DNA of 64,000 bases from a virus. Positions within the stretch are counted from its first letter, which is position 1. The number at the start of each line of letters is the position of its first letter. The stretch spans positions 18,354-82,353 of IMG/VR virus record IMGVR_UViG_3300030202_002990; one strand, 5' to 3'. Both the position numbers and the translations under genes were made by a program. Of this stretch, positions 1-64,000 are shown piece after piece. Under the pieces are notes generated by a model. The model did not search any database. It worked only from the letters and a program-made list of their open reading frames with translations, and was not told the origin of the DNA.

Positions 1-354
1 AACAAATTCACCAGGTTGAAATGTTTTCCAAATGGCAGCCTTACTAATTTTTAAATATTCTACAGGTGTTAAATCTTTAAATAGGGTTTCATATAACTCA
101 TTGTTTTTATCGTCCATGTGGACAGGTCGTTTTTCATAGATAAGAACTGCTATGTGGTATACATTTACGAGTACAAAAACAATATTCCAATTTATCGCCA
201 ACCACATTGGTTCAAGGGGGATGTAAAAATTATAAAATACAGAAAATAAACTTGCTAGTATGGATAGGATTCTAAGGTATAAAATATCCTTTACTAAAAA
301 AGAAAATGCTATTAGACCAAATGCCAGATGTCCTGCTATCGTTGCGATATTCAT
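1..354 (-). CDS. Popeye-domain / cyclic-nucleotide-binding membrane protein (3' end runs off the window; not in ORF track)
   Basis: ATG at 354, open to base 1: MNIATIAGHLAFGLIAFSFLVKDILYLRILSILASLFSVFYNFYIPLEPMWLAINWNIVFVLVNVYHIAVLIYEKRPVHM...LYETLFKDLTPVEYLKI...WKTFQPGEFV. Three TM helices with the 'DILxLR..WN..F..VN' pattern of bacterial POPDC-like proteins, leading into the start of a cNMP-binding fold. Confidence 0.75.
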   Translation of the reverse strand, partial: MNIATIAGHLAFGLIAFSFLVKDILYLRILSILASLFSVFYNFYIPLEPMWLAINWNIVFVLVNVYHIAVLIYEKRPVHMDDKNNELYETLFKDLTPVEYLKISKAAIWKTFQPGEFV

Positions 355-357
355 ACA

Positions 358-774
358 TTAAAACACATCTTCGGCCAATACATCATCTATTGCCGACTTG
401 ATTTCCTTATTACTTAAATCAAGTTCTCCGTCCATATCGGCTTTCCATGTTTCCTTTTTAGAACCATCATAGAATAATGCCATTGATGGAAAGTTTCTAA
501 ATCTAAGTTTCTTAACAACCTTTGGTGCTTCTTCACTCTGTACTCTTAAAATTTCACAATCTTGATATCCACTAACACCTTTGATTAGTTTCTCATCAAA
601 TTCGGTTTCTTGCCATTCTGCTGTAAATACCACAACAACAATTCCACCATTTATTTTTTCTTTAAAATTCTTATCGTTAACACCTTGACCAAATGTCATG
701 GAGAAAAATAATATCAATCCTAACAAATTTCGCATAATGTAACTCCTACTTGTCCTTTTTTCTCGCAACTTCAA
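358..774 (-). CDS. Secreted thioredoxin-fold protein lacking CxxC
   Basis: Signal peptide (likely start MRNLLG), then 'VNDKNFKEKI..GIVVVVFTAEW' and cis-Pro loop 'FPSMALF'. No active-site cysteines after the W. Confidence 0.65.
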   Translation of the reverse strand: MKLREKRTSRSYIMRNLLGLILFFSMTFGQGVNDKNFKEKINGGIVVVVFTAEWQETEFDEKLIKGVSGYQDCEILRVQSEEAPKVVKKLRFRNFPSMALFYDGSKKETWKADMDGELDLSNKEIKSAIDDVLAEDVF

Positions 775-1432
775 CCCTTAAGTTAGCTACAAGTTTTTCT
801 AAATCTTCAATTGCCTCTTCATACTCATCTATTATTTCATAGACGGCATCCATATCTTCTTGTAAACCACCTACTTGTGATTTATATTGTTCATAAGAAC
901 GAGGCCAGTTATGTCCATCTGGTTTGGATGGATACTCATCACCAAATATAGATTCTATAGATGGTGGTTCAGGTAAATTTTTTGCTTCTTCTATTTCTGA
1001 TAGTAACATATAGTAACCACCGACACCTGCTGCTATTACACTAACAAGTGCAATAATGGTCTGAATAGACATTGTAAACTTTGTACCCATAACTTTATCT
1101 TCCGAAAGTTCTATTGGTTCTTCTACTTTTGGTTCTTCTACTACAGGTTGTGGGGTAGGTTGAGCTACAACAGGCTTCGATTCAACTACTGGTTTTGGTA
1201 TGGGTTCTTTGTGAATCTCTTCGTGCTTTTCTTCGTGTTTTTGGGTATCCGAAGAGTGATTCATCATAGCATCGGTGATGTCCTCAAATGTGCAAACACC
1301 CATGTCTACAAGAATCTCACCAAGTGTACCTTTACGACCCTTGACTTGTTCTTGTAAGGCTTTACTTAGTTGTCGTTTTGTGATAACATCTGCATCACAT
1401 AGCAACTGACCTAATTTAACCCCATCACTCAT
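746..1432 (-). CDS. MshEN (c-di-GMP-binding, PilB/GspE N-terminal-type) domain membrane protein
   Basis: Tandem motif KLGQLLCDADVITKRQLSKALQEQ / TLGEILVDMGVCTFEDITDAMMNH matches RLGxxLxxxGxIxxxxLxxxLxxQ. Followed by a Pro/Glu linker, one TM helix and a C-terminal coiled coil. Confidence 0.75.
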   Translation of the reverse strand: MSDGVKLGQLLCDADVITKRQLSKALQEQVKGRKGTLGEILVDMGVCTFEDITDAMMNHSSDTQKHEEKHEEIHKEPIPKPVVESKPVVAQPTPQPVVEEPKVEEPIELSEDKVMGTKFTMSIQTIIALVSVIAAGVGGYYMLLSEIEEAKNLPEPPSIESIFGDEYPSKPDGHNWPRSYEQYKSQVGGLQEDMDAVYEIIDEYEEAIEDLEKLVANLRVEVARKKDK

Positions 1433-1435
1433 ATA

Positions 1436-2023
1436 TTATTCACCTGTATAAAATGTTCCTTCAGGATCCATTCCGATTTCTATATTATCAAAAACCAATA
1501 ATGCTATCTGTAATTCATCTCTATATGGATTGTAGAACTGACCATTGACCACACCTGAGATTTTGTTATCTTTAACTTCTGTTATTTCTGCTTGACCAAA
1601 ATTTGTATAATCAAAACTACCTATAATTTCTAAGTCTATTGTTTTATCCCTATAAACGGTATCTTCAACTCCGTAATTTAAGTACAAACCTTCATCTATT
1701 AAATTATCATTATCCTCACCATCTTTATCATACCATATAGTAGCATAATGTTCTAATTCAGGTAAAACTCTACCAACTTCCCTTTGAAAGTGAAAAACCA
1801 ATAGTTTCTTTATCTTACCATCCTCACCAACTTGTTTACTTCCAAAAGTTGTTATTGAACCATAGTAAGTAAACGGGTCTATTGGGTCACCATTTACCCA
1901 CATTTGCATAGAAGGTTCTATTGTTTCTTCTACTCGTGTGTCTTCACAACTAATAGATAAAATTAAAATAATCCAAACCAATGGATTAAGGTACTTTTCT
2001 TTTATATCAAACCATTTTTTCAT
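1436..2023 (-). CDS. Putative lipoprotein
   Basis: Hydrophobic signal ending in lipobox-like LSISC. Confidence 0.6.
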   Translation of the reverse strand: MKKWFDIKEKYLNPLVWIILILSISCEDTRVEETIEPSMQMWVNGDPIDPFTYYGSITTFGSKQVGEDGKIKKLLVFHFQREVGRVLPELEHYATIWYDKDGEDNDNLIDEGLYLNYGVEDTVYRDKTIDLEIIGSFDYTNFGQAEITEVKDNKISGVVNGQFYNPYRDELQIALLVFDNIEIGMDPEGTFYTGE

Positions 2024-2024
2024 T

Positions 2025-3326
2025 TTAAAACCCCATAAATTGATAATTAATTCCTAATTTGATATCGTATGCTGGTCGTTCCCAATAATACAGATATCTA
2101 CCTTCAGCAAATACTCCAAGATTATCTTTAACCTTTACACCGAATATAGCTCCCATATCATAATCATTCCAATCCGCCCAATTGGGTTCAGAATATTCAA
2201 AATCATATGGTTCATATCCTTCATCTAAATGTTTTTTATATAGTGAAGCATTCTGATAAGAGTATTTGGTGTGTCCGTAATGAACAGGTAACCAATTACC
2301 CCAACCATGTATCCACCAATTATCTGCGTAATGGTAAAAATCCACACCTATTATCAAGGATGTTTCACTCTGATATCCTAAATTCTTTTTCTTTCCATTT
2401 ATATAAGTCTCTAACATCTGTGGAAAATGGTATATGAAATATTCTCTATCTGTGTAGGCAAATATCTTACCATTGGCATCTCTCCACAACCAATCATGTC
2501 CCCAATATTCACCTTGACCATTCCAAAAAGGACCATCACCTTCAACCTTTACCCATTCACCATCTACAAGTTCTAACAACTCATCATGAGTCCAAATAGG
2601 ATTACCATTTTCATCGTATCCCTCTAACATAGATTCATCATACCACATATTGTCATCAACACCGAAGGCATCTTCTGCAAATGCCCACCATGAACCACGA
2701 TACCAAGTCGTGTCCAATACCATAGCATCGAATCCATATACAGGATGTTGTCTATGTTTTAGACCTACACTAAAATGTAGTTTATCATTTAGTACTTCTG
2801 GTGTAAGGTGTAATCTTAAATCTCCGTGAATATAACTAATATCTTCTAATCCTAAATCAGTCATACCAACTTTAGCCATAGCCCAATCACCGATGTATCG
2901 TACCCAATATTCTTGATTGATATATTCGTTACCCCATTGTCTACCTTCAGACAATTTAAGTAAATATTCCCAACCTTTTACAGGTCCGAATGTAGCACTT
3001 TCGTTAGCATTCTGTTCTGAACCATCATACCAAGTCCCACCTTTACCAGCAGACTTAACACCTCTTTTTGGTTCGTATTGAAATCTACCAATCTTTCTCA
3101 GTCCAAATGATGATTGAAAATCAGGTTTTAAATCTCTCTCTGTCCTATCCACCACCAAGTCGCCCGTGCTCAATCCACCAACGATAGCAAACCTATCATC
3201 TTGAAATCGTGGAGCATTTAAACTAAAACTAGCATATGCTGTTGAATATTTTAAAAATTTAAGTATTTCATTTTCAGCCAACAAAGATGAGGTTATAAGT
3301 AAACCTATTATAATTTTCTTTAACAT
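2025..3326 (-). CDS. Putative outer-membrane beta-barrel protein
   Basis: Signal peptide, Trp/Tyr-rich amphipathic strands, C-terminus ...YDIKLGINYQFMGF resembling a BAM beta-signal. Confidence 0.6.
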   Translation of the reverse strand: MLKKIIIGLLITSSLLAENEILKFLKYSTAYASFSLNAPRFQDDRFAIVGGLSTGDLVVDRTERDLKPDFQSSFGLRKIGRFQYEPKRGVKSAGKGGTWYDGSEQNANESATFGPVKGWEYLLKLSEGRQWGNEYINQEYWVRYIGDWAMAKVGMTDLGLEDISYIHGDLRLHLTPEVLNDKLHFSVGLKHRQHPVYGFDAMVLDTTWYRGSWWAFAEDAFGVDDNMWYDESMLEGYDENGNPIWTHDELLELVDGEWVKVEGDGPFWNGQGEYWGHDWLWRDANGKIFAYTDREYFIYHFPQMLETYINGKKKNLGYQSETSLIIGVDFYHYADNWWIHGWGNWLPVHYGHTKYSYQNASLYKKHLDEGYEPYDFEYSEPNWADWNDYDMGAIFGVKVKDNLGVFAEGRYLYYWERPAYDIKLGINYQFMGF

Positions 3327-3379
3327 CTGTTTTCTCCCATTAAGCGATAAATTACACTAATAAATATAAAACTATCCAA

Positions 3380-4465
3380 TTAAACATCAAACCGAACAAC
3401 AAAACTCATAGCTGTTTTGTCATCATTTTTTATTGGTTTTGCTGTTCTACCAACCACTAATAATTCTCCTGCATCATTATATAATCCTATTGTTGTGATG
3501 TACGGTCTGAACTCACTATGTGTTACAAAGTTTTCGTAAAATTGTGTTCCTTCGTATGTTTGATTATATGAACCACTCCCAATACCATCAAGTGGATTAT
3601 CACTCGGTGGGAAAATTGAATCAGGATTTGTACCCTCACCCAATTGGAAACTACCACTTCTTTCAAAAGTTGCACTTACATTGCTTGTAGCATTATGTTG
3701 ACCTGCCTGTGAAGTTACCATATATTCGTGTTGATAAATTGTATGTGTGGCTTGATAATTTAAAGTATACCCATCACTATTTGTACCAGTAAATGCATTT
3801 AGATACTTTGAACCAGTACTTGTCATTACTATTAAACCTTGTTTATAAAAAACATTTCCTAATACATAACTCGAACTAACATCACTCGTAGGTGTGTTGG
3901 TAAAGGAGCTTGATTTAAAAGCTGCATAACTTTGTGAATATGCAAAATCAAATAAATTACCATCTCCGTCATCACGGATATCAGTAGTCATATCACTTAT
4001 ATTATCTAATACACGAACACTCTTTGGTTTGATTCCCTCACCCATCAATTGCTGAGGAATCGTAATTACTGATGCATTATTATGCAATTCTCTAAAACTA
4101 ACATTTGTGTTTGAGTTACCATATGATAAAAATGGTTCAATTTGATTCGTGTGCTTACTAAATTTTGGACGATTGCTAAATCTTTCATAAAACTTGTGAT
4201 TTAACATATAGTATGTTGGAAGGTCATAGAATGTTCCTCCACTATACCAAGTAGATTTTGGTAATGCCATACTTCGAGACATTTGATTAAATGAACCAAT
4301 ACTTTGGGATAGGGCGGAACCTGAATCGAACCCCCTAAAACTCCCACTACTTGCCTTAAGAGCGAACACTCCACTTCCACTATCAGTATTGGTGAAAGTG
4401 AATCGCTTGTGGGTTTTGAAGGGCTCTATAGAAACATCTTGTGGGTGGACATCTCTTAAAATCAT
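3380..4465 (-). CDS. Virion structural protein (baseplate/tail-fibre attachment-like)
   Basis: Ser/Gly/Thr-rich. C-terminal PYITTIGLYNDAGELLVVG...K motif paralogous to the next gene. Within the baseplate module. Confidence 0.6.
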   Translation of the reverse strand: MILRDVHPQDVSIEPFKTHKRFTFTNTDSGSGVFALKASSGSFRGFDSGSALSQSIGSFNQMSRSMALPKSTWYSGGTFYDLPTYYMLNHKFYERFSNRPKFSKHTNQIEPFLSYGNSNTNVSFRELHNNASVITIPQQLMGEGIKPKSVRVLDNISDMTTDIRDDGDGNLFDFAYSQSYAAFKSSSFTNTPTSDVSSSYVLGNVFYKQGLIVMTSTGSKYLNAFTGTNSDGYTLNYQATHTIYQHEYMVTSQAGQHNATSNVSATFERSGSFQLGEGTNPDSIFPPSDNPLDGIGSGSYNQTYEGTQFYENFVTHSEFRPYITTIGLYNDAGELLVVGRTAKPIKNDDKTAMSFVVRFDV

Positions 4466-4481
4466 TCCACTCCCCTATGTT

Positions 4482-5519
4482 TTAGAAGTCAAGTTTGACT
4501 TTGATTAATGCCTCACGAGAATAAGATTTCAATACAGGTTGACTTAACTTGGCTACTGCTAATAGTTCATTACTATTGTTAAACAGACCTACTGTTGTTA
4601 TGTAGACTTTTGGGTCTTTAAAGAAAGTAGGTTGTGTGAAGTCACCAGTAGATGCTGTGAAGAAAGTTGGATTGTTAGAAAAATTAAATTCTTTATTTCC
4701 AGCCCTTACGAAGTAATGTGTAGATGAGAGTTTTTCTTCTCTACGAGCTTGAAAGTATGCTCCACCTTTAACACTACTAAAGAATGCTGGAACATTACCA
4801 CCATCAGTATTTGAAGTTGTATTAACACTTATAGATGCTGACGCGTCTACAATATCAGCGTTTAATAAAATAATACCTAAATCAGGATAGAACAAACCAT
4901 AACCACCACCAGGATTAGATGTTGCTGCTGTGTTTATAGATGTAGTACCACTTGTAATGGAACCAGTAACCACATTAAATACTCTACCACCTATTCCTGC
5001 TTCTGGATCTGTTGTAGAATTACTATCGTCTATCAGTCTAATATTTTCACCAACATTTTTGTTACTACCACTAATACGGAGTTCCCAATTACCTGGATCC
5101 ATCTTTTCTCTCATACGAGCTCTTTTTAATGATAGAACAAAAAAGTGTTTTGAGGTTACCGAACCAGCGTATGTGAATCTATCTCTATTTGGTGGTAATA
5201 ATAAGTTTACAAGTTGTGCGTGAATAGCTGCAGAAGCTCTATTACCAGTTGCTCCCCCAATTGTACCTAATGAACCACTACCTTCTAAGTGTCCATATCC
5301 AAGACTAAATTGGACTTCAGCTTCTGTATCTGATGATGGGTCTGTCTTATACACATCATAATAATACTTACCAGCTGAAGAGCTGTTTGCTGATTGTGAA
5401 AAGAATGTAGTTAGTGTACCAGTTCCACCACTCCATATACCACTTGATATCGTGGCCTTGATATTTTTAACCACATCATTTTCTTGGTCAAATAATTTAT
5501 ATGCTCCTGCTAATGCCAT
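4482..5519 (-). CDS. Virion structural protein (paralog of 3380..4465)
   Basis: C-terminal VYITTVGLFNNSNELLAVAKLSQPVLK...IKVKLDF. Confidence 0.6.
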   Translation of the reverse strand: MALAGAYKLFDQENDVVKNIKATISSGIWSGGTGTLTTFFSQSANSSSAGKYYYDVYKTDPSSDTEAEVQFSLGYGHLEGSGSLGTIGGATGNRASAAIHAQLVNLLLPPNRDRFTYAGSVTSKHFFVLSLKRARMREKMDPGNWELRISGSNKNVGENIRLIDDSNSTTDPEAGIGGRVFNVVTGSITSGTTSINTAATSNPGGGYGLFYPDLGIILLNADIVDASASISVNTTSNTDGGNVPAFFSSVKGGAYFQARREEKLSSTHYFVRAGNKEFNFSNNPTFFTASTGDFTQPTFFKDPKVYITTVGLFNNSNELLAVAKLSQPVLKSYSREALIKVKLDF

Positions 5520-5536
5520 TTTCTAACTCCTAACTA

Positions 5537-6205
5537 TTAAGATGAGACTGGTGAAGCTGGACTTCCAAGTACTGTCTTATTAACAGTAACTGTTATTGTC
5601 TGTGTCGCTCCAGTCTGATTACCCACCACAGTAATTTGTGTTTTCTTCCTATTTGGTGTGGTAAATGTTTGTGGTATTACTCTTGCAGTTAAACCAACTA
5701 CACTTTGTGAGTTTGTTATTTCTTCACTACTCAAATTGACAGGTACTAATGGTGCTGTCTGTCCGGGTGCTGCTTGTCCAATCTGTAGTCTCGCGACTGC
5801 TGTGTCATGTACTAAAAATGTATATCCTAAATCTGCATCTGTTGAATTTAAAGTACCAGGACTCAATAAATCACCATTACCACCACCTTGCTGAAATGTT
5901 AGTGATGGAACAGCGATATCTAAGATTGGTAAACGAGATGTTTCCTTTGGGAGTGAAATTAACTTGTACTTTAATGCTTGTGTTTCATCAGGTACAGGTT
6001 CCAATAGGGGCATGTTCTCGATTACTGCTCCATAAAAATTTGTTCCATTGGGATGTGAGGTATCCCACAAACGATAGTCGACCTCATCGTCTGCTAATGC
6101 GAATTTCGTAACTTGAAATTCATTATTACCACGGGCTAATAACTCACGACCTCTTTTCGTAAGTATCGCATCAACCGTGATTGTGGTATTATTTAAAAAT
6201 CCCAT
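5537..6205 (-). CDS. Virion structural protein (baseplate wedge/tail-collar-like)
   Basis: N-terminal 'DAILTKRGRELLA..F.VTKFALADDEVDY' typical of large-myovirus baseplate/tail-fibre N-terminal domains. Confidence 0.6.
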   Translation of the reverse strand: MGFLNNTTITVDAILTKRGRELLARGNNEFQVTKFALADDEVDYRLWDTSHPNGTNFYGAVIENMPLLEPVPDETQALKYKLISLPKETSRLPILDIAVPSLTFQQGGGNGDLLSPGTLNSTDADLGYTFLVHDTAVARLQIGQAAPGQTAPLVPVNLSSEEITNSQSVVGLTARVIPQTFTTPNRKKTQITVVGNQTGATQTITVTVNKTVLGSPASPVSS

Positions 6206-6298
6206 AATTGTATCTCCTTTAGGACTGAGTAGTTTGGATTTATGTTATAATAAGATTAAAACTTCTTATCTATAAATATAATCAAACTAAATTTTTCA

Positions 6299-9200
6299 TT
6301 ATAATACATCAAGTTTAGATTCACCAGTTTCTTTTGTTACCAATGTAGTTGGTGAAGTTAGTACTACCGTTACAGGATCTAACTTGTCAAGGGTTGTTCT
6401 CTTAGTCTGTTTTGAACCTTGATACACTAATCTAAACATTTGATTGTCTTGATATAAACTTTGTTTATCACTTCTTACAAATGAAGATGAATAAAAATTA
6501 TCTAATGAAGCACTTGCCTGAGTTGTATAAAAATATCTTCTTTCATAATTGTGCTCTGAAGTTCTCGAACCACTTATGTTTGGTTGTAATACTTCTCTAA
6601 ATATATATTCAGGTCCTCCAATAGTAAGGATAAAATCACCATATGTTTCTTTTCCACCACCCCATCCAGCTAATGAAGATGAAAGTATATAAGTGGCTGG
6701 TGACCTAAATATGTCTGTTGATATTGAAGAGGTAAAAGTCAAATACTGACCACCTGATGCGGATGGTGCTGTAGAAAGGGAACCAGTGTAAGTTAGATAC
6801 TGACCACTCTGTGAAAACTGAGCCATTACATCAATGGATTGTGTCAAGGGTAATGTTGAACCACTAACAACTCTACCGAATCCCGCATCTAAATTACCCC
6901 TTACATTCACCACATCAAAATCAGGCGGTGCACCAACTACTTCCTTTCTTCTCTCCAATAAATTTGGCTCTATTAACAATCCAACATTAGCCCTTGCTTT
7001 TGCAGGAATCATCTTTCTTATTTGTTCAAATACACTTGTATCGTAAAATCTTATCAATCTCATATAATCCCAAAAATTATTTGGGGCGTTATATTTTTGC
7101 CAATAAGTCGTTGCTATGTCATCAAGTCTTCTGTATCTTCTCTCGTATTTATCTCTTGGGTCTCCTATATATTGGTCATAATCTAAATCTGCAACACTCA
7201 GTATAATATCTTCATTGATTGAATCGGTAGGACTAAAGTAAACTCCAAGTTTATTACTATCCAATGGTGCTAAATCATACGCACTTAGTTCAGACCTTTC
7301 ATCTACGGCTAAATTACCAAGTAACTTACTATCTTCTATTCTTACTTTATTTTCTACACGAACATTAGGACCCAAGTTCGGAACTTTTGCTTTTTGTTGG
7401 TCTACTAACTTTCTAAAATGTGGACGATTACCACTTGAATATCCATTAGCAGTTCCCTCTGCTGTATAAGATTGGTCTGCACTTGTATCACGAATACTTG
7501 TTGATGAATCTAAATTTTTATCATCATCGAAACTATATCTTAATACCAAATCGGTATATGATGCGGATGGATGGTTTCCATCAAATGCCTTTGGTGCCTG
7601 AACATGATTATCAAACGAACCACTATTAAGTGCAGTATTCCAATAACGAAATTCCATGATACTACCACTAAGTTGATTACCAAAATCATTACTTGGTTTA
7701 CCACCTATATAGGCAGTTTCATTACCAACAAATGCTGAATTGTTACTTGAAGTAGATGTACTACCACTTGAAAATGACTTATAAATAATTCTTGATAGTC
7801 CTGAATCGTAACGACCAACATATAATGAGTATAATATATTTTGTGATGTGGTATCGGCTGTTAATTGTCCAGTCGAACTACCACTATGATGAAATCCACT
7901 ATTTTGTACACTTGCACTCATTCTTGTTAACATTACATTATAAAATTCACCATCATATATTGGTAATGAATCTGAAGAAACCGTCAAATCAGGATTTGCT
8001 CCACCCTCTAAGAAAAATTGTACTGTTCCATAATCATCCACAGAACCATTATCAACCAATCGTAATGCTATGTCTGTACCAGCTTGCCATAATGTTTGAT
8101 TACTTCCACTAGCTGCCCTAAATCTCATCTCAATGGTATCAGGTTTTCTACCACTATTAGTATCATTAGCCCAAGTAGTTTCTATGTATTGACCAGCCTT
8201 AAACTCTGCGGCCTTTGTAAATTTTCTCGTAATTTGAAAGGATGGTTTATTCCTATTTGGATTGGGTCCTCCATACTCTCTCACTCTCAATATACTACTT
8301 GGTATTCCGTAACAATTTATTAAACCTTTGATTGACCTAATAGTACCACGAGTTTTTAAGAAGAAAGGCATGTTGTTTAAAATTCTTTTCCAAATTTCTC
8401 TCGATATATCTTTCTGAGGAGTTACTGACTGAACAGAATATTCTGAACTCGAACCAGTAACATCGGCACCAATTAAATAGTTTGGTAAACTCACAAGGTC
8501 TTGACCATCGTTTAGATAAAATCCAAAAGACCTTCCCACTTGAAAAATTAAGTCTCTTGATAATCCAACATCTAATCCATCCCTTCTATCATGTACAGCG
8601 GGAATTTGGTTTATATATGACCATATACCATCGAAATGTTCACCAGTCATATTAATAAATGTTGTAAAGGCATCATTTCTTTCATCATCTTTTATGTGGT
8701 TTGGTATATTTTCCAATAGTCTATCACGATTTTCTCTATCATAATTAGAACTACTTATAATCTGACCACTATACCAATCTACAGCAACAGATTCGGAAAC
8801 CGAATATAAAACATATGGACTAAGTGATGTACCCTCTCCACTTTTCTTAGGCCATGTGTTATCATGAAATTCACCAAGTGAACCACTCGAATAACTCGAA
8901 GATTCGAAATACATATATTTTTCAAAGGTAGTAAAATTATTTTTAATCTCACGGACATTATCTTGTAATGATTGAGTAAAAGTTGCAGTTTCTTGACCCA
9001 ATACACCACTCAAAGAATCACTTTGACTTGTAAAAAGTTCTATCTTATCCAACTTATATTTAAAGTTAACTAATCTATCTTCAACAGAACTAAACTTTGC
9101 AAAATTTTCAAATTGGGAATAATCTATACCATCCAATTCAATACTTTCATTGAAACTACCACTAATAACTTTATCTTCAATAATTTCTTGGATAGTTTTA

Positions 9201-10348
9201 TTTGATGTTACAATTTCATTGTAGGTTTTGTAATTTGATTCATTTTGATTTAATGCTCCATCAGAATGTAAACCAGCATCCCATTTAGGGTTTCTTAAAA
9301 CAACATCTTCTATTTCTTCATCTGTAAAATCTACTAACTCCACAGTTTCCAATACAGGAGATGACATCTGTTTACAAATATAAACTAAATCATCTTTTGA
9401 TATATTATCAGGTAAAGGTTCGTATAATTTGTAATTAATGGCGTAGGGAAAATTATTAAATTTTTCTCTGTCCTCTATCTGATTTATAATTAAAGAACTA
9501 CCATTCTCCCCATGTTTCATGTATGTATATAAATCTTGTCTTACAGGAGTATCAACATACCAAGTATCAAATTTTGTTTGTAAATTAACTTGAGTAGGTC
9601 CTATATGTTCAACCTCGGTTGCACCTACACTCCAAGTTTTATCCGTACTAATTGAATCTTGATTGTGAACATCAGTTATAGTAGCAACATAATTTTCATA
9701 AATAGGAACTTCTCGGTCTTGGTCTGTTGGTAAAAATTTTGTTTCTTGATTACCAAAATTAATCCAAGTACCTGGTGGGTCTTTCCACACATACAACTCA
9801 CCATTTATTATAGCCTGCTGTCCTACAAAATCTGCAGGTTGTGGTAAATCATCAACACTATCAAGTTGAAGAGGTGCTACAGGATCTAAACCACTATCAG
9901 GTGGGTTTTCTTGTAACCTAGCTAGGTCTATTTCAATACCATTTATGGCATCTTGTAAATCACCTTCGGATAAACTTGACCTCGCTGCACTTCTTGGTGG
10001 TGGACTACTTAGTTCTGCATTTAAATCACCGAGTTGTCCTTCTAAATCTGATATCTTTTCACCTGTACTTGGTCTATTTTTTTGAAAGGTTACTCCAAAT
10101 GCTGGGTCACCTATGAGTGCGGTTGCTAGTGTACCGATTGCCGCATCTTGTAATTCAAAACCTAATTGGGCTAAGGCATCAATTACTAAACCAAACTTTC
10201 CTCCGTCTTTTGGTTTTTCGGTTTTCTTTTGACCATCACCAGCTCCACCACTTCCACCTGATGGTTCGACACCATCTCCACATGCACCCATTCGTGGGAC
10301 TATTGTTTGGTGATTACCACCCCAATATATAATTCTTTTATTCTTCAT
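6299..10348 (-). CDS. Large baseplate/tail protein with LamG/concanavalin-like domain
   Basis: 1349 aa. 'KTRGTIRSIKGLINCYGIP' wedge/tail-I-like motif and LamG-like 'YIGG...LSGSIMEFRYWNTAL'. Confidence 0.6.
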   Translation of the reverse strand: MKNKRIIYWGGNHQTIVPRMGACGDGVEPSGGSGGAGDGQKKTEKPKDGGKFGLVIDALAQLGFELQDAAIGTLATALIGDPAFGVTFQKNRPSTGEKISDLEGQLGDLNAELSSPPPRSAARSSLSEGDLQDAINGIEIDLARLQENPPDSGLDPVAPLQLDSVDDLPQPADFVGQQAIINGELYVWKDPPGTWINFGNQETKFLPTDQDREVPIYENYVATITDVHNQDSISTDKTWSVGATEVEHIGPTQVNLQTKFDTWYVDTPVRQDLYTYMKHGENGSSLIINQIEDREKFNNFPYAINYKLYEPLPDNISKDDLVYICKQMSSPVLETVELVDFTDEEIEDVVLRNPKWDAGLHSDGALNQNESNYKTYNEIVTSNKTIQEIIEDKVISGSFNESIELDGIDYSQFENFAKFSSVEDRLVNFKYKLDKIELFTSQSDSLSGVLGQETATFTQSLQDNVREIKNNFTTFEKYMYFESSSYSSGSLGEFHDNTWPKKSGEGTSLSPYVLYSVSESVAVDWYSGQIISSSNYDRENRDRLLENIPNHIKDDERNDAFTTFINMTGEHFDGIWSYINQIPAVHDRRDGLDVGLSRDLIFQVGRSFGFYLNDGQDLVSLPNYLIGADVTGSSSEYSVQSVTPQKDISREIWKRILNNMPFFLKTRGTIRSIKGLINCYGIPSSILRVREYGGPNPNRNKPSFQITRKFTKAAEFKAGQYIETTWANDTNSGRKPDTIEMRFRAASGSNQTLWQAGTDIALRLVDNGSVDDYGTVQFFLEGGANPDLTVSSDSLPIYDGEFYNVMLTRMSASVQNSGFHHSGSSTGQLTADTTSQNILYSLYVGRYDSGLSRIIYKSFSSGSTSTSSNNSAFVGNETAYIGGKPSNDFGNQLSGSIMEFRYWNTALNSGSFDNHVQAPKAFDGNHPSASYTDLVLRYSFDDDKNLDSSTSIRDTSADQSYTAEGTANGYSSGNRPHFRKLVDQQKAKVPNLGPNVRVENKVRIEDSKLLGNLAVDERSELSAYDLAPLDSNKLGVYFSPTDSINEDIILSVADLDYDQYIGDPRDKYERRYRRLDDIATTYWQKYNAPNNFWDYMRLIRFYDTSVFEQIRKMIPAKARANVGLLIEPNLLERRKEVVGAPPDFDVVNVRGNLDAGFGRVVSGSTLPLTQSIDVMAQFSQSGQYLTYTGSLSTAPSASGGQYLTFTSSISTDIFRSPATYILSSSLAGWGGGKETYGDFILTIGGPEYIFREVLQPNISGSRTSEHNYERRYFYTTQASASLDNFYSSSFVRSDKQSLYQDNQMFRLVYQGSKQTKRTTLDKLDPVTVVLTSPTTLVTKETGESKLDVL

Positions 10349-12483
10349 TACATACCCGATTCTACTTTGACATAAAAATTTCTATTACCATTTACCAATA
10401 CTTGTTGGTTTTGGTCATTATCAGGTTGAGGGTCAAATGATGGTTGTGTAAAATCAGGATCATCAAAAAAACCGATAAAAGTATTTATATCAGAATTACC
10501 CATCGTCTTGGCCTTAATATTTATGAATTGATTACCAACAAAATTCATTTGTTGAAATGCCGTATCATTTGTGCTTTCGTATTCAGTCGCCTGTGGATTA
10601 CCGAATTTAACAAAACTACCTGCCAGTCCTTCTTGAAAATCAATCGGACTATTGTATAGTTTAATTGTGAATGAAGTACCATCACTATTAGAATCATCAT
10701 TTGAGTCATCTGATGAATCATCCGAATCATCGGTTTGCTCTTCTTGTTCCTCTTCTTGTTCACCAAAGTTACCTAAGAATTGTGGTTCTCCCATATCTTG
10801 AGTAGGTAATGAAACTGCCGTAGAAATTCCATTAGATAAACTATTCAATTCATAGTTCGGGCCGACTGGAAATTGATTTATAGTGGTTGAGGGTAGGAGT
10901 ACATCTGCTGGTAACCAACTTCCATCGTAGGCGTCATCAATTATGTTTCCTTCACCATCTACTTCGGGTACCTGTCCAAGTGCACTTCTAAGTAACGATA
11001 CGGCATCAGAAGAAACGATATGTCGTCTGTATCCGTTTTGTATGTACCACCTTGAACCTGCACCTGCTGCCTCGAATCTGGTCAATGATTTGATTGGAGC
11101 TCCACCATTACCATTCCATTTTATTATCCTACCATCCAATTGACTTTGACCGACAGATGGTGAAGCATCAGCTGGTGGTGTTGATATTCCAAGTTCTACA
11201 AAATCTAATATCCTACCACTTGGTGTTCTAATCTCAGTAATTTCTTTTTGAAAGTTTGGTGTAAATACATATACACTCGGAGCATATGAACCTTCCGTGT
11301 CGTAATTATGTGATGCAGTTGAATCCTTTGATGCTTCTTTTGTATGACCACATCCAAACTCCCAATAAAATTGTACTCCATTTGTATTTGGGTTGAATTC
11401 TTCTCCATCTTTGGTATACATTGTGAAGTTGACTTGTTTAGTATCAGTTACACTAACTACTTGAATATATAATTCAGGTATTCCATCTTCTGCACTATAC
11501 TCTGAATTTTCTTGTGTATCAGGTCTTGTTTCATATCCAACTATATATGCTTTTTTAATAGTTATGGTGGAACCAATCATAAAATCTTTAAAACCTTCAT
11601 CTTCCACTTCTCGTCTGACATTAAACTCTAATCTTGAACTATCGGGTCCTGTCCAACTTATCTGACCACCACCATCTTGGGTTGGTAAATTTCTATTTGG
11701 TTCATTTTGACCAAATAAGTTCCAATGTAACTTTCCAAAATCAGCCTTCTTTGTAATATTATCTTCAAATTGTAATCTTGGTCTCCACCATTTTGACAAA
11801 CCATCATCAGGATTATCCCTTATCGTTCTCCAAGCATTTAATAAACCACCATCTCCATCTATATATTCAGTCCAAGCAGTTTCAGGTATATACCTTTTTG
11901 GTTCTATTAATTCTCTAAATTCTTTTATATAATTTGAATTGTTTATTAACTGAGGGACTATTCTAATTTCTGTTCGTGATGGTGATATTTCATCTATTTT
12001 GAACTTCCATTCTTTAATATCAAGTGGTTGTGCATCTTGACCATTAGCAGGTGGATTCTCACCTACAAAGGCATTACCTTCACTATCGGTGTGAAATTGT
12101 CCCATTGGTACACCTGTTAGTGCAGGATTACCACTATGAATTATATTTGGTTGACCACTTACAGTTTTTGTCAATACTATATCATTACCACCAGCAACTT
12201 TTCTAACAAAATGATAACGAACTTGAAATTCACCACGATTGTAATCTCTATCTCTTAAATCTTGACCAATATTAAGAATTATCGTATCATCCTCAAAAGT
12301 AGTATGAGTGGAATTAAATTTTTCTAAGAAATTCTCATCGGTATCCAAAAGGTGAACTTCAACATAGTCATCTGTTGATTGACCAAACGGTGGATTCAGA
12401 TATCCACTAGCACCCAATACTTCCTTAGATTCTTTTTTTAACTCTCTATAGTCGTTATCGTTTAGTGGTGTGTTTATTCTCAT
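10348..12483 (-). CDS. Virion protein with PKD-like domain
   Basis: 'FYWEFGCGHT...ASHNYDTEGSYAPSVYV' PKD motif, 'EISPSRTEIRI' motif, acidic linker. Confidence 0.55.
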   Translation of the reverse strand: MRINTPLNDNDYRELKKESKEVLGASGYLNPPFGQSTDDYVEVHLLDTDENFLEKFNSTHTTFEDDTIILNIGQDLRDRDYNRGEFQVRYHFVRKVAGGNDIVLTKTVSGQPNIIHSGNPALTGVPMGQFHTDSEGNAFVGENPPANGQDAQPLDIKEWKFKIDEISPSRTEIRIVPQLINNSNYIKEFRELIEPKRYIPETAWTEYIDGDGGLLNAWRTIRDNPDDGLSKWWRPRLQFEDNITKKADFGKLHWNLFGQNEPNRNLPTQDGGGQISWTGPDSSRLEFNVRREVEDEGFKDFMIGSTITIKKAYIVGYETRPDTQENSEYSAEDGIPELYIQVVSVTDTKQVNFTMYTKDGEEFNPNTNGVQFYWEFGCGHTKEASKDSTASHNYDTEGSYAPSVYVFTPNFQKEITEIRTPSGRILDFVELGISTPPADASPSVGQSQLDGRIIKWNGNGGAPIKSLTRFEAAGAGSRWYIQNGYRRHIVSSDAVSLLRSALGQVPEVDGEGNIIDDAYDGSWLPADVLLPSTTINQFPVGPNYELNSLSNGISTAVSLPTQDMGEPQFLGNFGEQEEEQEEQTDDSDDSSDDSNDDSNSDGTSFTIKLYNSPIDFQEGLAGSFVKFGNPQATEYESTNDTAFQQMNFVGNQFINIKAKTMGNSDINTFIGFFDDPDFTQPSFDPQPDNDQNQQVLVNGNRNFYVKVESGM

Positions 12484-12809
12484 AATTCTTCAAATTCTCG
12501 ATTAAGTATATCATTCCATACTGGGTCGGTAGAATAGACAGTTGTTTTTTTAGAAATTTTAATTAGTTGGTCTTCTTCTTCTAAGTTTTTTCCTTCCTCA
12601 AATGGATCCTCAACTGCTATAAAAACACCAGCATCATTTCTTAAAGGTGGTGTTGCTTCGTTGATAATTATTTGGTCGTTTTCAGTAACCACTACGCCCC
12701 CACTCAACTTTCGTCTCTGTTCTAATTCATTAAGATATGTTTGCCTATCTTGTTCTCTTAACTTTTGATAGAATTCACTTTTTTGTAATTCTTCTTTTGT
12801 TAAAGGCAT
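12480..12809 (-). CDS. Hypothetical phage protein
   Basis: Overlap-coupled ORF within the structural operon. Confidence 0.55.
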   Translation of the reverse strand: MPLTKEELQKSEFYQKLREQDRQTYLNELEQRRKLSGGVVVTENDQIIINEATPPLRNDAGVFIAVEDPFEEGKNLEEEDQLIKISKKTTVYSTDPVWNDILNREFEEL

Positions 12810-13111
12810 TAATCCATCTCCAAACCAAAAAATTCATAATTCTTTTTAATATATTTATTCCATTCTGCAGGAACTTCACTTTCCTCAAAGATTGCCTCTA
12901 CTGGACATTCGGGTTCACAGGCTCCACAATCAATACACTCATCAGGATTTATGTAAAGTGAATCAGTTTCTTTTGGTATAAATCCATCTACTTTTGCCTC
13001 TTCACCACTTCCCTCAACATCATATGGGCCATGGATACAATCTACAGGACAAACCTCTACACATGCTGTATCACAAGTTCCAACACAAGGTTCAGCTATA
13101 ATATATGACAT
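12809..13111 (-). CDS. Ferredoxin, dicluster (7Fe/8Fe, FdxA-like)
   Basis: [19 protein letters not shown] and [23 protein letters not shown] motifs. SD AGGAG upstream. Confidence 0.92.
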
Positions 13112-13121
13112 TTTAACTCCT

Positions 13122-14240
13122 TTATTTTACTACTTTGAATGATGGTAGGTAATTGAAAAACTGTATTGTCTCATCTGCAGTACCACTACCACTTATAATT
13201 TTATAATCAACACGATAAAATCTATCAGCTAATAATGGTTTTAAATGTAGATTAAAATAATTACCGGTAGAATCACAACTAACTTTTGAACCACTACCAT
13301 ATGGTATGATAATATCATCTGTAAAAACATCAACCACTTGATAAAATGTACTACCACTCGGTAACATTTTTGCAGTATTATATCCTGTTGAATATCCAGC
13401 TGTGGCTGAAAAAGTTTTTTCAGGATACAATGGTCTACCAGCAACTCTAAACTTTACTTTCGAATCTTCTTTATATTGGTCTCTCAAACTTCTTGGATAT
13501 AATTTAACATCTTCAAGTTCCGTTGAAGTCAAATATTCTAATGAACCACTATTCCATTTAGAATCATCCCAAACAGCCTCTAACTTAGGTTGGTAAATCG
13601 TATGGGTTTCTCTACTGAAAAATGAAAAGTTACCAAGTGCCTTAGATGTACCTTCATCAAGTGTAGAGTCTAAATTACCAATACTTCCACTTCTTTTGAC
13701 CATAAAACCATCATTCTCTATGTTTCCATGTAACCACTGCCAAACAATGTTAGAAACATCCATACGAACATCAGATGCTTGGTTAGAAAAAGATTGTGAG
13801 GCTTCGTATTGATTGTACCAAGTACCACCCGAACCAGTCATAGAACCTGTCCACATGGTTTTGACATCATTGTTATCACGGAAATTATAACTGGCACCAT
13901 CTGTAATTATTGGGAAACTATCTTCCCTACCAAATCCATTGTCCCAAGATTGACTTACTGGATATGCATATAAATTTTGATTAACATTTAAACCATTAGA
14001 ATTTGCATCATATAAATTTAAATAAAATTTTGTGTACGAACTTGAAGGTATCAATCCACTTGATACAGAAGATGAAATATAAGTTGTATCAAATTTTATC
14101 AACACTCGACTTATACCTTGTACAACACCAGCTGCACTTACATCCTTTACTACTTCTATTATCTCATCTATACCTGTATTTTGACTTCCACTACGAGAAT
14201 ATAGTGTTGTGTCTTTTTCAGCGTATTCAAAATAATGCAT
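13122..14240 (-). CDS. Virion structural protein (DNRLRE/disaggregatase-like beta domain)
   Basis: 'KDTTLYS...NTG.DE...SRVLIKFD' and 'FFSRET..IYQPKL' pattern, in the baseplate module. Confidence 0.5.
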
Positions 14241-14250
14241 CTATGGTCTC

Positions 14251-16236
14251 CTACAATTTATTCCCAATTGAATCGCCAATTGACCGTGCCTCCACATCAA
14301 TATTTGGGTATTTCAATTCGAATATACTTGGGTCAAGTGATGGATAAACTATACCATCTTTGGTTGCGTAATTTATATCGTAAATATTACCTGAGTAACC
14401 ATCTGCAGTACTGAACTTGTTAGTAATCAATACTGGTACATTTTTAGGATTATCAACCGTAGGTGGAACTATCGCACCTACACCTTCAACGATAGATAAT
14501 TCATATGCCAACTCTTGTAAAACAATTGGTTGGTTAACTTGCCACCTATCTATTTGGAAAAAATCTTTCACCTTTTGTATAACTTGTAATGATACTTGGT
14601 CTTTATTGAATCCAGTACGACATATAAAATTTACTTTTAATCCAATATTAATAATATATGCATCTTTTATATTGACCGCATCCGTCATTAATCTATATTG
14701 TGAAAGATATGTTTTTAAATTTTCTTTTACTGCTAAATTTAAAGTAGTTAATTTTTTACCAGCTGTATATCCAAGAGTGTATAAATTAAGTGCATTTGGA
14801 TTAGGTAATCTATTAGAAGAAGCAGCATCTTGTGACTTAAGTTGGTCAAGGTTTCTTTCATCCATAAAAAGATTAGACTTGACTTCTTTTTGCATTGTTG
14901 GTATATTCAATTGTTCATCTTGAACAATGTATGCCTTTGCTATAGCTCCAAATTTAGGTGGTAATGCATATACCCTTGTTATGTAATCTTCACGAGTTAC
15001 ACTCCTACCTTGAGCCTGAAAGTAAGCTAAAGCATTTTCTTTTAGTTCTTCTGTTGTTTCTGCACCTTTACCACCATTAGCTGGAAATGGATTTGTTACT
15101 GCTACAGAATCTTTAACTGTTGCGACCAATCCAGCATTTAAACTTGTTTCATCTAATGTTAATGATATTTCTGATAAATTAGAAATACTATCTTGGGTAG
15201 CGTTATCACCTAATCCACCACCATGAGAATATTTTATTGTAAGTATTGTGTTTGATGGTGATTGACCATAAGCTTCTGTTTTTAAAAAGTTAGATGGGTC
15301 AAAGTATGTATCTAAATAAGTTGGACTACCAGGTAATGATGAACCTACATTACTTGGATTTGGTACTATTTCTTCATCAAACGAATCACTTACACCTGCC
15401 CCAAATCTTAATTCAGTTCTACTATCAGCCCTTATAAAAGTTTTAAATCGTCTTGGAGTTTTTAGAAGTTTTAAAAGGTATGGTGCTTCATCACTATATT
15501 GTGATAGTTCAGAATCATTAGCTGCAGTATTTTGTACAGAATCAAACAATGTGTCTTGTGCTAAAAATGGAACCTCTTTCCAAGTATTACCATCACTATC
15601 TGTACAAGATATTATTTCTAATACATTCTCACTTCCTAATATAATCCTTTGATACTTTTTAGCACTTCCAAAACTAAATTGTTCTTCAACAACCGTTCCA
15701 CTTACAACACCTACCGTTTTCTTTAGTAGATAAAAAGTTGGGGCCGTTCCTGATGTTTCATAAATACTTACCGTGGTTGGGTCAAAAGAACTTGAGTAAG
15801 AAAAGTTGACATTTTCTCTTATCCTAAATGTAGTTGTACCAGTAGAAGCCAATGTTCCTTCATTAACTTGTAGTGCATAATTGTAATTAGGTCTCACATT
15901 AACACCCGTACCAACTGCTGGTACTATTTGAAATATATCAAGGTTGGTAAATGACGGAGACGACAACTTAGGTTTGTATCCAAAGGATTGTGCCATTTCA
16001 AATAAAGTTTTTGTGTCTTCTGCATAAGCTAATAATTGTTCTTTGAATTGTGAATCTACATAGTAAGACAACACATCACCAACATAAGATGCCATCTCAA
16101 TAAACATCATACCAGGTGATGCTTCATTAAAATCATTATATGTGTTTGGATAGTATTGTTTTGCAAAATCGATTAAATCAGAACGAAATCCTGAAAAATC
16201 TTTGTTTAAATATCTTACTTCTTTTTGTGCTGGCAT
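14251..16236 (-). CDS. Baseplate wedge subunit (T4 gp6 / baseplate J-like)
   Basis: YLNKDFSGFRSDL...YNDFNEASPGMMFIEMASYVGDVLSYY and GG..AET.EE....A...F.AQ.R.VTREDY. Confidence 0.85.
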   Translation of the reverse strand: MPAQKEVRYLNKDFSGFRSDLIDFAKQYYPNTYNDFNEASPGMMFIEMASYVGDVLSYYVDSQFKEQLLAYAEDTKTLFEMAQSFGYKPKLSSPSFTNLDIFQIVPAVGTGVNVRPNYNYALQVNEGTLASTGTTTFRIRENVNFSYSSSFDPTTVSIYETSGTAPTFYLLKKTVGVVSGTVVEEQFSFGSAKKYQRIILGSENVLEIISCTDSDGNTWKEVPFLAQDTLFDSVQNTAANDSELSQYSDEAPYLLKLLKTPRRFKTFIRADSRTELRFGAGVSDSFDEEIVPNPSNVGSSLPGSPTYLDTYFDPSNFLKTEAYGQSPSNTILTIKYSHGGGLGDNATQDSISNLSEISLTLDETSLNAGLVATVKDSVAVTNPFPANGGKGAETTEELKENALAYFQAQGRSVTREDYITRVYALPPKFGAIAKAYIVQDEQLNIPTMQKEVKSNLFMDERNLDQLKSQDAASSNRLPNPNALNLYTLGYTAGKKLTTLNLAVKENLKTYLSQYRLMTDAVNIKDAYIINIGLKVNFICRTGFNKDQVSLQVIQKVKDFFQIDRWQVNQPIVLQELAYELSIVEGVGAIVPPTVDNPKNVPVLITNKFSTADGYSGNIYDINYATKDGIVYPSLDPSIFELKYPNIDVEARSIGDSIGNKL

Positions 16237-16246
16237 CTATGTTCTC

Positions 16247-16663
16247 CTATTCACCTACAAGAAAATTCAGAGTTATCACTTCGTGTACTGTTGGTTGTAT
16301 TGCTAAAGCAAATTCAATAAGTATGTTTAATTGGTGTGGTTCGGCCTCATCCCTTTCCACACTTATATTATTTATAGTAACATGAGGTAACCAAAAGGCT
16401 ATCGACTCTTCTATTTCAGACCTAACAGATTCTAATAAATCATCACTCATCGGTTCGAACAAAACTTGTAACAAACCACATCCAAATTCAGGTTGTCCAA
16501 CTCGTTCACCTTTATTAGTAAGTAATAAATTTCTTATATTACTACTTGTTTGAGTTAGGGTTGTTGATGTGCCAGGAAAGAAACCTGAACCATTTATGTG
16601 ATCCATTGGTAGAGATATACCAATTTTCACATCAGGGTTTAAGTCTTTTTCTAATACGGACAA
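16247..16663 (-). CDS. Baseplate gp25/GPW-like protein
   Basis: NIRNLLLTNKGERVGQPEFGCGL..LFEP...I..WLPHV motif. Confidence 0.88.
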   Translation of the reverse strand: MSVLEKDLNPDVKIGISLPMDHINGSGFFPGTSTTLTQTSSNIRNLLLTNKGERVGQPEFGCGLLQVLFEPMSDDLLESVRSEIEESIAFWLPHVTINNISVERDEAEPHQLNILIEFALAIQPTVHEVITLNFLVGE

Positions 16664-16673
16664 CTAATTTCTC

Positions 16674-17204
16674 CTATGGACGATAATTCGTCCCACCATC
16701 TTTCTTTTTATTTATTGCTTTCATCAAACCACTATAATCCCTTGTGAGTGCATTTACAACATCGTCACCTACTTGTTCAGAACTTACACCTTGTGCCTTT
16801 AACGATTCAACCGCTCCAACTTGTCTTCTCTTTTCTTTACCTTGTTCTGTATTCGCCATCATTGGATTTCCACCCATCAATTCATGTACTCTATCAGATG
16901 TATAAGTTCCACCACCCATTGTTGGATATTCGGAATCACCTTGTGGAATACCACCGGCCGTTTCGTTCAAGATTCTATTGAGAGATTCATTCTTCGTATA
17001 TTCTTTATACTCCCTTTTCTTGGGTTTTGGTTGTGTGTATTCTTGTTCTGCTATTTGAGTTAAAGAGGATGAGATTTCATCTTTTTCTACGGAACGATTA
17101 GCTAAAGCTTTCTTTCCTTCATTAATAAATATCTCATTTACCTGTTTATTAACTTCTTTACGAACTAATCTCTCTATTATCTTTATTAGTTCTTGTTTCT
17201 TCAT
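16674..17204 (-). CDS. Hypothetical phage protein
   Basis: ORF with SD in the structural operon. Confidence 0.55.
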   Translation of the reverse strand: MKKQELIKIIERLVRKEVNKQVNEIFINEGKKALANRSVEKDEISSSLTQIAEQEYTQPKPKKREYKEYTKNESLNRILNETAGGIPQGDSEYPTMGGGTYTSDRVHELMGGNPMMANTEQGKEKRRQVGAVESLKAQGVSSEQVGDDVVNALTRDYSGLMKAINKKKDGGTNYRP

Positions 17205-17218
17205 TATAGACTCCTATT

Positions 17219-17791
17219 CTATATTATTGTACTACTGATTATACCTGGTATAACAGCTGGTGGTTTGGTAACCACTCCTGTAAAAACTGTAGCTAAAAAA
17301 GATGCAGTAATTATGGTTGCCATACTATCACAAACATCTTCTATACTTCCACCACCCATTCCAACTGCTACGGCTGGTGCTAATATTGGTGGAACTGACA
17401 TTAAACTTGTTCCTACTGCTGAATGAGCTGGTGTTCCAAAATTTATCATTAAAGCTGCGGCAGATATGATACCTGTTGTTATCTGTGTCATCGTTGGGTC
17501 TTCCACATTAAAACTACCCAATATTGCTGCCTTTAATGGGGCCTTAGCTCCTCCAACACCACTTACCTTTAACTTCAAACCTAACGATGTAGGATCGGGT
17601 ACAGGTACCGCAGGTGGAGCAGGTGTTAATGCTGGACTACCAATTGGTATTATCTCAGCATCTTTCATAAAATCTATTATGGCCGTTGACATTCCCTCGG
17701 CCGATTCTGATTTACTTGATTCACCATCTTGTGCTAGTTTACTATAATTATCAATTAATCCTTGTTTAAGTTTTTTTTTATCCAGTCCCAC
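17219..17791 (-). CDS. Putative baseplate spike-associated protein
   Basis: Pro/Gly/Ala-rich, immediately downstream of the hub/spike gene. Confidence 0.4.
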   Translation of the reverse strand: MGLDKKKLKQGLIDNYSKLAQDGESSKSESAEGMSTAIIDFMKDAEIIPIGSPALTPAPPAVPVPDPTSLGLKLKVSGVGGAKAPLKAAILGSFNVEDPTMTQITTGIISAAALMINFGTPAHSAVGTSLMSVPPILAPAVAVGMGGGSIEDVCDSMATIITASFLATVFTGVVTKPPAVIPGIISSTII

Positions 17792-19356
17792 TAAACATCC
17801 ACTTTTGTTAATATGTTACATATTCTTGCCCGTATGGTCTCCACTCCAGCCTCCCATGCAGCCATTGCTGGTTGATTTGTTGGGCCACTACTGATTGGGC
17901 CACTTGGGCCTGCACCAGTTGCTATACCTGTCAAACTAAGAATTGTGCTTCCTAATTCAACAAATGAATTACAAACACTATCCAATAAATCTGCTAACTC
18001 CTCACCATAAACCAAATGTTGTTCCTTAACATCATCACGACCTTTTATGTATATAACAGCTTCATCATTACTACCACCTATTTTAAAGTAACTTCCGTTG
18101 TCGGTGTATAATCCTGCACAATCATCAAGGTGAACATTTGCACCTTTACAACTTTCTAAATGTGCTTTATCATCAAGTGTTAAAAAAGATGGACATTCAC
18201 TTGACAAATATATTACATCAGGTCCTCCTTCTTTACCACCCTCTCCCAAATCTAATCTTGAATTACCAGGTGTTATCAAACTAATACCACCAGGTCTCAT
18301 ATCCATTGATGTGGCACCACCTGTATTAATATTCATTCCATCATCAGCATCGACTGTAAATGCTTTCTTGGTTGAGAATCCAATACCATCGTGACTAAAT
18401 CCAAGTATCTTTCCTCGTTTAGTATTGAATGTAATTCTATCTGAATTTATTGTTATTTGTTTACCACCAAGATTTGGTTGGTCATCTTCATGAAATGATG
18501 ACATATAAGAATGGTCATCAGCATTAGTTTCCTCTATATCAAGATTTACCTTTTGGTCTGTAGTCATCCATATTGAACTACCATCTGAATTTATGTTTTC
18601 TTCTGCAGGTTTGAAGTTTGTATCTTCAAGTTCTTGCCTTAAATTTTGTTCATCGAATAACTGAGCATCTGTTAGTTGTCCAACTCTCATCAATATGTTT
18701 GGAGAGTCTTGAGTAGATGTATCGTCTCCGTGTGCACCTTCAACTATTGCACTTCCAAATCTTATTGTATTACCAAATCTACCTTCAAGGGTCACATCAC
18801 CTTCTCTTGGTATTAATCTTCGTACTTTTTCATCATTACCAAAGTCTTTGTTTGCCTCAAAAAAGTCATATATGAAATCATCATCTATCATTTTTTGGTC
18901 TCTAAAACCACTTGTACCTGGTATTATATTTGCATTAACACTACCTAACATTGATACAACAGGTAAATAATAATGATTATTTAAATATTTTACAATAACC
19001 ACATGCTCATTTCTTAATGGCATCTTTGTCATGTTCATATCAAGAGGTTGATATATTTTTAATTTTGCAACAATCTTATCTTTTTCAGATTGGTGTGGTC
19101 TTGCCTTGATACAACCCAACAATCCCCAAATCTTTTCACCTTTGTCATTTTCAGGTAATTTTTCTTCGGAATCAAAAACTTCTAAGACTTCTGCTATTTC
19201 AAGTTCATAGTATTCCCAACCTTTGGGGTTTTGTGTATTTGACTTTACTATCTGTCTAACACGACCTTGTGTTGGCACTCCACTACCATCTTTATCATAT
19301 GTAGTTTTTTTAGGGCCCGAATCAGAATATTCCGAGCTTGGTGTCCAATGACCCAT
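17791..19356 (-). CDS. Baseplate hub / central spike (gp5/VgrG-like)
   Basis: N-terminal OB-like region (MPLRNEHVVI), 'EGDVTLEGRFGNTIRFGS', 'GKQITINSDRITFN' beta-helix region, C-terminal 'LVYGEEL...TGAGPSGP'. Confidence 0.7.
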   Translation of the reverse strand: MGHWTPSSEYSDSGPKKTTYDKDGSGVPTQGRVRQIVKSNTQNPKGWEYYELEIAEVLEVFDSEEKLPENDKGEKIWGLLGCIKARPHQSEKDKIVAKLKIYQPLDMNMTKMPLRNEHVVIVKYLNNHYYLPVVSMLGSVNANIIPGTSGFRDQKMIDDDFIYDFFEANKDFGNDEKVRRLIPREGDVTLEGRFGNTIRFGSAIVEGAHGDDTSTQDSPNILMRVGQLTDAQLFDEQNLRQELEDTNFKPAEENINSDGSSIWMTTDQKVNLDIEETNADDHSYMSSFHEDDQPNLGGKQITINSDRITFNTKRGKILGFSHDGIGFSTKKAFTVDADDGMNINTGGATSMDMRPGGISLITPGNSRLDLGEGGKEGGPDVIYLSSECPSFLTLDDKAHLESCKGANVHLDDCAGLYTDNGSYFKIGGSNDEAVIYIKGRDDVKEQHLVYGEELADLLDSVCNSFVELGSTILSLTGIATGAGPSGPISSGPTNQPAMAAWEAGVETIRARICNILTKVDV

Positions 19357-19749
19357 TTAGTTTCCTTTGACTTTTTCTACTTCGTCTGTTATTTCGTCTG
19401 TCTTACTTTGTAAATCTACTACAACATCATCAATACTTTTCAGTAATTGCTCTTTTTCATTATCCGATAATCCAAACTCCGCCTCTGCTCCACCCTTATT
19501 TTCGTTGGCTATTATTCTCTGAACAATACCAGCAAGTTTAACGAGTTGTTCATCATTTTTCACATTTATTTCTAAATATTCTTTAATCATTGGGATTAGT
19601 TGAACGGCCATATCCCCATCTTTGATGAATCCTGTAACTTCCTTTACCAATACCTCGAGCTGGTGTTTATTATGTTTGGAATTATTATATATATCTTCAA
19701 ATAGTGATGATAGTGATTTACCTTTAAACAGTTCATATTCAGTTGACAT
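19357..19749 (-). CDS. Hypothetical helical phage protein
   Basis: First ORF of the structural operon, with TATTTAT motif upstream. Confidence 0.55.
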   Translation of the reverse strand: MSTEYELFKGKSLSSLFEDIYNNSKHNKHQLEVLVKEVTGFIKDGDMAVQLIPMIKEYLEINVKNDEQLVKLAGIVQRIIANENKGGAEAEFGLSDNEKEQLLKSIDDVVVDLQSKTDEITDEVEKVKGN

Positions 19750-19954
19750 ATCTAATCCTATGTTGTTTATTGGTACAATAACTCATAAATAAATAGTAAA
19801 AACTCCCAAAGTTGATTCATATATATAGCTTAATGAAAGTTTTTAAATTAGAATATTTATATATACTCGGGCAAAGTGTCCGAGTACAGAACTGAGGAAG
19901 TTAAATATCCCTTTTCTGTTTAGTGATAAGAAACAACAACGGGAGAAAACAACA

Positions 19955-20176
19955 ATGAAGGAAATCATAACACTCGTCAAAGGTTGGGTAGATGATTTAG
20001 CTCATCTATTAATGTCCTTTGTTGCCATTGGTGCTATATCCGAAGTAATATTCGGTACTGGTGTCTTCGGCGTTAATGTTATTGGTAACCTAACACTAAT
20101 CATAAATAAATTCGGCGAATCCGGTTTCGCTGGGTTAGTCGCTTTATTGGTGTTAGTGGGTTTATTCCGTAAATAG
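19955..20176 (+). CDS. Small two-TM membrane protein
   Basis: SD GGAG, two hydrophobic segments, own TATTTAT motif and terminator. Confidence 0.75.
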   Translation: MKEIITLVKGWVDDLAHLLMSFVAIGAISEVIFGTGVFGVNVIGNLTLIINKFGESGFAGLVALLVLVGLFRK

Positions 20177-20193
20177 CTATTATCGGTGCACAG

Positions 20194-20224
20194 AAAAGGG
20201 GGAATTCATTTCCCCCTTTTTTTT
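20194..20224. terminator. Intrinsic (likely bidirectional) terminator
   Basis: AAAAGGGGGAA-TTCAT-TTCCCCC-TTTTTTTT. Confidence 0.85.
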
Positions 20225-20315
20225 GCTTTAAATTATGTATATTATGAGTTTATAAGGATATTTATTAACGATTGATATGTTTATCAATCATAACGCGTTA
20301 TTAATGGAGAGTATT

Positions 20316-20513
20316 ATGAAAACAATACTTACAAGTATACTTTCTTTATTTATCTTTTTTGGTGCTGTTCCAACTGCTAATGCTTCAGATATGAACAATA
20401 GTGCTGGAATGGAAGAAGTCAAGAAGAAGAAAAAGAAAGGTAAGAAGATAGGTGGTAAGAAAGGGAAGAAATCTAAGAAAGGTTTTTTCTCTAAAATCTT
20501 CGGAAGTAAATAA
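20316..20513 (+). CDS. Small secreted lysine-rich peptide
   Basis: Likely start MKTILT after GGAG. Signal peptide ending ANA, mature part KKKKKKGKKIGGKKGKKSKKGFFSKIFGSK. Confidence 0.65.
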   Translation: MKTILTSILSLFIFFGAVPTANASDMNNSAGMEEVKKKKKKGKKIGGKKGKKSKKGFFSKIFGSK

Positions 20514-20522
20514 TCTTAAAAC

Positions 20523-20553
20523 AAAAAGGGGAATAAAAATTCCCCTTTTTTTT
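20523..20553. terminator. Bidirectional intrinsic terminator between convergent genes
   Basis: AAAAAGGGGAAT-AAAA-ATTCCCC-TTTTTTTT. Confidence 0.85.
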
Positions 20554-20666
20554 ATTGTTTAGAATTTAAAAAAATCCTTGTAGTCATCAGCGTAAATTTT
20601 ACCAACAGAATATAATACTACAAAAGTAATCCCTAATCCTATATATAAACCAATCATAATAACCCC

Positions 20667-20984
20667 TTATTTTAGTTGTAATTTCTGTACCCAATCAGGT
20701 ACATTCTTTTCCATGTAATGTTGTATGACAAATGCTTCTACTATATGAGTAAAAAACCAAAAGAATGTTAATAGTGGAACAAATATCTGATAATCCATAT
20801 CTAACTTACTTATACCCAACCAAGTTAAAAATATCATACCAATTGATTTGGTTAAAAATCCCATTCCACTAAATCCCAAACTCATTATACTTCCTCGTTG
20901 CATCACGATATAAATTCCTACACATAGATGCATGAGATTTAGAAACACTGGTGCTAAAACACCTAAAACAATATATTCAATCAT
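20667..20984 (-). CDS. Membrane protein (about 3 TM)
   Basis: Hydrophobic helices throughout. Confidence 0.6.
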   Translation of the reverse strand: MIEYIVLGVLAPVFLNLMHLCVGIYIVMQRGSIMSLGFSGMGFLTKSIGMIFLTWLGISKLDMDYQIFVPLLTFFWFFTHIVEAFVIQHYMEKNVPDWVQKLQLK

Positions 20985-20994
20985 CAGTACTCCG

Positions 20995-21330
20995 TTATTT
21001 AAAAACTATCGGTAAAGTGTACTTTACTGTGACAGGTTTACCATTTTGGATTGCTGGATGATAAGAACTACTTCGTACTTTATCTAACACTACTTCATTA
21101 AGGTCAAGATTAAAAGTATCTCTGATAACAGGATTCTCTACTTCTCCCTTTTCATTTATAAAAAAATCCACAACTATTTTACCTTTTGGATTTTTTAAAA
21201 GTATATCTTCTCTAATGTCGTAGTATGTAAGTACGAATGGTACTTTGGGTTGGGGTAATTGACTCTCACCATTTGGTAAGTCTTGGGCTGTCAATAAGCC
21301 CATTAGCATTAGGTATGCTAGTGCTCTCAT
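20995..21330 (-). CDS. TonB C-terminal domain protein
   Basis: GKIVVDFFINEKGEVENPVI...YHPAIQNGKPVTVKYTLPIVF, with N-terminal signal sequence. Confidence 0.85.
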   Translation of the reverse strand: MRALAYLMLMGLLTAQDLPNGESQLPQPKVPFVLTYYDIREDILLKNPKGKIVVDFFINEKGEVENPVIRDTFNLDLNEVVLDKVRSSSYHPAIQNGKPVTVKYTLPIVFK

Positions 21331-21470
21331 CGGTTTTCTCCTTTATTTAGTGATAAGACTATGTTTCCGGTTTCTTGAAAAGTATTTCTACTTTTCAAAA
21401 CATAATTATCTTATATATTTAGAAAAAACACTTTTATTTACTTATTTTGTGATAGTTTTTTGTTAGATTG

Positions 21471-22100
21471 TTAAACTTTTTTCATTTTATATTCTAACTG
21501 AGATAATAAATTATTTATCTTTTCTAATTTGGGATGATTGGGGTTTTTTTCTAAAAGTTTATCTTTTGTATTCATCAACTTACCATAGGCCTTCTGTAAA
21601 TCTATTAGAGCAATTCCTTTCATACTTCGTCTGTAATATAGATGGTCAAGTGCTTCATCTTCTGCTTCAGCACCACGAACACCAGCAACTGCTGTTATCT
21701 GTTCTACTTCTCCGTATATGGTATCTTCTACATCTTGTATTTCTTGCCATACAGTATTATCCCACATGGCATCTAAATCTAAATTATCCATCTCTGCCAA
21801 TGCTTCTTGTGTATCTATACTATCTTGTTTGGCCCGTTCTATTTTTCTGAGTCTATCCCTTTCAGCAAATTCTTTATCTAAATTTACAGAACGGATTGAA
21901 TCACATTCAGATATCCACCCACCATAACCTTTCCAAGCAGGTGAACCTTTATAATCTCTATATTCCGTATCATCACAATCTTGTCCAAATGCAACATCTC
22001 GTTTAAACTCAGATGTTCTTGTGATACCTTGGTCTGTAAAGACTTGTTCGTCTACTTGTGAATACATAACACTTACTAACAATAATGGTAAGTATTTCAT
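21471..22100 (-). CDS. Secreted hypothetical protein
   Basis: Signal peptide and 'TAVAGVRGAE' motif. Confidence 0.55.
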   Translation of the reverse strand: MKYLPLLLVSVMYSQVDEQVFTDQGITRTSEFKRDVAFGQDCDDTEYRDYKGSPAWKGYGGWISECDSIRSVNLDKEFAERDRLRKIERAKQDSIDTQEALAEMDNLDLDAMWDNTVWQEIQDVEDTIYGEVEQITAVAGVRGAEAEDEALDHLYYRRSMKGIALIDLQKAYGKLMNTKDKLLEKNPNHPKLEKINNLLSQLEYKMKKV

Positions 22101-22215
22101 TTTTCTCTCTGTTGTTCAATTCTTTTTTTCTTCTTGTATTTCTTTATTGTTTGTTTCTCGTCTAATTCCCAAATAAGACAAGCTCCTAAACAAATAATGA
22201 TTAGAGGTGCCCAAC

Positions 22216-22641
22216 TCATAATATTTCTATTTCGGTTCCTATACCTCTCTTATCATATTGTGTTCCAACTACTATCGTATAAAAACCTGGTTCTATGTTA
22301 GATGACCATTCCGTTCTATATAATTTCCATGTATATGTTTCGATTCTTTTTCTTCCATCTCTATGTGGACTTAGAGAGATAGGTGTTTGATGTACACTCT
22401 TTCCATTTCCATCAAACATAAATAACTTGGTTTTTTTTCTTTTTACTTCGTATCTGACCTTTACACAAGGTCCTCCTTTTCTATCATAGTCCAACCAAGC
22501 AACAATTGGATGTTCATCGAAATCTACTAATGATGGGGTTACTACTGTAGGTTTAGAATCTTTTTCGGGTGAGAATATCACATATGCTAAACATATAAAG
22601 ATTCCACCATACAAAAGTAATTCTTTTATTTGATTACTCAT
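22216..22641 (-). CDS. Membrane-anchored Ig/FlgD-like hypothetical protein
   Basis: N-terminal TM and 'YTW.....IEPGFYTIVV' FlgD-Ig-like ending. Confidence 0.45.
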   Translation of the reverse strand: MSNQIKELLLYGGIFICLAYVIFSPEKDSKPTVVTPSLVDFDEHPIVAWLDYDRKGGPCVKVRYEVKRKKTKLFMFDGNGKSVHQTPISLSPHRDGRKRIETYTWKLYRTEWSSNIEPGFYTIVVGTQYDKRGIGTEIEIL

Positions 22642-22642
22642 A

Positions 22643-23089
22643 TTATTGTGCTATATATCTAATTGGTTCCTCAGATAATTCAAATGATGTAGAATCATAT
22701 GTATAATAATAAATTTCATCGTCACGCCTGTGATGAAAGATAGCAGGTTCTTCAGCATCAATCAAACTAAACTGCCATTCGTTATCCTCATCAGGTACAC
22801 CCAATGTTAAATTTATCTTGATATTACGAGTTCTACCCATGACTGTGAGTGGATTATAAGGCCATGATTCATTTCCAGTTTCGATTAGCTTATCACTTGC
22901 GTAAGTTTCACACCCTGCCCATATTGTATCTACAGTCGTCTTTTCAGCTGATACTGCTGCTGAGTTTAAAACAGATGTCATCTTAGGGACAGCCACTGCT
23001 GATAATATTCCTAAGATGACCATAACCATTACTAATTCTACTAAAGAAAAACCTTCATTCATTTTCTCTTTCAGTATTTTTTTTATCAT
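22643..23089 (-). CDS. Type IV pilin / pseudopilin
   Basis: Class III signal G|FSLVELVMVMVILGILSAVAVP. Confidence 0.92.
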   Translation of the reverse strand: MIKKILKEKMNEGFSLVELVMVMVILGILSAVAVPKMTSVLNSAAVSAEKTTVDTIWAGCETYASDKLIETGNESWPYNPLTVMGRTRNIKINLTLGVPDEDNEWQFSLIDAEEPAIFHHRRDDEIYYYTYDSTSFELSEEPIRYIAQ

Positions 23090-23091
23090 TT

Positions 23092-23562
23092 TTATTGTCC
23101 TTCCAAATCTCGTCTATATACAACTTGATTTGGTTGATATGGTGGATTGGAATATCCAATCTCACCCGTTGATGAATTATAAGTCCAAACTGCTAAACTA
23201 TCTTCTTTCCTACGATGAACTATTGAATTTTTAAAATCATTACTTGCTTCACCAGTAAAAATCCAATCACTATCGTTCATCTCTACCATCAAAGTGGTAT
23301 TTGATTTGTCGTAGGATTGTGGTACTTTATTAAGTGCGTCAAATGGATTGTTTGGCCACTCTTGGACACCATTATCGATAAACTCTTCTTGACTATAAGT
23401 ATCTAAAGCAGCGACCAAATTAATCAAAACTCCTTGTTCGGAAGCTGCTTCGGATTGTCGGACAATATTTGTAAATCTCGGTATCGAAACTGCGGCTAAA
23501 ATTCCAATGATTACCATTACCATAATCAGTTCGACTAAGGTAAAACCATTCTTTCTATTCAC
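23092..23562 (-). CDS. Type IV pilin / pseudopilin
   Basis: G|FTLVELIMVMVIIGILAAVSIPRF. Confidence 0.92.
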   Translation of the reverse strand: MNRKNGFTLVELIMVMVIIGILAAVSIPRFTNIVRQSEAASEQGVLINLVAALDTYSQEEFIDNGVQEWPNNPFDALNKVPQSYDKSNTTLMVEMNDSDWIFTGEASNDFKNSIVHRRKEDSLAVWTYNSSTGEIGYSNPPYQPNQVVYRRDLEGQ

Positions 23563-24004
23563 TTGACAGACTTTCTCGGTTTCCTAAGAATCCAGTAGTG
23601 TCTGCATCTGTTCCTGTGTTTACTCCTGCGTCATACTCCCACTTAAACCTTGAGTTGTCTGAGCGTTGATGAGTAATGTAAGCTGGGTCACCATCTACAA
23701 ATGTCCACTCGTTATCTGTGTCGGCGTTTGTACCATCATCAGTATAAGTTTGTGGTTTGTCTTTAAGTGCGTCAAAGGGATTATCTGGCCATATAGCTCT
23801 TCCACTATCTATGAGTTTATGAACTCCATAGTTTTCGAGTGCTACACCAATATTACTGACGACAGCATCTTCAGAAGCTTCTTCAGCTTTTGTAATGGTC
23901 TCCAAGTATCTTGGGATAGCGACAGCTGATAATATACCTAATATTATCATTACCATGATTAATTCAATCAAGGTAAATCCGTCTTGGTTATTTAGTTTCT
24001 TCAT
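23555..24004 (-). CDS. Type IV pilin / pseudopilin
   Basis: G|FTLIELIMVMIILGILSAVAIPRY. Confidence 0.92.
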   Translation of the reverse strand: MKKLNNQDGFTLIELIMVMIILGILSAVAIPRYLETITKAEEASEDAVVSNIGVALENYGVHKLIDSGRAIWPDNPFDALKDKPQTYTDDGTNADTDNEWTFVDGDPAYITHQRSDNSRFKWEYDAGVNTGTDADTTGFLGNRESLSSE

Positions 24005-24035
24005 TTTCTTGTCCTTTCAGGTTTGTTATTAAGAA

Positions 24036-24704
24036 TTAAGGTACTAAAGTTTTATGTAGTTTAGATGGGTTCTCAGTATCTATCACGACAAGAACAGGTG
24101 CCTGTGCTGATGTACCACTACCACTTCCTGGTATAATTAGGTAAGCGTATGAACCATCCTGAAATGGTGAGGTTAAACCATTGTTACCAAAATCTTGTTT
24201 GAAGTCAAGAGCACCAATTTCAGAGTTACCATCGTAACCAACTGATGTTTCAAGACTCATCCAATCGTTTTGTAAAGCGTCATCATCATCGGAAGATGGT
24301 GAGAACACATATACGAATTCACTAAGGTCATCTGTATAAGATTCTTTTTGGTCAAGGATAGTTTCTACATATGCTTCAAGTGTTTCGTCTGTAGATGCAT
24401 CTTCGGATAAATCAACACCACCAACGGCGACATCATACTTTTCTTGTCCTGGAAATCTTCCTTTTCCTTCTTCAGATAATGTTTGGTTATAAAAGTTGTT
24501 TGCTACAGTTAAGATTTTATCAATGTTTGCCATTGTCTTTTTCTCTTTAGCACCTGCACCAACTGCACCAAATTTTGGAGCGGCTGTTGTAGCTAATGTA
24601 GCCATCATTGCAGTAGTAACAGCGAATTCAGCTAGTGAATTACCATTAGTACTCTTGAGTTTTCTCATAAAAGATTTTACGAGTTTCTTTATTGTTTCGA
24701 ACAT
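24036..24704 (-). CDS. Atypical type IV pilin (probable major pilin)
   Basis: Basic leader, G|NSLAEFAVTTAMMATLATTAAPKF with E5 and P22 retained. Strong SD AGGAG. First gene of the cluster. Confidence 0.75.
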   Translation of the reverse strand: MFETIKKLVKSFMRKLKSTNGNSLAEFAVTTAMMATLATTAAPKFGAVGAGAKEKKTMANIDKILTVANNFYNQTLSEEGKGRFPGQEKYDVAVGGVDLSEDASTDETLEAYVETILDQKESYTDDLSEFVYVFSPSSDDDDALQNDWMSLETSVGYDGNSEIGALDFKQDFGNNGLTSPFQDGSYAYLIIPGSGSGTSAQAPVLVVIDTENPSKLHKTLVP

Positions 24705-24766
24705 TTCAGTTCTCCTTCTTTTGTATTTTTCTAATAGATTCGAATAACCTATTCCTACCTATATGG

Positions 24767-24783
24767 TACAATAACTGTACCAA
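24767..24783 (-). promoter_or_regulatory. Sigma54 (-24/-12)-like promoter of the pilin operon
   Basis: Minus strand TTGGTACAGTTATTGTA versus consensus YTGGCACGRNNNTTGCW, exact spacing, GT instead of GC at -12. Confidence 0.55.
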
Positions 24784-24845
24784 AGTACCCCAATTTTTAA
24801 AGTTTTTTTTATGTTACAATATTGTTGTACTTAGAAGTAGGCAAT

Positions 24846-24873
24846 AAAAAACCACTTGAATAAGTGGTCTTTT
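24846..24873 (-). terminator. Intrinsic terminator after the sigma factor gene
   Basis: Minus strand ACCACTT-ATTC-AAGTGGT-TTTTT. Confidence 0.7.
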
Positions 24874-24889
24874 ACATTGTGTATTGTTT

Positions 24890-24906
24890 TGTTACTCTAT
24901 GTAACA
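24890..24906. promoter_or_regulatory. Palindromic putative upstream activator site
   Basis: TGTTAC-TCTAT-GTAACA, with further TGT...ACA half-sites nearby, about 110-145 bp upstream of the -24 box. Confidence 0.4.
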
Positions 24907-24924
24907 GTTTGTAATATCATTTTG

Positions 24925-25644
24925 TTACAAAAACGAACCTGTACTTTGGGTATCAATCATACCATTATTTAGATATTCAGTAGAAAGATTCTGATGATAT
25001 TTTTTCATCGTGTTGACAATTCGAGTAATGTGTTGTGTTTTGGAACCACTCATCTCACGAATCATAATGTACAATGCCTTCTTGTTGAAGTTTTCAATAT
25101 GTTCAGACCTTCTGAATATTTCCAATACAGAATCAGCAACCAATATATCTTTCTTTCTTGTAAAAACATTAGTGATATTGTTTTCCCAATACTCAATAAA
25201 TTGATTTACATACTCTTTGACACTTTCATTTTCTTCAGCCGTATTCATCTCTTCTTTATTTTTCTTATTCCAATCTAACACATCCAAACCATCATGTGAT
25301 TTATAATGAGCATAATTTTTATTATTGTGTAGAATTAGATAATTCTTAGCAACAATACTAAAGTATGAGAAAGCCTTTCCCTTACCTTCTTTGAATTTAT
25401 GCATATTTAATACCAAAAATGATATTACTTCTTGTTTAACTTGTTCACTTGAAACATCAAAGTAATAAAACTTAAATGTATGAATTATATTTTCACATAA
25501 TTTATCAAACGCCCTTCTTATATGGTCGTTGTAAATTCTTTCTTTCATGTAAGCCCGTTCTTCTTTATTGTAACGGATTATTGCATCTTCAGTTCCTTGT
25601 GTGAAATAATATCTTGGTGAACTTTTTTTAGCTTTTCTTGGCAT
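24925..25644 (-). CDS. Phage sigma-factor-like protein (gp55/sigma70 region 2-like)
   Basis: 'QEVISFLVLNMHKFKEGKGKAFSYFSIVAKNYLI' resembles sigma region 2. Confidence 0.65.
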   Translation of the reverse strand: MPRKAKKSSPRYYFTQGTEDAIIRYNKEERAYMKERIYNDHIRRAFDKLCENIIHTFKFYYFDVSSEQVKQEVISFLVLNMHKFKEGKGKAFSYFSIVAKNYLILHNNKNYAHYKSHDGLDVLDWNKKNKEEMNTAEENESVKEYVNQFIEYWENNITNVFTRKKDILVADSVLEIFRRSEHIENFNKKALYIMIREMSGSKTQHITRIVNTMKKYHQNLSTEYLNNGMIDTQSTGSFL

Positions 25645-25903
25645 TTGTGTCCTCTTCTATGTATTGGTTTAATTCTTCAATTGTTTCTTTGATGGATGTA
25701 AATATACTACCGATTTCGTCATCTGATTCAAAATGACCAGTAGAATCTATCGTTTGAATTTCTTCATAAGTACTAGCTACTCTGTCACTAAAGTCCTCGA
25801 CCCAAGTTTCTAATAACTCTACCTTGTTAAGTAAGTTCCAAACAACATAACTCTCGGTAATAAAAATTACAACCATTAATCCTAAAATAATTTCTAATAT
25901 CAT
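25628..25903 (-). CDS. Membrane-anchored hypothetical protein
   Basis: N-terminal TM and coiled coil. Confidence 0.5.
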   Translation of the reverse strand: MILEIILGLMVVIFITESYVVWNLLNKVELLETWVEDFSDRVASTYEEIQTIDSTGHFESDDEIGSIFTSIKETIEELNQYIEEDTNAKKS

Positions 25904-26109
25904 TCTTCCACCACCCCAACAGAAACTTCAACTTCATTAGCTGGTCTCCATTCACTATCTCCATCATCCCAATCAATATCCTCTACCCATTCAGGTTCAT
26001 CAATATCACCAGCTTGGAACTTTCTATATTCTTCAGCTTGTTCTTCTGTTATTTCAACATTAGTCCAAACATCATTTTCTTGTATTGTGTATCTTTGTAA
26101 ATACGGCAT

Positions 26110-26895
26110 TTAACTTTCTCCAAAAAGTTCGTCAAACAAATCTTGATGTTTAGACTTCTTTTCTTCTTTTTTAGGTTTAGGTTTATCAGTACCCACACTT
26201 ATGTTCTTGATTTTATCTAACCGAGCTTCCATCTCTTCTTTCTCATCTTCGTCACCTCGTTTCCATTCATCATATTCAGCTTGTGTAGCCATATGGTCAG
26301 CCCAATGTATGATGTATGGCATATGATTTTTTAAGGAACGACTTGCATCAAACACTTTCATATAGTAGGTGTTTGCTTCGTCATATAACCCATCAGATAC
26401 CTTGATAGCAAGAGTTTCTTTCATATTAACCTTAATACCAAAGTGTTGTAATATAAACAACGCTCTATCCGTTACCCTCATATTATCTATATCTGTGTTG
26501 TGTGTAAAAACCTCACCGAGAGTCTTTCTTCTCCAATCATTATCTTGAGGAATATAATACTCTGAGTTTAAATCTCCAACCTTACCCAAGTCATGGTGCA
26601 TAGCAGAAAAGATTAATTCTTCATCTGTCCAATCTTTATAACCACCAACCTTTTCATATGTCTTGGATACTTCTAATGCTGTTTCAACCACATGAAGAAC
26701 ATGATTAACATAACCACCAGCGTAACAATAATGGTATTCTTCTTTACCACTTGCTGGAGCTACAACCATTCTATCTTCAAAGTATTTGTACATCTCCAAG
26801 AGTTTTTCCTTTCGGTCACCCTCAAATGTATCTTCTACGAGTTGTAACAGCTTTTCCCAATTACCAAGTAATTGTTCTTCTGTTAATTGTTTCAT
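26110..26895 (-). CDS. HD-domain phosphohydrolase
   Basis: APAS...H..YAGGYVNHVLHV, HHDLGKVG, HWAD motifs. Confidence 0.85.
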   Translation of the reverse strand: MKQLTEEQLLGNWEKLLQLVEDTFEGDRKEKLLEMYKYFEDRMVVAPASGKEEYHYCYAGGYVNHVLHVVETALEVSKTYEKVGGYKDWTDEELIFSAMHHDLGKVGDLNSEYYIPQDNDWRRKTLGEVFTHNTDIDNMRVTDRALFILQHFGIKVNMKETLAIKVSDGLYDEANTYYMKVFDASRSLKNHMPYIIHWADHMATQAEYDEWKRGDEDEKEEMEARLDKIKNISVGTDKPKPKKEEKKSKHQDLFDELFGES

Positions 26896-27128
26896 TTATA
26901 ACCTTTTTAATTTCTTCTTATCTATAGTCATCTTGTGTTGATAACAACCTTCCGTTTGAACTACGGTATATTTTTTACCACCATCAATAACTTCTGTACA
27001 TTGATATGCCGGTTCGAACTTTCCAATCTGAACATTAGTAGGATACACCCAATCACCAACTTCAATTGGTTTATCTGAATATCTGTATGCCTTTTTTCTG
27101 CCTCTTTTAGCCATTTTTGACTCCTTAT

Positions 27129-27677
27129 TTATGATTTATTATTTTGTATTAATTGTAAATTGTCTGTCCAATTCATCTTGTAGATATGGACATTTTCATA
27201 TTTGTATGGTATTACATTTTCTGATTCTAAAATATCCACAACATTGACCCACTTTGGATTCATAGTATCTCTTACTTGATATACTCCATCTTTATCTTTT
27301 GTTCCCTTGATGTATATAAAATCTCCATAGTCAAATCCACCACCCCATCTCTTCAATAGATTTCGTGATAGAGCTACAAACTTGTATTCACTTGCTTTAT
27401 GAATACGAATCCTTGTTCCATCTGCTGTAACATCAGGTGTATCATCACATTGAATAGTATTTGGTTGATACATAGTTACATCTACCTCTACTCCAAACCT
27501 ATAAAACTCGTGAAGTTCTTTGTGTAGTTTTTGATTCATTACCATTAACGAATCACTTGATTGTTTATACATACTTGAATGTTTGGTCATCATACTTGTT
27601 GAGATGTACCCATTCATAAAAGTTACAAACACCATCCCCGCAATAGCTGTAGTTGTACTTATAGTTTTGTTTAACAT
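27129..27677 (-). CDS. 3D-domain (MltA-like/DPBB) cell-wall protein
   Basis: VTMYQP...TADGT...FVALSRNL...GD.IYI...YQVRDTM...VDI, N-terminal TM. Confidence 0.75.
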   Translation of the reverse strand: MLNKTISTTTAIAGMVFVTFMNGYISTSMMTKHSSMYKQSSDSLMVMNQKLHKELHEFYRFGVEVDVTMYQPNTIQCDDTPDVTADGTRIRIHKASEYKFVALSRNLLKRWGGGFDYGDFIYIKGTKDKDGVYQVRDTMNPKWVNVVDILESENVIPYKYENVHIYKMNWTDNLQLIQNNKS

Positions 27678-27733
27678 ATTATTATACCTCGTTTTGATAT
27701 TAGAAATTACAAAATAAATTCATAAAAGTCAAG

Positions 27734-29185
27734 CTATTTTTTATAAAAAATAAAAATAGGCTCATACTTTAAATAAGTTCCATTAACCTTTACCGAGTTT
27801 TTGACATTAGATTGGTCAACTCCGACCATTGAAGTCATCAACATTTTGAGTTTACCTTGATATTCCCCACCGAGGTTTTCGATTATATCGATACTATCTT
27901 GTTCAAGATGGTGGTATTTATCTTTACCGATTTTGATATCGGCGATGTTCCACAATAAATATCTATCATTCCTTAAACTTTGATATGCATTAGTTAATGT
28001 AGGTTTAAGGAAGTTGTCTCTCCAATCATCATACTTAGGATATGCCTTAAATGATTGTTCTTCATCTTCACTATATTGTTCTCTATCAAAGTAAGGTGGT
28101 GATGTAAACACCATATCTAACTTACCTTTGTATTGTTGAAAATCAGGATGGTTTCCAATGTGTTCACTACCTTCTTGAAAATAGTGAAATGTATTTTTTT
28201 CTTCTTCCCAAAAATTATTACTTTCTAAAACCTCATTGTTAAAGAAATTAGCAACATATTCATACCTTGATATACCTACCTCATCGATAAAATTATCTGT
28301 GTTTGGGTCTGTTCCAATATAATGTATTCTTTTTAATGAAGACATAGCACCTAATATTCTACCACCCCAACCACTTGATGGGTCGTAGATATTTAATTGT
28401 TTGGGTTCGAGTTCATTGATATTAATATGGTCTGTAAATCTTTCATACAAATATCTGGCTGTCAATGGTGGAAAGTTTACAGCAGGTTGTCCTAATCCTA
28501 ATCTAAAAGCTTGTATACCAGCTGGGAATAACTTCAACTTAATTTGTTTGGGGTTTCTTAAAACATTCCTAACCAAGAATTTATATGTATCACCATCTAA
28601 TTCTTTTGGTAGATTGGTTTTATGTTTATCATCTAACTTCTCTACTTCCTCAACTGATAAAGTCTTATACATACTTTCTACAGCGTTATGTTTGTGTTGT
28701 ACGATAAAGAAGTTTTCAGGTATCTCTTCACCATCTAAGACACACTTTGACCAATTATACATTGAATCTCTTTTTAATATTCTCAGTATAACTTTTTCAA
28801 ACTTATGTTTATACTCATCAGTAAACCAATCATAGATACTACCATTCTGAACACGAGTCTTTAACATCGTGGGAAAGAATTGATTAACACTACTAGCATG
28901 TTTATTATAATTCTTAATTACATTTTTATTACCATCATCATCGTGGATTAAAAATTTATTGTGAACATCATACTCTCTAAGTTTTTTAAAGTTCTTTTTT
29001 ATAACTTTGGTATTGGAACCGATAGTTGGTGGAATACCCTTATCATCCCATTCAGATATAATAAAACTTCTAAGTTTTTCAATCCATTCAGAAGTTTCTT
29101 TTTCGTTCATATATAGTAATTCCTCAAAGTTGATGTTTACATCACTTTCAAGCAAATTACTTCTTTCATAATAGTATTTTTTCAT
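27734..29185 (-). CDS. DNA amino-methyltransferase
   Basis: SAM motif YDPSSGWGGR and catalytic FTSPPY. Confidence 0.85.
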   Translation of the reverse strand: MKKYYYERSNLLESDVNINFEELLYMNEKETSEWIEKLRSFIISEWDDKGIPPTIGSNTKVIKKNFKKLREYDVHNKFLIHDDDGNKNVIKNYNKHASSVNQFFPTMLKTRVQNGSIYDWFTDEYKHKFEKVILRILKRDSMYNWSKCVLDGEEIPENFFIVQHKHNAVESMYKTLSVEEVEKLDDKHKTNLPKELDGDTYKFLVRNVLRNPKQIKLKLFPAGIQAFRLGLGQPAVNFPPLTARYLYERFTDHININELEPKQLNIYDPSSGWGGRILGAMSSLKRIHYIGTDPNTDNFIDEVGISRYEYVANFFNNEVLESNNFWEEEKNTFHYFQEGSEHIGNHPDFQQYKGKLDMVFTSPPYFDREQYSEDEEQSFKAYPKYDDWRDNFLKPTLTNAYQSLRNDRYLLWNIADIKIGKDKYHHLEQDSIDIIENLGGEYQGKLKMLMTSMVGVDQSNVKNSVKVNGTYLKYEPIFIFYKK

Positions 29186-29239
29186 ATATAGAATTTACAA
29201 CTTTTTATAACCATTTACAAGTGTTTTCTTGCTGTTTTG

Positions 29240-29652
29240 TGGAGGTGTGGGGATTCGAACCCCAGTCCTGTTTATTATTAATATTAAGTCATTCACAGTT
29301 TAGTTAGGTTACTACCCTCTGAGAAGTTACCTACAAACCACCAACTATTTTCTTGGATAGCTCCGTATGTTCTTTTATACTCATAACATGAGGAGTTGAT
29401 GTCTAACTTATTTTATGACCGAGTGTTAGACAACTCAGTAACTTATGCGTAAGCGTAAGTTGGTTGGTCATTCTGAACAGGAGTGACAAAGTTGTCAAAT
29501 CCCATTTCAGCATTGGCTAAATGCCAATCAATGTCCAACCCTTCAAGCGATTTATCGCCATTTGAGTTTCGTTGGGTTTTATTTAAGAGTTTACCCAAAC
29601 TCTACTGCACTTAAATATCAACCAATACCAGTCGATTTCCAAGTTCACCCCC
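29240..29652 (-). ncRNA. ssrA: tmRNA
   Basis: 5' GGGGGTGAACTTGGAAATCGAC. 3' GACTGGGGTTCGAATCCCCACACCTCCA. Acceptor stem with G3.U70 and discriminator A, CCA not encoded. Internal tag frame ends YAYA-stop (29443..29559). Confidence 0.93.
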
Positions 29653-29835
29653 ATATTAAATATCATTGTTCTTCATCAAAATATTCCGAGAAATCGTCTC
29701 CCTCTCCCTCGTATCGTAGGGTTTCGATAAGTTCACGAACTAAATCCCAATCTTTACTTTCAAGGGCCTGTCTTAAAGCCTCGATTATTTTTTCTACTGA
29801 CATATGTGTATCTCCTAATACTTAATGTATAAGTA

Positions 29836-30150
29836 TTATGCCATATAGTTTTTCTTTATAGAATCAAGCACTTGATTCCAATCTATTGGCTCATCGTTAT
29901 TCTGTTGTGATTTAATATTTTCCATCGTTTGCTTAAAGTCAAACTTTGTATTTCTTATATAAAATATCATTAACCACAACCCAAAGGATTGAATTAATGT
30001 AATGTTTGGTAATCCAAATATAGTTGGTATCAACCAATTCCACATTAAATAAAATGGAATACTTGCCACTAATACTATACAAAATAATGTAAGTAATATA
30101 AAAACTAAAGCAAGCACATAAGATAATATACTTTTTAAAATGTTACCCAA
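29836..30150 (-). CDS. Membrane protein
   Basis: 'LMWNWLIPTIFGLPNITLIQSFGL' motif common in small phage membrane proteins. Confidence 0.55.
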   Translation of the reverse strand: MGNILKSILSYVLALVFILLTLFCIVLVASIPFYLMWNWLIPTIFGLPNITLIQSFGLWLMIFYIRNTKFDFKQTMENIKSQQNNDEPIDWNQVLDSIKKNYMA

Positions 30151-30388
30151 CTAAAACCTCTTTCTTTGGTTTATCTCTGACATAACCATCGTCTTCAAAA
30201 TGTTTTTCTAAAACTAATAGGTTCTCTTCTGCTTCTGATAATTTAGAAGTCCACTCGTTTATCTCATTTAATATCTTTGAGTGTTCCCCTATACCTACTG
30301 ATTTTTGAAAATACAACTCTAATGTTGCTATTGCTTCATCTTTTTGTGCTGTCCAATAAGAAACAGCTGCTTTATAAAAATGACTCAT
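30143..30388 (-). CDS. Conserved phage hypothetical protein
   Basis: 'SVGIGEHS' motif seen in marine phage small proteins. Confidence 0.55.
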   Translation of the reverse strand: MSHFYKAAVSYWTAQKDEAIATLELYFQKSVGIGEHSKILNEINEWTSKLSEAEENLLVLEKHFEDDGYVRDKPKKEVLVG

Positions 30389-30398
30389 CTTTTACTCC

Positions 30399-30926
30399 CT
30401 AATCCATTAAAAATATTTCTTGTGAGTCTATCAATGTAGACTCTATACTCCAATATAATTTCATCCAACTACCACTACCCTTATTTTGCATTACTTTTAC
30501 AGGTGTTAATGTGTTGTAGAAATAACCTAAACTATCAACCATAGAAACTTTATCTGTTGTCCATCTCAATGTATCTACATTTACATCCATCGTATCTCTG
30601 TTACCAAAGTTATCATACCATATAGCTTTATTTCTTCTGTTTGGTAATAATTTGTAATGTCCACTTGAATCATCCTCATCCCAATACATATTACTCCACC
30701 AATGAACAACTAATCTATCAACAGGTACACCATCTCCTGATTCTAAATGTCCCCATATTGGTGCTGGTGTAATCCATAGATTGTCTTGTATTTCAATTCT
30801 ATTTACTCTTAACATCGTTACGATTATATTGGCTTCATTTGGTTCTTCTATTCTATCATCACAAGTAACCGTTAATGTAGTTAATATCAGAACAATCCAA
30901 ATTATTTTATTCAATTTATTCTCCAA
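30399..30926 (-). CDS. Putative lipoprotein (paralog family with 38001..38561 and 52600..52992)
   Basis: Lipobox-like LTVTC and WWSNMYW motif. Confidence 0.55.
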   Translation of the reverse strand: MENKLNKIIWIVLILTTLTVTCDDRIEEPNEANIIVTMLRVNRIEIQDNLWITPAPIWGHLESGDGVPVDRLVVHWWSNMYWDEDDSSGHYKLLPNRRNKAIWYDNFGNRDTMDVNVDTLRWTTDKVSMVDSLGYFYNTLTPVKVMQNKGSGSWMKLYWSIESTLIDSQEIFLMD

Positions 30927-32112
30927 TCAAATGTGGTCTCGCCTCTAATTGTCCTGCACTTGTTACTTCTACAAACTCTACTTTACTATGAAACTCAGAA
31001 AGATTGTTAGCACCAACATAACTGAAACTGCTAGAAATTCCATCTTTAATATCTGATAATATTCTATAGACTTTCCCCTTATACGGTATAACTTTATGAT
31101 TCCCTTCAACATTCTTATCATTTCCTTTTGAGTCCCTTGAGGCGGAACCCCTATACTTTTTAAATAATTTTTCGTTAGGCCATTGTCCTTGTTTTTCTAT
31201 TTGACCTGGACTTTCTTTGGTGCCCGAAAGTAACGAACCAACCATGATGGTGTCAGCTCCACAACCAAGTCCTTTAGCCACATCACCCACATTCCGAATA
31301 CCACCATCAGCAATGATAGGAATATCCCAATCGTCAGCAACGGAACAAACATCAATAAGAGTAGTAACCTGAGGTAATCCAACACCAGTCCTGATTCTTG
31401 TTTCACATAGTGAGCCGTTACCGATTCCCACTCTGATGGCGTCAGCACCCTTTTCAGCCAGAAATCGTGCCCCATCACTTGTTGCGATGTTTCCTGCGAC
31501 AACCTCGACATTCGATATTTTACTTTTGATTTTCTCAATGGCTTCTCCTACATTCTTATGATGTCCGTGTGCTACATCAATAAGTAGTACATTACAACCG
31601 TTTAAAACTAATTCTTTAGCCCTCTCTAAGTAGTCTCCCTTGACTCCAATAGCTGCACATAAGGGTCTTTTACTCCAATACTCTTCATCTTTCTTAGCCT
31701 CATCTGCAAACCATAGTAATTCTTCTAAATCTTCAAAATCAGATTTTGTTGGTGGATGGTTCCAAGACATTACACCTCTGTACCAATCTTCATATACTCT
31801 ATGGTGGTCGGTTCTATCTTCATCCTTGTCGCCTATGTTATACCAACTATCCCATTGTCTCCAAACTCTTTTCATTTGTTCGGTTTGTTTTTCAATACTT
31901 TGAAATCTATGTATAACACCAACACCGCCTTGGTCTAACATTTCAGAAGCCATCTTGTATTCTGTAACCGTATCCATAGGAGACGCCACTATTGGTACAC
32001 TCATTGTTGTGTTTTTTGTAAACCTTGTAGAGAGGTCTATATCTTCACGAGATAAAACTTCTGAGTATTTTGGGACGATGTTTACATCATCATATGTTAA
32101 ATATTTTTTCAA
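30916..32112 (-). CDS. guaB: IMP dehydrogenase / GMP reductase family enzyme
   Basis: [32 protein letters not shown] (catalytic Cys), IADGGI, YRGSAS. Confidence 0.9.
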
Positions 32113-32836
32113 CTATGCCATTCCTAATTCACTATTTTGGGTGAGTTTTTCAAAATATAAATCTTCTGCCAGGTCTACCAATTCACTAAATTGGTCACCT
32201 GTTAATAATTCTTTTTGACCTTGTAGACTTTGAACATTAAAATGTTCCATTATAAAATCCACAATGATACTATCGATGGGTGATTTTGATTTAGTTTCTA
32301 TCTCTTTTACTCCTATTGTCATTAGAGGTTTTTTCATTCTTTTCTCCCTTTTTACCGAAAATCTTTTCCCAATTATCGGCATACTTTTTGAGGTTTGTTA
32401 TTCTATTCTTGTCACCCTTGCCGGCGTTAGAATGTTTTGGTTGTGTTTTTTTACTCATATTTTTAGAACCATAAAATATACATATAACCTAAACCCATGA
32501 GAATAATTATTATTAATTTGAAATACTCCCACATCTCATCACTTCTTGTAAAAGTTACTTTATTATTTTTTTTATCCATAAAGCTCAAATGAAACCACCC
32601 ACATGGCTATCATATATCCTAATCCTATTCCAATGAATATACCAATTACAATATATTGTATTTTTTCATCATCTGGTATATTTCTAATCATACATTCCAC
32701 TTCTTATCATCTTGATATTCTTTTTTCTTGGTTATACCATCATACAACCATTTAATATACCATCTTACTCTTGCACCAAGTTCCATATCATTAGGGTATT
32801 TATCAACCATATCTCTTATTATTTGTCTTACACTTT

Positions 32837-33424
32837 TCATAAGCAACACCTTTTATATTTTTTACCACTACCACAATAACAAGGTTCATTACGACCAATC
32901 GATTTTTTTGTTACTATTGGTTTTGGTTTATTCTCTCTATCATGAATAGTATTACCCATTAGGTGGTCAATTTCGTGTTGGACACATATAGCCTCTAACA
33001 ATCTTTGTTCTTGGTCTTGCTTCTTACCGTCTTCTTCCCAAGTTCCTTTAACTTCTTTACCAGTTTCTACTCCACTAAAATACCATTCACTTTCTTCTTG
33101 TTCTGTTTTAATAATTATGTTCTTGTATCTTTTTGTGTGTAAACCTCGTTTTGGATAACTTAAACAGCCTTCGTAGTAATCTACTTCGTCCCATTGTTCC
33201 TTGATTTTTGGGTTAATGAGAACCAAAGGTTCAATAACATTGACAACGGCCACTTGTGCATCAATTCCCACTTGATTCGCTGCCAACCCAATACCGTCCC
33301 CTCTTTTGTTAAGTATCTGAAATAATTCTGTGGCAATAACTCTTCCTTCTTCAACCGACACCTCTTTTAATTTTTTATTAATTAAGATATTACTATTTTT
33401 TGTACAATCGATTACTTTACGCAT
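32837..33424 (-). CDS. def: Peptide deformylase with C-terminal SEC-C motif
   Basis: [24 protein letters not shown], then [18 protein letters not shown]. Confidence 0.93.
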
Positions 33425-35156
33425 AACATCCCATATCTACTTCGTCAATATATTCAACTTTGTCTTGTTGAGTATTACACGAGTTCATCTGTAAAATAAG
33501 TAGTAATATAAAAATATTCTTCACTTTTCTTTATAACCTGATGTTTGGTTTACATCTATTTCCGAAATGTATTGTTTAAATCTACCACACTCATCACAAA
33601 AAATTGGTTCAATAGAAATCGTTGATGAGTAATCACGAAGCTTTTGTTCTATATAACCCTCTATCAATTTCCAATCTTCCTTATTACCTTTCATCATGGA
33701 TGTGTGATTTTTTGATTCTCCACAACATTTAGTTTTGTTTTCACTATCATCGTATTTTGGATTTTTCTTTTTCTCAAAATATGCCCTATCAATTTTTACC
33801 ATTTACTTCCTCAATACATTTTTCATTTTAATTAAACTATAAAATTCATATAACTCATTACACATCTGTAGTTCTTTCTTTGTCAAAGTCTTACCATCAC
33901 CTAACATAAAATCTAACTTAGATACAAACTTTAAATCATCTTTCCACTCTGATATAAACTCACCCCAACCTTGAGGTTGTGACATTCGTGGTGGTATGAT
34001 ATAATCAGTACCAGGATTACCAGGATTGGTTGGATATTTGTTATCCTCTGCCCATACAATCATAGTATGGTTCAAATGTTTTATCTTCTTATGAATTTCT
34101 GTCAATCTTCTTTCTTTACCCAAACACCTCTAAGGTATTCTTTTAACAATCCGTTTTCTGCCCTTCTACGAGTTTTATAATCCTCAAAGGATTCATTCTC
34201 AAGTCTTTTAGGTCCTTGTAAACCAGCTGATATTTGGTATCTTTCTTCTAAATACAATTCCTTTGTAATGTATTTTTGTCTTTCCTTACCTTCACCTGGT
34301 TTTGTAATTGGTTTCATTGGTCTCATTGTCATTATGTTACTCCCATATCCTTGCTAGTCTACGAACAAAACCAAGTGTGGCTCCGAACCCAAACGCTATT
34401 CCTGCTATTTGTAATTCACCCCAATACATTGCTATTGAAGCAAGTAAGTATGCGGTAAATCTAAAAACTCCATAAATTGAAAACTCACTTTGAGCTTGGA
34501 GTGCTTCTCTTCTTGTCATTATAACTCCTTAAAAGTTAGGTTTATTATTATTTTTTGAAATCTCATTTGCTATGTATAGTAAAATACACACCACTAAAAA
34601 CTCAAACATCTTTTTTCCGTTGTATTCGTTTGGCTTCGATATCTATAAGATACCACATAACCAAACATCCTACAAACATAATGGTAAACATTATCACTCT
34701 TTAACTTCTTTTAAAGAACCTAAGTGAATACCAGTATGTTTTAGATACAATTTAGCATCTTCTTTATCTTTAGCTAAAAATGTATAACCTTCATCGGTTG
34801 TCCACTTTTTCATATGTGACCAACCCTCTTTATTTTTCTTTGACATTTATTGTCTCCTTGTATAATTCATCGATTGATTTTGCATCACCACCTTGTTTTA
34901 TCAAGGCCTCTTTTCTTGTCATTATTGTCATTGGAACATCGGATAGATTTAATGGTCTACCATATAAATCACACATAACCTTTTGTTCTAACCATTCTTT
35001 TTTAGACATTTATTTTATCCTTTATGTAATGTATTATATCACTAATGTAAATTGCTATTATTGTAAAGAGTCCAAACCCACTTACTAAAACACTTGGGTG
35101 TGATTCTCCACACAACCCTAAAAAGTGTTTAAAGAAATGTATTAAAGATTCGAACA

Positions 35157-35603
35157 TTACTTATCTCCGAATTGATGGTTTAAGAAATCCTTTTGTTTCT
35201 TAACTGCTTTCTTTAGTTCTGCTCTTTTTTCTGCTTCACGGGCTACAAGAATCTCTTGTTTACTTCTCCGTTTGGTTTTCTTCTTCTTAGGTGGTACTAC
35301 CTTAGTAGGTTTCAATGTACCCTTTAACTTAGGTTGTTCCTTACCCAAGTGATAAACCGTTCCATCTTTATCTACAAACTCTTTCATCCAATGCCATCCA
35401 GCTGGTCTACCAGTAGGTGTATATGATGGTTTAGAAGTTTCAGGAAATTTCTTGTGAAGCATTCCTGTCAAAGCTCTACTACCAATAACAGACTTACAAT
35501 CTGTACTGACATTTTTTACTGATTCACCAGTAATTTTACAATCCATGTACGCTACTCCACCTATGAAGTAACCACCATTTTTTTCAAATGTACTTTTAGC
35601 CAT
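35157..35603 (-). CDS. Basic hypothetical phage protein
   Basis: 'GRPAGWHWMKEFVDKDGTVYHLGKEQPKLKGTL' and Lys-rich tail. Confidence 0.55.
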   Translation of the reverse strand: MAKSTFEKNGGYFIGGVAYMDCKITGESVKNVSTDCKSVIGSRALTGMLHKKFPETSKPSYTPTGRPAGWHWMKEFVDKDGTVYHLGKEQPKLKGTLKPTKVVPPKKKKTKRRSKQEILVAREAEKRAELKKAVKKQKDFLNHQFGDK

Positions 35604-35944
35604 TTAGTTTTCCTCTCTGTTGTTATTTAATTCTATGTAAGGTATATTTCTATCGAATAGTATTTCATAACTTAATTCGATATCCCTTTCTTGTTTAATA
35701 TTCTCTAACCTATTAGATATAGCAGTTTCAATCTTTTTAGCCTGTGGTGTAAAATCATATCTACTATATACACTTGACCACACAGGAAAATCCTTTGGTA
35801 CTTTTTTTATTTTAACAATTACCTTACCCTCATCGTAATATTCTTTGAAGGTTGTTACAGATACTCTGAATCCCATTTTGTTCATCATCGGTGAAAGTTC
35901 TTTACGATACTCTGTCGCAAAAGATTTAGCTTCTTGAAAATACA

Positions 35945-36193
35945 TTATTTATTCCCTTTAGTTAGTTTTTCAAATTTTTTATTTTGTATTTGAATTATAT
36001 GTTTACATTTAGATATTTTATGTCTTCTACGAAAAGTAAATGCTGGACAACTACAACTCCATTCAACTCTACTTCTATCAAATGTAATCTTATATGGTTT
36101 TCCCTCTATACTATGAACCTCTCTATCATAGTCATCAAGGATAATCCCATCAAACTTATCTACTATGTAATCTATTAATTGTTGATTTGTCAT
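35945..36193 (-). CDS. SWIM zinc-finger protein
   Basis: WSCSCPAF...CKHI. Confidence 0.8.
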   Translation of the reverse strand: MTNQQLIDYIVDKFDGIILDDYDREVHSIEGKPYKITFDRSRVEWSCSCPAFTFRRRHKISKCKHIIQIQNKKFEKLTKGNK

Positions 36194-36198
36194 ATACG

Positions 36199-36227
36199 AA
36201 CTTACGAATAATATTTGATAAAGTCAA
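36199..36227 (-). promoter_or_regulatory. Sigma70-type promoter
   Basis: TTGACT-17 nt-TAAGTT, ATG 5 nt downstream. Confidence 0.7.
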
Positions 36228-36235
36228 GGCTTTTT

Positions 36236-37183
36236 TTAAAAAAATTTATTATCTTCATTACTAACATTGTCCAACCATTCTTTTCCCAAGTTACAAAACT
36301 TAGAATCTAATTCACCAATTATAAAATTTCTATTTAGATTTTTACAACTTACAGCTGTACTACACGAACCACCAAAAAAGTCTAATACAATATCACCTTC
36401 ATTTGTACCACACTCTATTATTCTATTCATCAGTTTTAATGGTTTTTGTGTTGGGTGAAATTTAATCTTTCTATATTCTCTATCATAGAAATTAATATCA
36501 TCAAATACATCAGTTACACCAGTTGGTGTATTGAATTTATACACGATATCTTCATACTTTGGTAATCCACCAAATAAAGTACTTAGTTTTTCCCAATCTA
36601 CTTTCGTAGGTTCTTGTAAGGTTTTTTGTCTCAATCCTGCTATACTACTCCAAGTACCACCACCATTACTAGCCTTTCCAAGATACTCATTAATTTCTTT
36701 TGATGTTAGGTTTAGCCTTTCTCTGTGAGATTGTAGTAACTCTCTTATGTAGTTTTTACTATCTACATAATAGAAGTTACAATGTTCAGTTGTGGTTGGA
36801 TACATTTTTAATTTATCTGATATCCTACCAGCTGCACTTTGTAATCCTTTCCAAATAACTATATCTTGTTTGAATGTAAAACCATTATTCTCAAAATTAT
36901 TTATCAATTTCATCAATTGATATGAAAAACCAAATATGTAAAATGAACCACTCCGTTTCAAAACTCTCTTAGATTCACTTATCCACTCTTCACACCATTC
37001 AACATAATCATCAATAGTTTTCCATTGTCTATCCCACTTTTCATTTACAACATTCATATATGGTGGGTCAATAACAATACAATCTATCGACTTGTCAGGT
37101 AGTTGATTTAACAACTCAATACAATCGGAGTTGTGTATTTTGTTTATATGTTTATCTACTGAGTTCACCTCGTTCCTTTCCAA
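36236..37183 (-). CDS. DNA methyltransferase (N4/N6, beta class)
   Basis: DPPY, HPTQKP, DFFGGS. Internal HTH-like insertion. Confidence 0.9.
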   Translation of the reverse strand: MERNEVNSVDKHINKIHNSDCIELLNQLPDKSIDCIVIDPPYMNVVNEKWDRQWKTIDDYVEWCEEWISESKRVLKRSGSFYIFGFSYQLMKLINNFENNGFTFKQDIVIWKGLQSAAGRISDKLKMYPTTTEHCNFYYVDSKNYIRELLQSHRERLNLTSKEINEYLGKASNGGGTWSSIAGLRQKTLQEPTKVDWEKLSTLFGGLPKYEDIVYKFNTPTGVTDVFDDINFYDREYRKIKFHPTQKPLKLMNRIIECGTNEGDIVLDFFGGSCSTAVSCKNLNRNFIIGELDSKFCNLGKEWLDNVSNEDNKFF

Positions 37184-37952
37184 ATGATTTTTTATTCATG
37201 ATTTCTTCCACAGATAGTTTATAGAATTTCTCATCACCAATTTCAGGTTCTTTGTTCTCTGTATTTAAATAGTTTATTTCAACTCCATCCTTCGAAATAG
37301 TTGCGTCAAGATGAAGACATGGTGAAGACCTATAGAAATCTTGTCCAAGAGGCATAAAATTTATACCATTACTTTTTGGTGAATTGAATTGTCTTGTGGC
37401 GTATTCGGTCAAGTATTTATCTTTGGTTTCTATGAACCAACTTCTCAGGTGAAACACCCTACATTCAGAATCAAATGTTTCAGGTTCTAATAGAGTCAAT
37501 CTATAACCTTTCATCTCATCAATATACTCAAGGTGAGACTTTGATGCGATACCGAATCTTGAATCCTTTGAGTATTTACCCAAATCCTCTGAACCACAAA
37601 CTGGACATTTAGAAAGGAAGAACATAACCTTTTTATAGTTCCAAATTTTCTTACCATTTTTATTAACACGACCATCCCAAGTTTTACAACTATTACAATT
37701 TCTTGATTGTAAACGATTTGAGAATTTACTTTCCCCCTTGTCGTATGTATCCCAACCACTTCCACCACTTCCCATACATAGAGTGTCATACATACATGCG
37801 TGTAACATCTCTGTGAAACTATCCCCTAACGGGTCAAATGGTTGGTTGTATCTTTGGTGAAATTTTATACCAACTTCGATATCACCAAGTTGATATTCGA
37901 GAAGTTCTTTAACTTCTTGTTTTTTATCTTTCATAATAACCTCATTAATCAT
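37152..37952 (-). CDS. Type II restriction endonuclease-like (MamI family-like)
   Basis: GSGGSGWD..DKGESKFSNR.Q...CxxC...CPxCGS...DSRF pattern, overlapping the MTase gene. Confidence 0.6.
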   Translation of the reverse strand: MINEVIMKDKKQEVKELLEYQLGDIEVGIKFHQRYNQPFDPLGDSFTEMLHACMYDTLCMGSGGSGWDTYDKGESKFSNRLQSRNCNSCKTWDGRVNKNGKKIWNYKKVMFFLSKCPVCGSEDLGKYSKDSRFGIASKSHLEYIDEMKGYRLTLLEPETFDSECRVFHLRSWFIETKDKYLTEYATRQFNSPKSNGINFMPLGQDFYRSSPCLHLDATISKDGVEINYLNTENKEPEIGDEKFYKLSVEEIMNKKSFGKERGELSR

Positions 37953-37957
37953 ATATG

Positions 37958-37987
37958 AATATAATACTAAAAACCTATACGAGTCAA
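37958..37987 (-). promoter_or_regulatory. Repeated early promoter (class A)
   Basis: TTGACTCGTATAGG...TATATT with 18-nt spacer. Confidence 0.75.
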
Positions 37988-38000
37988 GTCTTTTTTTAAA

Positions 38001-38561
38001 TTATTTTAAAATAATTTTTATTGAATCGGTTTCCCAACTTGTATACCAACCACCCCAACTATACCAAATTGTCATCGTATCTCCAATCATGGATTGTACA
38101 GGTGCTATCATTGTATTTACTTCACCATCTGAATTACTATAACTGGCTGGATTGATTGTAGGTACTTCTTGTCCATCAAAACCAACAACATAGGATGTAT
38201 CATAGCTAACCCATTCTAAATCATCGGTCAAACCTTGTCTAATCCAAAAACCTAATGTGTCTCCGAGAGTCCAATAATGTGAAGATTCCCATTCTACCCT
38301 ACAACTCACAACGGGCTGATTTGTAGCAGAATCTACAATAGAACCACTTAGTCTATGTAGTGTTTGCCAATTAGTTGTATCGATATTCAAATGATAATAA
38401 CCATTTCCATCTTGTTCTAATCTTGGGTTTTCATCAAACCAAAATGTTTGTGAAAATGGTTCATCAGGTGTTTCAATAACCTCATCAACAGGTTCCAACA
38501 TAAAGTTAGAATCACTACAACCAATTAAAAATAAAAATAATATTGGAATAAACCTAAACAT
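38001..38561 (-). CDS. Lipoprotein (Ig-like, paralog family)
   Basis: Lipobox LIGC, WESSHYW, NPASYSNSDGEVNTM. Confidence 0.65.
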   Translation of the reverse strand: MFRFIPILFLFLIGCSDSNFMLEPVDEVIETPDEPFSQTFWFDENPRLEQDGNGYYHLNIDTTNWQTLHRLSGSIVDSATNQPVVSCRVEWESSHYWTLGDTLGFWIRQGLTDDLEWVSYDTSYVVGFDGQEVPTINPASYSNSDGEVNTMIAPVQSMIGDTMTIWYSWGGWYTSWETDSIKIILK

Positions 38562-38919
38562 AATACTCTCCTATTGTTTCTTGTAAATTACCATACATTA
38601 AAAGTGCTGTTAAAAGTTCCTCATCATTATCTGTCCATTCATCATTGGGTTTATCTTCCCAAAGAATCTCACCAGTATCATGATTGTAAATTTGATGAAC
38701 CATAACATCCCCATCATCTTCATACCAAACAACAGACAATGTAAATATTTGAGTATACTCATTTTCAGGTATAAAACCTAACTCATTCATAAGGTCAATC
38801 AATGGAACATTTAATATTTTATGTTTCCCATCAACATAGACATCCTTACCGAGTAAGTATTGTTTTCCATATAGTGTTTCTTGATAATTCATTTTTTAAC
38901 TCCTTTTAATTTCTACAAG

Positions 38920-38949
38920 AATATACGGTAAAAACTATATACGAGTCAA
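38920..38949 (-). promoter_or_regulatory. Repeated early promoter (class A)
   Basis: TTGACTCGTATA...TATATT with 18-nt spacer. Confidence 0.75.
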
Positions 38950-38958
38950 GTCTTTTCT

Positions 38959-39345
38959 TTACTTTTTTTGATATTTTGATAAATCCAAATTAGGTAAGGG
39001 TTTTTCTATTTTTAAATCCTTGAGTTTTGAATTTGCTACAACTAATTTTGCACCACCTACTATTTGTCCATTGACAACATGATAGATAAAGAATACAGTT
39101 TTCCACAAACCGACTCTTACGATACGGCCGGGCTCACCATCGACTTCAACGACATCATCTTCGTTGTAATCATTTCCAAGAAAAACCATTATACCATCAA
39201 CGGCTTCTCGTATGGTGTTTTGAAATAATAAGACCACGATACCTGAAGCAAATAACCAACCATACTCACCGATTAGGGCTTGTAATTGAGCTTCCATTTG
39301 AGTTCCTCTGTTGCTGGTTTTATGACCTTGTGGGAGAACACCCAC
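38959..39345 (-). CDS. Small MscS-like (mechanosensitive channel beta-domain) protein
   Basis: TM helix followed by DDVVEVDGEPGRIVRVGLWKTVF...VVANSKL. Real start is probably MEAQL. Confidence 0.6.
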   Translation of the reverse strand: MGVLPQGHKTSNRGTQMEAQLQALIGEYGWLFASGIVVLLFQNTIREAVDGIMVFLGNDYNEDDVVEVDGEPGRIVRVGLWKTVFFIYHVVNGQIVGGAKLVVANSKLKDLKIEKPLPNLDLSKYQKK

Positions 39346-39364
39346 TAATATATAAATATCTAAG

Positions 39365-39631
39365 TTATTTTTTAAAACCTAACAATTTTAAATTATGTGA
39401 TATAAAACCACCTATCTCAGGTTTACCACATTTACTTCTATATATGTTTTCTAATCTCGTCCAAGGACAATCCAATGTCCTACTGAATCCCAAGTGCATT
39501 ATCCAAGCACATATTGGAAATGATATCCAAAATGGTTCATTCAATAACACTAAAGGTATTGTTACTATGGTTGATATTAAGAATAACCAATGTAATAATT
39601 GAATTATAAATAATATTATATGATTTATCAT
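39365..39631 (-). CDS. Small membrane protein (DUF2784-like)
   Basis: LH...CPWTRLEN..R...G....GFI.H pattern. Confidence 0.55.
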   Translation of the reverse strand: MINHIILFIIQLLHWLFLISTIVTIPLVLLNEPFWISFPICAWIMHLGFSRTLDCPWTRLENIYRSKCGKPEIGGFISHNLKLLGFKK

Positions 39632-40590
39632 TTGTTATGTACTATTGCCCCTCGACCAAAAGTTTTAGTTGGTTTTTCTTCGGGTTCGAATACTCCACCA
39701 CCTGGTTCCTCTTCTTCTTGTGTAACCTTTTTAGACTTTTTTACTTCTTCCTTTTCAGGTTTAAATGTTTCCGTTACAACCTTCTCTATCATAGATTTAC
39801 CTTCTTTATATAATCCAAGTCGTTTAGGTTTCTTTTTCTGTTTTTCTGTTTTTTCAGATTCATCAGGGCCCTGTTCATCTCTCATCCTAACTTGTAGCGT
39901 AAGGTTGTAAGATATGACCAATACAACAGCAAGTGGGTCGAATACTGCTATTAACATAAAGATAAAATACTTAACAACCGTATCCACATCTGTGTTGAAT
40001 ACTCTCGCAAGAAATATTGCAGGTCCTACATCAACACCAGTTTCTACCAAGGCTATCTTCAAGTCACCAACCTCTTGTTTAAGATTCATCATATCCTCAT
40101 TGATTTGATTTATCTTTGGTTGGTATTCCTCTCTGAGTTTTCTTTTAGCAGTTCTGTAATTATCTGGTAGTTCGTCAACAGCCGCTTCCAACTCTTCTTT
40201 TAAGAATTTTTTATCTTCTGTTAGTTGGTCTAACCTATCTTGTTTATATAATAGGGCAGTCGATTCCTTTTCGAATGATGCTGTAGCACCTTGATAGGCA
40301 TTCGATAGAAAGCCAAAGATACCAGCACTCGTTATCACCACAAGAGTTACCACTCCTATGATTAAATAAGTTTTCATGAATCGATTTATATCATCCCAAT
40401 ATCTGTATAGGAATGATGCTGTTACCAACTTGGCAAACTCAAGTGAACCAGCCATGATTACTACTGCTAAGGCCGCTCCACTAAAGAGTTTTGATAAACC
40501 AAATACTGAATAAAACGCTGCTGAACCTGCGACTAAAAATGCCGCAAGGCCAACTAAATATGGAAATAACCTACTATTCTTAGTTTCCAC
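39628..40590 (-). CDS. Multi-TM coiled-coil phage protein
   Basis: AAFYSVFGLSKLFSGA...LEFAKLV...ITSAGIFGFLS...VFDPLAV. Confidence 0.6.
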   Translation of the reverse strand: METKNSRLFPYLVGLAAFLVAGSAAFYSVFGLSKLFSGAALAVVIMAGSLEFAKLVTASFLYRYWDDINRFMKTYLIIGVVTLVVITSAGIFGFLSNAYQGATASFEKESTALLYKQDRLDQLTEDKKFLKEELEAAVDELPDNYRTAKRKLREEYQPKINQINEDMMNLKQEVGDLKIALVETGVDVGPAIFLARVFNTDVDTVVKYFIFMLIAVFDPLAVVLVISYNLTLQVRMRDEQGPDESEKTEKQKKKPKRLGLYKEGKSMIEKVVTETFKPEKEEVKKSKKVTQEEEEPGGGVFEPEEKPTKTFGRGAIVHNK

Positions 40591-40802
40591 ACTTTTTCTC
40601 CGTTAGTTAATCTTCTATTTCTATTAGGTTTTGTATTCTCTCTACAAGTTGTTCGATATTTGACATTTCCCTAAAGAAAATATCAGGTGGAATTGTTGCA
40701 CCATTTGGGCCTATATAATTCGCCTTCAATCGTTCAACTTGTGTTTGTAACTGGTCGAGTTTAGTTTCGATTTGGTCTTTTCTTAACATAATTTACTTTA
40801 CT

Positions 40803-40985
40803 TTACTTTGCTTCTTCAACTGAAGCTTTACGATACTCAGTAACAAGTTTCTTAATTTCACCGATAGATTTTCTAGCTCTTCCACCAGCCGCTTTATTAC
40901 CCCTTTCAGCATTTACTTTATGGTTTTCTTCAAATGATTCCCATAATTCACTTAACTGATTGAATAATTCATTACTTGTTGCCAT
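40803..40985 (-). CDS. Histone H1-like (Hc1-type) nucleoid protein
   Basis: GNKAAGGRARKSIGEIKKLVTEYRKASV. Confidence 0.75.
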   Translation of the reverse strand: MATSNELFNQLSELWESFEENHKVNAERGNKAAGGRARKSIGEIKKLVTEYRKASVEEAK

Positions 40986-41535
40986 TTTCTTTCTCCTTTA
41001 CACCCATAACATTCAATATGTGTTTTTTAAGTTGAGGTCGATTCTCTTTTTCTGAATGAACCCACAACCACGCGAATGTTTGTTTTATTTCACTAATTTT
41101 AGATTCTATATTGTTTATACTTTTTTCTAAAAATACAGAATCATTATCCTCAACATCAGTAATATCAATTTCAAGTTCCTCAGCTATCTGAGTAACTCTT
41201 GACCAATCTTTCTTTTCAACTGATTGTTGAGCTTCTTTATATAGTTCCACTAACCTATCACTATCATCATTGTTGATGTTCTTATCAGGATGGGTTTTTG
41301 TGGCTATCTTTTTAAATACTTTGTTTACTTTTTCTTTAGGAATATCAAATTCTATATCTTCATCTACTCTTGATACTTTTTTAGTTTGGTCGAAGTCTTC
41401 TAAATATTCAACAAAATCGTTTTGAAATTCAACAAGACTATTCCGAAATATCCATTGTGTTTCTTCGAGTTCTACTCTTAGATAATCTGATTTTAATTTA
41501 AGTTTTTTATTTTTTAATTCCTCTTGAAAGTCCAC
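40972..41535 (-). CDS. J-domain-like co-chaperone
   Basis: KVFKKIATKTHPDK motif. Confidence 0.65.
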   Translation of the reverse strand: MDFQEELKNKKLKLKSDYLRVELEETQWIFRNSLVEFQNDFVEYLEDFDQTKKVSRVDEDIEFDIPKEKVNKVFKKIATKTHPDKNINNDDSDRLVELYKEAQQSVEKKDWSRVTQIAEELEIDITDVEDNDSVFLEKSINNIESKISEIKQTFAWLWVHSEKENRPQLKKHILNVMGVKEKENGNK

Positions 41536-42071
41536 ATCATGCCTGTGCTATCGTATCCTTGTTTAACCAACAATATAAACTATCCCTTTCATCCTTTGTT
41601 AACTCATCAAAAAATTCAACTGGTAAAGTATATTCCTCAATCCGTTCATCATCTGTTTCGTGTAATACTTTAGGTTCAATTTCAATTTCTTTGAGTTTTT
41701 TAATCAAATTATCAAATAATTTATTTGGTTTGTTTGGCATTTAATTCTCCTCAGTATATAAATAGTTGAATTTTCTTTAAATGTCCGTAAATTCAGCATC
41801 GAGAATAGTTCTCACAAAGTAAAAATCATTACCATTTCTCAATACAGCATCGACATTCCAACATTGTTTCCAATATTCTGTACCCTTTTCATTAGTTGAT
41901 TCTACGGATTGTACACCAATGCACTCATATAGGGTATCATTAACTTTTATTAATTTGTTAAATCTACCCAATATAAGTTCTCCTATGGATTAATGAGGCC
42001 ACCCTTACGCTACACACTTTCCCGTTGCTTTGATTATATGTGAAAAGAACGGAAAAACACCTCCTCATTAA

Positions 42072-42545
42072 TTATGAGATTTTTACTGAAGTCCTCTTTG
42101 GAAGTTCAGGTTCGGTTTTAGGAATATCAATGGATAGTAAACCATCTTTAAAAGATGCTTTAATATTATCTCCATCCAATAGTTCACCCAATTCGAATGA
42201 ACGCTTAAATGATGAATGTTTTAATTCCCTACGAATAACCTTGGCTCCCTCATCATCAAACAAACCATGTTTGTCACCTGAGATAGTTAATACACCATCT
42301 TCGACTTCTACTGATAAGTCTTTTTTATCCAAACCAGGTATCTCTGCTACTACACCGATTTTATCATCGTATTCGTATACATTTACCTTTGGATATGCTG
42401 AACCTTGAAATGGTTTAACACCAACGGACTTGTTAATATCAGGAAAGTTACTTTCCACGATTTGGTCAAACATCCTATCAAATGGTGTTAAAAAAGAATC
42501 CCTATCGATTATAGGGAATGCACGATTTAAAACTACTTTAGTCAT
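42072..42545 (-). CDS. Small heat-shock protein Hsp20
   Basis: PKVNVYE...AEIPGLDKKDLSVEVEDGVLTISG...SFKRSF...IKASFKDGLLSIDIPK. Confidence 0.95.
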   Translation of the reverse strand: MTKVVLNRAFPIIDRDSFLTPFDRMFDQIVESNFPDINKSVGVKPFQGSAYPKVNVYEYDDKIGVVAEIPGLDKKDLSVEVEDGVLTISGDKHGLFDDEGAKVIRRELKHSSFKRSFELGELLDGDNIKASFKDGLLSIDIPKTEPELPKRTSVKIS

Positions 42546-42944
42546 TTTGTTTCTCCTTGTTTTGTTTACTTTGTAGTCAAACTTGTATCCTCATTTGAGC
42601 GATACAAATATCGAGATACTCTACCACAATTGTGCGTATTATATCTCAATAATAATATATATATAATTAAATCATAAAAAACATATTTTTTTTGCTAAAT
42701 TCTGTATTCTCGTAGTATCTTTTTTGGAATAAACCAAATACGGCCCATAGTGTCTTTAACCCTAACATGACCGTTAGGTTTACTCTCGTGTTCAGTTACT
42801 AACTCACCTTTATATAATATACCCTCTGCTGTTGGGTAATCTTTTATAACCGTATACTTCATTCATCCCACCTATAATACCTATACATTTGTGTTGTTGT
42901 AGAGGTTTTGTATGGAACAACTATTTCATATATCATACTTATCC

Positions 42945-43436
42945 TTACGAGTTTTCCTCGGCTGGTTTATCAACCAAATCTTCTTTCTTAGCTGCCTTTT
43001 CTGTTTCAATCTCTGATACAAACGCCTTCTTCTTACCACCATCATATTCATAAGCGTGTCCTTCGTTAATTAATATATCATTTATACTAACTAATCCATC
43101 AGAAGACTTATCAACATTCTCTGATACTTCATGTCCTACTGCATCTGGTGAAACAAATATCTCACCCAACACTCTACCGAATTTACCAGTTCCATGTGAA
43201 ACAATTTTAAAAGTTCCAGCCTCTAATAACTCTTTGTTACGAGCTTTAGCCGCCAAACCTTTTTCTTTTTCAGCTAAATCTCTTGTTCTACTTTCCCAAG
43301 TATCAATACCCATGTATCGAATTCTCTTTTTAATTTTTAAATCGAAACCCAAATCAATATAACAATCTATTGTATCTCCATCTAAAACTCTAACTAATGT
43401 GCCGTTATACTCAAACGACGCTGGTTTTTTTGCCAT
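42945..43436 (-). CDS. Thermonuclease (SNase-like)
   Basis: RVLDGDTID...IRYMGIDTWE...GKFGRVLG. Confidence 0.85.
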   Translation of the reverse strand: MAKKPASFEYNGTLVRVLDGDTIDCYIDLGFDLKIKKRIRYMGIDTWESRTRDLAEKEKGLAAKARNKELLEAGTFKIVSHGTGKFGRVLGEIFVSPDAVGHEVSENVDKSSDGLVSINDILINEGHAYEYDGGKKKAFVSEIETEKAAKKEDLVDKPAEENS

Positions 43437-43934
43437 TTTTTTCTCCTATACCGATAAGAGAAAAACTATTCAAATTAACCTACTCTTAAATTTCTTAATC
43501 CAAGTACCTTTGCAATAATCATAATATCATCATCCCAAAGTAATTTTTCCATCTTATCGAAAATCTTATCAATTGTACTACGAGTCACACCTAAGTCAAG
43601 TGTAACACCATTGTGATAATAATTATCTGCTGGTTGACCTTTTACGACATTTTGTACAACACTCTTCAGTACCTTATAATCTAAAAACGCTGGATAATCA
43701 CTTCGTATATAATGTTTTGATTTGTCTCCCATTACAACGAATTTATCAAACTCTGACCATCTTTCTTTTTTCACTTCTAACCTCTATTTGTTTTTTTATT
43801 TTTTTTAAAATATATCTCATGTAGGCAATCTAAACATAATTGTCCAACACCTTTGATATAACCTATTCTAAATTTTATATGTTCCCAAGTATCGTAGATA
43901 CTATCTACTCCACAAGTTACACATTTGTCTTTCA

Positions 43935-44450
43935 TTAAAAGAATTTATTTATATTCGGTTCAAGTATAGTCTTGTCTTTGAATATCATATCGAATATTTC
44001 ATCACCAAGTCCATCTGTTGAGTAGCTTGTAATTAAACCACTATCCACCAACTTATCCAATTGAGACCAATACTTATCTTTTAGTCCATTATATATTAAA
44101 TGTATTTCACAATTCGGAAATTTATTTCTAAAACATTGTGCCTTTAATGCTATATCGGTTGCATCTTTTGATGCACAACCAGTAGATTTACAATCAAAGA
44201 ATATCGGTACAACCTTATCATCTTGGAGAGTTTCAAAGACAAAATCCCAATGTACTGATTTATCTAAGTTTGAAAGTGGTATATCGTTTAGGTCGGAATA
44301 GTTAGCTGTATACTTAATTCCAACATCGGTGTTTCGATTTTTACCATCGATACTCCAACCACTTTTATCTTCTACATAAACTCTAAGGTAATCTTCATTT
44401 ACCTTACCTTGTGCACTTTCTTGTTTGAATGCGTGATTACCGTTCATCAT
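43935..44450 (-). CDS. PD-(D/E)xK-like nuclease
   Basis: E...WDFVF...FFDCK. Confidence 0.4.
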   Translation of the reverse strand: MMNGNHAFKQESAQGKVNEDYLRVYVEDKSGWSIDGKNRNTDVGIKYTANYSDLNDIPLSNLDKSVHWDFVFETLQDDKVVPIFFDCKSTGCASKDATDIALKAQCFRNKFPNCEIHLIYNGLKDKYWSQLDKLVDSGLITSYSTDGLGDEIFDMIFKDKTILEPNINKFF

Positions 44451-44837
44451 TAATATCCTTTACTAATATTTTTTCATCACTACCTACAGCTCTTTTGTAA
44501 ATAGTTTTACCACCATCAGAGGATTCATATATCCACTCGGTTCCATCTCCATCAGGTCTCGTATCACTTATCTGTTCCACTAACCTATCCTTCTCTTTGA
44601 GTATTACATCTAAACCAGGAAAAGAATGTCTTTCCATATCTTCTTCCCAACGACCTTCGTGGAACCCATCTGCAAAATGTTTTGTTTCATTATTATCAGT
44701 TGGAAATTTTCTGTAATGACCTCGTTTCTTTAACTCTGTTGATATCGTGGAAGATATTAATTCTCTTGCTCCATCTGATTCGAGGTTCATTTGAGAACCA
44801 CTCATACCATCCAATACTTCTTTTATTATTTCTTTCA

Positions 44838-45998
44838 TTAGATACTCCCTATTTGTATAGACCTTGTTTGTTTTTCACCACCTCGGTGTACCTTTCGTTT
44901 ATCTTGTGGTATCCATCCTATTCTGATAATCATTTCATCCCAAGGTAAACCTTTTGTATTACCATTTACATTCAAGTATGCATCATCCCATAAATCACAT
45001 TCTTGTTTAATAGCGTTATTGAATGATATTCTCTTATTCATCAGACCCTTTACATCATCTATTTTTGTATGGATGTAAGTAAGAACTTCTGTTGGGTATC
45101 CGTTCTGCCAATTTTTAAGAACTTGTCGTAAAAATCTTGCTATATAATCTTTATCGTGCTGTAACTCGGTTTGATAACATTGTCCTGTTTCATTAAAAAA
45201 ATATTTAGGTGGTTGTGCCCCTTTATTACCCCTAACTTTCCAGCCGTGTTTTGGTTTGTTTTCCCAAGTGTTCTCAATCCAATCTTCAAATAGAGTATAG
45301 GATGATGGTGAATAAAAACTACCAGGATAAGTTACTATTTTCTTATGTCCTTTTTTGGCTGCAAATTTACAAATCTTTTTTGCGAGTTTACCTACCCTAC
45401 TTGAATCCATAAAATATGGTTCCATCACTATCAATCTTTTTGTAACATCACTTTCACTATTTGAAATCCAAGTCTTATTTATTGCCTTTAAACAGGAATG
45501 TATTAAATCATCATCAGAATTATCTTTACTATACTTCCTTGAATTTAACCTACCTCTTAATTTTTCTTCCACATCTGCGTCTTGACATTTAACAATGTTG
45601 TTCATAAAGAAGTTTTTTGAATTTGAAAGTAATACCTCTCTACCAAATCCATCTAATTTTGCGGGTATTTGTTTCTCATCTCTTACAATACAAGTTGGTA
45701 GATGTTCATTAAAATCATAATCTTTGAATGATTTTTGTAATCTGAATCTCCGTTTATCTGTTGCATCTCCGACTCTAAATTGTTTATTGAACATATCTTT
45801 ATCATAATCATTAGAACACATTAATCTTGGTTCTAATATTTCAACCCCATCAATTGGTGGATTAAGATATAATTTATTTAATGGTGCCCCATTATCATAA
45901 TGAGATTTCCACCAACCTTTACTATATTCTTTATGTTTCATATCATTGTACCTATATTTACACTCTCGAAAAATTGAAGTGGGGAAGGGTAACCCCAC
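44838..45998 (-). CDS. Hypothetical protein (ParB-like LDGFGR motif); true start probably downstream of the hairpin at about 45977-46000
   Basis: Long ORF with 'LPT.....KLDGFGRE'. Confidence 0.45.
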   Translation of the reverse strand: MGLPFPTSIFRECKYRYNDMKHKEYSKGWWKSHYDNGAPLNKLYLNPPIDGVEILEPRLMCSNDYDKDMFNKQFRVGDATDKRRFRLQKSFKDYDFNEHLPTCIVRDEKQIPAKLDGFGREVLLSNSKNFFMNNIVKCQDADVEEKLRGRLNSRKYSKDNSDDDLIHSCLKAINKTWISNSESDVTKRLIVMEPYFMDSSRVGKLAKKICKFAAKKGHKKIVTYPGSFYSPSSYTLFEDWIENTWENKPKHGWKVRGNKGAQPPKYFFNETGQCYQTELQHDKDYIARFLRQVLKNWQNGYPTEVLTYIHTKIDDVKGLMNKRISFNNAIKQECDLWDDAYLNVNGNTKGLPWDEMIIRIGWIPQDKRKVHRGGEKQTRSIQIGSI

Positions 45999-46270
45999 TT
46001 CGCGAGAGAGGAACTAACTAATAACCCTTTTTAATCCTTTGTTTTTTCGCTTTAATTCTCTGATGTTTTCCAATCAGAGTTTCTACACGAGACAATACCT
46101 TTGTTGGATAGATACCTTTTTTCAAAGATGTAACGATTGAATCAATCATCGTTAACCTTACATCTTCATTGGCGTAACCATCAATCTCGGTTAACTTATC
46201 TATCATAGATACTTGCTGTTTAGACATTTTTTTCATTCTTATATTCTCCTATAATTAAAGGATATGTCAA

Positions 46271-47434
46271 TTAAGACATATCCCCATTAGCGTTTTCAAT
46301 TTCTTCTTCGTTGAATAGGTCACTTGAACTACCATCATTCACATACTTCTGAACCAATTGTTTTACATAGGTTCTCTCGGATTCAACACCACCATCATTT
46401 GAGTATTGTGGGTAAACACAAACCTCGGCGGCTTCATCAAGACCAAACCCATCGTAGAGTAATCCAGCGATTTCTACAGAAGTACGAGTGGAAATACCAC
46501 TTGTGATTCTACCACTTTCACTATTAGACTCGACACGAGTAGAGGAAGCGATTTCTGAAACAGACTTCAACATTTCTGAATCAACATGAGGAAACATATA
46601 ATCAAGTAAACCATGTTCTTCATCAGAGTTCAACACATCCATCTCAACAGTTATGAATCTATCCATAAGTGCTTTATCCATAACACGAGTAGAAGTATAC
46701 TCATTACCGATGTTAGCGGTCGCGACGAATGTAACACCTTCTGCGACAGGTACGGTTTCTTGAGTAGTTGACTCATCAAGTCTCAAGTATCTCTGTCCAC
46801 TATCCAAAACGGTCATCAGAATGTTCCAAGCGTCTGGATGAGCTCTTGATAATTCATCAAGAAGAATCACAGCGTTTGGAGTCTGAATCGCTTTCACGAA
46901 TAGTGCTTCTGAAAAGTAAGTACCTTTCTTTTTATCGAAATGAGTGTTACCAATCAAAGATGAACGCGGGTCTTGTGTCGCTCCTAAGTTAAAGTAGAAG
47001 TCAGGTCGGTCAAGTGAATTAACCAATGACTTAGCTGCCATTGTTTTACCACAACCGGCGGGACCCGTCATCAAAATATTCTTACCACGAACAGCGGAAC
47101 GAACCAAGTACTTCCACTTCAATTCTTTCATCACCAAACCTTTAGGTTTAAGACTATAAGAACTATGGATGAAGTTAAGAACTTCAGCGTGGTCTGAAGG
47201 AACATCAACAGATGAAACATCAGGAACAATCACTTGTTCAAATTCACTCATTGGAACCTTCCACCAGTAAACTCTATCGTTTTTACCACTTCTTTTCTCA
47301 AGTGCCATTCCAGCTTCATAAGCTGACTTCCTTGTTGAAGTGATAATTTCAGAGGTAAGTTTGTTACCATCCTTATCGAAGGCGTTGAACCTATTACCAC
47401 TCTTTTCTATTTTTACTACAATTTTATTATTCAT
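46271..47434 (-). CDS. MoxR/CbbQ-type AAA+ ATPase
   Basis: GPAGCGKT, ILLDELSR, ATANIG, MDKALMDRF. Confidence 0.9.
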   Translation of the reverse strand: MNNKIVVKIEKSGNRFNAFDKDGNKLTSEIITSTRKSAYEAGMALEKRSGKNDRVYWWKVPMSEFEQVIVPDVSSVDVPSDHAEVLNFIHSSYSLKPKGLVMKELKWKYLVRSAVRGKNILMTGPAGCGKTMAAKSLVNSLDRPDFYFNLGATQDPRSSLIGNTHFDKKKGTYFSEALFVKAIQTPNAVILLDELSRAHPDAWNILMTVLDSGQRYLRLDESTTQETVPVAEGVTFVATANIGNEYTSTRVMDKALMDRFITVEMDVLNSDEEHGLLDYMFPHVDSEMLKSVSEIASSTRVESNSESGRITSGISTRTSVEIAGLLYDGFGLDEAAEVCVYPQYSNDGGVESERTYVKQLVQKYVNDGSSSDLFNEEEIENANGDMS

Positions 47435-47492
47435 ATTTAAAACCCTTATTAGTTAGTTATTTTGTTAGTGATTCTCTCATCAATCATATAAG

Positions 47493-47522
47493 AATATACA
47501 CATAAAAACCTATATGAGTCAA
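47493..47522 (-). promoter_or_regulatory. Repeated early promoter (class A)
   Basis: TTGACT-18 nt-TATATT, near-identical to 50493..50522. Confidence 0.75.
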
Positions 47523-47669
47523 GTCTTTTTTTCATTTTTTTCAAGTTTTTTTTCTTCTCGTTTTACCATCAGGTGATTTATTAAACTCTTGATAGCTTCT
47601 TGTGTTTCACTATCCATGTTTTCAAATTTAAAATTTACCTTAGATGCTTTCTCTAACGCTTTCATTTTC

Positions 47670-48164
47670 TTATTCATTAACTAACACTCCATCTTTTATC
47701 TTTAAAAAACTATAACTCAATGTATGAGTAAAAAATAAATCACCAATTATTGTATTAACGAAAAATGGTAATGCTAATGTATAGCAACTTACCAATCCTG
47801 CTAATGTATTTGGATATCCTAAATACCAAACTCCAAAGTTTGTAAGTAAAAAGAATAATAACGAACTACCTAATATAGTTCCATTGGTAATCTTTTTAGA
47901 ATTAATACCAATATATGAAATCATCATAAATGACATATACACAAATGGCATTATAATATGAAATCCTAAAAACAAATCAGTTATAAACATACATAATAAT
48001 GGTAGGGCCATTGCCAAATTTTTATCTCTGATATTACATCCACCGAATAATGCTATTGCAGTTATCGGTGCTACATTTGGTGGATGTGGTAATAATCTTG
48101 TTATTACTGCCAATACCATCATTGACAATATAATTAAATTTCTTCTATTCATTAACTTCTCCAA
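47670..48164 (-). CDS. Solitary ECF S-component-like transporter (DUF6580/BtuM-like)
   Basis: RLLPHPPNVAPITAIALFGG...D..LGFH...SSLLFFLLTNFGVW...CYTLALPFFVNTIIGDL. Confidence 0.7.
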   Translation of the reverse strand: MEKLMNRRNLIILSMMVLAVITRLLPHPPNVAPITAIALFGGCNIRDKNLAMALPLLCMFITDLFLGFHIIMPFVYMSFMMISYIGINSKKITNGTILGSSLLFFLLTNFGVWYLGYPNTLAGLVSCYTLALPFFVNTIIGDLFFTHTLSYSFLKIKDGVLVNE

Positions 48165-48336
48165 AACCTTATTCTATAACTTGTTGTTGCGAATGCTTCC
48201 CAAGTACATTCTTTAAATTTACATATCCAATATTGTTCAAAATGTTTTCGAGTGGATGGAATCATTCTCCACCCACAAGGACACATTGGTGTATTTGATT
48301 TTCTATTGTGTAACCATTTTCTTATTTCAATAAACA

Positions 48337-50487
48337 TTACTTCTGTAAGAATTTTTTGTTCATAGTTTTTGAAACCGATAGAACAGAAGTTACATCAATA
48401 TACTCAGCGTCTTTACCATACATTCTGTTAAAGGCTTTTGAGTCATTTTCTCTACCCCAATTTGAATCACTTACGAAGTAAGACAATACTTTGATTCCAC
48501 GATTACGAATTTCTTTAACCATTTTCTTAGTGTGATTAAGTGCGACATCACCATGATAATCAACTTCGTTATTACCAAACATCGGCATCCCATCGGAAAA
48601 ATTTAGGAAGTAAGAATCTCTATCATTCGTAGTTGGTACAATTTCATTCATAATAGCTTCGTAACATAGACCTTCAGGAGTAGTTCCTGCGACATCAAGA
48701 TACTTGAACAAGTTTTTTACTTTGATAAAGGAATCTTTACGAGAATCATAGGCGATTAAGATAAGTGGTTTAGTTGTATCACCTCTACGAGTACGACCAT
48801 TACTACTTGTTTGAGTAGTACGAAAACTAACAACCACATCAACATTATTTACCATATCAATTGCTTTACATATAGCGACTACAGAAGTCATTGTGTTAAT
48901 CCACTTTGAACCACCCATTGAACCACTAGCGTCAACTGAGATATGAAGGAAAGCGTCTGAGTATTCTTCAATAAAACTATTAGAGAAAACCCTATCGTTA
49001 CCAAAACCTAACTCACTAATTAATCTCTTATCAATCTTTCCACTATCTAAACGAGTCCACTTTGTTTCACGAGACTCACCACGAACTTGTAACTTACGAC
49101 CTAAAACAGTACCAAGTCTAATACCTTTAGCGATGTAATCAGTATCATAACCACTTTCAACATTATCATCGTATCTATCACCTTTCCACTTTGATACCAT
49201 AGAAACAGTACCACTATCTACAAGTGATTTTGTAAACTCACGAACAACAATACACTTAGTACTTTGTTTCTTACCATCCCAAGTTGTAAGTCCATCACCA
49301 ACCTCAACATAACTCATACCACTTGACTCGATTGTTTGTAAGTCTTGTAGTTCTTTCTTGGTAACATTCTTCTTGGAAGTTTTACCACTCATGAACTCTT
49401 TTTGTTTCTTGATTGCGTTTTCAAGTTGTTTCTTCTGTGAATCAGAAAGTAAATTTTTATCTGTAGGAGTTTCAGTAACTTCTTCTTTAGGTTGAGATTT
49501 TGGTTGAGACTTGATTTCACCACTTTCAATTCCATCTAATAAGTCTTGGAAATCTTCATCAGAAATAGATTCATTAGAATCACCACTACCACCATTAGAA
49601 CTATCCATTCCACTACCACTATCTTGTGCTGGTTCATAAGACTCTTCACCATCTTCATTAATCTTAACTTCAGCGTCAGGTAGACTCTTAAAGATAGTAT
49701 GTAGTAATTCAGTAGCGACTTTAAAAGCGTCTTCGGTATCTTTAAGTCTTGAAATATTCTTAAGGTCAATAGTAGTCCAAATTTTACGAAGACCTTTAAG
49801 TGCTGAAAGATTAGTATTTTTGTTGGTGAGGTTAATGATACGAAACATATAAGAATCCATATTTTCATCAGTATACTCATCAGTACCAAGTGCTTTATCA
49901 ATTACTTTAGAATGAAAGTACTTGTCATACATTGAATGATAATAACCCTTGTAACCCGGCGAGGAAGTGAAGATATAGTTATCAATTCTTCTATCCTCTA
50001 CATAGTTAAGTAGGTTTTTTACATGACCTAATACATCTTGTCTTGAGTAACCTTTAGTTTCCCCAACATGGAATAACTCTTGTGGAGTATTATTTTCAAG
50101 GTCTTTCAAATAGTCAAAATCTGAAAGAACAATGTGTGAACCTTCATGAAGTGCTAATCCAACAGACGGGTCGAAAGACTTATCATCCATCTTAGCGGAG
50201 ATAACAACTTTTTTACCATCGGTGTAAGAATCACCACTTGATTTGAAAGTTACAGGAATATCTTTTTGAGTAACGATACGAACAAAGTTACCGATTGCTC
50301 TTCTGTAAGAACTAAGAGCGATTAAGTCTGTTTTTGGTTTGACATCCTCCTCATCAAAGATAGAAGTTTTCCTATCAAAATCAAATTCATTGTCCATCCA
50401 AAAAGACGAATAATTATTGGAGTTAGAAATTAAACTCCGTGAAGTATTGAAGTGTTTTAAGTTTTTCATATTTCCTCTGTTTCTCAT
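48337..50487 (-). CDS. vWA-domain protein with N-terminal HExxH metallopeptidase-like domain (MoxR partner)
   Basis: LALHEGSH...NYVEDRRI, MIDAS DASGSM, GTTPEG, FSDGMP. Confidence 0.85.
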   Translation of the reverse strand: MRNRGNMKNLKHFNTSRSLISNSNNYSSFWMDNEFDFDRKTSIFDEEDVKPKTDLIALSSYRRAIGNFVRIVTQKDIPVTFKSSGDSYTDGKKVVISAKMDDKSFDPSVGLALHEGSHIVLSDFDYLKDLENNTPQELFHVGETKGYSRQDVLGHVKNLLNYVEDRRIDNYIFTSSPGYKGYYHSMYDKYFHSKVIDKALGTDEYTDENMDSYMFRIINLTNKNTNLSALKGLRKIWTTIDLKNISRLKDTEDAFKVATELLHTIFKSLPDAEVKINEDGEESYEPAQDSGSGMDSSNGGSGDSNESISDEDFQDLLDGIESGEIKSQPKSQPKEEVTETPTDKNLLSDSQKKQLENAIKKQKEFMSGKTSKKNVTKKELQDLQTIESSGMSYVEVGDGLTTWDGKKQSTKCIVVREFTKSLVDSGTVSMVSKWKGDRYDDNVESGYDTDYIAKGIRLGTVLGRKLQVRGESRETKWTRLDSGKIDKRLISELGFGNDRVFSNSFIEEYSDAFLHISVDASGSMGGSKWINTMTSVVAICKAIDMVNNVDVVVSFRTTQTSSNGRTRRGDTTKPLILIAYDSRKDSFIKVKNLFKYLDVAGTTPEGLCYEAIMNEIVPTTNDRDSYFLNFSDGMPMFGNNEVDYHGDVALNHTKKMVKEIRNRGIKVLSYFVSDSNWGRENDSKAFNRMYGKDAEYIDVTSVLSVSKTMNKKFLQK

Positions 50488-50492
50488 ATAAG

Positions 50493-50522
50493 AATATACA
50501 CATAAAATACTATACGAGTCAA
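50493..50522 (-). promoter_or_regulatory. Repeated early promoter (class A)
   Basis: TTGACTCGTATAG...TGTGTATATT. Confidence 0.75.
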
Positions 50523-50610
50523 GGCTTATTTTAATTTTTATTGATTTATTTTTTATTTTTTTAATATATATTATTACTAATAAGTACCATTGGGGCAGAA
50601 ATAGTATATA

Positions 50611-50874
50611 CTAACGAAGTCGACCTTCGTGTATTGAATCATCTATAGTCTTAGTAACCTCAAATGTACTATTAGGAAACCTACCTACATTTAACTTACT
50701 GAATACTTTTAAGTTATCATTTACAAATACTTCAAATGCACCACCACTTGATTCTACTAAGTTAATTTCTAATACATCAAATGTACCTTCATAATGATTC
50801 TGTAATTCATCTCGTAAACTACGAGCTCTTGGTTCATAGTTTCATTGTGTACAATAATGAATATCTATTTTCAT
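50611..50874 (-). CDS. SelW/SelT/SelH (Rdx family) selenoprotein, UGA at codon 11 (not in ORF track)
   Basis: MKIDIHYCTQ-TGA-NYEPRARSL...ESSGGAFEVFVND...VFSKLNVGRFP, 87 aa. CxxU motif plus the Rdx GxFEV and FSK..GRFP motifs downstream of the UGA. ATG overlaps the upstream stop (ATGA). Confidence 0.88.
50816..50842 (-). promoter_or_regulatory. SECIS-like hairpin directly 3' of the Sec UGA
   Basis: AAACUAUGA-ACCAAGAGC-UCGUAGUUU, 9-bp stem with one U.G pair. Confidence 0.5.
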
Positions 50875-51498
50875 CTGTATTCTCCATACTTTGTATCTCT
50901 ACCATACCATTCAGAATATGTTACATCGAATGGTAATCTAAACATTAAATAATCCTTATTATCAATATTGAAAATAGTTCCTTGTTCATGTGGTTGTATC
51001 ATCTCGTGTGCCGCTCTTTCTTTCAATATCTCAATTGTTTCTTCTTTTTGTATTTCCAACATATGTCTAAAACTTTGAGGGTGTACTATTTCTATTTCCA
51101 TATGACAGAAATTATCACCAGATGGAACCAATCTATATGGTACAATCTCAGGTAATACTTTTACTATTTGACCATTGAGTGGCTGTAGTAAAACAAATAA
51201 TCCAATCAATATCCAAACTATAACTGACCACCATTTAGGTAGTATATTAAAATCTATTTTCTTTAACTTATCCATTAATTTAACTCGGGTGTTATTTCAT
51301 AATTATCTAAAACTCTAAAGGTTAGGATTGTCTTTTCATCTTCCCATACCTCGTAACTCTCTAACAAACAATTATCAGTTGTCATCTTTTGAATGACCTT
51401 TTCTTGTTGTTCTTCTTTGTGACATACAATATAAATTAGGTCTCCTGCGGTCTTTACCATAACTTGGTTATCCCATTTATTATATACTACATCATCTC

Positions 51499-52056
51499 TC
51501 ATTGGTTGAAAATCTTTTTTCCAATCTTAGAATTTTCTATCTGAGTTAATAAATTTCTAATATCTCGTAAGTCATTTTCTATTTGGTCGAATTGTTTAAC
51601 GATTCTTAAATCTATCTGTTCGAGTTCTTTATTCAACACCGATTCCAAATCTGTTCTAATTCTACTATCAACTTCTTTAATATGATTATTAACAAGTTTA
51701 ATTGTTTCTTTCATATCTAAATCATTATTAAGTGTGATATCCCATTGACTTTCAAGAAGTTTTAATGTCTTCTCTATACGAGTAAGTACGACATTTATTT
51801 CCTCACCATTGTCTATTATCTTTCCAAGTCTATGCATATTATCCACAATCTTATTTAACTCGGCAACATAGAATTGTACCGTTTTAGGATTTGATAATGT
51901 TTCATAAACTTTCAATCGTTTACTTAATTTTTTGTCCATATCGTCTAACTCTATTTGTCGTTTCATATAGACTTCATTATTTTTAATAGTGTATATACTT
52001 TCGACTATTGTTAAAGCCATCCATATTATTACGATAATTTGAAATGTTTTACTCAT
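51499..52056 (-). CDS. Membrane-anchored coiled-coil protein
   Basis: N-terminal TM and long heptad pattern. Confidence 0.5.
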   Translation of the reverse strand: MSKTFQIIVIIWMALTIVESIYTIKNNEVYMKRQIELDDMDKKLSKRLKVYETLSNPKTVQFYVAELNKIVDNMHRLGKIIDNGEEINVVLTRIEKTLKLLESQWDITLNNDLDMKETIKLVNNHIKEVDSRIRTDLESVLNKELEQIDLRIVKQFDQIENDLRDIRNLLTQIENSKIGKKIFNQ

Positions 52057-52599
52057 TATTTTTCTCCTTACTGAGGCTCTATCTCTTCACCATACATAGT
52101 GTATCGAGGTTTTGGTGGTGGTGGTGCATCTGGCTCTTCTATACTATGTACAGCAAATATTTCACCTTTAAATGCACTTAAATGGAATTCTGTATCTTTA
52201 CCATTTGATTTTTGAAACGAATATTCTAATCCATCTGTTAGACTTTCAAATACAGCTGACTCTCCATTTGCATCTGTCCATTGGTCTCCTGGTGGAACTC
52301 GTTTTAACACTAATGTCTTTACTTCTTTTGTAACCATTAAATAACATCTCCTTCTTTCATAGACTTAATTAAATCTAAAGTTATTTTATTGTACTCAGGA
52401 TACTTGGCCAAGGTCTTTAGTAAATTTCCCAAGTACTCAGCTGGTACATGGTCTAACTCCTCATTGAGCATCATTTCTGTAGCCTTAAAAAAGGATTCTA
52501 CTGCAACCTTAACCTCTTCAGGAAAATGAGGTTGTACTTTGTAGTCACCTTTGGATACTCTATCCATAACTTTTTTTTCTTTATCATTCATACATATAA

Positions 52600-52992
52600 C
52601 TATCTAAGTTTAATGTAAATCTTATCTGAACCACCTTCATATGATGCAGTAATGGCAACAGTTTTTCCTTTCATCTCAGGTAAAGGCCCGAACATTGTAT
52701 TGACTTCACCATTTGGTTTTGAATATGTATATGGATTGACAACTTTGAACTCATCTTGTGCAAATCCATTACTCCACCAATACTTCCTATCGGTTTTCCA
52801 AACAACTCTATGATAACCCTTATCCTCAACTACACCAGTTAATCTTACGAGTGTTTGTCGTGAATCATTGAGTTTCAATACATAGGTATTCCTACCTAAC
52901 TTTTTTAACCCATACGAATCAACAGGTTTTATTTTTATCTGTCCATTTAATGTTGCTACTAATAGTAGAAACGAGTATAACCATTTTTTCAT
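52600..52992 (-). CDS. Secreted protein (paralog of 38001..38561)
   Basis: WKTDRKYWW and NPYTYSKPNGEVNTMFGP. Confidence 0.6.
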   Translation of the reverse strand: MKKWLYSFLLLVATLNGQIKIKPVDSYGLKKLGRNTYVLKLNDSRQTLVRLTGVVEDKGYHRVVWKTDRKYWWSNGFAQDEFKVVNPYTYSKPNGEVNTMFGPLPEMKGKTVAITASYEGGSDKIYIKLR

Positions 52993-53019
52993 TTTGTAAC
53001 CTCTTTTTAATTCAATTAG

Positions 53020-53048
53020 AATTTACAAAAAAATATTGATAATGTCAA
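53020..53048 (-). promoter_or_regulatory. Sigma70-type promoter
   Basis: TTGACA-17 nt-TAAATT. Confidence 0.75.
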
Positions 53049-53051
53049 GTA

Positions 53052-53408
53052 TTATTTTAGTGTTGGTGCTATGTTGATATAAAGGATAACACTTGCTAAT
53101 ATTAGTGATATTATTATTCTTTGACTTGGCATTTCATTTAAAAACATAGCCGTTAAAAATGCAAAGGCCATAGTACCTATTCCAAAACCAACAGGTCTGA
53201 CAGCCCAATAATTACCATAGTATTCATAAAACATTCTTGTTGAATAATAAAATAAAATACTTACTGGGATACCACCTAAGATTACCCACCAAATACCTTT
53301 TGCCCATTCCCATCTAAATTGTGCGTTCATATGGAACCAAGCAATTATATTACCCAAAAAACTCATTCCTAATGCCATTACTAATGTGTATAATTTACTA
53401 TCCATCAA
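53052..53408 (-). CDS. Four-TM small membrane protein (DMT/SMR-like)
   Basis: Four hydrophobic helices with 'FLNE.P' before the last helix. Confidence 0.5.
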   Translation of the reverse strand: MMDSKLYTLVMALGMSFLGNIIAWFHMNAQFRWEWAKGIWWVILGGIPVSILFYYSTRMFYEYYGNYWAVRPVGFGIGTMAFAFLTAMFLNEMPSQRIIISLILASVILYINIAPTLK

Positions 53409-54019
53409 TTCTTTCCAAACAAATCTGAGAGTTTTTCACCGAGTTCGGCAGCTAAATCATCACCTGTTATTTTGTCTTCCGTAATTTGTTCTTGTTCCTC
53501 GAATGTATCTCCTATATCAGGATTATGAACTCGGTGTTTTAAATCTGAATTTATAAAATAACAATTATAACAATAGAATTTTATATTGGATGGGTTTTTA
53601 TTCTGTACATCACCATCTACAAAATGAACAATCAATGGACTCAACATATCTGATTTTCTGTATTCACAATATCCACATCCACTACACCTCTGTGGTTTGA
53701 TAAATTCCTTAATCAATTCTTTCTGTAATTTGATTTCCTTATCCAATGGTTTCTTTCCATTCCAAGTAAATTTTCTTACCCTTGTAATTCCAGCGTTACT
53801 TGGATTTGGTTTCCATAAATCATATTGTTTTGCATACTTTTTAAATGTATTATATGCAACATGAAGTGATTGAGCCGCCTTAGTCATACTATCATTCTCA
53901 TTGATAGCTCTTTCAATTTTATGTTTAGGAATTGGTTTATGTAAGTAAGGATTAAATCCTTGTTTTCCTATCTGTGGCATTTTTACTCCTATACCGAGAA
54001 TGATGTTCCACATCCACAA
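53405..54019 (-). CDS. HTH plus HNH-like zinc-finger protein
   Basis: SMTKAAQSLHVAYNTFKKYA, CSGCG...HFVDGD..N....N...CYNC. Confidence 0.6.
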   Translation of the reverse strand: MWMWNIILGIGVKMPQIGKQGFNPYLHKPIPKHKIERAINENDSMTKAAQSLHVAYNTFKKYAKQYDLWKPNPSNAGITRVRKFTWNGKKPLDKEIKLQKELIKEFIKPQRCSGCGYCEYRKSDMLSPLIVHFVDGDVQNKNPSNIKFYCYNCYFINSDLKHRVHNPDIGDTFEEQEQITEDKITGDDLAAELGEKLSDLFGKN

Positions 54020-54351
54020 GTTCTATTAGCTTGAGGATTTGTGAATTTAAAACCACCATTTAAAAGGTCATCACTATAATCTATTTGAGTACCAATTAAA
54101 TAAACAAAACTACTAAATGGTATGATTAATTCTAATTCACCCTCTTTGATTATCTTGTCTTTTTCATTGAGTTCCCTATCAAATTTAATCATCTTGTAGT
54201 TCATTCCACTACAACCACCACCTTCAACACTAAACTCAACTTGTTTGTAACCGACTTGTAATAATCTATTTATTGCACTCTCTGTGATTTCAATATCTTT
54301 AAGTTCAGGTACTTCGAAATTTTCTTGTTCTACTAAATCTCTAGCATCCAT
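53989..54351 (-). CDS. iscA: A-type Fe-S carrier (HesB/IscA/ErpA family)
   Basis: VEGGGCSGMNY...IDY..DLLNGGFKFTNPQANRTCGCGTSF. Confidence 0.92.
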   Translation of the reverse strand: MDARDLVEQENFEVPELKDIEITESAINRLLQVGYKQVEFSVEGGGCSGMNYKMIKFDRELNEKDKIIKEGELELIIPFSSFVYLIGTQIDYSDDLLNGGFKFTNPQANRTCGCGTSFSV

Positions 54352-54594
54352 TATTCTTCTCTCCCATCTGCTTCATCCCAATAGACATCTATTTTATTTT
54401 CTACAAAATCTTCTGGTTGATAAAAATCGTCATCTCCGAAATAATCTATACCATATTCAAAATAATCATTTACATATCTTTGAAAGTCTTTCGGGCCTAT
54501 AAACAAGCCTGACATCATATCTCTTGGTTTAGAGTTTCTACGCTCAGGTTTAATATTATCTGCCTGCATCCTTCTCCAAATATAATGTCCGAGT

Positions 54595-55188
54595 TTATTG
54601 TGCATTTATTAGTTCTATTGCTTCCTTTATATTATTTACTCTACTACTTGATTTAACTTTTTCATTCCATCTTTGATTCATAAGTAAAAAGTTTTTATCA
54701 CCACCTCTACCATTCTTCCAATATTTCCAATTGTTTGGTGAATCATCTATTAAGTAATCACACTCCACCATCCATTTTTTCATACCCTTTCTGAAATAAA
54801 CAGTTTGAAAGTTTAAACCATACTTACCCAACCATGTTAATGTGTGGTGTGAACAAGTTGGATGTTGAGATGTAATACAAACAAATGTATGTTCGTCTTT
54901 AGCTATCTCTTCTTTTAATGTTTTGATTTCATCCTCAAATGGTGTTCCATTACTTAAGATAGTATCGGCATGTTCTTCTCTGTAAATTCTTTTTATTTCT
55001 TCTCTTGAGGCATCAAAACTATCTTCTAAATCCCAATCGGTCATTTCTTTCATCACTTCTTCAACAGAATAAACATTCTCTGAACCAGGTTTTATATATT
55101 GAGGATAATGTTTTTTTATTGTGGAGTATAGGTCATATGAAAAATTCCTAATGACACCATCTACATCCACACCTATTTTATACTTCAT
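54595..55188 (-). CDS. 5'(3')-deoxyribonucleotidase (HAD)
   Basis: IGVDVDGV, ITSQ, K..VECDYLIDDSP.N. Confidence 0.85.
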   Translation of the reverse strand: MKYKIGVDVDGVIRNFSYDLYSTIKKHYPQYIKPGSENVYSVEEVMKEMTDWDLEDSFDASREEIKRIYREEHADTILSNGTPFEDEIKTLKEEIAKDEHTFVCITSQHPTCSHHTLTWLGKYGLNFQTVYFRKGMKKWMVECDYLIDDSPNNWKYWKNGRGGDKNFLLMNQRWNEKVKSSSRVNNIKEAIELINAQ

Positions 55189-55361
55189 TTCTTATTCCTT
55201 TCTTGTATCTGTAATACCTTTACCATCTCGTCCCACCTTGCATCTCTTTCGTCTCTTTTCCTTTGTACATCAGGACCCCATTGTTCCATAAAGGTTTTTA
55301 ATTTCTTTTCGAGTTTTCTAACTCTATTGTCTAATCTTCCGATTTTGTCTTGTTGTTTCAT

Positions 55362-55589
55362 TTAATTAGTCTCAAAGCTATCCCATCTATCTTCTTCCAT
55401 TTCCTCTAATAGTGCCTCTATGACTTCTTTAGCCACACCATGATTAAAAGAAATACCTTTTTTAGTTGGTCTGTATTCTTGTGTTACCTTATCCAAAAAG
55501 TAAACCCTACAATCGAGAAACTTATTCCCTTTGTATTCCTTACTTTCTACTCTAATAATCTCTTGACTATTCTTTTTAATTTCCTTCAT
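55362..55589 (-). CDS. PC4/YdbC-like ssDNA-binding protein
   Basis: EIIRVESKEYKGNKFLDCRVYF......PTKKGISF. Confidence 0.8.
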   Translation of the reverse strand: MKEIKKNSQEIIRVESKEYKGNKFLDCRVYFLDKVTQEYRPTKKGISFNHGVAKEVIEALLEEMEEDRWDSFETN

Positions 55590-55606
55590 AAGTCCTTTCC
55601 TATGTA

Positions 55607-55999
55607 TTAATTATCTTCAACGAAATCATGTTGTCCATTATTTAATGCCTTTTTTGGGTCGTATTCGTTTCCGTGTATATCACGAACAGTTTTATCCCAC
55701 TTTGGATACCATATTAATTCTACCTTATTACCACTTGGGTCATCTATGTATCTACTAATTGTATGGTCACGGTGGTACAACCAATTACTACCATTACCTT
55801 GTATCCCATCTATTTCAAATGCTATATGGTATGGGTGTTCATCTTCAACCACAAGGGCTAATTTAATGTTACCAAATTGTAACATAGCCCAAGAATCATC
55901 TGAATAGATAATAGAACATCCATAATTTTCTACATACCAATCAACTGATTCTTTTATGTTATTTACTTGTAGTGCTATATGGTCTATATTTTTTTTCAT
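55607..55999 (-). CDS. VOC/glyoxalase family protein
   Basis: IDHIALQV...HIAFE...YIDDPSGNKVELI. Confidence 0.85.
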   Translation of the reverse strand: MKKNIDHIALQVNNIKESVDWYVENYGCSIIYSDDSWAMLQFGNIKLALVVEDEHPYHIAFEIDGIQGNGSNWLYHRDHTISRYIDDPSGNKVELIWYPKWDKTVRDIHGNEYDPKKALNNGQHDFVEDN

Positions 56000-56976
56000 A
56001 AATATGCTCTTGGTGAAGGTAAATCACCATAGTGGTCTACCAAATGTATTGACTTATACTTATCTACGGCCAGTTCCTTATGTTTAGCTTCAATCATAAC
56101 ATCAATGTCATTACCATAATTATCAATGAAGTCGTAAACATAATCAGAATGTGCCTGTGGTCTAATCTTTGAATCTTCTTGTTCCTTACTACGACTCTCC
56201 GAATAATGAACAACTGGCGTAATACCTTTGGGCCATGTTGAGATAGCCATTTCAAGTGCTTCTTGTTCTGACATATCACCAGTACAAAACTTGTGGTGGT
56301 GATAATCAAATACAATAGGTACACCAACTTTTTTGTAAATACCTTCGTATAAATCTTTTACACTATACATAGAAGCTTTGTCATCATTCTCTAATGTCAA
56401 TCTACTACTAACACTCTCAGGTAGTCTTGGAAAGTTTTTAACAAATCGTTTCATACTTGCTTCTTTGTCCCCATAAGCTCCACCCAAGTGAATATTAATT
56501 TTGTTGTATGGTGTTCTTGATAATCCCATCATATCAAACTCATCTCCGTGAATCGTCAAGTCTTTAATACAATTATCTACCACATGGTCTTTAGGACTTA
56601 CCAATACATTGAAAGGACCAGGATGTGAAGTCAACCTCACATTATGTGTTTTTGCCATTGTACCAGCTGAATGAAAGTATAATTTAATTTCATCCAAGTC
56701 TTTCAAATCTTCCCAATCATATTCTGTCTTCCACGGTGCCAGTCCACTACTCATTCGGTAGAAATCATAACCTTCTAAAATATTCCAACTAATAATTCCA
56801 TTCAAGTCTTTAACATTTTGTAAAGTCAATTCACTTGCATAATCTACACCTTTTGTATCAAATGTTCTACGAATCATCGTTCTACCAGTTGTGATTGGTT
56901 GAACTCCTTTTTCCTTACCACCATACTCTTGTGGATAGGATAGTTTCATACTAATACATGCATAACCATATCTCAT
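55996..56976 (-). CDS. uvsE: UV damage endonuclease
   Basis: RYGYACI, FYRMSS, SHPGPF, NIHLGG, LENDD, DYHHH, HYSES, AHSD, MIEAKHKE. Confidence 0.93.
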   Translation of the reverse strand: MRYGYACISMKLSYPQEYGGKEKGVQPITTGRTMIRRTFDTKGVDYASELTLQNVKDLNGIISWNILEGYDFYRMSSGLAPWKTEYDWEDLKDLDEIKLYFHSAGTMAKTHNVRLTSHPGPFNVLVSPKDHVVDNCIKDLTIHGDEFDMMGLSRTPYNKINIHLGGAYGDKEASMKRFVKNFPRLPESVSSRLTLENDDKASMYSVKDLYEGIYKKVGVPIVFDYHHHKFCTGDMSEQEALEMAISTWPKGITPVVHYSESRSKEQEDSKIRPQAHSDYVYDFIDNYGNDIDVMIEAKHKELAVDKYKSIHLVDHYGDLPSPRAYL

Positions 56977-57003
56977 TTATAACCTCTTAATTTTTATTCT
57001 TAG

Positions 57004-57032
57004 AACTTACGAATAATTTTTGACAAAGTCAA
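57004..57032 (-). promoter_or_regulatory. Sigma70-type promoter
   Basis: TTGACT-17 nt-TAAGTT upstream of uvsE. Confidence 0.7.
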
Positions 57033-57580
57033 GTATTATTTTTTAAAATCTTCTTCATCAAATATCGGTCTTTTCTTTTTCTCTATCAAATCAGGATAGT
57101 TTTCTTCAAAAAACCCTCTCGTCTTTTTAATCATAACACTTGCCACTTGTTGTCTAACTTCTTGTTGACTCCAATCTGCACCTTTGAATCCATCGAATAA
57201 CATTTGATAATACTGCATAATATTCAACCAATCCAACTCGGTTAATTTTCTTATCTCTTTAGGTTTCTCTGGTTCGGGTGGTGGTAATTTAAAATTCTCA
57301 CCTTTTCTTGTTAGTTCTGCTGAAACATGCACATTTGTTCCACCTATGTGGTTTGGTGGGTTAAACTTAACTTCACCATTAAAATCCATGTGGTCTAACT
57401 TATCTAACACCTTCTCAAAACATTCTTCAAAGTATTCATTCCAACTCTGTCCTTTTTTCGCTCCCATATAACTTCTCCTACCATTCTTCACGCCGTCCAA
57501 AGTTATTCTTTTCTATACGCCGTTTCAAATGTCGTTTGTACATATACATAAATATAAGCTTACGCAGTAAATCTATCTTA

Positions 57581-58054
57581 TCACTTACCAGTTGAACCAA
57601 ACCCACCACTACCTCTCTTTGTGTCATCTAATTCACTTACCAATTCAATACTGATTGGTTTTAATGATGGATGAACTAATTGAAATAATCTTTCTTTAGG
57701 TTTAATGATATAATCCTCATTAGAACGATTATCTACTGGAACCATAATCCTACCACGATAACCACTATCGATAATACCAATATTATTAGCTTGTCGTAAT
57801 GGTGTTCTGAATATACTACTTCTTGGAACTAACATAAAACTCGTTGGTTCTTCAAATAAGTGTCCATCATCTAATTCATGAACATGAACCATCTTACAAT
57901 TGATTTCGAAATCAACAAGTAAGGTTTCTCCCATTGGTACATTGACTCGGTTTGGAAAAAATAAATCCACACCAGCATCTCCATCGAGATTTATCTTACT
58001 TTGGTAAAGCTTACTACCATCTGTTTTAATATATAATCTAATAAAATCCATCAC
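57581..58054 (-). CDS. dut: Trimeric dUTPase
   Basis: AGVDL, PRSS, GIIDSGYRG, RLFQ, RGSGGFGSTG. Confidence 0.95.
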   Translation of the reverse strand: MMDFIRLYIKTDGSKLYQSKINLDGDAGVDLFFPNRVNVPMGETLLVDFEINCKMVHVHELDDGHLFEEPTSFMLVPRSSIFRTPLRQANNIGIIDSGYRGRIMVPVDNRSNEDYIIKPKERLFQLVHPSLKPISIELVSELDDTKRGSGGFGSTGK

Positions 58055-58524
58055 TTCCTCTTCTTTATATCTTTGTTTGTTTTTTCTCTATGACATGGTT
58101 TACATAAGGTTTGCATATTATCCAAACCATAGTATGTCCAATCCAACTTACTTTTCTTCACACCCTTCTGTTCCAATAAAGGTCTGATGTGGTCTAAGTC
58201 CCAACCTCGTCTCGTACATTGTTTACCACATGATTTACACTTACCTCTATCTCGTAACCAAACATGGCGTCTTGCCTCACCTGAATGGTAGATGACCATA
58301 TACTTGGTAGCACAATCTTCATGCCAAGTTTTTCTCATATTGATTTCCTTACCTCGTCTTTCGGTTGGTGTCTTGGTGATTTTCTTACCACACCATCGAC
58401 ACTCACCTTTCTTCTTCGTCCAATACGAGTTGGGTTTGGGTGGCTGTCTAAAATTACCATCCCATTCCTCTTTCTCTTTTCCATGAGTGAGTTTGTGTCT
58501 CCTTGACCAACCACTTAACGGCAT
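58051..58524 (-). CDS. HNH endonuclease
   Basis: RDRGKCKSC...DLDHIRPL...NMQTLCKPCH..KT. Confidence 0.88.
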   Translation of the reverse strand: MPLSGWSRRHKLTHGKEKEEWDGNFRQPPKPNSYWTKKKGECRWCGKKITKTPTERRGKEINMRKTWHEDCATKYMVIYHSGEARRHVWLRDRGKCKSCGKQCTRRGWDLDHIRPLLEQKGVKKSKLDWTYYGLDNMQTLCKPCHREKTNKDIKKRK

Positions 58525-58536
58525 CTATTTTCCTTG

Positions 58537-58607
58537 AGTCGTGGGTGAGATTTGAACTCACATACACGGGTTTGCAATCCGCTACCTAACCATTCGGACA
58601 CCACGAC
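58537..58607 (-). tRNA. tRNA-Cys(GCA)
   Basis: GTCGTGG...GGATT-GCA-AACCCG...GTTCAAATC...CCACGAC-T. U73 discriminator, CCA not encoded. Confidence 0.9.
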
Positions 58608-58639
58608 ATTTGTCATACAACTATTCGTTAGGCACAATA

Positions 58640-59206
58640 CTACCATAATATTTCACCGACATCTAAAGTGCTTCTAACTGGCTTGGTGTCTTTAGTTTTT
58701 TGTATTAATAGCACACCTAAAGAGAAACCGCTTTGTCTCCAATTTCCTATTCTTCTAAAGTATGGAGACTCCGTTAAATATATTTTTGTTAATTGATAAC
58801 CGTTATCTTTTAGGTAGTTTAGCTTACCATTCATCCAAATAGTATTAATAGTAACAAGAAGTGCTATATTTTCAATATCAAGTTCAATTCCTTTCTTAAT
58901 AAACTTGAACACTTTTGAAAACGGTGGGTTTGTTATCATCCAATCAGCGTTTGTGGTTTCTTTATCAAAAAAATCAATTCCTTTATTAATTTCACACCAC
59001 TCAAAAACTAATCCATATTTAGATACTGCCCTTGTAAAAGCACCTTCTCCCATACAGGGTTCTAATACAATACCTTTGGGTTTTAATTCTTGAACTATTG
59101 CATTTGCTAATTCATCAGGAGTATATATCTTATCCTCTCCATTATAACTTGTTAATTTTCTTCCCATAATCCAATCCGTACCGTGCCTAACAATGTATAA
59201 AAACAA
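58640..59206 (-). CDS. DNA adenine methyltransferase (small, gamma-like)
   Basis: YTP, LEPCMGEGAF, ITNPPFS. Confidence 0.8.
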   Translation of the reverse strand: MFLYIVRHGTDWIMGRKLTSYNGEDKIYTPDELANAIVQELKPKGIVLEPCMGEGAFTRAVSKYGLVFEWCEINKGIDFFDKETTNADWMITNPPFSKVFKFIKKGIELDIENIALLVTINTIWMNGKLNYLKDNGYQLTKIYLTESPYFRRIGNWRQSGFSLGVLLIQKTKDTKPVRSTLDVGEILW

Positions 59207-59273
59207 AAGCTATTTTAGGCTGTTTATAAGGCTTCTGCTTGTTTATTAATATAGTTCTTTAATCAATCTTTTG

Positions 59274-59347
59274 TGGAGCTGACTGGACTTGAACCAGCGA
59301 CCTCTTCAGTGCAAGTGAAGCGTTCTCCCAAACTGAACTACAGCCCC
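59274..59347 (-). tRNA. tRNA-Ala(TGC)
   Basis: GGGGCTGTAGTTCAG...CTTCA-CTTGCAC-TGAAG...GGTTCAAGTCC...CAGCTCCA, with G3.U70. Confidence 0.95.
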
Positions 59348-59351
59348 ATAT

Positions 59352-59888
59352 TTAAATTTTGAAATAATTTCCACTTATAGATATCCTCGTATCATCAGTA
59401 ACATTTCTTGAAGTATAGTGTGGCATCCAAGTAGGAAATATAACTAAATCACCAACTCTTGGTTCCATACTCAAACACACTCGTTTACCCAAAACCTCAA
59501 AATCAAATATCAGATTACCTGATTGTTTGGTATACTTAGTATAATATACAAATGATAAACCATCTCGACCTTCTTTGTGGTTGTGATACATAGTTGATTG
59601 TCCTGGATGTAATATATGTGCCCAAAATGTATCCAACTGTAAAAAGGGGTCAACCTTAGTTTTTACTTCTGAATCTATTTTAAATAATAGATGGTCTACA
59701 CTTTCTGAATTAGGTACATATGTGTCTTCGTAATGTGATTGTAATGGGTTGACATCCAATCTATTATTTTTATTTGATAACACCTCTTCATTTATCTTAT
59801 CATTATCTATACCTTCAAGGTGAAGAATATTACCAGGATTACTCGCAGTAATACCAGTATAATCAAAGTTTAATTTCATAACACTCAT
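59352..59888 (-). CDS. 2OG-Fe(II) oxygenase
   Basis: W.......HNH....LSFVYY...GDLVIFPTWMPH...RISISGN. Confidence 0.85.
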   Translation of the reverse strand: MSVMKLNFDYTGITASNPGNILHLEGIDNDKINEEVLSNKNNRLDVNPLQSHYEDTYVPNSESVDHLLFKIDSEVKTKVDPFLQLDTFWAHILHPGQSTMYHNHKEGRDGLSFVYYTKYTKQSGNLIFDFEVLGKRVCLSMEPRVGDLVIFPTWMPHYTSRNVTDDTRISISGNYFKI

Positions 59889-60425
59889 ACATCCTCCTCT
59901 GGATATTGGTTTCTTGGGTCTTCTTCATTGGGTAATCTGATTCCCATTTCCCATAACATATTTTCAAATTCAATATAATCCAACTCATCGTTAGCCTCAC
60001 CTGTCGGATAGTTGGAACATTGTATAATACTCTTAATCATATATCTTAATACAGCGTCTTTTTTCTTACCCTCATCTACTAATTCTAAGGCGGATAACAA
60101 TTTAACTGTATGGTTTAATAACTCACCATCTACAACATATAGTAAGTTATCTACAAAAAATTTTTTCTTCATTTGCTACTCATGTATGATGTAATGTCAT
60201 CAATGTTATGTTCGTTACCATTCATATCTTTAAATACAGTTGGTAACTCTTCATACTTATATGGTGGAAACTTACCATGTGCATTCATAGTTCCCTTTAA
60301 TCTATATGGTGGACAATTACTTAAATCACATTCATCCCATTGTACTTTTCCATCCACACCTTTGATTTCCATGATAGGTTTTGAACCATTAAATAAATGT
60401 CTTTGTGCTAATGTTATTTTCATAA

Positions 60426-60899
60426 TTAATATCTACTTTTTAATTTATATCTTTCTTGTAAATTATCGACATATTCTTTTGACTCTTTTAATGAGGGTCC
60501 CTTTACTTCACCGTTTTTATCCACCACACCCATCTTTTTCCGATAGTGTTTAATAGCATTAATCTTCTGACCTTTCATAATCAACTCTTTCAATACCTCG
60601 TCTAAGTATCCAGCCTCGATATCCGTTATATCAACTTCACCGTTTTTGACTCTCTTTCTAAAGTTAAAAATACGATTAGCTTCTATCATCAATTGTGACA
60701 TATCATGAATGTCTCTCTCGTTCAATTGTCTCATCATCTCTTCAATATCTATCTGGTCTTGTTGAAATAAATAGTTGTCATTTAATTCATAACCCATAAC
60801 TTCTGGCTGAGTATCGGTTATCAAATCCCTAAGAGTTTCTATTCTCTCAACAACTATGTCGTATACTCGCTCTTCACTTTTTGAAAAACTACTCTTCAA
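60426..60899 (-). CDS. Protein with ribosomal L7/L12 C-terminal-like domain
   Basis: GQKINAIKHYRKKMG...SLKESKEYVD matches the KIxxIKxxRxxxGLxLKEAKxxVD pattern. Confidence 0.65.
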   Translation of the reverse strand: MKSSFSKSEERVYDIVVERIETLRDLITDTQPEVMGYELNDNYLFQQDQIDIEEMMRQLNERDIHDMSQLMIEANRIFNFRKRVKNGEVDITDIEAGYLDEVLKELIMKGQKINAIKHYRKKMGVVDKNGEVKGPSLKESKEYVDNLQERYKLKSRY

Positions 60900-61025
60900 G
60901 ATTTAAGACCATTCTTTCCAATTCATCAATTGTAGCTTCGAGTTGTACTCGATTATGTGAATCACTATTCTTCATATCATCCAATATAGAATAGAGTTCA
61001 CTTATTATTTTAATTAGGTCTGCTT

Positions 61026-61346
61026 TCATTTTATCACTCCAAATAAATTTGAATATTTCATTAATTTTAATTTCTTTAAATTAGAACCATTGGTTAATTC
61101 CATAGTTGTAATTATTTTATTTTCAATCATTAAATCTATCATACATTTTACATCACACAATTCTTGTATCAAACTATCGTTCTTTTCGTATGTACCACAT
61201 CTTATAGCCTTACTACAAGCCTGTATCAGTTCTCCACACTCTTCCATAGTGATGGTCATTAGTTCTTGTCTCTTACTTTTAAATTCACTCATCGAATAAC
61301 TCCAATTGATTTGTATTAGGTTTATACGGGTTGAACCAATTACCAT
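61026..61346 (-). CDS. MazG-like NTP pyrophosphohydrolase
   Basis: MEECGELIQACSK...LIQELCDV. Real start is probably MSEFK. Confidence 0.75.
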   Translation of the reverse strand: MVIGSTRINLIQINWSYSMSEFKSKRQELMTITMEECGELIQACSKAIRCGTYEKNDSLIQELCDVKCMIDLMIENKIITTMELTNGSNLKKLKLMKYSNLFGVIK

Positions 61347-61796
61347 CTTCGTCTACCCAAGCGTTCCAACAACCTTGATTTTCTGCTCTACTATCGTTCT
61401 CATCGTACATTAGATTTAATTGTATGGTGTGTAACATCTCATAATCTAATGGGTCTAATGACTCCAATGTAATTGGTAATTTACTATGTCTTATTTTTTT
61501 CATACTTACTACAATCCTTTATACATTATATCTTTTATACAATTCGTTTACTTCTATCATATGTTTCTTTTTGATAAACCATTTACTCTTATTAAGAAAG
61601 TTTGGAGCGTAATATCTAAACAACTCTTTTAGTCTATCATACCTATCCATATCCTTACTATATTGTCTACCTTCAGGTGAATCAATATTTAGATTACGAT
61701 TCTTCTTTGCCCAATTATCCATGGCCATTTGAAGAACCCTAAACTTATTCTCATAGCTACCATCGGTCTCCACGATAACTCCACCTACATTATATT

Positions 61797-62342
61797 TTAC
61801 TTTATTCTTTGAACCCATTTTCTTAATCTTTTTGGTAACATCTGTTGGTCGGTAATCATATTGGTTAATTGATTCTTCGTGACCATAGATATCTTATCAT
61901 CTAAATACAACTCCTTACAATAATCTAATGTGGGTTGATATCCCCAATCATTATAATATTTACGGATTAAACCCTCTGATTCACTCATACTAAGATAAGT
62001 AACCTTTGGGGTAGACCATATAACTTTTCTCTTTGGTTTAGGATTGTTCTTACTTTCCTCATATTGTTTCAACCACCTATCCCAAGAGTTATCCTTCATG
62101 ATACCCTTGGCCATTTTACCACCACCACCAACACTTCGTCTATCCATTCGTTTGAGATTGTCGGATTGTGATTTCTTTACAGGTTGTACATAACCACCAG
62201 TCTTGTGCGGATAAACCGTATGAGCTGAATACTTTTCTTCTTTACTACAATCTAAACATTCTGTATAACCTAAATGAACCCTATGGTCGGATAAAGTATT
62301 GTCACACTTTAAACAAACGGTGGTGTTTCTTTCCTTACCCAT
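61797..62342 (-). CDS. Zinc-finger hypothetical protein
   Basis: CLKC...R..LGY.ECLDCS. Confidence 0.55.
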   Translation of the reverse strand: MGKERNTTVCLKCDNTLSDHRVHLGYTECLDCSKEEKYSAHTVYPHKTGGYVQPVKKSQSDNLKRMDRRSVGGGGKMAKGIMKDNSWDRWLKQYEESKNNPKPKRKVIWSTPKVTYLSMSESEGLIRKYYNDWGYQPTLDYCKELYLDDKISMVTKNQLTNMITDQQMLPKRLRKWVQRIK

Positions 62343-62970
62343 TCTATATCCTTGACTTCTGTTTTCTTTTTTAATTTTTCTCTAACATCATCTTCCGATG
62401 TACCTGATAACCAAAACTTTATAACCATACCTTTCGGTTGGTTGATATCGGTATTCCTAGCCTTGATGTGATACCAAGAGTCTTCCATTAGGCTTCAGCT
62501 AATGTCCATTTCGAATCTTTGAGTAGGTTTGGATGCTTATATAACATCTTAACCATAAACTCCATTCTGTCTAATTCATCATCGAACTTAAATGGTGTAT
62601 CCGTAATACCCAAGTGTTCTATTGAATCATCTACATTTTCACAATGTATATTGATTAGTTCTAAATCCATTATCATAGTTTCATTCATTACGCTAACCTC
62701 ACAGATACTTCACTTCTATCTTGATTGTTATTAAATACTTTGGCGATAGCCTCACTACCCATGTCTCTTGGGTCACCTACTATAATTGTATGACCTAAGT
62801 AAGTATCGTTAAACTTTAACTCAACCATGTACTCAGGTTTATAACCTGGTCCTGTGGTACATTCACCATACTCAATGGTAAAAGTTCCAAACCTTGTTTT
62901 AATACTATGTGTTTTAAATTCATCCATTATTGATTCCTCTTGTTAGTTATTATCTCATTTCTCATATAAG

Positions 62971-63000
62971 AATATACTAAGGAATTGGTATACGAGTCAA
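62971..63000 (-). promoter_or_regulatory. Repeated early promoter (class A)
   Basis: TTGACTCGTATA...TATATT with 18-nt spacer. Confidence 0.75.
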
Positions 63001-63731
63001 GTGTTTTTTTCATTTATTTTATCCTTTTGAAATTTGAATCTCATGTCGTATTCCTCAATACCCTCATCAATACATTTCAATATTCGTTTGACAAAGCTAT
63101 CCAATATCCAATTATCGGTATTAATACTTTTCAATAAGTAATACACCTTATCATCTATGTTTAATTTAATAGTTTTCATTTAGTGTTTAAAAAAAAGGGG
63201 TTAAGAAAAAAACGCATATAAAAAAGATACGCATAAAAAAGACATAATACTCTTTAATACGCCGCCGTCTAAAACTTCTTATGTTTCCTCACGAAGTAAT
63301 CGTAATCATCCTTGTCGTGATTCCAATAGGCTTTCAAGACTTCCCAACCATGATGTATTTTACAATACTGAACCAATTCGGTATGGGAGTGCATAATCAC
63401 AGGTAATGAATACTCGTGTAGGGTTTCGCGGACATCCTTAATGTAATGTTTATCTATGGGTTTGTGTTTGGGCCAATCCTCTACTATCTCACCATTGATA
63501 CTCGTTAATGGTGGAGTATGGTTTAAGGCACCATTAGGATGATTGGTACAACTAATCAATTGTAGGTATAGTATTATCATACACCCTACAATGATTAACA
63601 TACCCACCCTCATAACGCCTTTTTCCAAGTCATTCATATTCACTCCTAAAATTGAAATTGTGCCCATCCGAACCATACGAGGGTCATGATTATAAATATC
63701 ATAATGTATTCTGTAATTGTAATGTTTTGTT

Positions 63732-64000
63732 TCATTTGATTTCCTCAAGGTATTGATGTAATACCTTATCGTTTGATTGGTTAGTCATTTTGTTTAATTG
63801 AAATATGTTCCATGAATCCATACCATACTGACCTACGCCGTAACACTCTTGAATGGATTGAAAACCATTTATATAGTCTTGTGAAAATCTCCTTAATGTG
63901 TGTGCTCTCTTGTGGTGTAGACCAAGCGGTTGTAATAAATGAGATAAAAACTTTTCATCACTATTAATCATATCATGGGGTGTGGGGTAGAGAGTAAACA
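63732..64000 (-). CDS. HhH-GPD DNA glycosylase, MBD4-like (5' end beyond the window)
   Basis: Frame open to the window edge: FTLYPTP...LLQPLGLHHKRA.TL.RFSQDY...YGVGQYGMDSWNIF...DKVLHQY. Confidence 0.75.
   Translation of the reverse strand, partial: FTLYPTPHDMINSDEKFLSHLLQPLGLHHKRAHTLRRFSQDYINGFQSIQECYGVGQYGMDSWNIFQLNKMTNQSNDKVLHQYLEEIK

What the first reader, a model, noticed from the sequence alone, without database searches (positions are those of the whole stretch)
22643..24704. Four-gene type IV pilin cassette in a lytic phage
Seen: three canonical prepilins sharing WPxNP, (N/S)(E/D)WxF and HxRxD motifs, plus one divergent pilin. No prepilin peptidase, ATPase or secretin occurs in the window. 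Inference: they use the host machinery to remodel or poison the pilus, for superinfection exclusion, receptor switching, altered adhesion or DNA uptake. A whole pilin set on a myovirus is unusual.
Basis: partly seen in the sequence, partly recalled or inferred. Interest (0 to 1): 0.85.

Follow-up and report, generated by a model that had tools for sequence, protein, structure and literature searches.

The report
Ocean phage carries host pilus-subunit operon
A large uncultured ocean phage carries four pilus-subunit genes, and their on-switch, that match the pilus locus of uncultured SAR406 (Marinimicrobia) bacteria, so infected cells probably put phage-made subunits into their own pili.

Summary
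Window 22643-24704 (minus strand) has three paralogous type IV prepilins with a G|F(T/S)L(V/I)E site. A fourth, divergent pilin (G|NSLAEF) keeps Gly-1, Glu+5 and Pro+22.

It is not a chimera. The cassette sits at the same place, between the same phage genes, in 80 IMG/VR contigs. All four genes are under purifying selection (dN/dS 0.06-0.19).

Full-length cellular relatives occur only in Marinimicrobia/SAR406 (NCBI phylum Fidelibacterota). There they lie in a type IV pilus locus with peptidase, MshEN-ATPase, sigma-54 activator, platform, PilM/PilO and secretin. The phage contigs have no peptidase, ATPase or secretin.

The phage also has a matching sigma-54-type promoter (TGGTAC-N5-TTGTA). One exported protein downstream has a homologue at the end of the host pilus gene string. 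One pilin type (22643-23089) forms a phage-only clade.

Best reading: the host machine processes and assembles the phage subunits and re-surfaces the pilus, most likely excluding competing pilus-binding phages. That function is inferred, not shown.

Laboratory precedents exist (prophage P-FimU; archaeal virus SNJ2). This scan has already found the same cassette, with the same reading, in at least 11 other genomes. It is a new variant of a known kind, and it names a likely host for a widespread phage group.

The parts
24890..24929 (-). Upstream TGTAACA / TGTTAC-N5-GTAACA half-sites. These are candidate binding sites for the host's sigma-54 activator (PilR-like).
   Evidence: Read directly. The same TGTAACA/TGTTACA palindromes lie upstream of the host ORF4 homologues in L083 and L088. 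Binding was not tested.
24851..24868 (.). Hairpin terminator (ACCACTT-loop-AAGTGGT followed by a T-run) that separates the cassette from the upstream gene 24925-25644.
   Evidence: Terminator scan. The minus-strand T-run was read.
24767..24782 (-). Sigma-54-type -24/-12 promoter, TGGTACAGTTATTGTA, followed by ATATAGGTA.
   Evidence: It is the only match in gene orientation in the window: 4 matches against 0.75 expected, and the other three are on the + strand. The motif is present in 53 of 61 distinct regions upstream of ORF4 homologues, host copies included, e.g. L088 TGGCACAGATATTGCT.
24036..24704 (-). ORF4: a divergent type IV prepilin with a 21-aa basic leader, G|NSLAEFAVTTAMMATLATTAAPKF. 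It is the candidate shaft (major-type) subunit.
   Evidence: G21, E26 and P43 are invariant in 39 homologues. The profile matches solved pilin N-termini. All seven rows that span the globular part (starts 43-55 to 221-222) in the structure search are pilins or pseudopilins, at Z 4.3-5.0. Homologues occur in 73 of 80 phage loci and in 30 of 54 genomes of one SAR406 family.
23555..24004 (-). pilA': a canonical prepilin (G|FTLIEL) of the WPxNP family.
   Evidence: PF07963 at 34.7 bits. Model pLDDT 83.2. Best fold match is the Shewanella MshA pilus, Z 6.5, rmsd 3.0, 103 residues aligned. It is 60-66% identical to SAR406 pilins and lies in a 99* clade with 6 cellular rows.
23092..23562 (-). pilB': a canonical prepilin (G|FTLVEL). 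Its GTG start overlaps the end of pilA' by 8 nt.
   Evidence: PF07963 at 35.0 bits. It is 49-53% identical to SAR406 pilins and lies in a 99* clade with 8 cellular rows.
22643..23089 (-). pilC': a canonical prepilin (G|FSLVEL). This is the phage-specific pilin type.
   Evidence: PF07963 at 27.6 bits. It lies in a phage-only clade of 20 rows (98*) that also holds the single pilin of loci L058-L080. Its best identity in 54 host-family genomes is 42%.
22216..22641 (-). o141: a membrane-anchored protein of no known family. It starts 1 nt after pilC' and is restricted to this phage family.
   Evidence: Homologue in 47 of 80 phage loci. 61 relatives, all from marine metagenomes, none with a Pfam domain. 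No match in 5 host genomes.
21471..22100 (-). o209: an exported protein. Its C-terminal half is homologous to the last gene of the host pilus gene string.
   Evidence: Homologue in 68 of 80 phage loci. Residues 103-205 are 50-52% identical to a ~150-aa ORF in 4 of 5 host genomes. In the one genome examined, that ORF follows PilO, secretin, a CHASE2-cyclase, an FG-GAP protein and a TPR protein.

Best explanation
This is a pilus-subunit operon that matches host genes and is carried by a family of large marine myovirus-type phages. Their probable host is one family of Marinimicrobia (SAR406; NCBI phylum Fidelibacterota).

Proposed mechanism:
1. Host sigma-54 RNA polymerase, helped by the host's PilR-like activator, transcribes the cassette from a host-type -24/-12 promoter.
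2. The four prepilins insert into the inner membrane.
3. The host prepilin peptidase cleaves them after Gly-1.
4. The host's MshE-type ATPase, PilC platform and PilQ secretin polymerise them.

ORF4 would replace or mix with the host's ORF4-type shaft subunit. The three GFxLxE pilins would take the places of host minor or tip pilins.

The most likely benefit is a re-surfaced pilus that still works but is no longer bound by competing pilus-binding phages, or by the phage's own progeny after lysis. This would parallel P-FimU.

What is shown: gene identity, host relatives, synteny, absence of the searched machinery families from the contigs held, a matching promoter, purifying selection, and presence in RNA libraries. 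What is inferred: transcription by sigma-54, processing, incorporation into the pilus, and the exclusion phenotype.
For: 1. Pilin identity. Three ORFs pass PF07963 and TIGR02532. The ORF4 profile aligns Gly-1, Glu5 and Pro22 to solved pilins. The fold searches are dominated by pilins: MshA at Z 6.5 for pilA', and pseudopilins or pilins at Z 4.3-5.0 for the ORF4 globular part.

2. Real phage context. There is a gp6-like baseplate wedge gene at 14251-16236, and the record is an IMG/VR virus. 110 viral stretches encode a relative and 80 were kept. The order MT483-o182-HD261-o91-s239-ORF4-pilin(s)-o141/o209-TonB_C-... recurs across them. 14 DNA runs hold at least half of the words of 21400-25700; the 20 DNA and RNA holders come from 10 studies.

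3. Host relatives. In a scan of one genome per species, full-length relatives of 55-72% identity occur only in loci L081-L091. Two of these are labelled Marinimicrobia or Neomarinimicrobiota; the rest are unlabelled MAGs, of which L088 matches labelled L089 at 94% and L085 matches labelled L087 at 88% in DNA. L083 (583-kb contig) and L088 (220-kb contig) carry PilD, an MshEN-T2SSE ATPase, a sigma-54 activator and PilC, then 2-3 ORF4 homologues and 8-15 strong pilin paralogues. L088 and its continuation L170 also carry a LamG protein, AAA_22/PilM, PilO and secretin.

4. Narrow host range of ORF4. Full-length ORF4 relatives are in 2 of 151 genomes sampled across the phylum, both in the GTDB family of G007 (G007 itself and G147), and in 30 of 54 genomes of that family.

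5. No machinery found in the phage. No Peptidase_A24 or T2SSE in the record or in 5 related contigs, and no Secretin in the record or in 4 of them.

6. Promoter. The sigma-54-type motif is in 53 of 61 distinct upstream regions of phage and host. rpoN is in 4 of 4 host genomes and not in the phage record.

7. Conserved assembly residues. Glu+5 is invariant in 60 pilins, and G21 and E26 are invariant in 39 ORF4 homologues. dN/dS is 0.06-0.19.

8. Expression. RNA-library contigs from 4 runs of 4 studies cover and bridge the four genes. Examples: 1711 nt over 22535-24248, 1820 nt over 22637-24459 and 1078 nt over 22993-24068, at about 95% identity.

9. Precedents. P-FimU is incorporated into the pilus and blocks tip-binding phages (PMC12952977; abstract, passages and section 17 read). 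The pilins of virus SNJ2 are assembled by the host's PilB/PilC (PMC12426801; passages read).
Against: No experiment or direct observation shows processing, incorporation or any phenotype.

The host is inferred from gene similarity alone. I made no CRISPR, single-cell or Hi-C link.

The phage records are 45-72% complete, so machinery genes could lie on unseen parts.

The phage -12 element reads GT, not the consensus GC. Some host copies share this, but no sigma-54 dependence was tested.

The RNA evidence consists of contigs only. DNA carry-over into an RNA library cannot be excluded, and contigs show neither strand, nor level, nor a single transcript.

The structural Z-scores (at most 6.5) lie in the range the tool calls common.

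pilC' and o141 have no close cellular counterpart. Part of the module therefore does something that plain replacement of host subunits does not explain.

Nothing shows that this phage, or any competitor of it, binds pili.
Confidence: 0.55

Rival explanations
1. Pilus-maintenance or pilus-boosting gene set (an auxiliary-function reading). The phage supplies subunits so that the infected cell keeps or increases its piliation. The gain would be in attachment to particles, buoyancy, DNA or nutrient uptake, or simply keeping the cell in place until lysis. Excluding other phages would not be the point.
For: The subunits keep every assembly residue and are under purifying selection. The promoter is of the host's own type, so expression would follow the host's pilus regulon. 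In the archaeal case, the viral pilins become the dominant filaments and support biofilm formation and motility (PMC12426801, passages read).
Against: Supply alone would not need a diverged globular domain. ORF4 is only about 42% identical to the host copies, while the first ~25 mature residues are identical. Nor would it need a phage-only pilin clade. No functional data exist either way.
Confidence: 0.2
2. Dominant-negative 'poison' subunits. The phage pilins enter the assembly platform but block extension, or cap the fibre, so that pili are lost during infection.
For: The idea has been raised for truncated PilA-like proteins of virulent Pseudomonas phages (PMC12952977, section 17 read). pilC' and o141 have no close cellular counterpart.
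Against: All four proteins are full length, with complete globular domains conserved across the phage family. One blocker would be enough, yet 1-3 pilins plus ORF4 are kept. Glu+5 is invariant; from recalled knowledge of type IVa pilins, this residue is needed for assembly.
Confidence: 0.1
3. A phage-specified filament. ORF4, the phage-only pilC', o141 and o209 would build a virocell-specific appendage on the host machine with a function of its own, for example catching neighbouring host cells or particles.
For: ORF4 plus a pilC'-type pilin plus o209 (and usually o141) form the conserved core, even in the loci with a single pilin (L058-L080). pilC' and o141 are phage-specific.
Against: There is no evidence of a distinct filament. 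The N-terminal polymerisation helix of ORF4 is identical to the host's, which favours co-assembly with host subunits.
Confidence: 0.1
4. Artefact. The cassette is host DNA joined to phage DNA by mis-assembly, or the contig is cellular.
For: The genes have close cellular relatives and a host-type promoter.
Against: The same gene order, with phage genes on both sides, recurs in dozens of independently assembled viral contigs. 14 DNA runs hold at least half of the stretch spanning both junctions. GC content is flat across the region. The phage copies form their own clades.
Confidence: 0.01

Closest known systems
P-FimU, and the PilA-like proteins of phages and prophages (Sztanko et al., Cell Rep 2026, PMC12952977; abstract, passages and section 17 read; its supplementary tables could not be opened)
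   Same: A phage-encoded copy of a host type IV pilus subunit, with no machinery of its own. P-FimU is incorporated into the host pilus without loss of function and blocks phages that bind there. PilA-like genes are also reported in non-temperate phages.
   Different: Those cases are single genes in Pseudomonas or Xylella phages. Here there is an operon of a shaft-type pilin plus 1-3 further pilins plus two accessory exported proteins. It has a sigma-54 promoter like the host's and sits at a fixed position in a family of large marine phages of an uncultured host. No phenotype is known here.
The type IV pilins PilA1/PilA2 of the archaeal virus SNJ2 (Cell Rep 2025, PMC12426801; passages read)
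   Same: Viral pilins captured from the host, duplicated, and assembled by the host's PilB/PilC. The virus lacks machinery. The host carries further chromosomal pilin paralogues.
   Different: That system is an archaeal temperate pleolipovirus with archaeal pilins, and its filaments serve as the receptor for a second virus. Here the system is a bacterial T4aP/MSHA-like one in a tailed phage, and no second virus is known.
The MSHA-type type IVa pilus (MshA fibre of Shewanella, PDB 9lab)
   Same: It is the best structural match of pilA' (Z 6.5). The host ATPase carries an MshEN domain, and the locus has a LamG protein and an AAA_22/PilM protein. That these last two resemble MshQ and MshM/MshI is recalled, not tested.
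   Different: Sequence similarity is confined to the N-terminal helix. The ORF4-type subunit, with Asn+1 and a Thr/Ala/Met-rich helix, matched no described family in the Pfam, NCBIfam or PHROG scans.
Pilus-targeting superinfection-exclusion proteins of Pseudomonas prophages (Tip, Aqs1, Zip)
   Same: Their aim is the same as the one proposed here: to make the pilus unavailable to other phages. They are mentioned in passages of PMC12426801 and in the search-listing abstract of bioRxiv 10.1101/2024.03.05.583538.
   Different: They are small inhibitors of PilB or PilZ that stop pilus function. They are not pilus subunits.

Membership tests
Type IV pilin / class III signal peptide proteins (PF07963, TIGR02532) | A short basic leader ending in Gly, Glu at +5, then a ~20-residue hydrophobic helix | tested here: met
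   Three ORFs score over the Pfam and NCBIfam cut-offs. ORF4 scores in neither library. However, its profile aligns Gly-1, Glu5 and Pro22 to solved pilins at E 6.4e-5, and these residues are invariant in 39 homologues.
Type IV pilin / class III signal peptide proteins (PF07963, TIGR02532) | Pilin fold: a long N-terminal helix packed on an antiparallel beta-sheet | tested here: inconclusive
   The pilA' model (pLDDT 83.2) has helix 12-67 plus four strands. About 20 of the top 25 VIA rows are pilins, but the best Z is only 6.5, and Foldseek's best hit, FimA, has E 0.53. ORF4 model: pLDDT 70.9, pilin or pseudopilin rows at Z 4.3-5.0, and nothing from Foldseek.
Type IV pilin / class III signal peptide proteins (PF07963, TIGR02532) | Cleavage and N-methylation by a prepilin peptidase, and incorporation into a fibre | not testable with these tools
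   Needs biochemistry. The host peptidase gene lies beside the homologous pilins.
Type II secretion major pseudopilin GspG (TIGR01710) | A score over the equivalog cut-off (88.85 bits) across the whole protein | tested here: not met
   The scores are 34.5-42.0 bits, and the matches cover only the N-terminal part, residues 6-86 at most.
Flp/Tad (type IVc) pilins, considered for ORF4 because of the G-x4-EF motif | A match to the Flp or TadE family models, and a short mature protein | tested here: inconclusive
   ORF4 matched no Pfam family at E <= 0.1. The mature protein is about 200 aa. The host locus has a PilD-type peptidase with the A24_N_bact domain and PilM/PilO/secretin, which points to a T4a-like system.
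Phage-encoded replacement pilus subunits (the P-FimU / P-PilA / SNJ2 PilA kind) | A phage gene homologous to a host pilus subunit, with the assembly machinery absent from the phage | tested here: met
   Identity to SAR406 pilins is 49-66% for pilA' and pilB' and about 42% for ORF4. No A24 or T2SSE in the record or in 5 related contigs, and no Secretin in the record or in 4 of them. All records are incomplete (45-72%).
Phage-encoded replacement pilus subunits (the P-FimU / P-PilA / SNJ2 PilA kind) | Incorporation into the host pilus, and protection against pilus-binding phages | not testable with these tools
   No cultured host or phage exists.
Sigma-54-dependent promoter | GG at -24 and GC at -12 with exact spacing (TGGCAC-N5-TTGC) | tested here: inconclusive
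   The window has TGGTAC-N5-TTGTA, so GG is present but -12 reads GT. The relaxed motif is found in 53 of 61 upstream regions. Host copies range from a canonical TGGCACAGATATTGCT to TTGT variants.
Sigma-54-dependent promoter | RpoN and a bacterial enhancer-binding protein available in the cell | tested here: met
   Sigma54_DBD is found in 4 of 4 host genomes and not in the phage record. A Sigma54_activat plus HTH_8 protein is encoded inside the host pilus locus.

The most novel reading that the evidence does not exclude
The conserved core (ORF4, the phage-only pilC' pilin, o141 and o209) may not merely disguise the host pilus. It may make the infected SAR406 cell build a phage-specified filament. 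One possible function of its own is tethering uninfected host cells or particles. In encounter-limited open-ocean water, that would raise the local host density for the progeny.
Probability: 0.1. Interest if true: 0.85.

Novelty: new variant of a known kind. Interest (0 to 1): 0.6.

Why it matters
SAR406/Marinimicrobia are abundant, uncultured ocean bacteria. My four literature searches that combined their names with phage or virus and pilin terms found no report of a phage pilin cassette.

The cassette gives a concrete, testable host assignment for a widespread family of large marine phages. At least 110 IMG/VR stretches encode a relative, and thousands of metagenome proteins match the pilin profile, though many of those are probably ordinary pilins. 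The assignment narrows to one bacterial family.

It also extends the recently demonstrated idea of phage-made pilus subunits in three ways. It moves from single genes in Pseudomonas prophages to a multi-gene operon that includes a host-type promoter. The operon is held at a fixed genomic position over long phage evolution. And it includes a pilin type and an accessory protein that exist only in the phages.

Finally, the host locus itself deserves attention. It has 8-15 tandem pilin paralogues and 1-5 ORF4-type genes. In the three loci examined, most ORF4-type copies have their own promoter motif. This looks like the cell's side of a pilus-centred arms race.

Tried and rejected
1. A DNA search of 20001-28000 against cultured phages gave one 194-nt match only. 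tblastn of pilA' found only N-terminal helix matches in cultured phages, such as the 'pilin' of Synechococcus phage ACG-2014f. tblastn of ORF4 found nothing.

2. Foldseek against the PDB gave no hit at E <= 0.001 for either model.

3. Complex prediction on the pilC' globular part with the o141 periplasmic part returned no verdict (score 0.00). This counts neither for nor against binding.

4. The protein atlas gave no usable hit for o209.

5. It has no Pfam match, and PF05157 finds nothing in the record.

6. The weak T2SSE hit (14.4 bits) falls inside 46271-47434. That ORF is a MoxR/AAA_5-type ATPase without a GAFTGA motif, so it is neither a pilus ATPase nor a sigma-54 activator.

7. I considered the TGGTACA-N5-TGTACCA palindrome around the promoter as a repressor site. 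Its second half is not conserved among the phage loci, whereas the -24/-12 positions are.

8. TonB_C (20995-21330) as an independent link to the host gave only generic matches of 30-35% identity.

9. RNA libraries: the bins over 24856-25431 (the gene upstream of the cassette) had no cover in the four RNA runs, and the o209 bins had little. The contigs that end at 24718 continue in unlike sequence, so no transcript start can be read.

10. An ORF4 tree leaves a single capture by the phages possible. The five cellular rows fall on one side of a branch with support 91, which is not starred, and five host rows are too few to show it.

11. The supplementary tables of PMC12952977, which list the phages with PilA-like genes, are closed. 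I cannot say whether any marine phage of this family is listed there.
Full report
**What is there**

On the minus strand, four tightly packed ORFs fill 22643-24704 exactly.
- pilA' (23555-24004), pilB' (23092-23562, GTG start overlapping pilA' by 8 nt) and pilC' (22643-23089) begin with K/N-rich leaders followed by G|F(T/S)L(V/I)EL and a hydrophobic helix.
- All three exceed the curated cut-offs of PF07963 and TIGR02532 and match phrog_3433 'pilin'.
- Their GspG matches (34-42 bits against a cut-off of 88.85) cover only the N-terminus, so they are not GspG equivalogs.
- They are paralogues, 37-42% identical, with WPxNP, D..W.F and H.R invariant.

ORF4 (24036-24704, 222 aa) has no family match. 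It reads MFETIKKLVKSFMRKLKSTNG|NSLAEFAVTTAMMATLATTAAPKF.
- Gly-1, Glu+5 and Pro+22 are invariant in 39 homologues.
- A profile of those homologues aligns these positions to solved pilin N-termini: Geopilin E 6.4e-5 and MshA E 0.027.

AlphaFold models:
- pilA' has pLDDT 83.2. Its best match is the Shewanella MshA fibre (Z 6.5, rmsd 3.0, 103 residues), and about 20 of the top 25 rows are pilins.
- ORF4 has pLDDT 70.9. All seven rows that span its globular part are pilins or pseudopilins, but at Z 4.3-5.0.
- These Z values are modest. They corroborate the sequence evidence and do not stand alone.

**It is phage DNA, not a chimera**

- The record is an IMG/VR virus of 82,353 bp, estimated 45% complete.
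- It has a gp6-like baseplate wedge gene at 14251-16236. The closest cultured relatives of that gene are Microcystis phage Mel-JY01 (46%) and the Flavobacterium myophage 'immuto' (39%).
- A scan of IMG/VR with the pilin alignment confirmed 110 stretches, and 80 loci were kept.
- Among these 80, ORF4 has a homologue in 73, o209 (21471-22100) in 68 and o141 (22216-22641) in 47.
- The gene order MT483-o182-HD261-o91-s239-ORF4-pilin(s)-o141/o209-TonB_C-m105-o73-o130-o521 recurs.
- Loci L001-L015 carry three close pilins like the window, L016-L057 mostly two or three, and L058-L080 one.
- 14 DNA runs hold at least half of the words of 21400-25700, a stretch that spans both junctions; the 20 DNA and RNA holders come from 10 studies.
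- GC content is flat across the region.
- dN/dS between the window and five related phages is 0.06-0.19 for each of the four genes. Some pairs were saturated at synonymous sites and gave no value.

**Where the genes come from**

I scanned one genome per prokaryote species.
- Full-length relatives of 55-72% identity were found only in loci L081-L091.
- Two of these are labelled Marinimicrobia or Neomarinimicrobiota. The others are unlabelled marine MAGs; L088 matches labelled L089 at 94% and L085 matches labelled L087 at 88% in DNA. L092, also labelled Neomarinimicrobiota, matches 72% over a partial stretch (residues 5-68).
- NCBI files this group under Fidelibacterota.
- The next-best hits, at 32-42%, are other Fidelibacterota. 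Everything else matches only the N-terminal helix.

On a 583-kb contig (L083) and a 220-kb contig (L088) the homologues lie in a pilus locus. Running along it:
1. prepilin peptidase (A24_N_bact + Peptidase_A24)
2. ATPase with T2SSE + MshEN
3. sigma-54 activator (Sigma54_activat + HTH_8)
4. PilC-type platform (T2SSF)
5. an Mrr-like gene
6. 2-3 ORF4 homologues
7. 8-15 strong tandem WPxNP pilin paralogues, plus two weak ones
8. a LamG protein
9. an AAA_22/PilM protein
10. PilO
11. a 183-aa protein
12. secretin
13. a CHASE2-cyclase, an FG-GAP protein and a TPR protein
14. a 152-aa ORF

Items 1-5 were annotated on L083 and items 8-14 on L088 and its continuation L170.

That last ORF is 51% identical to residues 105-206 of phage o209. 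A homologue of it is present in 4 of 5 host genomes.

ORF4-type genes are narrowly distributed.
- Full-length matches occur in 2 of 151 genomes sampled across the phylum, both in the GTDB family of G007 (G007 itself and G147). The other 11 matching genomes match only the N-terminal ~75 profile positions.
- Within that family, 30 of 54 genomes have full-length matches, with 1-5 copies each.

L081 is a 2.7-kb contig in a MAG. It has the phage arrangement, o141 and o209 included, and is probably phage DNA binned with a bacterium.

**Phage pilins are of two kinds**

In an 84-row tree (quick IQ-TREE, SH-aLRT support only):
- pilA' falls in a 99* clade with six cellular rows.
- pilB' falls in a 99* clade with eight cellular rows.
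- pilC' belongs to a phage-only clade of 20 rows (98*). This clade includes the single pilin of the one-pilin loci.

In line with this, pilA' is 60-66% and pilB' 49-53% identical to host pilins. pilC' reaches at most 42% in the 54 host-family genomes.

o141 is translationally coupled to pilC'. It has 61 relatives, all from marine metagenomes and without Pfam domains, and no match in five host genomes.

So the conserved core of the module is ORF4, a pilC'-type pilin, o209 and usually o141. pilA' and pilB' are additions whose close cellular orthologues still exist.

An ORF4 tree leaves a single capture possible but does not show it, because it has only five host rows.

**Regulation**

Upstream of ORF4 lie, in order:
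1. a hairpin terminator (24851-24868)
2. TGTAACA/TGTTACA half-sites (24890-24929)
3. TGGTACAGTTATTGTA (24767-24782)
4. ATATAGGTA
5. an AAGGAGA ribosome-binding site

Host ORF4 homologues are preceded by TGGCACAGATATTGCT (L088), by TTGT variants, and by the same palindromes.

The relaxed -24/-12 motif is present in 53 of 61 distinct upstream regions. The eight regions that lack it are listed, and one of them, L083 7789, has CGGCAT-N5-TTGCT. The palindrome that overlaps the motif in this window is not conserved in the other loci.

In the window the motif occurs four times against 0.75 expected. Only this copy lies in gene orientation.

rpoN is present in 4 of 4 host genomes and absent from the phage record. 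The phage's AAA protein at 46271-47434 is MoxR-like and lacks GAFTGA.

The cassette therefore appears to have kept the host's own control region. Sigma-54 dependence itself is inferred, not shown.

**Machinery**

Peptidase_A24, T2SSE (over its cut-off) and Secretin are absent from this record. Related contigs 52-72% complete lack them too: five were searched for the first two families and four for Secretin. All the records are fragments, so absence from the complete genomes is probable but not proven.

**Expression**

In four marine RNA libraries from four studies, assembled contigs at about 95% identity cover and bridge pilC' through ORF4. Examples are 22535-24248, 22637-24459 and 22993-24068. 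Because these are contigs, they show that the cassette is present in RNA libraries. They do not show strand, level or a single transcript.

**Mechanism and comparison**

The best-supported reading is that the host's pilus machine processes and assembles the phage-made subunits, and so re-surfaces the pilus.

Two bench precedents show that this can happen.
- Prophage P-FimU enters the Pseudomonas pilus, leaves it functional, and blocks tip-binding phages. The same paper reports PilA-like genes in non-temperate phages (PMC12952977; abstract, passages and section 17 read).
- The pilins of the archaeal virus SNJ2 are assembled by the host's PilB/PilC and become the dominant filaments (PMC12426801; passages read).

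Pili also raise phage encounter rates in dilute seawater (bioRxiv 10.1101/2025.09.20.677514; passages read). That makes a pilus-centred contest plausible for planktonic hosts.

I therefore favour exclusion of competing or progeny phages (0.55 for the whole statement). Behind it come pilus maintenance (0.2), poisoning (0.1) and a phage-specific filament (0.1).

**Novelty**

My literature searches found no report of a pilin cassette in SAR406 phages. The kind of element, a phage-encoded pilus subunit, is known.

This scan has already found the same cassette in at least 11 other genomes, and its follow-up reports reached the same reading. I saw those notes only after I had reached my own conclusions on host, promoter and synteny. 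They did give me the lead to the P-FimU paper, which I then read myself.

- the split between host-like pilins and the phage-only pilC' type
- the homologue of o209 at the end of the host pilus gene string
- the restriction of ORF4 to one host family
- the selection figures

Noticed in passing
L083:7789-19038 and L088:4910-12580 (SAR406 genome loci): The host pilus loci hold 8-15 strong tandem paralogues of one pilin family. They also hold 2-3 ORF4-type genes, up to 5 in other genomes of the family. Six of the seven ORF4-type copies in L083, L088 and L092 have their own sigma-54-type promoter motif, and the seventh has a one-mismatch variant. The layout looks like a variation system for the pilus surface.
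   Followed up: partly
L081:1-2729: A 2.7-kb contig filed in a bacterial MAG has the phage arrangement (ORF4, three pilins, o141, o209) and groups with the phage copies in the trees. It is probably phage DNA binned with a bacterium.
   Followed up: partly
L170:2299-12718 (host genome G007): After the secretin gene, the host pilus gene string continues with a CHASE2-adenylate/guanylate cyclase, a 1427-aa FG-GAP protein, a 912-aa TPR protein and the small o209 homologue. This suggests a cyclic-nucleotide input to the pilus system.
   Followed up: no
It has no Pfam match at E <= 0.01, and PF05157 finds nothing in the record.
   Followed up: partly
window 46271-47434: A MoxR/AAA_5-type ATPase with a CbbQ_C tail. 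Its weak T2SSE and Sigma54_activat hits reflect the shared P-loop, and it has no GAFTGA motif.
   Followed up: partly
window 20995-21330 and 20667-20984: A small exported protein with a TonB_C domain and a 105-aa multi-pass membrane protein lie just downstream of the cassette. They are conserved in 20 and 9 of the 80 related loci, so this stretch of the phage encodes several envelope-targeted proteins.
   Followed up: partly
window 19955-20176 (+): A 73-aa membrane protein is the only plus-strand gene nearby. It is conserved in 27 of the 80 related loci at a median identity of 85%.
   Followed up: no
window 24925-25644: A conserved 239-aa gene lies directly upstream of the cassette, with a homologue in 20 of the 80 loci. 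It has no family match, and its function is unknown.
   Followed up: no
window 30916-32112; 58536-58607 and 59273-59347: A protein matching phrog_9582 'dehydrogenase' at E 3.5e-102, and two tRNA genes (Cys-GCA and Ala-TGC).
   Followed up: no

What the first reader, a model, noticed from the sequence alone, without database searches (positions are those of the whole stretch)
50611..50874. Hidden phage selenoprotein (SelW/Rdx, CxxU) with SECIS-like hairpin
Seen: an 87-codon frame missed by the ORF track, with TGA exactly at the second redox position of YCTQ-U. Rdx-family motifs continue after the UGA, the start is coupled to the upstream gene (ATGA), and a hairpin follows the UGA. TGA is a normal stop elsewhere in this window, so this is site-specific recoding. 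Selenoprotein genes in phages are rarely reported. It implies a host with SelA/B/C/D, since none are in this window.
Basis: partly seen in the sequence, partly recalled or inferred. Interest (0 to 1): 0.88.

Follow-up and report, generated by a model that had tools for sequence, protein, structure and literature searches.

The report
Selenoprotein gene in a marine phage
An uncultured marine phage carries a small SelW-type redox-protein gene whose internal UGA "stop" is almost certainly read as selenocysteine with the help of a conserved RNA hairpin, which I found reported for no virus of bacteria.

Summary
Positions 50874..50611 hold an 87-codon frame with one in-frame TGA (50844-50842) at the second redox position of a C-T-Q-U motif. 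With that codon read through, the protein matches Pfam Rdx (E 3.4e-19) and NCBIfam CXXU_selWTH above their cut-offs.

The same codon is TGA in 166 of 166 homologous places examined (window plus 165 loci). About 46 of these are marine phage-type contigs; 34 of them share the window's neighbouring genes. Codons 12-86 are under purifying selection (median dN/dS 0.22).

A 6-bp hairpin with a GUU loop starts 16 nt after the UGA. It covaries across 137 distinct sequences and pairs in all 26 distinct phage sequences. It fits three of the four published bacterial SECIS criteria; its stability (-5.8 kcal/mol) misses the fourth.

TGA ends 14 of 83 other ORFs, including the gene 30 nt upstream, so the recoding is site-specific. 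No tRNA-Sec, selA, selB or selD lies in the five phage fragments (17-45% complete), so host machinery is implied. The host is unknown, and no expression or protein evidence was obtained.

Eight literature searches found no phage selenoprotein. This scan's own notes report SelW-like genes in at least 8 other phage genomes.

The parts
50611..50874 (-). SelW-like (Rdx family) selenoprotein gene: 87 codons plus TAG stop. It is the last gene of a run of translationally coupled minus-strand genes.
   Evidence: Translation with TGA=U. Pfam PF10262 E 3.4e-19. TIGR02174 above its cut-off. PDB Rdx proteins by profile search, 2fa8 E 1e-9. 32 distinct phage-clade coding sequences whose only stop is at codon 11.
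50842..50844 (-). Sec codon UGA (codon 11), second position of the C8-T-Q-U11 redox motif.
   Evidence: TGA at the aligned codon in 166 of 166 places. It aligns with the second Cys of CxxC in 2fa8 and 2p0g. Among library representatives that cover the site, 52 of 103 have C and 46 have W at this site.
50811..50825 (-). Candidate bacterial-type SECIS hairpin: stem CUCGUA (50825-50820) / UACGAG (50816-50811), loop GUU (50819-50817). It can also be read as a 5-bp stem with loop AGUUU. It starts 16 nt after the UGA and lies inside codons 17-22.
   Evidence: Covariation over 137 distinct sequences: 93.6% of cells paired against 69.7% in shuffles (0 of 500 reach it), slid controls 37-51%, 5 of 6 pairs with changes on both sides. 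Phage clade alone: 156 of 156 cells paired, two pairs switched on both sides in 6 of 26 sequences. Consensus criteria come from PMC13188914. Energy is -5.8 kcal/mol.
50872..50874 (-). Start codon ATG. It overlaps the TGA stop (50873-50871) of the upstream gene as ATGA.
   Evidence: Sequence read directly; ORF 50871..51275 ends in TGA.
50882..50885 (-). Shine-Dalgarno-like GGAG, 7 nt before the ATG.
   Evidence: Sequence read directly; an inference from the motif only.
50871..51275 (-). Upstream coupled gene (134 aa, no family match). It ends with a TGA that acts as a true stop 30 nt before the Sec UGA.
   Evidence: No Pfam, NCBIfam or PHROG match. Homologues sit next to the Rdx gene in related contigs.
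48337..50487 (-). Downstream neighbour: a 716-aa protein with a CobT-like vWA C-terminus. It is separated from the Rdx gene by a 123-nt AT-rich spacer with a promoter-like site (50522..50493).
   Evidence: Pfam CobT_C E 5.7e-4, below its cut-off. phrog_1576. Syntenic in related contigs. Homologues in Microcystis phage Mel-JY01 and uncultured phage LR756508.1. Promoter-like site.
50816..50842 (-). Competing, non-conserved 9-bp hairpin (50842-50834 with 50824-50816). It is the minimum-energy fold of the naked RNA and uses the A of the UGA.
   Evidence: -7.3 kcal/mol against -5.8. Among the 24 distinct phage-clade segments folded, it appears only in the window-type sequence and in L046. It cannot form once a ribosome sits on the UGA (inference).

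Best explanation
This is a working selenoprotein gene carried by a phage. The mRNA is translated from the ATG at 50874, which is coupled to the upstream gene. At codon 11 the UGA is not read as stop. The hairpin that begins 16 nt downstream (6-bp stem, GUU loop) recruits the host's SelB-GTP-Sec-tRNA(Sec) complex, and selenocysteine is inserted.

The product is an 87-residue SelW-like (Rdx family) protein with a CTQU motif. It would cycle between selenol/thiol and selenenylsulfide and act as a small thiol oxidoreductase during infection.

The phage supplies the gene and the SECIS. The host must supply tRNA-Sec, SelA, SelB and SelD. Without selenium or without SelB, only a 10-residue peptide is made.

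Shown here: the family, the conserved TGA, selection on the downstream frame, the covarying hairpin, and TGA acting as stop elsewhere. Inferred: actual Sec insertion, SelB binding, the redox role, and a Sec-competent host.
For: 1. Family. Pfam Rdx E 3.4e-19. TIGR02174 at 64.8 bits against a cut-off of 34.2. Profile hits to seven solved Rdx/SelW-type chains, with position 11 aligned to the second Cys of YCTQCNW in 2fa8.

2. Conserved TGA. The aligned codon is TGA in 166 of 166 places: the window plus 165 loci (L001 and L002 are the same contig). The loci came from scans whose seed patterns did not include that position.

3. Sec/Cys pairing. Of 111 library representatives, 103 cover the site. 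52 have C and 46 have W at position 11 (44 of them with C at position 8). Where I hold the DNA, W is TGA called under code 4; for example P0003 corresponds to L011.

4. Translation past the TGA. 32 distinct phage-clade coding sequences have a stop only at codon 11. Median dN/dS for codons 12-86 is 0.22 over 488 pairs, and 0.085 for window against L001. The window's frame has no start codon after the TGA.

5. SECIS. The helix at columns 26-31/35-40 is paired in 93.6% of cells against 69.7% in shuffles and 37-51% when slid. 220 cells changed on both sides. Within the phage clade 156 of 156 cells pair and two pairs switch together. The loop reads A-G-U-U-U, which fits N1-G-[G|U]-N-N2. The UGA-to-loop distance is 21-22 nt, and the stem is 5-6 bp. 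These fit three of the four published criteria.

6. Site specificity. TGA ends 14 of 83 ORFs, including the gene that stops 30 nt upstream.

7. Control. 5 of 5 cellular genomes carrying TGA-type homologues have tRNA-Sec above Rfam's gathering score, and 4 of 5 have SelB above its cut-off.

8. Phage residence. The record is an IMG/VR virus record. It has a baseplate wedge gene and relatives in Microcystis phage Mel-JY01 and Flavobacterium phage immuto. 34 loci share the window's neighbouring genes. The phage clade forms one split with SH-aLRT 98 (quick tree).
Against: - There is no direct evidence of Sec insertion or even of expression.
- The host is unknown. No tRNA-Sec, selA, selB or selD is in the five phage fragments, but these are only 17-45% complete.
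- The conserved hairpin is weak. Its -5.8 kcal/mol misses the -7.5 limit of the published consensus. In the naked window RNA a non-conserved 9-bp hairpin is preferred, and the SECIS pairs have under 1% ensemble probability.
- No Rfam family matches the region.
- The closest cultured relatives infect Microcystis and Flavobacterium. From recall, not tested here, the Sec trait is not common in those groups.
Confidence: 0.85

Rival explanations
1. The phage, or its late genes, reads TGA as tryptophan (code 4) or uses general UGA read-through or suppression. Position 11 would then be Trp or another standard residue, not Sec.
For: Public gene callers produced full-length 87-aa products with W at position 11. 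This holds for 24 of the 35 proteins I fetched out of 50 hits, and 46 of 103 representatives covering the site have W there. Stop-codon recoding is known in other phages (PMC9523058, search listing and abstract only).
Against: TGA closes 14 of 83 ORFs at normal gene boundaries, including ATGA overlaps. No suppressor tRNA was found; the only tRNAs are Cys-GCA and Ala-UGC. The site is the catalytic second Cys of CxxC in solved relatives, never Trp. Cellular homologues with the same TGA sit in genomes that have tRNA-Sec and SelB. A covarying hairpin at a fixed distance is not needed for code 4.
Confidence: 0.05
2. The frame is a decaying pseudogene or a chance open frame, and the TGA is a real stop.
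For: Ordinary ORF calling misses it. The naked-RNA fold of the region is not significantly stable, z -0.94.
Against: All 32 distinct phage-clade coding sequences keep the full frame, with the only stop at codon 11. dN/dS is 0.22, with dS up to about 1. The family match is far above its cut-off. The gene keeps its place between the same neighbours in 34 loci.
Confidence: 0.02
3. The TGA is a sequencing or assembly error for TGT or TGC.
For: None beyond the a priori possibility.
Against: TGA stands at the site in 166 of 166 places from many independent assemblies and studies. 15 marine runs hold half or more of the stretch's sampled words; four of them may be the source.
Confidence: 0.01
4. Sec is inserted, but by machinery that the phage itself carries in the unsequenced about 55% of its genome (its own tRNA-Sec and/or SelB). 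The host then need not be a selenium user.
For: The record is only 45% complete and its relatives 17-27%. The phage carries translation-related RNAs: two tRNAs and a tmRNA. A tRNA-SeC call has been published for Bacillus phages (PMC6145125, passage read).
Against: Nothing of the kind is in 82 kb plus four related fragments. A full pathway needs four genes. At least 594 related IMG/VR contigs exist, but the 80 kept are all fragments of 33 kb or less and were not searched for these genes.
Confidence: 0.07

Closest known systems
Bacterial SelW-like selenoproteins (Rdx family, Pfam PF10262; NCBIfam TIGR02174 CXXU_selWTH). They are reported as the most abundant selenoprotein family of marine metagenomes (PMC2398784, passages read: CxxU motif, 427 Sec forms against 56 Cys forms in GOS).
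   Same: Same family by two curated models. Same CxxU motif near the N-terminus. Same in-ORF hairpin at the same distance, covarying with the cellular members. Same marine habitat.
   Different: It is carried by a phage and embedded in a conserved phage gene block. It forms its own long branch (SH-aLRT 98, length 0.57) and is at most 53% identical to any homologue among the 80 genome loci kept from the scan of species-representative genomes. Its hairpin is AU-rich and weaker. That paper does not mention phages or viruses (0 occurrences).
SelB-dependent in-ORF SECIS of bacterial selenoprotein genes. The prototype is E. coli fdhF (recalled). The consensus model is summarised in PMC13188914 (passages read).
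   Same: A stem-loop directly downstream of the UGA, with a 3-5 nt loop, G in the first or second loop position followed by U, 21-22 nt from UGA to loop, and a 5-6 bp stem.
   Different: The energy of -5.8 kcal/mol misses the model's limit of -7.5. SelB binding was not tested. No Rfam family matched.
Poxvirus selenoproteins: the glutathione peroxidase genes of molluscum contagiosum virus and fowlpox virus (PMC8310308, passages read).
   Same: A virus carries a host-derived selenoprotein gene, depends on host Sec machinery, and has a presumed redox role. In fowlpox the SECIS also lies in the coding region.
   Different: Those are eukaryotic viruses with eukaryotic SECIS elements and SBP2/eEFSec, and a different protein family (GPx). 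This one is a virus of bacteria with a bacterial-type SECIS.
Cys-type Rdx proteins with solved structures: 2fa8 (Atu0228), 2p0g ('Selenoprotein W-related protein'), 3dex, 2obk, 2oka, 2ojl.
   Same: Alignable over residues 2-85. They share the YC-x-x-[C/U]-N-[WY] motif, the GG-x-FE strand and the G-x-FP motif.
   Different: They have Cys, not Sec, at the second redox position, and are only distantly related in sequence (profile E-values 1e-9 to 1.2e-5). Their functions are also unknown.

Membership tests
Rdx / SelW-SelT-SelH family (Pfam PF10262, NCBIfam TIGR02174) | Score above the curated cut-off of the family models | tested here: met
   PF10262 scores 69.3 bits against 22.6. TIGR02174 scores 64.8 bits against 34.2.
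Rdx / SelW-SelT-SelH family (Pfam PF10262, NCBIfam TIGR02174) | CxxC or CxxU redox motif near the N-terminus, right after the first strand | tested here: met
   The motif is C8-T-Q-U11. It aligns with CTQC of 2fa8 and CRQC of 2p0g.
Rdx / SelW-SelT-SelH family (Pfam PF10262, NCBIfam TIGR02174) | Thioredoxin-like fold | not testable with these tools
Only sequence-profile matches to solved Rdx chains are available.
NCBIfam NF041051 SelTWH_Campy (equivalog) | Score above the equivalog cut-off (88 bits) | tested here: not met
   It scores 76.8 bits. It is the best-scoring model but falls below its cut-off, so the protein is not filed as this equivalog.
Bacterial SECIS (consensus model as given in PMC13188914) | Apical loop of 3-9 nt and upper stem of 4-16 bp | tested here: met
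   A 6-bp stem with loop GUU, or a 5-bp stem with loop AGUUU.
Bacterial SECIS (consensus model as given in PMC13188914) | G in one of the first two loop positions, mostly N1-G-[G|U]-N-N2 with N1 and N2 able to pair | tested here: met
   The loop reads A-G-U-U-U with A and U able to pair. G32 is invariant and U33 is kept in 25 of 26 phage sequences; L027 has G there.
Bacterial SECIS (consensus model as given in PMC13188914) | [quoted passage not shown] | tested here: met
   16 nt of spacer plus 5-6 nt of stem gives 21-22 nt.
Bacterial SECIS (consensus model as given in PMC13188914) | Minimum free energy of -7.5 kcal/mol or lower | tested here: not met
   The conserved hairpin alone scores -5.8 kcal/mol in the window and -6.5 in the CUCUCA variant. 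The -8.7 of the 60-nt segment belongs to a different, non-conserved fold.
Bacterial SECIS (consensus model as given in PMC13188914) | Binding by SelB and dependence of read-through on the hairpin | not testable with these tools
   This needs a reporter assay or a binding assay. Covariation is indirect support only.
Selenoprotein gene (usual computational criteria; recalled) | Homologues with Cys at the position of the UGA (Sec/Cys pair) | tested here: met
   52 of 103 covering representatives have C at the site. The PDB relatives have CxxC.
Selenoprotein gene (usual computational criteria; recalled) | Conservation and purifying selection downstream of the UGA | tested here: met
   Median dN/dS is 0.22 over 488 pairs, with no other stop in 32 distinct coding sequences.
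Selenoprotein gene (usual computational criteria; recalled) | Sec-decoding machinery (tRNA-Sec, SelA, SelB, SelD) available in the cell | not testable with these tools
   The host is unknown. None is in the five phage fragments. It is present in cellular carriers of TGA-type homologues: tRNA-Sec in 5 of 5 and SelB in 4 of 5.
Tailed phage genome | Virion and lysis hallmark genes, phage-type gene packing, relatives among isolated phages | tested here: met
   Baseplate wedge PHROGs E 5.5e-17. 46% identity to Microcystis phage Mel-JY01 and 38.6% to Flavobacterium phage immuto over 98% of that protein. Nearly all long ORFs lie on one strand. It is an IMG/VR virus record with a CheckV estimate of 45%.

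The most novel reading that the evidence does not exclude
Selenocysteine use is a fixed, selected trait of a whole lineage of large (about 180 kb by CheckV's estimate) marine phages. These would be among the first selenoproteins of a virus of bacteria. The gene was acquired once, has since evolved inside phages under dual protein and RNA constraint, and ties phage fitness to host selenium status and to hosts that decode Sec. It follows that part of the ocean's most abundant selenoprotein family (SelW-like) is viral rather than cellular, and that public protein databases hide these genes as truncated or 'Trp' forms.
Probability: 0.7. Interest if true: 0.75.

Novelty: new member of a known kind. 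Interest (0 to 1): 0.68.

Why it matters
The selenoprotein family and the SelB/SECIS mechanism are both well known. The carrier is not.

- A 2021 review of viral recoding lists only two poxvirus selenoproteins (PMC8310308).
- A 2026 review of the prokaryotic selenoproteome never mentions phages or viruses (PMC13188914).
- The marine surveys that made SelW-like the most abundant ocean selenoprotein did not separate viral sequences (PMC2398784). One later study states that selenoprotein families have few or no viral sequences (PMC9402790).

A phage that keeps a Sec codon and its SECIS under selection shows three things. Phages can exploit the host's 21st-amino-acid machinery. Marine selenoproteome counts may include viral genes. 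Such genes could serve as a host-range marker, since the host must decode Sec.

There is also a practical annotation problem. Gene callers either truncate these genes or translate the UGA as Trp under code 4.

The finding is directly testable by metaproteomics or a reporter assay. Its weight is tempered in two ways. The mechanism is ordinary once the gene is on a phage. And this scan's notes already record similar SelW-like genes in at least 8 other phage genomes.

Tried and rejected
Plus-strand reading. The coordinates read on the plus strand give only stops. The feature is on the minus strand.

Rfam. No SECIS or other family matches 50400-51000 at E up to 10; the only hit is a chance snoRNA match at 16 bits. 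The gathering run on the whole window found only the tmRNA and two tRNAs.

Minimum-energy hairpin. The 9-bp stem starting at the A of the UGA is not significant (z -0.94). Among the 24 distinct phage-clade segments folded, it recurs only in L046. I rejected it as the SECIS.

GenBank phages. There is no DNA match to 48000-53000 and no tblastn match of the protein in 50,697 records. No deposited phage has this gene at that sensitivity.

Second selenoprotein. A motif scan of all in-frame TGAs in the 82-kb record gave one other minus-strand candidate, near 20004. Read with TGA=U it is a low-complexity frame overlapping plus-strand membrane ORFs, so I rejected it. The scan required a redox-like motif and is not exhaustive.

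Host identification.
- At least 594 IMG/VR relatives of the baseplate protein exist, but the 80 kept are all fragments of 33 kb or less.
- The phage tmRNA found no blast match in 400 scored genomes of the class of one gammaproteobacterial MAG. An empty answer without a positive control shows nothing, and group names are not shown for such handles.
- The host stays unknown.
- Earlier notes on pilins, a TonB domain and a sigma-54 promoter suggest a Gram-negative host. I did not test them.

Function from neighbours. The six upstream genes have no Pfam, NCBIfam or PHROG match among those I searched. Downstream lie a CobT-like vWA protein, DUF6580 and a MoxR/CobS-like AAA ATPase. None links to redox chemistry.

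Tree. The careful search did not finish in 288 s. Only the quick IQ-TREE result is used. 76 columns cannot resolve the sister group; the grouping with a Pseudomonadota clade has support of only 69.

Literature. Eight searches were run. One search was wasted by a loose setting. None returned a paper that reports a selenoprotein encoded by a bacteriophage. Subscription journals are not covered.

RNA runs.
Full report
WHAT IS THERE

Read on the plus strand, 50611-50874 is full of stops. On the minus strand it is an 87-codon frame. The ATG is at 50874-50872, a single in-frame TGA is at codon 11 (50844-50842), and the TAG stop is at 50613-50611. The product reads MKIDIHYCTQ-U-NYEPRARSLRDEL...GGAFEVFVND...VFSKLNVGRFPNS...

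The ATG overlaps the TGA stop of the upstream gene (50871..51275) as ATGA. A GGAG lies 7 nt before it. The ORF lister shows no minus-strand ORF of 30 aa or more in this interval. Ordinary gene calling therefore misses the gene, and there is no in-frame ATG/GTG/TTG after the TGA from which the conserved domain could be made separately.

WHAT FAMILY IT IS

With C standing in for U, the protein matches Pfam Rdx (PF10262, 69.3 bits against a cut-off of 22.6, E 3.4e-19). It also matches NCBIfam TIGR02174 CXXU_selWTH (64.8 bits against 34.2). The best NCBIfam model, the Campylobacterota equivalog NF041051, stays below its cut-off (76.8 against 88).

A profile of the phage clade finds seven solved Rdx/SelW-type chains. 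These include 2fa8 (E 1e-9) and 2p0g, named 'Selenoprotein W-related protein'. In the printed alignments position 11 falls on the second Cys of YCTQCNW and YCRQCNW.

IS THE TGA REAL AND CONSERVED

The word-indexed protein search returned 50 relatives, of which I fetched 35. All 24 that include the N-terminus have W at position 11. The other 11 start after it or have a foreign N-terminus. None has Cys.

- 5 loci from IMG/VR (L001 and L002 are the same contig);
- the best 80 of 331 relatives from metagenome contigs;
- the best 80 of 148 from one genome per prokaryote species.

A local tblastn mapped query position 11 in each. The codon is TGA in 166 of 166 places (window plus 165 loci). The seed patterns (MKI[DEN]I[HE]YC and a mid-protein motif) did not include that position. 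The 'W' forms in the databases are therefore TGA called under code 4; for example P0003 corresponds to L011.

Sequencing error is excluded. The stretch is also held by 15 marine runs at half or more of its sampled words, four of which may be the source. Further away, Cys forms are common. Of 111 representatives at E up to 0.001 in the exhaustive library search, 103 cover the site. Of these, 52 have C-x-x-C, 44 have C-x-x-W, two more have W at position 11 without C at position 8, and five have other residues there. That is the classical Sec/Cys pairing.

IS IT TRANSLATED PAST THE TGA

Among loci L001-L046 plus the window there are 32 distinct coding sequences. Each has a stop only at codon 11. 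For codons 12-86, the median dN/dS over 488 pairs is 0.22, with median dS 0.93. Window against L001 gives dN 0.089 and dS 1.04.

THE HAIRPIN

The minimum-energy fold of the naked RNA is a 9-bp stem that starts at the A of the UGA (z -0.94, not significant). Among the 24 distinct phage-clade segments folded, it recurs only in L046.

What is conserved is a hairpin that starts 16 nt after the UGA. Its stem is CUCGUA (50825-50820) / UACGAG (50816-50811), and its loop is GUU. Most relatives have CUCUCA-GUU-UGAGAG instead. That is two compensatory pair switches, achieved by an Arg-to-Leu change on the 5' arm and synonymous Leu and Arg codons on the 3' arm.

An ungapped alignment of 137 distinct 57-nt segments gave the following for this helix:
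- 93.6% of cells paired, against 69.7% in shuffles (0 of 500 reach it);
- 37-51% paired when the partner is slid by 1-3 columns;
- 220 cells changed on both sides;
- 5 of 6 pairs covarying.

In the 26 distinct phage sequences alone, 156 of 156 cells pair and two pairs switch together in 6 sequences.

A 2026 review (PMC13188914, passages read) gives the bacterial SECIS consensus as four criteria: loop 3-9 nt and stem 4-16 bp; G in the first two loop positions (mostly N1-G-[G|U]-N-N2); 16-37 nt from UGA to loop; and MFE of -7.5 kcal/mol or lower. The phage element meets the first three, with loop A-G-U-U-U, a 5-6 bp stem and a 21-22 nt distance. It fails the fourth at -5.8 kcal/mol, or -6.5 in the other variant.

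In the naked window RNA the competing hairpin dominates the ensemble. I infer that it cannot form when a ribosome covers the UGA and the roughly 12-15 nt after it, whereas the conserved hairpin stays free. That is reasoning, not a result. One subgroup of cellular sequences (GCGCGCCCGUGMGGCGCGGG) may use a hairpin shifted a few nucleotides towards the 5' end.

SITE-SPECIFIC RECODING, NOT A CHANGED CODE

TGA ends 14 of 83 non-overlapping minus-strand ORFs of 80 aa or more, often in ATGA overlaps. One of these is the gene that stops 30 nt before the Sec UGA. The window's only tRNAs are Cys-GCA and Ala-UGC.

SEC MACHINERY

No tRNA-Sec (Rfam RF01852), selB, selD or selA is found in the 82-kb record or in four related IMG/VR records. 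All five are fragments, 17-45% complete by CheckV.

As a positive control I took five cellular genomes that carry TGA-type homologues. All five have tRNA-Sec above the gathering score, and 4 of 5 have SelB above its cut-off. The fifth, a Dehalococcoidales MAG, has SelB-like pieces next to its tRNA-Sec. The family's TGA forms therefore live in Sec-decoding cells. The phage must rely on such a host, or carry the genes in its unsequenced part.

IS IT A PHAGE, AND WHICH

The window is part of an IMG/VR virus record, and nearly all its long ORFs lie on one strand. PHROGs name a baseplate wedge protein, and the window also has a CobS/MoxR-like AAA ATPase and a CobT-like vWA protein.

The nearest deposited phages are:
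- Microcystis phage Mel-JY01 (190 kb), with the baseplate protein 46% identical over 98%, the AAA protein 57% and the vWA protein 32%;
- the uncultured 484-kb phage LR756508.1;
- Flavobacterium phage vB_FspM_immuto, at 38.6%.

None of 50,697 GenBank phage records has an Rdx homologue by tblastn. At least 594 IMG/VR contigs encode relatives of the baseplate protein; the 80 kept are all 33 kb or less.

The Rdx gene is resident in this lineage. 34 loci, all within L001-L037, share one or more of the window's flanking genes. L043, from the more distant 57% subclade, has an endolysin next to the gene. By contrast L047 (51% identical) sits among cellular genes: RecO, ferritin and ABC transporters.

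In a quick maximum-likelihood tree, the 28 distinct phage-clade proteins form one split (SH-aLRT 98, branch length 0.57). The sister group is unresolved. The careful search did not finish, and 76 columns give little resolution. The best cellular identity is 53%. This fits a single old acquisition followed by evolution inside phages.

The host is unknown.

WHAT IT PROBABLY DOES

By family, it is a small thiol/selenol oxidoreductase with a CTQU centre. The cellular function of bacterial SelW-like proteins is itself unknown (recalled). The neighbours give no clue. The role in infection, whether redox protection or reduction of a specific target, is inference only.

KNOWN OR NEW

SelW-like CxxU proteins were reported as the most abundant marine selenoprotein family, with 427 Sec forms against 56 Cys forms in GOS (PMC2398784, passages). 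That paper never mentions phage or virus. A later study says that, apart from a few metalloproteins, the families examined have few or no viral sequences (PMC9402790, passages). A 2021 review of viral recoding lists only the two poxvirus glutathione peroxidases (PMC8310308, passages). A 2018 paper reports a tRNA-SeC call in Bacillus phages but no selenoprotein (PMC6145125, passage). The 2026 selenoproteome review has no occurrence of phage, virus or viral.

Eight searches gave no report of a phage-encoded selenoprotein. Subscription journals are not covered, and supplementary files were not consulted.

Within this scan the idea is not new. Its notes hold 225 findings with the words I searched, in at least 165 genomes. 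They include SelW-like genes in at least 8 other phage genomes, and all eight notes shown describe marine T4-like phages. These notes are unchecked by me and are not evidence. No earlier window shares sequence words with this stretch, so this is a further, different phage lineage.

VERDICT

The gene is a member of a known selenoprotein family that uses a known type of recoding signal. What is unusual is that a lineage of large marine phages carries it and keeps it under selection.

The open points are direct proof of Sec insertion, the host and its Sec machinery, the weak hairpin energy, and the function.

Noticed in passing
window 29237-29652 (-): Rfam finds a full-length one-piece tmRNA (RF00023, 85.3 bits against a gathering score of 47, E 1.1e-31) in the phage. 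ARAGORN did not report it. I did not examine the tag peptide.
   Followed up: partly
window 58536-58607 (-) and 59273-59347 (-): The window's only two tRNA genes are tRNA-Cys(GCA) and tRNA-Ala(UGC). A phage tRNA-Cys next to a gene whose UGA replaces a Cys codon is a curiosity. The anticodon is standard and I see no link.
   Followed up: no
public protein databases (P0002-P0045, P0058-P0159): The Sec forms of this family are stored either truncated (starting after the UGA) or full-length with W at the Sec position, evidently called under code 4. This holds for 24 of the 35 proteins fetched, and 46 of 103 library representatives covering the site have W there. It is a systematic mis-annotation that hides selenoproteins.
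   Followed up: partly
window 46271-50487 (-): A cluster of a MoxR/CobS-like AAA ATPase (46271-47434), DUF6580 (47670-48164, E 3.5e-45) and a CobT-like vWA protein (48337-50487) lies directly downstream of the selenoprotein gene. The AAA and vWA genes are also adjacent in uncultured phage LR756508.1.
   Followed up: partly
G005 (genome of L086, Dehalococcoidales MAG), C1:1245564-1248599: tRNA-Sec (73 bits) lies next to two short SelB-like pieces (model positions 240-351 and 531-579) in place of a full-length SelB above the cut-off. This may be a split or very divergent SelB.
   Followed up: no
alignment A2, rows such as L068-L075 and L109-L161 (Xanthobacteraceae-type cellular homologues): In the GC-rich subgroup with GCGCGCCCGUGMGGCGCGGG, RNAfold prefers a hairpin shifted a few nucleotides towards the 5' end, with loop CGUGM. 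This again puts GU in the loop. The SECIS register may therefore differ between subfamilies.
   Followed up: no
L043:5686-6087 (+) and window 19357-19749 (-): The protein after the endolysin/HD-domain block in L043 looks by eye like the window's 130-aa protein at 19357-19749 (shared ...VKNDE[HQ]LVKLA... stretch). This suggests that the 57%-identity Rdx subclade sits in a related phage lineage with a different gene order. I ran no alignment.
   Followed up: no
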